Shown: piece after piece, positions 1-19,267 of the stretch | Numbering within the stretch: position 1 is the first letter of the stretch | Layout of the letters: every line of letters begins with the position of its first letter | NCBI GenBank assembly: GCA_019429125.1 | Contig: JAHYJO010000019.1 | Span: 1-19,267 of the forward strand | Length of the DNA stretch: 19,267 bases | Source of the DNA: Nanobdellati archaeon | GTDB taxonomy: Archaea > EX4484-52 > GLR71 | Direction of reading: 5' to 3' | The notes under the pieces: model-generated | Database searches by the model: none | What the model saw: only the letters and a program-made list of their open reading frames with translations | What the model was told of the DNA's origin: nothing | Position numbers and translations under genes: made by a program

Positions 1-184
1 AAACCTGGCACTCACTCGCCCCCCCTGCGCCCTCAATCTTCACACCACCAATATCAACAAGGTCAGACCCCGAGCGCGTAATAAGTATCAACATAATCGC
101 CAGCACAACAAGTAACACGACAAGCACGACAATAGTATTAATAGGCAATTCCATACCCTTGCGCTTCTTAGAAAAAATATCCAT
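1..184 (-). CDS. Type IV pilin-like protein with class III signal peptide (partial, runs off the left edge; not in ORF track)
   Basis: Hand translation from ATG at 184-182: MDIFSKKRKG|MELPINTIVVLVVLLVVLAIMLILITRSGSDLVDIGGVKIEGAGGASECQV. Basic leader, KG cleavage site and ~20-aa hydrophobic helix; open to position 1. Confidence 0.85.
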   Translation of the reverse strand, partial: MDIFSKKRKGMELPINTIVVLVVLLVVLAIMLILITRSGSDLVDIGGVKIEGAGGASECQV

Positions 185-204
185 AAAATTTATTATGCGC
201 CAAA

Positions 205-221
205 GTTTATATCTGTTTTTG
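205..221 (-). promoter_or_regulatory. Putative BRE/TATA promoter for the edge pilin gene
   Basis: Minus strand reads CAAAAACAG-ATATAAAC, with the TATA-like box about 21-28 nt upstream of the ATG at 184. Confidence 0.4.
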
Positions 222-251
222 ATTGTAACGAATAATTAGTTGCAATAACAA

Positions 252-1727
252 TCAGTAACTTTTAGCGACATACACAGTAACTTTTGCAGGCTTGCCACAG
301 ACGACACATTTAGAAAATGTCTTATCTTCCTTATCAAATTTCTTTCCGCGCACTTCAGCCCCAGTCGTATCCTTAATCTTATTAGCGCAAGCTTCGCCCT
401 CAAGCTCCATGCTGCAGAACCCGCACCTCACCATGTTATTGTCAGAGACCGCCATCTCAAGTTCAGATAATGTCTCGCAATCAATAAGTCTTTTTTCAAA
501 ATTCTGTGCCTGCGCATCTTTAAGTTGCCTAGTAAATGTTTTTGAAATTTCAAGAACTCTCTTTTCAATATTGCCAGCCTTAACAAACTCTTTCTTACCG
601 TCATGTCTTGTAACAATTACAGCCTGACCTTTTTCAACATCTTTAGGTCCAATCTCAATCCGCACCGGAACACCTTTCATTTCCCATTCACTAAACTTCT
701 CGCCCGGAATCTTGTCGTCACGCGCATCAACCTTGACAGTATATTTACCTGAAAGTGATTTCTCAATTTTCTTACATTCAGAAATAACCATCTCTTTAGT
801 ATTATCAAAAAGTATAGGCACAATAACAACTTGCAGTGGTGCAAGTTCAAAAGGCAGTACAAGTCCTGTATCGTCGCCATGTATTGCAATCATAGCACCG
901 TATATACGGCTTATAGCAGGACCATAACAAGTGATATAACCGTATTTCTTTTCACCATCTTTATCAATAAAACTGACATCAAACGGTACTGAAAAGTTGG
1001 TGCCTAAAAGATGTGTTGATGGCAACTGTATAACCTTCCCAGCTGAAGTCAGTGCATCTGCTGCATGTGTCCTTACAGCTCCCGGGAACATGTCCCATTT
1101 AGGTCTTTCAAAAAATATGATAGGTATTGCAAACTCGTCACCTATCATCTCATGTGTAATCTTCATATCCTCAATAATCTGCGCCTCAGCCTCGGCAAGA
1201 GTTGCAAAAACGTTGTGTGCCTCAATCCAATGAAATTCCCGACCTCTAAAGAATGGTCTTGTCATCTTAGTCTCATATCTCCAAACAGAACCTGACTGGT
1301 ATCTCTTAAAAGGTAGATCATTATAGCTTTGTATCCAGAGGTTGTACATCTTATATAGTGCAGTCTCACTTGTTGGGCGCAGTGCAAGGCGTTCCTCAAA
1401 CTTTTTCTTACCATCCCCTGCTTCAGTCACCCAGAAAACTTCAGGCGTGAAACCTTCAACGTGTTTAGCTTCAAGATGAAAATTGCTTTCAGGAATAAGT
1501 GATGGCATAATAAGTGGTAAATGCCCATAAGCCTCTAACTTTTTCTCATAGGTCGCAAACATCTTCTTGATACTCATAACAGCCCAAGGCATATAACAGA
1601 CAAACCCTTTGATATTGTACCTTAAGTCTGCAAGTTCAGCCTTCTGCACAAGTTCACTGTACCAACCCGAAAAATCATCATTTTTGGATACAGTTATACC
1701 TTTTTTCTTAACACCTTTGCTAGCCAT
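252..1727 (-). CDS. proS: Proline--tRNA ligase, archaeal/eukaryotic type
   Basis: Motifs FSGWYSELVQKAELAD, HVEGFTPEVFWVT, LALRPTSET, RYETKMTRPFFRGREFHWIEAH; anticodon-binding GEKFSEWEMKGVPVRIEIGPKD; C-terminal Zn-binding cysteines (CVVCG) and terminal SY. Confidence 0.97.
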   Translation of the reverse strand: MASKGVKKKGITVSKNDDFSGWYSELVQKAELADLRYNIKGFVCYMPWAVMSIKKMFATYEKKLEAYGHLPLIMPSLIPESNFHLEAKHVEGFTPEVFWVTEAGDGKKKFEERLALRPTSETALYKMYNLWIQSYNDLPFKRYQSGSVWRYETKMTRPFFRGREFHWIEAHNVFATLAEAEAQIIEDMKITHEMIGDEFAIPIIFFERPKWDMFPGAVRTHAADALTSAGKVIQLPSTHLLGTNFSVPFDVSFIDKDGEKKYGYITCYGPAISRIYGAMIAIHGDDTGLVLPFELAPLQVVIVPILFDNTKEMVISECKKIEKSLSGKYTVKVDARDDKIPGEKFSEWEMKGVPVRIEIGPKDVEKGQAVIVTRHDGKKEFVKAGNIEKRVLEISKTFTRQLKDAQAQNFEKRLIDCETLSELEMAVSDNNMVRCGFCSMELEGEACANKIKDTTGAEVRGKKFDKEDKTFSKCVVCGKPAKVTVYVAKSY

Positions 1728-1749
1728 AATATATAATATGTCTGATACT

Positions 1750-1764
1750 TATTTAAGTTTTTTC
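1750..1764 (-). promoter_or_regulatory. Putative BRE/TATA promoter of proS (near-leaderless)
   Basis: Minus strand GAAAAAA-CTTAAATA, with the box ending about 23 nt upstream of the ATG at 1727. Confidence 0.5.
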
Positions 1765-1785
1765 TCATCTCGAAGAAAATCAATC

Positions 1786-1800
1786 AAATAACTATATATC
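1786..1800 (+). promoter_or_regulatory. Putative TATA promoter for the subtilase/pilin operon (divergent from proS)
   Basis: AAATAACTATATATC, with TATATAT at 1793-1799 about 25 nt before the ATG at 1824. Confidence 0.45.
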
Positions 1801-1823
1801 ACTATCTAAATCAATTATGATTT

Positions 1824-4800
1824 ATGCGACATTTACCCATACTGATTATATTTGCACTAATCTTATCAGTCCCATTTATATCTGAAATCTCTGCAACCAC
1901 AACACAAACCGAGAACACAGACACAATTGTCTCACAGCAAGACGATAAAGTCAAAGTGATAATAACATTTAAGGATAAGCCCAAGACTACAAAAGAAAAC
2001 ATATTCAATGCTTTTGGTATCGCACAAAAAGACCCAAAAGACAAAATAAAAGAAAAAATAACTAACAACGGTCATCTAAAAAACGAGTTCCAGACAACAG
2101 ACAGTGTTTCAGCAACGATAACTCAAGGATTGCTTGACGAATTAAAGACTGACCCATCAATTGCATACATTGAAGAAGACCGACCCGTCCATGCATTTCT
2201 TGATCAGAGCGTACCGCTTATTAATGCAGATGACGCCTGGCAACAACAGATGCAAGATTCAGGCCTAACTGGAAAAGGTACGACTGTATGTATAATAGAT
2301 ACAGGCATTGACTATACACATCAAGATCTTGGAAACTGCAGTCTGTGGAACCTCACAGGAAATGTAGAATCATATTCCGAAGAATCACTGCACCCCTATA
2401 CTGACAATACGACAGTTGAATGGACAATAAACCGTACCGGTTTTACAAATATAGCAGTTCATTTTTCATATATTGGTCTTGAATTAGATTTTGATTATAT
2501 TCAGATATTATATGAGAATGACACGCTTATAGAGCAATATTCAGTAATATCTAATGATATCTGGTCTCCTTCAGTATCTGGTGATACAATAAAGGTGCGC
2601 CTTATAGCTGATCCTTATGAAAATAATTCTGGTTTTGTGATTGATAAAATACTTAATGGTACTGCAACATATAACAACTGGAACAATTGTCCTAAAGTGA
2701 TAGGTGGCTGGAATTTTGTAGGTAATCATACTAATCCTATAGATGATATGGGTCATGGGACTCATGTTGCAGGAATTGTTGCAGGTTCTGGTGCGATAAC
2801 TGGTGTTGCACCCGATGCAAATCTAGTTGCAGTAAAAGTACTTGATAAAGACGGCAGTGGTTATAATAGTGATGTAATTGCGGGTGTTGATTGGTGTGTT
2901 TCAAATAGTGATGAATACAATATATCTGTAATCAGCATGAGTCTTGGGGAACTCGAGGTATATTATAATTCTTATTGTGACGGTGATTATCCATCAATAT
3001 CAAATGCAATAAATGCTGCCGTTGAAAAAAACATATCTGTTGTAATTGCAAGTGGAAATGATAATCCTCCAGGTATCAGTTCTCCTGCCTGTATTGAAAA
3101 CGCAACTAGAGTTGGTTCAACATCAAAAACAGATAACATTATGTCCTATACTCAAAGAAGTGTTAATTTCCCAGACATGCTCCTTGCGCCTGGTAATGCT
3201 ATATATTCATCAGTGCCTCATTCAAGTTTATGTACTGGTAATCCTAGCAAAGAATTATGCGATAATTCTTTATATCTCTCTTTAGGTGGCACATCAATGG
3301 CAACACCGCACGTATCAGGTGCCACAGCAATATTAGTTCAGGCATATAAAGACCGTTTAGGCACAAGACCGACTCCAGATTACATTGATACTGTTTTAAA
3401 CCTCACAGGGATTCCAATCTTTGACAGCCAAACAGGCTTGAACTTCTCGCGCATAGACGTCCTTGCAGCAATATTATTCATAAACACTCCCCCTAACATA
3501 ATAGACACCTACAATAACATAACTGGCAACAATTCACAAATCCTAACTGTCAATGAAACAGACTCAATCTTATTCAACCTGACAGTCTCATCACCAGTCA
3601 ATTACACCTGGAAACTAAACGGTACAGAAGTTGGTGCAAACCAGCCCAACTGGACCTTCAATACCACATACAACGACTCAGGATTCTGGACAATTGATGT
3701 CACAGTCGAAAATGATAATGGCACAAGACACACTGGGTGGAATATGACAATCAATAATCTCAACCGTCCTCCAATAATCACAACAATATCAAACGTATCA
3801 ATGGATATCCAAAATCAGATAACTCTAAACCTCTCAGCAAACATCTCCGACCCAGACAACGACACATTAACAATAACAACTAACGACCCCGAAAACATAA
3901 CGGTTGAAAATCACACATTGATATTCCATTACACCCAAACCATAACAGACAAGCAGATAATAATAACTGTCAACGACTCAGATTTAACCGCAACACAGAT
4001 AATCTACATAAACATCACAGATTTCTTAATCAACATCACAGACACCTACAACAACATAACAGGTGACAACAGTTCAACTCTCACAATAAATGAGACAGAT
4101 TCCGTATTTTTTAACATATCAACAGATGTCCCTGTGAACTATACCTGGTATTTAAACAGCACAGAAACCGGAACAAATTCAAAAAATTATACCTTATTTA
4201 CCAGTTTTGATGACGCCGGGATAACGAACATTTCAGTCAATGTCTCAAACAATTACACTTTCAACATCTTCACATGGACTGTTGAAATATTGAACAAAAA
4301 CCGTCCTCCTACAATCACAACAATTTCAAACATCTCTATGGATATCCAGAACCAGACAATAATCAACATATCAGCAAACATCTCAGACCCAGACAACGAC
4401 ATTTTAACAATAACAACTGACGACCCGGAAAACATAACAATTATAAACCATACATTAATCTTCAATTACACAGAGACCATAACCAATAAACAGATAACAA
4501 TAACTGTCAACGACTCGGACCTAACAACCAATTTTACAGTATACATAAATATAACAGATACAACCTCACCTAAAATAACAATAGATTCACCCACAAACAA
4601 GACCTACAACACGACCCAAATCAACATCTCAATTCATGCAGATGAATATTTGGACTGGTGCGCATACTCCCTAAACGCCCAACCAAACATAACAGTCAAC
4701 TGCACAGGAACACAGAACTTTACAGCCACTGAAAACCTCAACAACCTGACAGTCTGGGCAAATGACACAGATGGTAACATAAATTATACAGATGTTTTTT

Positions 4801-5879
4801 TCACAGTTGACACAATCTTCCCTAACATAACAATAACCGCATTAAATTACACGACTGACGATTACCTTTACATAAACCTAACAGTTTCAGAAACGCCAGA
4901 CACCTGCATCTTAAATTGGCAGGATGAAAACATCACGATGAATAAAACAGGAACTACCTGCGACATCAACAAGACATCACTATCTCCTGGAACCTACAAT
5001 TACATAATATATGTCAATGACACAATAGGTAACTTAAATTCAACCATAAACCTCCAAACAGAAATCTATTACTGTTTTGAATCCGTCACAGACTGGTCAT
5101 CCTGCATTTCAAGTTCAAGAACAAGAACGCACACAAATAGAGACTGCACAACTTATACTGCATCTGAAATTTGTTATTCGGGTAGTGGTGGTGGCGGTTC
5201 ATTTTCATACACTCCACCAATTATAAATGAGATAAATACAACCTTTGACAACATCACCTTAAATGCGACAGAAAATGTGACAGAAACATTAAATATTACA
5301 TCTATAAATATCACAGAGCAAGCATCAAATGAAACCCTGAATAATACCGAGATAAATGGTACTCAAACAGACGATAACGCAGGTGATACTTTTAATGGTT
5401 CTGACAAACGTGGACCTTCTAAAATCACAACACAAAATATAGAATCAAAAAACCTTGAAGACCTAAATGATGATTTCCTAAGTCTGACCTTATTTGATAA
5501 TCTCATTTCAGAAGACGGGTTAATCTCAAAAATAAAGGATAAATTAAATATTAAAACAGATAATAGCTCTAACAATTTGACACTATTTATTTTGATTATT
5601 GTAATTATAATTGTTGTGATTACAATATGTGGACTGTACCTAAATTTTAGCAAAAAACAACATATAGTGCAAAAAAACACACAACAAGTAATATCTGTTA
5701 TCTCAAAAGATAACTCAAATATAAATGACTCTCTAACGGTCATAAATCCCTACTCTCAAGAAATTAGATCTGACCTCTCCCAAACAACTTATTTAAACAA
5801 CATAGACCCAAATAATAATACTGATAGCCCTAAGGATGGATATTCACATGATATCAAATACAAAGAATCGAAAAGGTAA
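1824..5879 (+). CDS. Membrane-anchored S8 subtilisin-like serine protease: signal peptide, I9-type propeptide, CUB-like insert, Ig-like stalk, C-terminal TM helix
   Basis: Catalytic triad IIDTGID (~2292), HGTHVAGI (~2754), GTSMATPHVSG (~3288); oxyanion region ASGN; propeptide ending YIEEDRPVHAFL; N/T-rich beta repeats; TM helix LTLFILIIVIIIVVITICGLYL followed by SKK. Confidence 0.93.
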   Translation: MRHLPILIIFALILSVPFISEISATTTQTENTDTIVSQQDDKVKVIITFKDKPKTTKENIFNAFGIAQKDPKDKIKEKITNNGHLKNEFQTTDSVSATITQGLLDELKTDPSIAYIEEDRPVHAFLDQSVPLINADDAWQQQMQDSGLTGKGTTVCIIDTGIDYTHQDLGNCSLWNLTGNVESYSEESLHPYTDNTTVEWTINRTGFTNIAVHFSYIGLELDFDYIQILYENDTLIEQYSVISNDIWSPSVSGDTIKVRLIADPYENNSGFVIDKILNGTATYNNWNNCPKVIGGWNFVGNHTNPIDDMGHGTHVAGIVAGSGAITGVAPDANLVAVKVLDKDGSGYNSDVIAGVDWCVSNSDEYNISVISMSLGELEVYYNSYCDGDYPSISNAINAAVEKNISVVIASGNDNPPGISSPACIENATRVGSTSKTDNIMSYTQRSVNFPDMLLAPGNAIYSSVPHSSLCTGNPSKELCDNSLYLSLGGTSMATPHVSGATAILVQAYKDRLGTRPTPDYIDTVLNLTGIPIFDSQTGLNFSRIDVLAAILFINTPPNIIDTYNNITGNNSQILTVNETDSILFNLTVSSPVNYTWKLNGTEVGANQPNWTFNTTYNDSGFWTIDVTVENDNGTRHTGWNMTINNLNRPPIITTISNVSMDIQNQITLNLSANISDPDNDTLTITTNDPENITVENHTLIFHYTQTITDKQIIITVNDSDLTATQIIYINITDFLINITDTYNNITGDNSSTLTINETDSVFFNISTDVPVNYTWYLNSTETGTNSKNYTLFTSFDDAGITNISVNVSNNYTFNIFTWTVEILNKNRPPTITTISNISMDIQNQTIINISANISDPDNDILTITTDDPENITIINHTLIFNYTETITNKQITITVNDSDLTTNFTVYINITDTTSPKITIDSPTNKTYNTTQINISIHADEYLDWCAYSLNAQPNITVNCTGTQNFTATENLNNLTVWANDTDGNINYTDVFFTVDTIFPNITITALNYTTDDYLYINLTVSETPDTCILNWQDENITMNKTGTTCDINKTSLSPGTYNYIIYVNDTIGNLNSTINLQTEIYYCFESVTDWSSCISSSRTRTHTNRDCTTYTASEICYSGSGGGGSFSYTPPIINEINTTFDNITLNATENVTETLNITSINITEQASNETLNNTEINGTQTDDNAGDTFNGSDKRGPSKITTQNIESKNLEDLNDDFLSLTLFDNLISEDGLISKIKDKLNIKTDNSSNNLTLFILIIVIIIVVITICGLYLNFSKKQHIVQKNTQQVISVISKDNSNINDSLTVINPYSQEIRSDLSQTTYLNNIDPNNNTDSPKDGYSHDIKYKESKR
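3495..4568 (+). repeat. Intragenic tandem duplication, 2 x 537 bp (179 aa), in the subtilase stalk
   Basis: Constant 537-nt offset at four anchors: GACACCTAC 3504/4041, AACCGTCCT 3762/4299, GACCCAGACAACGAC 3849/4386, TACATAAA 4005/4542. Confidence 0.92.
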
Positions 5880-6840
5880 TTCCATAACTATCATACTTAT
5901 ACTTGTCATAGCTTTAGTTGTTGCTGCTATGCTTATCTCTTTCATATCTGGTCCTGCCAAAAAACTGAACTTTTTTACGACTGAAAAAAATGAAGAGAAC
6001 CTTGACACATTAGATGTGGGGACACTTGCATTAATGGATCCCAATCTTGTCAATTTCGACACAGACAAAGCAAAGACTAAAATGATAAAATTTATAACTA
6101 TTACAAGTGGTAATACTTCAATTATTAATTGTAGTGCAACGACAACTTCTGTTCAGAAAAACTACTGCACAAACATAACTGTTGCAATTTCACCTGCCCC
6201 CCCAAGATACTCAACAACCCCTGAAGGCATAACTTTCAAGATTTCTTACATTAATAAAACCTTATTTGAAGATATTGAAGGCTATGTCAACCTGACTTTC
6301 ATAGATACCTATGAATTTGACCAGGTATTTACCTCCAGATTAGGTGATTTCAAAAATTGCACAAATCCAATAACTGAATCATGTTTCAATGAATCCACCA
6401 CAAAACCTATGACTGACCTGAACTTATTTTCTATGTTCAATGACGAGATATCAGTCCGAATGCCTTTCTATTATGATAATCTTGTATCTGACGGTTTCAT
6501 ATACGAAGATGCCTGCACAGCTTACGCAAATTATTCAAACCTAACTGCACAGGATACAAAGATAAAGGTTACAGTTGATAAAGAAAGTCCTACAGGTCCA
6601 TATAATTTTACAATTGTCCACATGGAAAAATCACATAAACGAGAATATCCAATCTATTGTAATGTCTCAATAAACAAAGGCAGTTCTAGGGTTTTTCCCG
6701 TCCAGATAGTTGCCGGTACCTATGATCTCTTTAGAGTTTATGGCTGGAAATCAACAAATCCAAATTGCATTATGGTAGAAGATGATATTCTTGTGAAAAA
6801 AGGTGAGATAACACCTGTGAATATAAAATTTAGATGTTAA
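5848..6840 (+). CDS. Type IV pilin-like (minor pilin) protein with class III signal peptide
   Basis: MISNTKNRKG|NSITIILILVIALVVAAMLISFISG. Start is ATG 5848 or 5836; either overlaps the subtilase 3' end. Beta-rich, Cys- and sequon-containing ectodomain. Confidence 0.72.
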   Translation: MISNTKNRKGNSITIILILVIALVVAAMLISFISGPAKKLNFFTTEKNEENLDTLDVGTLALMDPNLVNFDTDKAKTKMIKFITITSGNTSIINCSATTTSVQKNYCTNITVAISPAPPRYSTTPEGITFKISYINKTLFEDIEGYVNLTFIDTYEFDQVFTSRLGDFKNCTNPITESCFNESTTKPMTDLNLFSMFNDEISVRMPFYYDNLVSDGFIYEDACTAYANYSNLTAQDTKIKVTVDKESPTGPYNFTIVHMEKSHKREYPIYCNVSINKGSSRVFPVQIVAGTYDLFRVYGWKSTNPNCIMVEDDILVKKGEITPVNIKFRC

Positions 6841-6890
6841 AACAAGACATAAATAAAAACACACATAAAATTATGATAAGGTAAATTATT

Positions 6891-7157
6891 ATGCGACGGA
6901 TAGGCAGACTTGACATGGCAATAGCAGTGACTGTAATCCTTGCCATAGTGCTGATTGCAATTATTGGTATGGCTGTATTTGATGTTTTTGACAGTGGCGA
7001 GAATGAGGCTGACGGCATGTTTGATGCTCTCAAATGTCAGCCAAAGATTGCTCAGGCCTGTATGGATGGAAAGATTTCAGAAACTACTGATATAAATGAA
7101 GTTGACGGAAAATGTATAACTAATGCAAACAAGGCCACAATCTGTGACAATATATAA
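6891..7157 (+). CDS. Small pilin-like protein with atypical class III site
   Basis: MRRIG|RLDMAIAVTVILAIVLIAIIGMAVF, then a short acidic head with 4 Cys. Confidence 0.62.
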   Translation: MRRIGRLDMAIAVTVILAIVLIAIIGMAVFDVFDSGENEADGMFDALKCQPKIAQACMDGKISETTDINEVDGKCITNANKATICDNI

Positions 7158-7167
7158 GGTTTTTAAA

Positions 7168-7479
7168 ATGGTAAAAAACAATATCAAAAAAGGTCAAATG
7201 TCTATGGGTACAGTAGTTGCCTTAGTGATCGCATTAATAGTAATCTTAGTAATTGTGGCGATAACAACCGATTTGGGTGAAAAAACAAAAGATACAGCAC
7301 CTTTCGATAACGCAAAAGCAAAAGCTGAAGATGCTATGCATGACAAGAAATGTGCAATGGTATGTACTGCATTCTGCATTGACAAAGCATATGTGATAGA
7401 TAGTGATTGTCAGGGATATGTAAGTGACTGTTGTGATTGTGATAGCGTACAAGATATAACTGACGGGTGTGCTTCTTGA
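7168..7479 (+). CDS. Small type IV pilin with class III signal peptide and Cys-rich head
   Basis: Start reassigned from 7123 to ATG 7168: MVKNNIKKG|QMSMGTVVALVIALIVILVIVAI. Canonical archaeal KG|Q site; 8 Cys in the C-terminal part. Confidence 0.85.
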   Translation: MVKNNIKKGQMSMGTVVALVIALIVILVIVAITTDLGEKTKDTAPFDNAKAKAEDAMHDKKCAMVCTAFCIDKAYVIDSDCQGYVSDCCDCDSVQDITDGCAS

Positions 7480-7523
7480 TAACTAATCTGATATTTTCAA
7501 TATTTTCAAGCATGAAACTATTA

Positions 7524-7727
7524 ATGTACACAAAAAGACGCAAGGGTGAAGTTGACGCCTTGATGATTGCTCTTGCAAGTGTGTTGATTTTAGCAATTTT
7601 AGCCCTAGTTTTTGTCATGGTTGTAGGGACATCCCTTGACGGTACAGTCGAAATGATCTGTAAATATAAAGCTGACGCTGTAGGTAAAGGTGGTGAAACA
7701 ATAGCAAAACTATTAGGAGTCTGTTAA
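7524..7727 (+). CDS. Very small type IV pilin-like protein
   Basis: Start reassigned from 7467 to ATG 7524 (or 7512): MYTKRRKG|EVDALMIALASVLILAILALVFVMVVG; 2 Cys. Confidence 0.78.
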   Translation: MYTKRRKGEVDALMIALASVLILAILALVFVMVVGTSLDGTVEMICKYKADAVGKGGETIAKLLGVC

Positions 7728-7729
7728 TT

Positions 7730-9034
7730 ATGAATATGCCTGAAACAGTAATGATGATGGCTTTCGGAGTATTGATCGCTGGTTTTCTCATATTTACAAT
7801 GGCACAAACGATAAATGTAGGTGTTGAGGTCAAGATGAGCACCCGTGTTGAACACATGGCAGATGACCTTGCAAACGCAATTCAGCATATGTCCTCCTCA
7901 ACAATAGACTATGCAACAGAAGTATATGATGTCGGTATCTGGGGCACATCAATAAATATTGTGGACGATGATATTGCTGGTGATCATTATGTCACTGTAA
8001 AGCACAAGGATTTTGAATATTCGCAATCATTCCATATTGCAAAAGACATAACTGTTAAAGGGAACATATATAATGCAAAAATATTATGTCTTGAAAAATC
8101 ATTTGATAAAAATAACAAGAAAATGATAAAGGTTACTAATTTTGACGATTCTCCGTGCAACACTGCCTACAAGGAACTAGATTTAAGATACAATTTTGAT
8201 TGGGGTTTTGATAATACGAAGACAATCCAGGGTAAACTGAACAGTGTTCCTGACAGAGTTGATTTAGTGACTGAATTACCTATTGGAAAGATAAAATCTG
8301 CATCATTTCATAATTTCAATTTAAGTTCTGGCGATACTGACAAATATTTTTGGATACGACCGGGCGAAAAATCCAAATATTTTGTAAAGTTTGATCTGTA
8401 CATACCACATGCCCCTATCTCTTCAACACAGAACAATTCTGTAAACATAACTATTGATGTATCTCCATTGAATCCATTATATATCGATATTGCTTATAGA
8501 AATATGGCAAAGTATCCTGATTGTGATGCTGTATCAAGAGATTACAGTTGCATTATCCGTGGTGAGCATGATATAACTCTAATCTATCGGAATGGCTGGA
8601 GACCCAACATAACTATAATAAACACACAAGCAACCAAGGATTTTTATGACTGGGGTTTTATAGATACAAAATCATTTTATAATGAAACATTGACAGTCTA
8701 CCCCAATGCAACAGTACAGATGGTACAGTTTCATAACTTCATAACACCTGAAAACGAATATGTAAACATAACTCCTGTTGATATGGGTCGTAATTATTTC
8801 AGTTTCAATGTACGAGTTCCAGATGATGACAATGCCGTAACACATAACAATGTCTCCATAATATTAGATATTGACCCGTTCTATTCACAAAATGTAAACA
8901 TAAAAAATGGTGCAAAAACAATACCTGAATGTTACAGTGGCGAAAAACCGTGTTTTATAAGGATAGGGTCAAGTGTAATCCTTAATCTTGAACCAGAAGA
9001 TTACGCATTTATAATTGAGGATCCAAAATATTAA
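7730..9034 (+). CDS. Pilin-like membrane-anchored protein lacking a basic leader, with two diverged C-terminal repeats
   Basis: AGGAG at 7715-7719. N-terminus MNMPETVMMMAFGVLIAGFLIF, then an amphipathic helix (MADDLANAIQHM); repeated DWGF / FHNF / PxC...CxIR motifs. Confidence 0.65.
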   Translation: MNMPETVMMMAFGVLIAGFLIFTMAQTINVGVEVKMSTRVEHMADDLANAIQHMSSSTIDYATEVYDVGIWGTSINIVDDDIAGDHYVTVKHKDFEYSQSFHIAKDITVKGNIYNAKILCLEKSFDKNNKKMIKVTNFDDSPCNTAYKELDLRYNFDWGFDNTKTIQGKLNSVPDRVDLVTELPIGKIKSASFHNFNLSSGDTDKYFWIRPGEKSKYFVKFDLYIPHAPISSTQNNSVNITIDVSPLNPLYIDIAYRNMAKYPDCDAVSRDYSCIIRGEHDITLIYRNGWRPNITIINTQATKDFYDWGFIDTKSFYNETLTVYPNATVQMVQFHNFITPENEYVNITPVDMGRNYFSFNVRVPDDDNAVTHNNVSIILDIDPFYSQNVNIKNGAKTIPECYSGEKPCFIRIGSSVILNLEPEDYAFIIEDPKY

Positions 9035-9035
9035 C

Positions 9036-9043
9036 GAGGTGAT
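9036..9043 (+). promoter_or_regulatory. Archaeal Shine-Dalgarno site
   Basis: GAGGTGAT ending 8 nt before ATG 9052. Confidence 0.7.
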
Positions 9044-9051
9044 AAACTATT

Positions 9052-9615
9052 ATGTTCAAAATATCATCAATTTCAAAAAAGAAAAAGAAAGGTTCTCTTT
9101 TATTGCCTGTATTCTTCCAAAAGATAATGATGATAGGTCTTGTTGTAGGTGTCATAATGTGGATGATTTATTCCAGCATTAATTCCGAAGAAGTATCAGT
9201 CATAATGCGCCAGGAACGAAACGATGTAGAACTATGGCATCAGGTATTAAGATCTGATATATTTAGGGCTGAATCTGAGAGTACTGCAATCAACACAAAA
9301 ACAGATTACCAAATGTATTTTGATTCTACTAAATTAACATCTGCACGCAGCAGTACTGGTGGTAGTTCGTCAGGGTTACCGGGGGATATATCTTGTAATA
9401 TTCCATTAAATTTATCTAACTGTATTAATTTTTATCCAAACAAATATTATCTAAAGATAAATGATGGAACCACTACTTGGCTTTTCACAAATAATGCAAC
9501 TTTATCATCTACATTTGATAACTATAAGTACAAAGAAGTAATAGGTGTAATAACCTCCCCTAATCCGAATCCTGTTATGGGCACAATATACTTTAAGACA
9601 GAATTATACGAATGA
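9052..9615 (+). CDS. Minor pilin-like protein with class III signal peptide
   Basis: MFKISSISKKKKKG|SLLLPVFFQKIMMIGLVVGVIMWMIY; strong SD site; ATGA overlap with the next gene. Confidence 0.72.
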   Translation: MFKISSISKKKKKGSLLLPVFFQKIMMIGLVVGVIMWMIYSSINSEEVSVIMRQERNDVELWHQVLRSDIFRAESESTAINTKTDYQMYFDSTKLTSARSSTGGSSSGLPGDISCNIPLNLSNCINFYPNKYYLKINDGTTTWLFTNNATLSSTFDNYKYKEVIGVITSPNPNPVMGTIYFKTELYE

Positions 9616-10370
9616 TTATTATGGGTTTTAAATATAACAAACATATACATAACAGGATTTCCAAAAGGAAAGGTTTTGTACAGCATTGGTTCGTACTGAT
9701 AATGTCTTTCATGTTAGTTATAGCAATAATACTATTAGTCAGTATTTTTAATATAAATATAACTTCAAGCGTTGTGACGGGCAATCTTAACATGCAATAT
9801 TCAACCGATTCCGGAAGGGAAATCTATGCACTCCTTTCGGCAGGATGTCCTGCTGTAAATGAACCTTATAATGATTACAATGTTGCAGATCTCATAAGTG
9901 TGTATGTCAGCGGAGACCTTACTGTTAAAGAATCAATAGATACAGATCTTAGAAGTTGCATAGCTTCATCTCTTACAAAAATTGCAGAAGTCAATGAAGG
10001 AAAAGATAAAACAGGCATAATACCTCATTATATGTACTTTTATGTGACTTATGGGGGTCAGAACTATTTAGAAGAGCGACGCCCAGGCATAACCTATGAT
10101 AAGAAGGTAAATATATTAATACCTTTTAATGTAAATTTTGTTTTAACCACAACTGGTATGGATTATAAAATTGATACTCTTAGAACCGTTCCAACATCCT
10201 TACCTGTCAATCCAAGTTATTTTTCAAGCACGATGAATGACAGATATTCAATACAAATTCCATTATTTGATTCCGGTAACATGCAGTACAGTTCAGCAAC
10301 CGCAGTTTTAGAAGAATGGAGTGACGAGTCCTGGACAACTTTAACACAAGCACAGCAGGAGGGGTTATGA
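9612..10370 (+). CDS. Minor pilin-like protein with class III signal peptide
   Basis: ...NRISKRKG|FVQHWFVLIMSFMLVIAIILLVSIF; ATGA overlaps at both ends (alternative start 9621). Confidence 0.72.
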   Translation: MIIMGFKYNKHIHNRISKRKGFVQHWFVLIMSFMLVIAIILLVSIFNINITSSVVTGNLNMQYSTDSGREIYALLSAGCPAVNEPYNDYNVADLISVYVSGDLTVKESIDTDLRSCIASSLTKIAEVNEGKDKTGIIPHYMYFYVTYGGQNYLEERRPGITYDKKVNILIPFNVNFVLTTTGMDYKIDTLRTVPTSLPVNPSYFSSTMNDRYSIQIPLFDSGNMQYSSATAVLEEWSDESWTTLTQAQQEGL

Positions 10371-13300
10371 TTATGGCGTACAATAAAAAAATAAAAGGAG
10401 TTTCTGGAATAGAACTACTTATCCCTATTTTTTTAATGATGTTCTCATTGATTGTAATCTTTGCAGGTGTTGAATGGGGTGTTAATACTTTGGTATTAAT
10501 GGATAATGAAAAGAAAGTCACCCAGATGGATACTGAGCTTTTAAGCGTCACAGATTTGTACATCACACCTTCATTAAAATACGCAATGCAGGAAGTTACA
10601 AGAGACCTTGCACTCCACGGGGGTCTGTCATCTGAAATATTAAAAAATTATAAATTATTTATTGAAGCTGGTACCTCTACATCACCATTTGAAACACAAA
10701 TAGAAAATGATTTCAACCACGGCAATCTTGATTTTCCATCAATAACCAATCCTCCTATGAAAATTGAAGGAGACATTCTTTACTGGTCTTACGTGCTTGG
10801 TGAAAACAACAATAAAAAAACAATACCTTATACTTTTGACCTTATAAGTTCAACAACACCCTATAAGTTATATGGTACTCGTAGTCTCCAATGGTCTCCT
10901 CCTTTTACCTATTTAATAACAGATGTTGATGGAACTGTAAACAAATATGATGTAGTGGGTACAAATTATATCCTTTCTGGACAGTACACAGGTCCTGCAG
11001 TCATTTCCGGAGATACTCTGATAAAGCTTAATATGTCTGGGGGCACTGGTTCAGCAAACGTTGAAGGCGTATATAATATTAGTTCTTATTTTGAACCATT
11101 GTTTCCGAGAATATCATATCCTGATGACGCACTTGCACAAAGGACAATATTCCCACGATTTACAGATATTATGTTAAGCGACAGATTAAACAGTTACAGG
11201 TCCGATTATGGTGATTCAAAGACTGATATAGGGTCTACATTATCTCTTGGTACTTGGAATGCATTTTTTGTGCCTGTCCTTATGGAATTAGATAAGACTG
11301 TTGCGTTTTATGGTGGTAATCGTATTGTTGAAACAACATCTTCAATTGAGATGCAAAATACTGATCCCGTAAAATCCGAATTAGACAATAGATATTGGAA
11401 ATTATTTGATCTTGCAAATTTATTTATGGGTACTATCACAGATAATGATTTCTTAGATGATACATTGACAATGAACGCACATTATTCTGAGAGTTATGTA
11501 GGTCATGAAATATTTAGAGATAAAAGTTCAAAGACTTGCAGTGATGAATGGGGTATTTCTTGTGATGGGATCACAGAGAATACGGTAGCAACTCCATCAT
11601 GTACTCCTTCACCGTCAAGCACAACTGAATTATATATCAAAGAATTGACAATTGATTCGCATGAATATGAATTAAGTGAAATAATAAATGTGAAACTTTT
11701 TGTTGATTGTATTTATAATGAATACTTCAATTGGACAATAGCTTATTATGATGGAGGTATTGATTGGGGTTATAATAAAACGGGTACAACAAAATGTCCA
11801 TCTTTTGCAGGAGGTAGTATAACTATCTCTGAACAATTGGCTATGGAATCTACATATAGTGGTATTCATTTAATAAGGGCAAGTGTAGGAAATGACTCTA
11901 CAGATATCTTAGGAAGTACTTGCATGTCTGCAGACAATGATGATGTTACTTTTACATATTTAGGTGTCGCTGGAAGTTATATGTATGCAGATGATTATGT
12001 AAACGATACCTGTTTTGATGGCGATAAAAATTGTATTTTCCAAAAAACATGTAATGATAAATATCAAGGAACTCCTCCTCAACTGAGACCTAAAAATCCG
12101 TCAGACAAATTCACGACCTTGACTGCAAAAGATGGTAGCTATGAAAGTGTACCAATTATTTTTGATGTAGAAGATAATTTCAACAATAATTATCATCAAA
12201 AATTTGTGAATATGGGTCTTGTTCCATTCATCTATGAAAATATGACAAAAGAAGAGCTTGCAAAAAACATTTCTGTTGCTGATGAAGTCTCTCTTACTTT
12301 CAATTATGGTTCAGATACAACAATTGCTTGCAGTGAAAGGGAAGATATCATAGAAAAAGTAACTGTATTTATGCTTTATAATCCTACTTTATTACCTAGT
12401 ATAACTGTTGAGACTTTCGTAATGACTCCACAAAAACTCACTGAAGACACCTCTAGAATTGAGATAGGTTCAATAAACCCCGAATTAGGTGCTACAGACA
12501 GTTCTGACTTTTACAAAAAACAGAAAATACCTTTGAATAAAGCTTTGATTGCAGAAGTGATAAATAAGACTGGCACTGCTGAGTTTACAATTCGGGTAGA
12601 TACCGTAGCAAATGGTGAAAACATACCGGCACAGATGTATCCTGAAATAAATTCGAGAATCTATGCATATGATGTTCTTACGAAAGGTGCATACCCATCA
12701 AGAACAATTGACATAAATCCAACTTATATAACAAATAGTCTTGAACCTTCTATGAATTATGGTTTCAAAAATGCAAAAGGTATAGCGACAGACAGCTATG
12801 GGAACATATATGTCATAAATTCAGATGACCACAGGTTGTATAGATACAACCGTTTCGGAACCTTCAATGGCTGGATGGACCTTCCAGACCTTGATCCTCG
12901 AGGTGTGGATATTGACACAAGAAATGGAAACATCTACATAAGTTATTATATTGGAAAAAACATAACACGGTACGACAATTTCTTTGACTCGCGCAATCTT
13001 GCCCAAAATCCAGGAATCCCCCCTAAACCCTTCCAGAAGTGTAGTCGTTTTGCAAGTGCATATCCTACAGATGTGGCATTCTATAAAGGTACAGTCTTCA
13101 CAATTTTTGAAGATAATAAATTGGATTACTGTAAAACCTCAAGTGACAGTTGGCTTATTATAAATACATTGCCAGATGTTGCAGGAACTGATAAAATTAT
13201 GGCCATTTCTGTAGATCAAGCAGAAGACCGTCTTTATGCCAAAGTAAATAAACCTACAGGATTTGTAGATGTAAATGGCAATCCAACATATTATCGTTAT

Positions 13301-14698
13301 TACTATGTCTATGACCTTAGTGTTTTTGTAAACACTCTAAATCCGACAAGCATAACTCGTATAATTGACGAGACAATACCTATAAATTTCAGTCTGACAT
13401 ACTTTGATATATACACCCCTCAAAAAGGCGGTGATACTCAGGCATATTTCACTTACATGACAAAATCAAAAAAAGATACGTATGCGCTTCTTGACGATTT
13501 CAGGTTCAACATAGATTTCGGCGACACTTTTAAGATTGAAGTTGAATCGATGGAAAACATAAAAGGCCTAACAGACAGAATAGAATATTATGATGATGGT
13601 TGCGGTTCTGTTACCAAAAAAGATAATTGTGAGACTTTATGGGGTACATATGCTTTAAATGAATATTTCAAAGAAATATCTTATTTTAATAAAAGTACTG
13701 ATGTAGATTGTACTGAACTTAATCAAGGTCTTGGTCCTGTTGATAATGAAACTATAAGTAAGATAAAAACAATACTTAACATCCCACAAGATGATACTAT
13801 TCTATGTACAAAAACGATTGATTCTGCAAATATACCGATTTTATTCATAGGAGATTATATGGAATTAAAGATAAAAGACAAGATAATAGGTCCAAGAATA
13901 ATCAATGAAGTCAGAAGATTAAATGATGTCTACAATTCAGAAGGTATATATATTGATGTTGATTATACTATTAATTCAGATTTTGGTACCGGTTGGGATG
14001 ATGATGGATTCTGGAAAGAAAAAGATAAATATGTAGATACTCGAGTAACTAGTACAATCTGTACTTGTGAAACTACTTCTTCAGCATCATGTGGGTCTTA
14101 TACGGGGCGTGCAAGTGATTTTTATGAAAAAACAGAGTCTTATTGTGAATATTCTTATGGTGCTATCTATTCTATGAATGTCACAATTGAAGATAAAAAC
14201 ACAAACATTTGGGATCCTATCTTACATGATATGACATCATTGAAATTTAAATATGGTTTTGAATGGTCTGTTCTTGATAATATTATAAGTCATATTTATA
14301 TTGCCGATGAACGAGGTGGTCAAAGGTATTGTGGTATCACACCTGAAGGGTGTCATAAACAAGATACTTTTGTAAATTATGATGATGCAGAAGATGACCC
14401 TGATGATTGTGATGCAAACATTGGTGCTGACGTAACCTATGTTGGAAAAACTTGTATAACAGATACTCATGGCACTTGTTGGACTGGGGGGTATCATGAT
14501 TGTAATTATTATAGTTGTAATTGTGGTACTTCTGGTGACCCTCCATCTTACTCCTGTGATACTTGTCATGAGCATTGTAAAACTTATACTTGTTCTGCTT
14601 GTGGATATAATTATAATTGTAATTATTATTCCGATTCATGTGGTGGTTTGTATACTCCCTCTAGCACTATAAGAACAACAAAATGTAGTGGGGATTAA
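10367..14698 (+). CDS. Giant (1443 aa) pilin-like putative adhesin with NHL/beta-propeller-like repeats and Cys-rich C-terminus
   Basis: MAYNKKIKG|VSGIELLIPIFLMMFSLIVIFAGV (Glu at +5). GGAGG at 10358-10362 favours start 10373. NHL-like FKNAKGIATDSYGNIYV and PRGVDIDTRNGNIYIS; 16 Cys in the last 122 aa; no second TM helix evident. Confidence 0.75.
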   Translation: MIMAYNKKIKGVSGIELLIPIFLMMFSLIVIFAGVEWGVNTLVLMDNEKKVTQMDTELLSVTDLYITPSLKYAMQEVTRDLALHGGLSSEILKNYKLFIEAGTSTSPFETQIENDFNHGNLDFPSITNPPMKIEGDILYWSYVLGENNNKKTIPYTFDLISSTTPYKLYGTRSLQWSPPFTYLITDVDGTVNKYDVVGTNYILSGQYTGPAVISGDTLIKLNMSGGTGSANVEGVYNISSYFEPLFPRISYPDDALAQRTIFPRFTDIMLSDRLNSYRSDYGDSKTDIGSTLSLGTWNAFFVPVLMELDKTVAFYGGNRIVETTSSIEMQNTDPVKSELDNRYWKLFDLANLFMGTITDNDFLDDTLTMNAHYSESYVGHEIFRDKSSKTCSDEWGISCDGITENTVATPSCTPSPSSTTELYIKELTIDSHEYELSEIINVKLFVDCIYNEYFNWTIAYYDGGIDWGYNKTGTTKCPSFAGGSITISEQLAMESTYSGIHLIRASVGNDSTDILGSTCMSADNDDVTFTYLGVAGSYMYADDYVNDTCFDGDKNCIFQKTCNDKYQGTPPQLRPKNPSDKFTTLTAKDGSYESVPIIFDVEDNFNNNYHQKFVNMGLVPFIYENMTKEELAKNISVADEVSLTFNYGSDTTIACSEREDIIEKVTVFMLYNPTLLPSITVETFVMTPQKLTEDTSRIEIGSINPELGATDSSDFYKKQKIPLNKALIAEVINKTGTAEFTIRVDTVANGENIPAQMYPEINSRIYAYDVLTKGAYPSRTIDINPTYITNSLEPSMNYGFKNAKGIATDSYGNIYVINSDDHRLYRYNRFGTFNGWMDLPDLDPRGVDIDTRNGNIYISYYIGKNITRYDNFFDSRNLAQNPGIPPKPFQKCSRFASAYPTDVAFYKGTVFTIFEDNKLDYCKTSSDSWLIINTLPDVAGTDKIMAISVDQAEDRLYAKVNKPTGFVDVNGNPTYYRYYYVYDLSVFVNTLNPTSITRIIDETIPINFSLTYFDIYTPQKGGDTQAYFTYMTKSKKDTYALLDDFRFNIDFGDTFKIEVESMENIKGLTDRIEYYDDGCGSVTKKDNCETLWGTYALNEYFKEISYFNKSTDVDCTELNQGLGPVDNETISKIKTILNIPQDDTILCTKTIDSANIPILFIGDYMELKIKDKIIGPRIINEVRRLNDVYNSEGIYIDVDYTINSDFGTGWDDDGFWKEKDKYVDTRVTSTICTCETTSSASCGSYTGRASDFYEKTESYCEYSYGAIYSMNVTIEDKNTNIWDPILHDMTSLKFKYGFEWSVLDNIISHIYIADERGGQRYCGITPEGCHKQDTFVNYDDAEDDPDDCDANIGADVTYVGKTCITDTHGTCWTGGYHDCNYYSCNCGTSGDPPSYSCDTCHEHCKTYTCSACGYNYNCNYYSDSCGGLYTPSSTIRTTKCSGD

Positions 14699-15068
14699 AT
14701 CCCTTTCAATCGTAATATTATTAACTTTTGTACTTGTCTAGCAAAAAAATAATAGGCATGCTATGACCATTATGATGTAACTTAAATACATTATACTTTT
14801 TATAAAATCAATAGCTACAGCTTGAAAATGTGTAGTTAATTTTTGTTAAAAAATATTTACTCCTTTTTTGTAAAATCGATAGCATGCAAGTAACGTAGAA
14901 AATTATAACTTAAAAATATTTCAACAAATAATGACCCTATCAAAAAAATCGTAAGCAAGTAAGACAAAATTTAGCTAAACAAGTACTAACTTTTTAATTT
15001 TTATTGAACTTTTCCATTATTAAAACTTTGGCGAAATGTTTTAGGGATACGACGAGACCCCACCCCAA

Positions 15069-15084
15069 CCGAAACCTATATATA
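15069..15084 (+). promoter_or_regulatory. BRE/TATA promoter of the stand-alone pilin gene
   Basis: CCGAAACC-TATATATA, TATA box at 15077-15084, about 33 nt before ATG 15118. Confidence 0.6.
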
Positions 15085-15117
15085 CCACCAAACCTAAAAT
15101 ATAAAATAGTGATAATT

Positions 15118-15417
15118 ATGATATCAAAAAAATCCCGAAAAGGTATGGGTATGGCACTGACTCTTGTAGTCACAGCTGTTGTCCTTATAGTCATAAGCCT
15201 TGTAATAATTACAATGGTGACTGGTGGTCTTTCAAAGTTTGGTGCATCAAACAATCAACAGATGAATGATTCAAGTGCCGCAACAAGTGATGCTATTGCA
15301 GTAGCATATTGTAATGCACAAAACGATGTAAGTGGAGATGCATGCTGTAAATCTAAATATGCTGGTAAGGATTGTACTGATATTATAACTTGTGGAATTA
15401 CTTGCCCAACTCCATGA
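15118..15417 (+). CDS. Type IV pilin, candidate major pilin
   Basis: Start reassigned from 15004 (TTG) to ATG 15118: MISKKSRKG|MGMALTLVVTAVVLIVISLVIITMVTGGLSKFG; 6-Cys head; own promoter and oligo-T terminator. Confidence 0.85.
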   Translation: MISKKSRKGMGMALTLVVTAVVLIVISLVIITMVTGGLSKFGASNNQQMNDSSAATSDAIAVAYCNAQNDVSGDACCKSKYAGKDCTDIITCGITCPTP

Positions 15418-15426
15418 TTTAACCAA

Positions 15427-15456
15427 TTTCCCCTTTTTTCCTTCCTTTTTTATATC
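15427..15456 (+). terminator. Archaeal oligo-T/pyrimidine terminator, possibly overlapping the TATA box of the next gene
   Basis: TTTCCCCTTTTTTCCTTCCTTTTTTATATC just after the pilin stop; TTTATAT lies about 22-28 nt before ATG 15477. Confidence 0.5.
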
Positions 15457-15476
15457 TTTAATCTCAAATAACTCTT

Positions 15477-16100
15477 ATGTCTAAACCTAAAACCACTTAT
15501 CCCTTAAAAGTCCAATCATTCTACAACTCAATCTCACATTTATATCCCTTGATCTCATTCGTAGACAATAAAGCCAAAAACCGAGGAATCTCATTCTCAG
15601 AACCAAAACAAGGCAATAAAGTCCTATGTATCGGTTTCGGTCTGGGCGAAGAGATAAAAAAATACAATAGTTTCGGTTGCACGACTTACGGCCTTGAATT
15701 TTCAGGCAGTATGATAAAGTCTGCAAAAAAAAGAAACACTCTAAAAAACCTCGCAAAAGGCAACACATTCTCTCTGCCCTACAAAGACAAGTCTTTTGAC
15801 ATCATATACAGCGCATACATGATAGACATTTTCGAAAACGCACAAATAATAGAAATCTTAAAAGAGATGAGACGTGCATTGAAACCTAAAGGAAAAATAA
15901 TTTCAGTAAATAACACATTTGATAAAGGACTCCTCTCAAGAATCCTCATAACCTACTATTTATTCGTAAAAGACAACATATTTACAAGGATGAAGACTCG
16001 ACCAATAATAGCAGAAGACCTTTTCAGAAAAGCAGGATTAAGAGAAATAAAACAAAAGAAAGTATTCTGGGCTTCAGAAGCTGTAATAGGTATTAAATAA
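15477..16100 (+). CDS. Class I SAM-dependent methyltransferase (UbiE/Methyltransf_11-like), substrate unknown
   Basis: Motif I VLCIGFGLG, post-I GLEFSGSMI, motif II LPYKDKSFDIIYS, motif III EMRRALKPKGKI. Confidence 0.85.
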   Translation: MSKPKTTYPLKVQSFYNSISHLYPLISFVDNKAKNRGISFSEPKQGNKVLCIGFGLGEEIKKYNSFGCTTYGLEFSGSMIKSAKKRNTLKNLAKGNTFSLPYKDKSFDIIYSAYMIDIFENAQIIEILKEMRRALKPKGKIISVNNTFDKGLLSRILITYYLFVKDNIFTRMKTRPIIAEDLFRKAGLREIKQKKVFWASEAVIGIK

Positions 16101-17619
16101 TCAATGACTCTACCATGATTTTAGGTTTTTTCAATCCCAATATCTCAAGTATTGTGGGTGTGATATTATACAGTCTGCCATCTTTAATCTTATATCTATT
16201 TTTAGATACAATTGTGCAATATACTTTATTCATTGTATGTGACTTCATAGCTTCCCCAGTCTTATAATCAATCATCTGGTCGCAGTTACCATGATCCGCC
16301 GTAACAATTGACACCCCCTCAATAGAAGACATAGTGCCTAATAGTTCACCTACACACTTATCCACAACCTCAACCGCAGAAATAGTAGCAGAAAGATCCC
16401 CTGTATGCCCCACCATATCACAGTTTGCAAAATTGATGACAACCAGGCTGTATTTTCCGCCTTCAATAGCTTTAATGACCTTTTTAGTAACTTCAACTGC
16501 CGACATTGACGGTTTAAGGTCATAAGTTACAACGTCCGGCGACGGTACAAGAATTCTGTCCTCACCGACAAAAGGCTTTTCAGCCCCACAGTTTAAGAAA
16601 AATGTCACATGCGCATACTTTTCAGTCTCAGCTGCTCGCAACTGATAAAGTCCAGATTTACTAATAACTTCACCAAGCGTGTCATGTACATCATCTAGCT
16701 GGAAAGCGACAGAACATTTTAGTCCCTTGGCATATTGCGTAAGAGTTACAAAGTTAAGGTCTGTTATCTTTTTTCTTTTAAAACCTGAAAATTCATCATC
16801 AACAAATGCGCGCACAATCTGACGTGCCCTGTCCGACCTAAAATTAAAGAATATGATAGAATCACCCTGCGCAATAGTGTGCTTAACTCCATCTGAGACA
16901 ACTATTGTCGGTTTCACAAACTCATCAGTCTCACCGTGTCCATAAGCATTATCAACAGCAGTTAGTACATCATCAGTCTCAAAAGCGACACCGTTAACCA
17001 TGGCATCATACGCCTTGTGTTCCCTGCCCCAACGATTGTCACGATCCATAGCATAATATCGTCCTATGACTGTTGAAATCTGACCAAGACCTATCTCTTT
17101 AATTTTTGCTTCAAGCAATAGAATATATTTTTTTGCACTCTTAGGACTGACATCCCGACCATCCAAAAAAGCATGTATGTATACCTCTTTAACCTTGTTC
17201 TTTTTTGCCATGTCAAGAAGTGTAAATATATGTTTTATGTGTGAATGTATTCCTGCGTCAGATAACAGTCCCATAAGGTGGAGTGCAGAATCATCCTTCA
17301 CACATTTTGTCATTGCAGAAAGAAGAACTTTGTTCTTAAAAAATGAACCATCACAAATAGCAGAATCAATGATAGACAGTTCCTGCTTAATTATCCGTCC
17401 CGCACCCAGATGTTCATGCCCGACTTCAGACCCACCAAGAGTGCCTGATGGCAGACCCACAGCCTCGCCACAGGTATCAAGTTTGCAAGTAGGATATTTC
17501 TTATGTATTTCATCTAAGACTGGTGTTTTTGCAAGTGCAAAAGCATTGCCTTTCCTTTTCGCATTTATGCCGACACCATCAAGTATTATCAACGCGACAG
17601 TCTTATTTTTGGAACCCAT
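16093..17619 (-). CDS. gpmI: 2,3-bisphosphoglycerate-independent phosphoglycerate mutase, GpmI type
   Basis: LIILDG, SEVGH (catalytic Ser), GLLSDAGIHSH, FLDGRD, GRYYAMDRDNRW, FNFRSDRARQ, AETEKYAHVTFF, NFANCDMVGHTG, TADHGN. Confidence 0.96.
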   Translation of the reverse strand: MGSKNKTVALIILDGVGINAKRKGNAFALAKTPVLDEIHKKYPTCKLDTCGEAVGLPSGTLGGSEVGHEHLGAGRIIKQELSIIDSAICDGSFFKNKVLLSAMTKCVKDDSALHLMGLLSDAGIHSHIKHIFTLLDMAKKNKVKEVYIHAFLDGRDVSPKSAKKYILLLEAKIKEIGLGQISTVIGRYYAMDRDNRWGREHKAYDAMVNGVAFETDDVLTAVDNAYGHGETDEFVKPTIVVSDGVKHTIAQGDSIIFFNFRSDRARQIVRAFVDDEFSGFKRKKITDLNFVTLTQYAKGLKCSVAFQLDDVHDTLGEVISKSGLYQLRAAETEKYAHVTFFLNCGAEKPFVGEDRILVPSPDVVTYDLKPSMSAVEVTKKVIKAIEGGKYSLVVINFANCDMVGHTGDLSATISAVEVVDKCVGELLGTMSSIEGVSIVTADHGNCDQMIDYKTGEAMKSHTMNKVYCTIVSKNRYKIKDGRLYNITPTILEILGLKKPKIMVESLII

Positions 17620-19115
17620 TATATCTCCTCAACAAGTATATTTTCTTTATCTTCAATATCAACCGGGAAACTTTCAAGGCAAATTTTTTGTGCATGACCC
17701 AACTTGAATTTTTTCTCTGAATATATGTCAAACAGCCTGTCACCTTTCTTGACATAATCATCAATTTTGACATGCATATAAATCCCTGCACCTTTGTCTT
17801 TTGGTGCACCCGCAATCCTTGCAATCCGGCTTATCCTACGATTATAAATTCTGGTCACAGTGCCTGCCCTGTTAGCCGTGACACTCACTGCATGTTTGCC
17901 TACAAGTGAACGTAAATTTAAATCAGGATTACCTTCCTGAGCAATAACTATTTGTCTAAACTTTTTAAGTGCCATCCCAGAATTAAGTATATCTTCAGCA
18001 GTTTTCCTGTCACCTTTTTTAGTTAGCTTAAGAAGCATTCCAGAAAGTTCCAGACTTTTCTCTCTCAGATCTTTTGGTCCTTTACCTTCAAGAACTGATA
18101 ATATATCCATACATTCAAGTACGGGTCCTACTCCATGACCGATAGGTTGTTCACCACGCGTCACTGCGCACTCGATTTTCACGCCCATACTTTTTCCCAG
18201 CATCTTGAACCTTTTAGCGAGACTTCTTGCCTTTGAAAGGCTTTCAACCTTGCTTTCAAACCCAAAAGGTATGTCAATGACTACAGCTTTTGCGCCCATG
18301 GCAGCTTTTTTGGCCATGACAGATGCCAGAAGCTGTCCTTCAGGATCAACAGATAACGGATATTCACCGCGTATAATCTTGTCATCTGTGGGTGCAATAT
18401 CCATGTTACCCCCCCAGACAAAACATCCACCGGTCTTGTTAATCACCTCTTGTATCTTATCGGTTGGCTGGTCCACATTGCACCACACCTCAAGAGTGTC
18501 TGCAGTACCAGATGGTGACGTTATCGCCCTTGAACTGGTCTTTGGCATGACAAGCCCAGTAGCCGTTGCGATTGCAACAATGATAGGTGTTACCCTATTT
18601 CCTGGCACGCCACCTATTGAATGCTTATCAACCACATTATCATTTTTCCATTTAAACGTTGCACCAGTAGATACCATCTTTTTTGTGACAGCTATGAGTT
18701 CACGGTCTGAAAAATCATGCATGTAGATTGCAGATACATACGCCCCCAACTCAATATCATTTATCTTGTTATCGTTGATATCTTCAATTATAACTTCGCA
18801 TTCTTTTTTTGTAAGTTCAATACCTTTAAGCTTCTTTTTAATGTATTCAACAGATGCAGGTTTCTCGGCCGGATCAACATAAAGAGAATCACCTGCCTTG
18901 ATACCATATCTCATCGCACTCTTGTTCAGACCAAGTTCACCGGCGAGAACAAGACTTGCAGTAGTCTCAACAACAACTATCTTGCTTTTTTTATTGAACG
19001 TCACAAGAACCCGGTCTGTATTATTGGTACCTATCTCTTTAGCATCATCAATATTCATAATTACAAGAGGGTATCTTGGTTCTATATCAAGGTATTTGGC
19101 CTTCAGTTTAAGCAT
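17619..19115 (-). CDS. deoA: AMP phosphorylase (archaeal nucleoside-monophosphate phosphorylase, thymidine phosphorylase family)
   Basis: VDKHSIGGVPGN, PKTSSRAITSPSGTADTLE, LASVMAKK, QPIGHGVGPVLE, IARIAGAPKDKGAG; ~80-aa N-terminal extension typical of AMP phosphorylase. TAATG 1-nt overlap with gpmI. Confidence 0.92.
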   Translation of the reverse strand: MLKLKAKYLDIEPRYPLVIMNIDDAKEIGTNNTDRVLVTFNKKSKIVVVETTASLVLAGELGLNKSAMRYGIKAGDSLYVDPAEKPASVEYIKKKLKGIELTKKECEVIIEDINDNKINDIELGAYVSAIYMHDFSDRELIAVTKKMVSTGATFKWKNDNVVDKHSIGGVPGNRVTPIIVAIATATGLVMPKTSSRAITSPSGTADTLEVWCNVDQPTDKIQEVINKTGGCFVWGGNMDIAPTDDKIIRGEYPLSVDPEGQLLASVMAKKAAMGAKAVVIDIPFGFESKVESLSKARSLAKRFKMLGKSMGVKIECAVTRGEQPIGHGVGPVLECMDILSVLEGKGPKDLREKSLELSGMLLKLTKKGDRKTAEDILNSGMALKKFRQIVIAQEGNPDLNLRSLVGKHAVSVTANRAGTVTRIYNRRISRIARIAGAPKDKGAGIYMHVKIDDYVKKGDRLFDIYSEKKFKLGHAQKICLESFPVDIEDKENILVEEI

Positions 19116-19138
19116 TTTAATCTAAATCTCCGTTTTTA

Positions 19139-19267
<129 letters not shown>

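What the first reader, a model, noticed from the sequence alone, without database searches (positions are those of the whole stretch)
1824..15417. Candidate host-attachment system: surface subtilase in the same gene run as nine pilin-like genes, including a giant adhesin-pilin
Seen: the ORFs from 5848 to 15417 look unrelated, yet each starts with a hydrophobic helix. Seven have a basic leader ending in KG (RKG|N, KKG|Q, RKG|E, KKG|S, RKG|F, IKG|V, RKG|M), one has RIG|R and one has no leader. Spacing from 1824 to 14698 is tight or overlapping, and the first pilin overlaps the protease gene. Known: [KR]G plus a hydrophobic helix is the class III signal cut by PibD/FlaK/EppA-type peptidases, and many DPANN archaea are ectosymbionts with type IV filaments. 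Inferred: a filament with a multi-subunit tip plus a stalked protease that either nicks the host S-layer or matures the adhesin. I know of no characterised locus with this composition, but cannot confirm novelty without a search.
Basis: partly seen in the sequence, partly recalled or inferred. Interest (0 to 1): 0.85.

Follow-up and report, generated by a model that had tools for sequence, protein, structure and literature searches.

The report
Pilin-like gene array beside surface protease
A small symbiont-type archaeon carries a run of nine or ten fast-evolving genes that look like subunits and adhesins of a type IV pilus, but the surface protease gene next to them is a recent neighbour, not a fixed part of the system.

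Summary
After a 1351-aa S8 subtilase (1824-5879) come nine + strand genes (5848-15417). Each has one N-terminal hydrophobic helix. Eight carry a basic leader ending in Gly directly before the helix. A tenth such gene sits at the contig edge (2-184, - strand).

The Gly is kept in all 35 orthologue N-termini I read. The motif occurs in 8 of 11 N-terminally hydrophobic ORFs here, against 25 of 274 elsewhere in the genome.

The 1.16-Mb genome has relatives titled Nanohaloarchaea. On other contigs it encodes A24 prepilin peptidases and several ATPase/platform loci. It holds six class-III-like clusters in all.

Best reading: a machinery-less array of type IV pilin-like proteins. It has small Cys-rich subunits, with p9 the likely major one, and large modular ones. 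These include a 1441-aa protein with an NHL-type beta-propeller.

The protease is not supported as part of a system. One same-genus genome, 92% complete, keeps the whole array next to ProRS but has no S8 there or elsewhere. In 12 loci from six other genera, S8 relatives have no pilin array beside them.

All globular parts are orphan, genus-restricted families. Host attachment is inferred, not shown.

The parts
2..184 (-). p0: tenth pilin-like gene, cut by the contig end (MDIFSKKRKG|MELPINTIVVLVV...)
   Evidence: An 88% identical orthologue is present in G029. It has weak N-terminal similarity to p9 and p1 and to a gene of the C17 cluster.
1824..5879 (+). S8 subtilase of 1351 aa. It has an N-terminal signal peptide, an I9-like propeptide, a catalytic domain with an insert of about 120 aa, PKD/Big_9-type repeats (a 143-aa tandem repeat at 64% identity), a C-terminal TM helix at 1247-1265 and a tail of about 86 aa.
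   Evidence: Pfam Peptidase_S8 scores 160 bits, and PKD is over its cut-off. The stretches that hold the subtilase Asp, His and Ser motifs (as I recall them) align to 3afg. There are 85 NxS/T sequons, and the TM helix is found. It is the only S8 in the genome.
5848..6840 (+). p1: 330-aa pilin-like protein (RKG|NSITIILILV...). It overlaps the S8 stop by 32 nt and is the fastest-evolving member (35% identity to G025).
   Evidence: No Pfam or NCBIfam family.
6891..7157 (+). p2: 88-aa small Cys-containing pilin-like protein (RIG|RLDMAIAV...). Orthologues read RIG, RQG and RKG.
7168..7479 (+). p3: 103-aa small pilin-like protein with 8 Cys (KKG|QMSMGTVVALV...)
7524..7727 (+). p4: 67-aa pilin-like protein (RKG|EVDALMIALASV...). 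The first 30 residues after the Gly are 80% identical to G025, against 38% for the rest.
   Evidence: The start codon is uncertain: orthologues lack an ATG at this place.
7730..9034 (+). p5: 434-aa protein with an N-terminal hydrophobic helix but no [KR]G leader in any of 5 orthologues
   Evidence: Its profile finds only 3 clear representative clusters plus one marginal hit among 1.84 billion.
9052..9615 (+). p6: 187-aa pilin-like protein (KKG|SLLLPVFFQKIMMIGL...). The first 30 residues after the Gly are 77% identical to G025, against 48% for the rest.
9621..10370 (+). p7: 249-aa pilin-like protein (RKG|FVQHWFVLIMSF...). The model has a 34-residue helix straight after the Gly, then an alpha/beta domain.
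   Evidence: The fold search gives only noise-level Cache/PAS-like matches.
10373..14698 (+). p8: 1441-aa modular pilin-like protein (IKG|VSGIELLIPIF..., Glu at +5). It has beta-rich domains, an NHL-type beta-propeller at about 800-980, a Cys-rich C-terminus and 36 Cys.
   Evidence: Weak Pfam NHL/SBBP hits. PF01436 is recorded on 2 of its 6 relatives.
15118..15417 (+). p9: 99-aa small pilin-like protein with 6 Cys (RKG|MGMALTLVVTAVVLIVISLVII...). It lies 419 nt after p8, with a CTATATATA box 34-42 nt upstream, and is the candidate major subunit.
   Evidence: The first 30 residues after the Gly are 90% identical to G025, against 44% for the rest.

Best explanation
The window is a whole 19-kb contig of a 1.16-Mb DPANN-type archaeon. 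Genes p1-p9, plus p0 at the contig edge, are a machinery-less array of type IV pilin-like proteins.

Proposed mechanism, inferred:
- Each precursor inserts by its N-terminal helix.
- One of the genome's A24 prepilin peptidases cuts after the conserved Gly.
- One of the ATPase/platform machines encoded on other contigs adds the mature protein to a filament or short pseudopilus.

Proposed roles, inferred:
- The small Cys-rich proteins (p2, p3, p4, p9) are structural subunits.
- p9 is the likely major one. It has its own upstream region and a nearly invariant first 30 residues.
- The large ones (p1, p5, p6, p7 and the 1441-aa p8 with an NHL-type beta-propeller) are minor or modular pilins. They would sit at the tip or on the surface and carry binding modules.
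- Their fast divergence and restriction to one genus fit contact with a partner cell or substrate.

The S8 subtilase is a separate protein. It is Sec-exported, anchored by a C-terminal helix and probably heavily N-glycosylated. In one subclade of the genus it has come to lie directly upstream, possibly co-transcribed. The array does not require it.
For: Shown:
- Leader, Gly and helix are present in 8 of 9 genes, and the Gly is kept in 35 of 35 N-termini read.
- The motif is enriched: 8 of 11 here against 25 of 274 elsewhere.
- The genome encodes Peptidase_A24 at C15 (over the cut-off) and at C25 (below it).
- Six T2SSE matches are over the cut-off, on C14, C32, C16, C25, C7 and C22.
- Seven T2SSF matches are over the cut-off, in pairs beside the ATPases of C32, C16 and C25.
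- The same genome has five further clusters of such genes. Two flank ATPase and platform genes (C32, C16). Three are machinery-less like this one (C17, C26, C27).
- The array p1-p9 keeps its order in G029, G024 and G025, and in the fragments of G027, G030 and G026.
- In 4 of 9 families the 30 residues after the Gly are far better conserved than the rest: p9 90 vs 44%, p4 80 vs 38%, p6 77 vs 48%, p8 70 vs 44%. This is expected for a helix that packs in a filament core.
- p8 has Glu at +5, seen in 4 of the 5 N-termini read.
- An NHL propeller in p8 is indicated by weak Pfam hits, by PF01436 recorded on 2 relatives and by top Foldseek rows.

Against an obligate protease role:
- G025 has the array but no S8.
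- In 12 S8 loci of six other genera there is no array beside the gene.
- A24 peptidases are available for leader cleavage.
Against: - No Pfam or NCBIfam pilin model matches any of p1-p9. However, only 1 of 10 other class-III-like proteins of this genome matched one either, so these models are insensitive here.
- There is no ATPase, platform or peptidase gene on this contig.
- The structure models are poor: p8 mean pLDDT 44.7 and p7 60.5. No pilin appeared among the fold matches of p7.
- In 5 of 9 families the N-terminal 30 residues are no better conserved than the rest.
- p5 has no Gly leader at all.
- As I recall the strict motif of Szabo 2007, several +1 to +4 residues (N, S, D, G, Q) would not fit it. 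This was not tested with FlaFind.
- Nothing shows expression, cleavage or a filament.
- S8 and p1 overlap in the 2 genomes where I read both ends, G000 and G029. Co-transcription there stays possible.
Confidence: 0.55

Rival explanations
1. One reading: the subtilase and the pilins form one host-attachment and penetration system. The stalked protease either nicks the host S-layer where the pilus binds or matures the adhesin.
For: S8 overlaps p1 by 32 nt in the window and by about 23 nt in G029. It lies directly upstream of p1 in G024. ProRS-S8 is also seen in G028. S8 is the only subtilase in the genome. It is surface-anchored with Ig-like stalk repeats. Passages of PMC11291902 report gaps in both S-layers at nanohaloarchaeal contact sites.
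Against: G025 keeps the whole array next to ProRS without S8, and has no S8 over the cut-off anywhere at 92% completeness. S8 relatives in 12 loci of six other genera have neither an array nor ProRS beside them, though several of those contigs are short. In the close pair G000/G029, S8 is 65% identical and the array members 74-86%. A24 peptidases explain leader removal. Possible TATA-like stretches lie inside the S8 3' end before p1 (read by eye).
Confidence: 0.12
2. Surface display rather than a pilus. The class III signal serves to hand large functional proteins to a short bindosome-like or pseudopilus base, so that they stand on the cell surface without forming a long filament.
For: Passages of PMC13705601 describe thousands of archaeal binding proteins with class III signals encoded away from T4F loci, and T4F genes scattered in DPANN genomes. 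Five of the nine proteins here are large (187-1441 aa). The contig has no machinery gene.
Against: No substrate-binding or transporter family was found in any member, and no ABC transporter gene lies on the contig. Four small subunits of 67-103 aa, with p9 nearly invariant at the N-terminus, fit filament-forming pilins better.
Confidence: 0.18
3. Ordinary uncleaved signal-anchored membrane proteins. The basic residues before the helix are simply the positive-inside rule, and the array is a set of unrelated surface proteins.
For: No pilin family model matches. p5 lacks the Gly leader. Five of nine N-terminal helices are not specially conserved. The fold evidence is inconclusive.
Against: The Gly directly before the helix is kept in 35 of 35 N-termini. 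It is rare among other N-terminally hydrophobic ORFs outside such clusters. The same motif marks the genes next to ATPase and platform genes on C32 and C16, one of which matches Arch_flagellin/Pilin_N.
Confidence: 0.1

Closest known systems
Minor-pilin sets with a tip adhesin in bacterial type IV pili and type II secretion (GspH-I-J-K; FimU-PilVWX with PilY1)
   Same: Several different pilin-like genes lie in one tight run, next to a very large protein with a beta-propeller. They would prime or cap a filament. The comparison rests on passages of PMC8179133 and PMC13705601, and on my own recall for the gene names.
   Different: No sequence or family match was found. Here the big protein itself carries the pilin-type N-terminus, whereas PilY1 is not a pilin (PMC8179133 passage). 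The propeller is NHL-like. The machinery is encoded elsewhere, and the organism is an archaeon.
Modular type IV pilins (Streptococcus sanguinis PilB and PilC; ETEC CofB)
   Same: A small N-terminal pilin module has bulky functional modules grafted behind it, proposed to sit at the tip and bind ligands (PMC8179133 passages).
   Different: p8 is 1441 aa. The largest protein named in that bacterial survey has 860 residues. Its modules are orphan except for the NHL-type propeller. Neither the pilin module nor binding is shown.
Archaeal type IV filament systems, especially system 1 (Epd-like), and the scattered T4F genes of DPANN
   Same: Class III leaders are present. Gln at +1 occurs in p3 and in many genes of the other clusters. 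An ATPase with two platform genes is seen on C32, C16 and C25. Large adhesin-like proteins occur in T4F loci, and components are scattered in Nanobdellati (PMC13705601 passages).
   Different: None of p1-p9 matches Pilin_N, Class_IIIsignal or Arch_flagellin. The array stands alone on its contig. The families are confined to one genus.
The two conserved type IV pilus loci of cluster 2 DPANN, with coiled-coil proteins (Hamm et al. 2024)
   Same: The same group of organisms, and the same proposed role in contact with a host (PMC11291902 section 8).
   Different: Those loci hold CpaF, TadC and coiled-coil proteins. This one has none of them.
Membrane- or surface-bound archaeal subtilases (Tk-SP of Thermococcus kodakarensis as the nearest solved structure)
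   Same: An S8 catalytic domain whose stretches holding the Asp, His and Ser motifs (as I recall them for subtilases) align to 3afg at E 1.9e-37.
   Different: The protein is 1351 aa, with an insert of about 120 aa between the Asp and His, PKD/Big_9 repeats, 85 N-glycosylation sequons and a C-terminal membrane anchor.

Membership tests
Type IV pilin-like proteins (class III signal peptide) | Short, mostly basic leader ending in Gly (or Ala), followed at once by about 20 hydrophobic residues | tested here: met
   Present in 8 of 9 genes (p5 lacks it), plus p0. The Gly is kept in 35 of 35 N-termini read.
Type IV pilin-like proteins (class III signal peptide) | Cleavage after the Gly by an A24-family prepilin peptidase | not testable with these tools
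   Only the presence of the enzyme genes could be checked: C15 at 31.4 bits, over the cut-off, and C25 at 24.2 bits, below it.
Type IV pilin-like proteins (class III signal peptide) | Long N-terminal alpha-1 helix packed on an antiparallel beta-sheet | tested here: inconclusive
   The p7 model has helix 19-52 and then an alpha/beta domain, at pLDDT 60.5. The p8 model has helix 16-45 at pLDDT 44.7. Best VIA Z is 7.6, to Cache/PAS-type sensor domains, which is at the tool's stated noise level. Foldseek gives nothing at E<=0.001.
Pfam/NCBIfam archaeal pilin families (Pilin_N PF07790, Class_IIIsignal PF04021, Arch_flagellin PF01917) | Match to the family model over its cut-off | tested here: not met
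   0 of 9 match, even at E<=0.1 (Pfam) or E<=1 (NCBIfam). In a control, only 1 of 10 other class-III-like proteins of the same genome matched.
Type IV filament locus (ATPase, platform, peptidase and pilins together) | Core machinery genes in the same locus | tested here: not met
   No T2SSE, T2SSF or A24 match lies on contig C4. They lie on C14, C32, C16, C25, C7, C22 and C15.
Subtilase family S8 | S8 catalytic domain over the cut-off, with the Asp-His-Ser triad | tested here: met
   Peptidase_S8 scores 160.3 bits against a cut-off of 21.8. The stretches IIDTGID, HGTHVAG and GTSMATPHV align to 3afg; that they hold the triad is my recall of the subtilase motifs.
PilY1-like tip adhesins | Sequence or profile relation to PilY1 or arCOG03511 | not tested
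   No PilY1 family appeared in Pfam or NCBIfam. arCOG profiles are not on hand. Only the presence of a beta-propeller is shared.
NHL-repeat beta-propellers (module of p8) | NHL repeats over the Pfam cut-off, or a confident six-bladed model | tested here: inconclusive
   PF01436 scores 17.3 bits against a cut-off of 20. PF01436 is recorded on 2 of 6 close relatives. Top Foldseek rows are NHL propellers at E about 1e-7, but with TM 0.3-0.4 and rmsd about 10 A, on a model of pLDDT 56-77 in that part.
Class III-signal substrate-binding proteins (bindosome type) | Substrate-binding protein domain, and usually an ABC transporter nearby | tested here: not met
   No such domain occurs in p1-p9, and there is no transporter gene on the contig.
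SPEARE proteins of Nanohaloarchaeota | Giant protein combining serine protease, adhesion and restriction endonuclease domains. This definition is recalled; PMC9563170 passages only say large multi-domain genes. | tested here: not met
   The S8 protein has 1351 aa, with protease and Ig-like repeats but no nuclease family.

The most novel reading that the evidence does not exclude
In the subclade that holds this genome, the sole subtilase of the cell has been recruited into one transcription unit with a genus-specific pilus tip complex. Its 1441-aa propeller-bearing subunit would be larger than any modular pilin named in the one survey I read. Together they would form an attach-and-cut device for opening a host cell envelope. 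That would be a composition not described in the papers I searched.
Probability: 0.12. Interest if true: 0.7.

Novelty: new member of a known kind. Interest (0 to 1): 0.35.

Why it matters
Pilin genes of DPANN archaea are mostly unannotated. A study of a nanohaloarchaeal order states that no pilins were annotated in its genomes (PMC9563170 passage). A 2026 survey finds T4F parts scattered in these genomes (PMC13705601).

This genome shows where such genes can hide. It has six clusters of class-III-like genes invisible to Pfam. Four of them lie away from any machinery, and each has small subunits plus very large ones.

The array studied here is fast-evolving and confined to one genus, as expected for cell-contact proteins. 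p8 and p9 are therefore concrete candidates for host-recognition studies.

The negative result also matters. The striking protease-pilin neighbourhood is recent and dispensable, so it should not be read as a conserved system.

Tried and rejected
- **RNA evidence:** no RNA holder was listed for window:4800-10800.
- **Complex prediction:** the soluble parts of p5, p7 and p6 gave no verdict.
- **ESM Atlas:** nothing usable for p8. For p5 there were only leads below 0.9, one from a cluster in which 30% of members carry Class_IIIsignal.
- **PDB sequence search:** the p9 profile found no pilin. Its best hit is a designed coiled coil on the hydrophobic helix.
- **Bacterial promoter and terminator scan:** no excess over shuffles, and it does not suit archaea. 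The TATA-like boxes I mention were read by eye and were not tested.
- **RNA genes:** no Rfam family and no tRNA in the window.
- **Apparent stop in the G029 S8 gene:** the in-frame TAG reported is only a stop three codons earlier than in the window, so the gene is intact.
- **Paralogy between the six clusters:** BLAST found only weak N-terminal matches. Profile comparison between clusters was not done.
- **Direction of change:** I did not determine whether S8 was gained beside the array or lost from G025.
- **Prediction programs:** FlaFind, PilFind and SignalP are not on hand. My own scan is a crude stand-in.
- **Supplements:** S10 Fig and S4/S5 Tables of PMC13705601, and Tables S6/S7 of PMC9563170, may list genes like these.

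Full report
**What is in the window.** The window is the whole of contig C4 of genome G000. That genome has 1,158,795 bases in 32 contigs, is 93.5% complete and has about 34% G+C.

The genes are:
- an archaeal-type prolyl-tRNA synthetase (252-1727, - strand);
- an S8 subtilase (1824-5879);
- nine + strand ORFs from 5848 to 15417;
- a methyltransferase (15477-16100);
- iPGM (16093-17619, - strand);
- a thymidine/AMP-phosphorylase-type gene (17619-19115, - strand).

Related records are titled 'Candidatus Nanohaloarchaea archaeon' in 3 of 5 cases and 'archaeon' in 1. One close homologue of p8 is labelled Aenigmarchaeota by its source. The 'phylum' held for this genome is the same 42 genomes as its 'order'. 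The cytoplasmic proteins of the window are not acidic, with pI 7.9-9.9.

Every one of the nine proteins has a single hydrophobic stretch, at the N-terminus.

S8 and p1 overlap by 32 nt. The next gaps are 50, 10, 44, 2, 17, 5 and 2 nt, and there are 419 nt before p9 (coordinates).

The globular parts are unrelated to each other. BLASTP all-against-all gives only weak matches over the leader and helix, plus one 25-residue match at E 0.55.

A tenth gene of the same kind, cut by the contig end, lies at 2-184 on the - strand.

**It is more than chance.**
- In my own scan, 8 of 11 N-terminally hydrophobic ORFs on this contig have [KR]G just before the helix. Elsewhere in the genome the figure is 25 of 274 (Fisher p 1.8e-6). 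The genes are not independent, and most of the 25 sit in five other clusters.
- The Gly is kept in all 35 N-termini of the eight families that I could read in G000, G029, G024, G025, G027, G030 and G026. p2's odd RIG is RQG and RKG in relatives.
- p5 never has such a leader.

**Genome context.**
- Peptidase_A24 matches lie on C15 (over the cut-off) and C25 (below it).
- Six T2SSE ATPase matches over the cut-off lie on C14, C32, C16, C25, C7 and C22.
- Seven T2SSF platform matches over the cut-off lie, as pairs, beside the ATPases of C32, C16 and C25. A 2026 survey describes this layout for archaeal 'system 1' and reports it in some DPANN (passages).
- None of these genes is on C4.
- The genome has six clusters of class-III-like genes. 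C32 and C16 flank machinery. C4, C17, C26 and C27 do not.
- Each machinery-less cluster mixes small proteins with large ones of 400-1441 aa.
- Pfam recognises only 1 of 10 tested members of the other clusters (Arch_flagellin/Pilin_N). The lack of any Pfam or NCBIfam hit for p1-p9 is therefore weak evidence against a pilin nature.

**Conservation of the array.**
- p8 is found in 6 of 7 other genomes of the genus. Outside the genus there are only weak C-terminal hits, in 3 genomes of one other genus.
- The p5 profile finds 5 of 7 genus genomes and one weak hit elsewhere.
- The p5 profile finds only 3 clusters, plus one marginal hit, among 1.84 billion representatives.
- p8 has 6 close relatives and one marginal hit among 5.8 billion clusters.
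- p9 has 12 relatives, all at 64% identity or more.
- Gene order p1 to p8 is kept in G029, G024 and G025 and in the fragments of G027 and G030. p9, MT and iPGM follow in G025 and G030; the G026 fragment shows only p8 and p9.
- Against G025 the array members are 35-64% identical, where ProRS is 83% and iPGM 74%. These are fast-evolving genes.

**The protease is not a fixed partner.**
- In G025 the order is iPGM, MT, p9, two extra genes, p8 to p1, then 184 bp, then ProRS. There is no S8.
- G025 is 92% complete. It has no S8 over Pfam's cut-off anywhere, only a 19-bit match in a 76-aa frame.
- S8-p1 adjacency is seen in G000, G029 and G024. G028 shows ProRS-S8 at a contig end.
- For G026, G027 and G030 the boundary is not assembled.
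- By my reading of the rows, matches covering the catalytic region occur in 26 of the 41 other genomes. The gene is therefore old in the group.
- In 12 loci from 12 genomes of six other genera, no run of class-III-like genes and no ProRS lies beside S8. My scan flagged two single ORFs there (L039 3341-3565 and L041 13578-14036). Neither is next to S8. Several of these contigs are short (3.6-7 kb), which limits the test.
- S8 is intact in G029.

**The subtilase itself.**
- It has a signal peptide and a weak I9 propeptide match.
- The stretches IIDTGID, HGTHVAG and GTSMATPHV, which I recall as the subtilase Asp, His and Ser motifs, align to the solved Thermococcus protease 3afg.
- An insert of about 120 residues lies between the Asp and His.
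- It carries PKD and Big_9-type repeats, including a 143-residue tandem repeat at 64% identity.
- It has 85 NxS/T sequons and a C-terminal transmembrane helix at 1247-1265 with a tail of about 86 residues.
- It is the only S8 in the genome.
- This describes a cell-anchored, probably heavily glycosylated surface protease.

**What the array members look like.**
- p2, p3, p4 and p9 are 67-103 aa. p2, p3 and p9 have Cys-rich C-terminal parts.
- p9 stands apart. It lies 419 nt after p8, and in G025 and G026 it is separated from p8 by two more genes.
- p9 has a CTATATATA box 34-42 nt before its ATG. This resembles the ACTATATAT box 25-33 nt before the S8 ATG (read by eye).
- The first 30 residues of p9 after the Gly are 90% identical to G025, against 44% for the rest. 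The same pattern holds for p4, p6 and p8, but not for p1, p2, p3, p5 and p7.
- The p8 model is poor overall (pLDDT 44.7). It shows a helix at 16-45, beta-rich domains, and a propeller-like part at about 800-980 with pLDDT 56-77.
- The best Foldseek rows for p8 are NHL propellers, with E about 1e-7, TM 0.3-0.4 and rmsd about 10 A. This agrees with the weak Pfam NHL hit and with PF01436 on two relatives.
- The p7 model (pLDDT 60.5) has a 34-residue helix straight after the Gly and an alpha/beta domain. Its best matches are Cache/PAS-type sensor domains at Z 7.6. The tool states this is the usual best score for models without a true match. The pilin fold is therefore neither shown nor excluded.

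**How it most likely works.** Shown: the motif, its conservation, the enzyme and machinery genes elsewhere in the genome, the synteny, and the lack of conserved linkage to S8. Everything below is inferred.
- The precursors are cut after the Gly by an A24 peptidase.
- They are assembled by one of the machines on other contigs.
- p9 forms the filament body, perhaps with p2-p4.
- The large proteins form a tip or surface complex, with p8's propeller as a binding module. Modular pilins and the minor-pilin/PilY1 complexes of bacteria work this way (PMC8179133 passages).
- Host attachment is plausible for this kind of organism. PMC11291902 section 8 proposes type IV pili for nanohaloarchaeal contact. 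Nothing here shows it.

**Comparison with what is known.**
- Stand-alone pilin genes, scattered T4F parts in DPANN and large adhesin-like proteins in archaeal T4F loci are all described (PMC13705601 passages).
- Modular pilins are widespread in bacteria.
- The text of PMC13705601 contains neither 'protease' nor 'subtilisin'.
- A search for archaea + class III signal peptide + subtilisin gave 2 papers (listing only). By title and abstract, neither is about such a locus.
- The protease-pilin composition is thus not in the print I searched. My data say it is a recent neighbourhood, not a conserved system.
- The array is best filed as new, orphan members of a known kind.
- The 1441-aa size of p8 exceeds the 860-residue extreme named in the bacterial survey. 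That survey counted only proteins with one InterPro signature.

**Verdict.** Interest is moderate. The finding is a useful pointer to unannotated pilin and adhesin genes in a DPANN lineage, with p8 and p9 as candidates to test. It is not a new kind of system on present evidence.

Noticed in passing
window 2-184 (- strand): A tenth class-III-like gene (MDIFSKKRKG|MELPINT...) is cut by the contig end. G029 has an 88% identical 88-aa orthologue about 1.8 kb beyond ProRS. The array may continue past the contig.
   Followed up: partly
G000 contigs C17 55-62 kb, C26 31-38 kb, C27 12-15 kb, C16 134-143 kb, C32 27.5-29.1 kb (L065-L069): Five more clusters of class-III-like genes lie in the same 1.16-Mb genome. 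Two are next to an ATPase and paired platform genes. Three have no machinery. Only 1 of 10 tested members is recognised by Pfam.
   Followed up: partly
L030 (G025:C90) 16347-20000: In G025 a second pilin-like cluster lies directly on the other side of ProRS. By eye, its N-termini resemble those of the C17 cluster of G000. The ProRS neighbourhood looks like a hot spot for such genes in this genus.
   Followed up: partly
L030 2804-5517 (- strand); also L034 (G026) between p8 and p9: G025, and by spacing G026, carry two extra genes between p8 and p9. One is a 571-aa DsbD_2 (thiol-disulfide membrane protein) + FmdE-domain protein. The other is a 333-aa FmdE-domain protein. G000 has no tblastn match to either at E<=1e-3. 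A link to the many cysteines of the pilin-like proteins is conceivable.
   Followed up: partly
L069 (G000:C27 6209-11981), next to the C27 pilin-like cluster: A very large surface protein lies directly upstream of another pilin-like array. It appears as frames of 1394 and 590 aa, interrupted by an assembly gap of N, with Ig-like repeats similar to those of the S8 stalk. The pattern 'big surface protein followed by pilin-like genes' thus recurs.
   Followed up: no
window 252-1727, 16093-19115: The cytoplasmic proteins are not acidic: ProRS and iPGM have pI 7.9 and the phosphorylase 9.05. This does not fit a salt-in halophile, although relatives are titled Nanohaloarchaea.
   Followed up: no
L055 (G029:C21 955-2259): G029 holds a second, partial copy of p3-p4-p5 at 80-90% identity on a short contig. 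This is probably strain mixture in that assembly, which has 4% contamination.
   Followed up: no
window 1791-1799 and 15076-15084: The same box, (A/C)CTATATAT, lies about 25-42 nt before the ATG of S8 and of p9. It is a possible archaeal TATA element with very short leaders. It was read by eye only.
   Followed up: no
G000:C15 about 39-42 kb: An open frame of 4266 aa has Ig-like repeats like those of the S8 stalk. It is a giant surface protein of the kind discussed for nanohaloarchaea.
   Followed up: no
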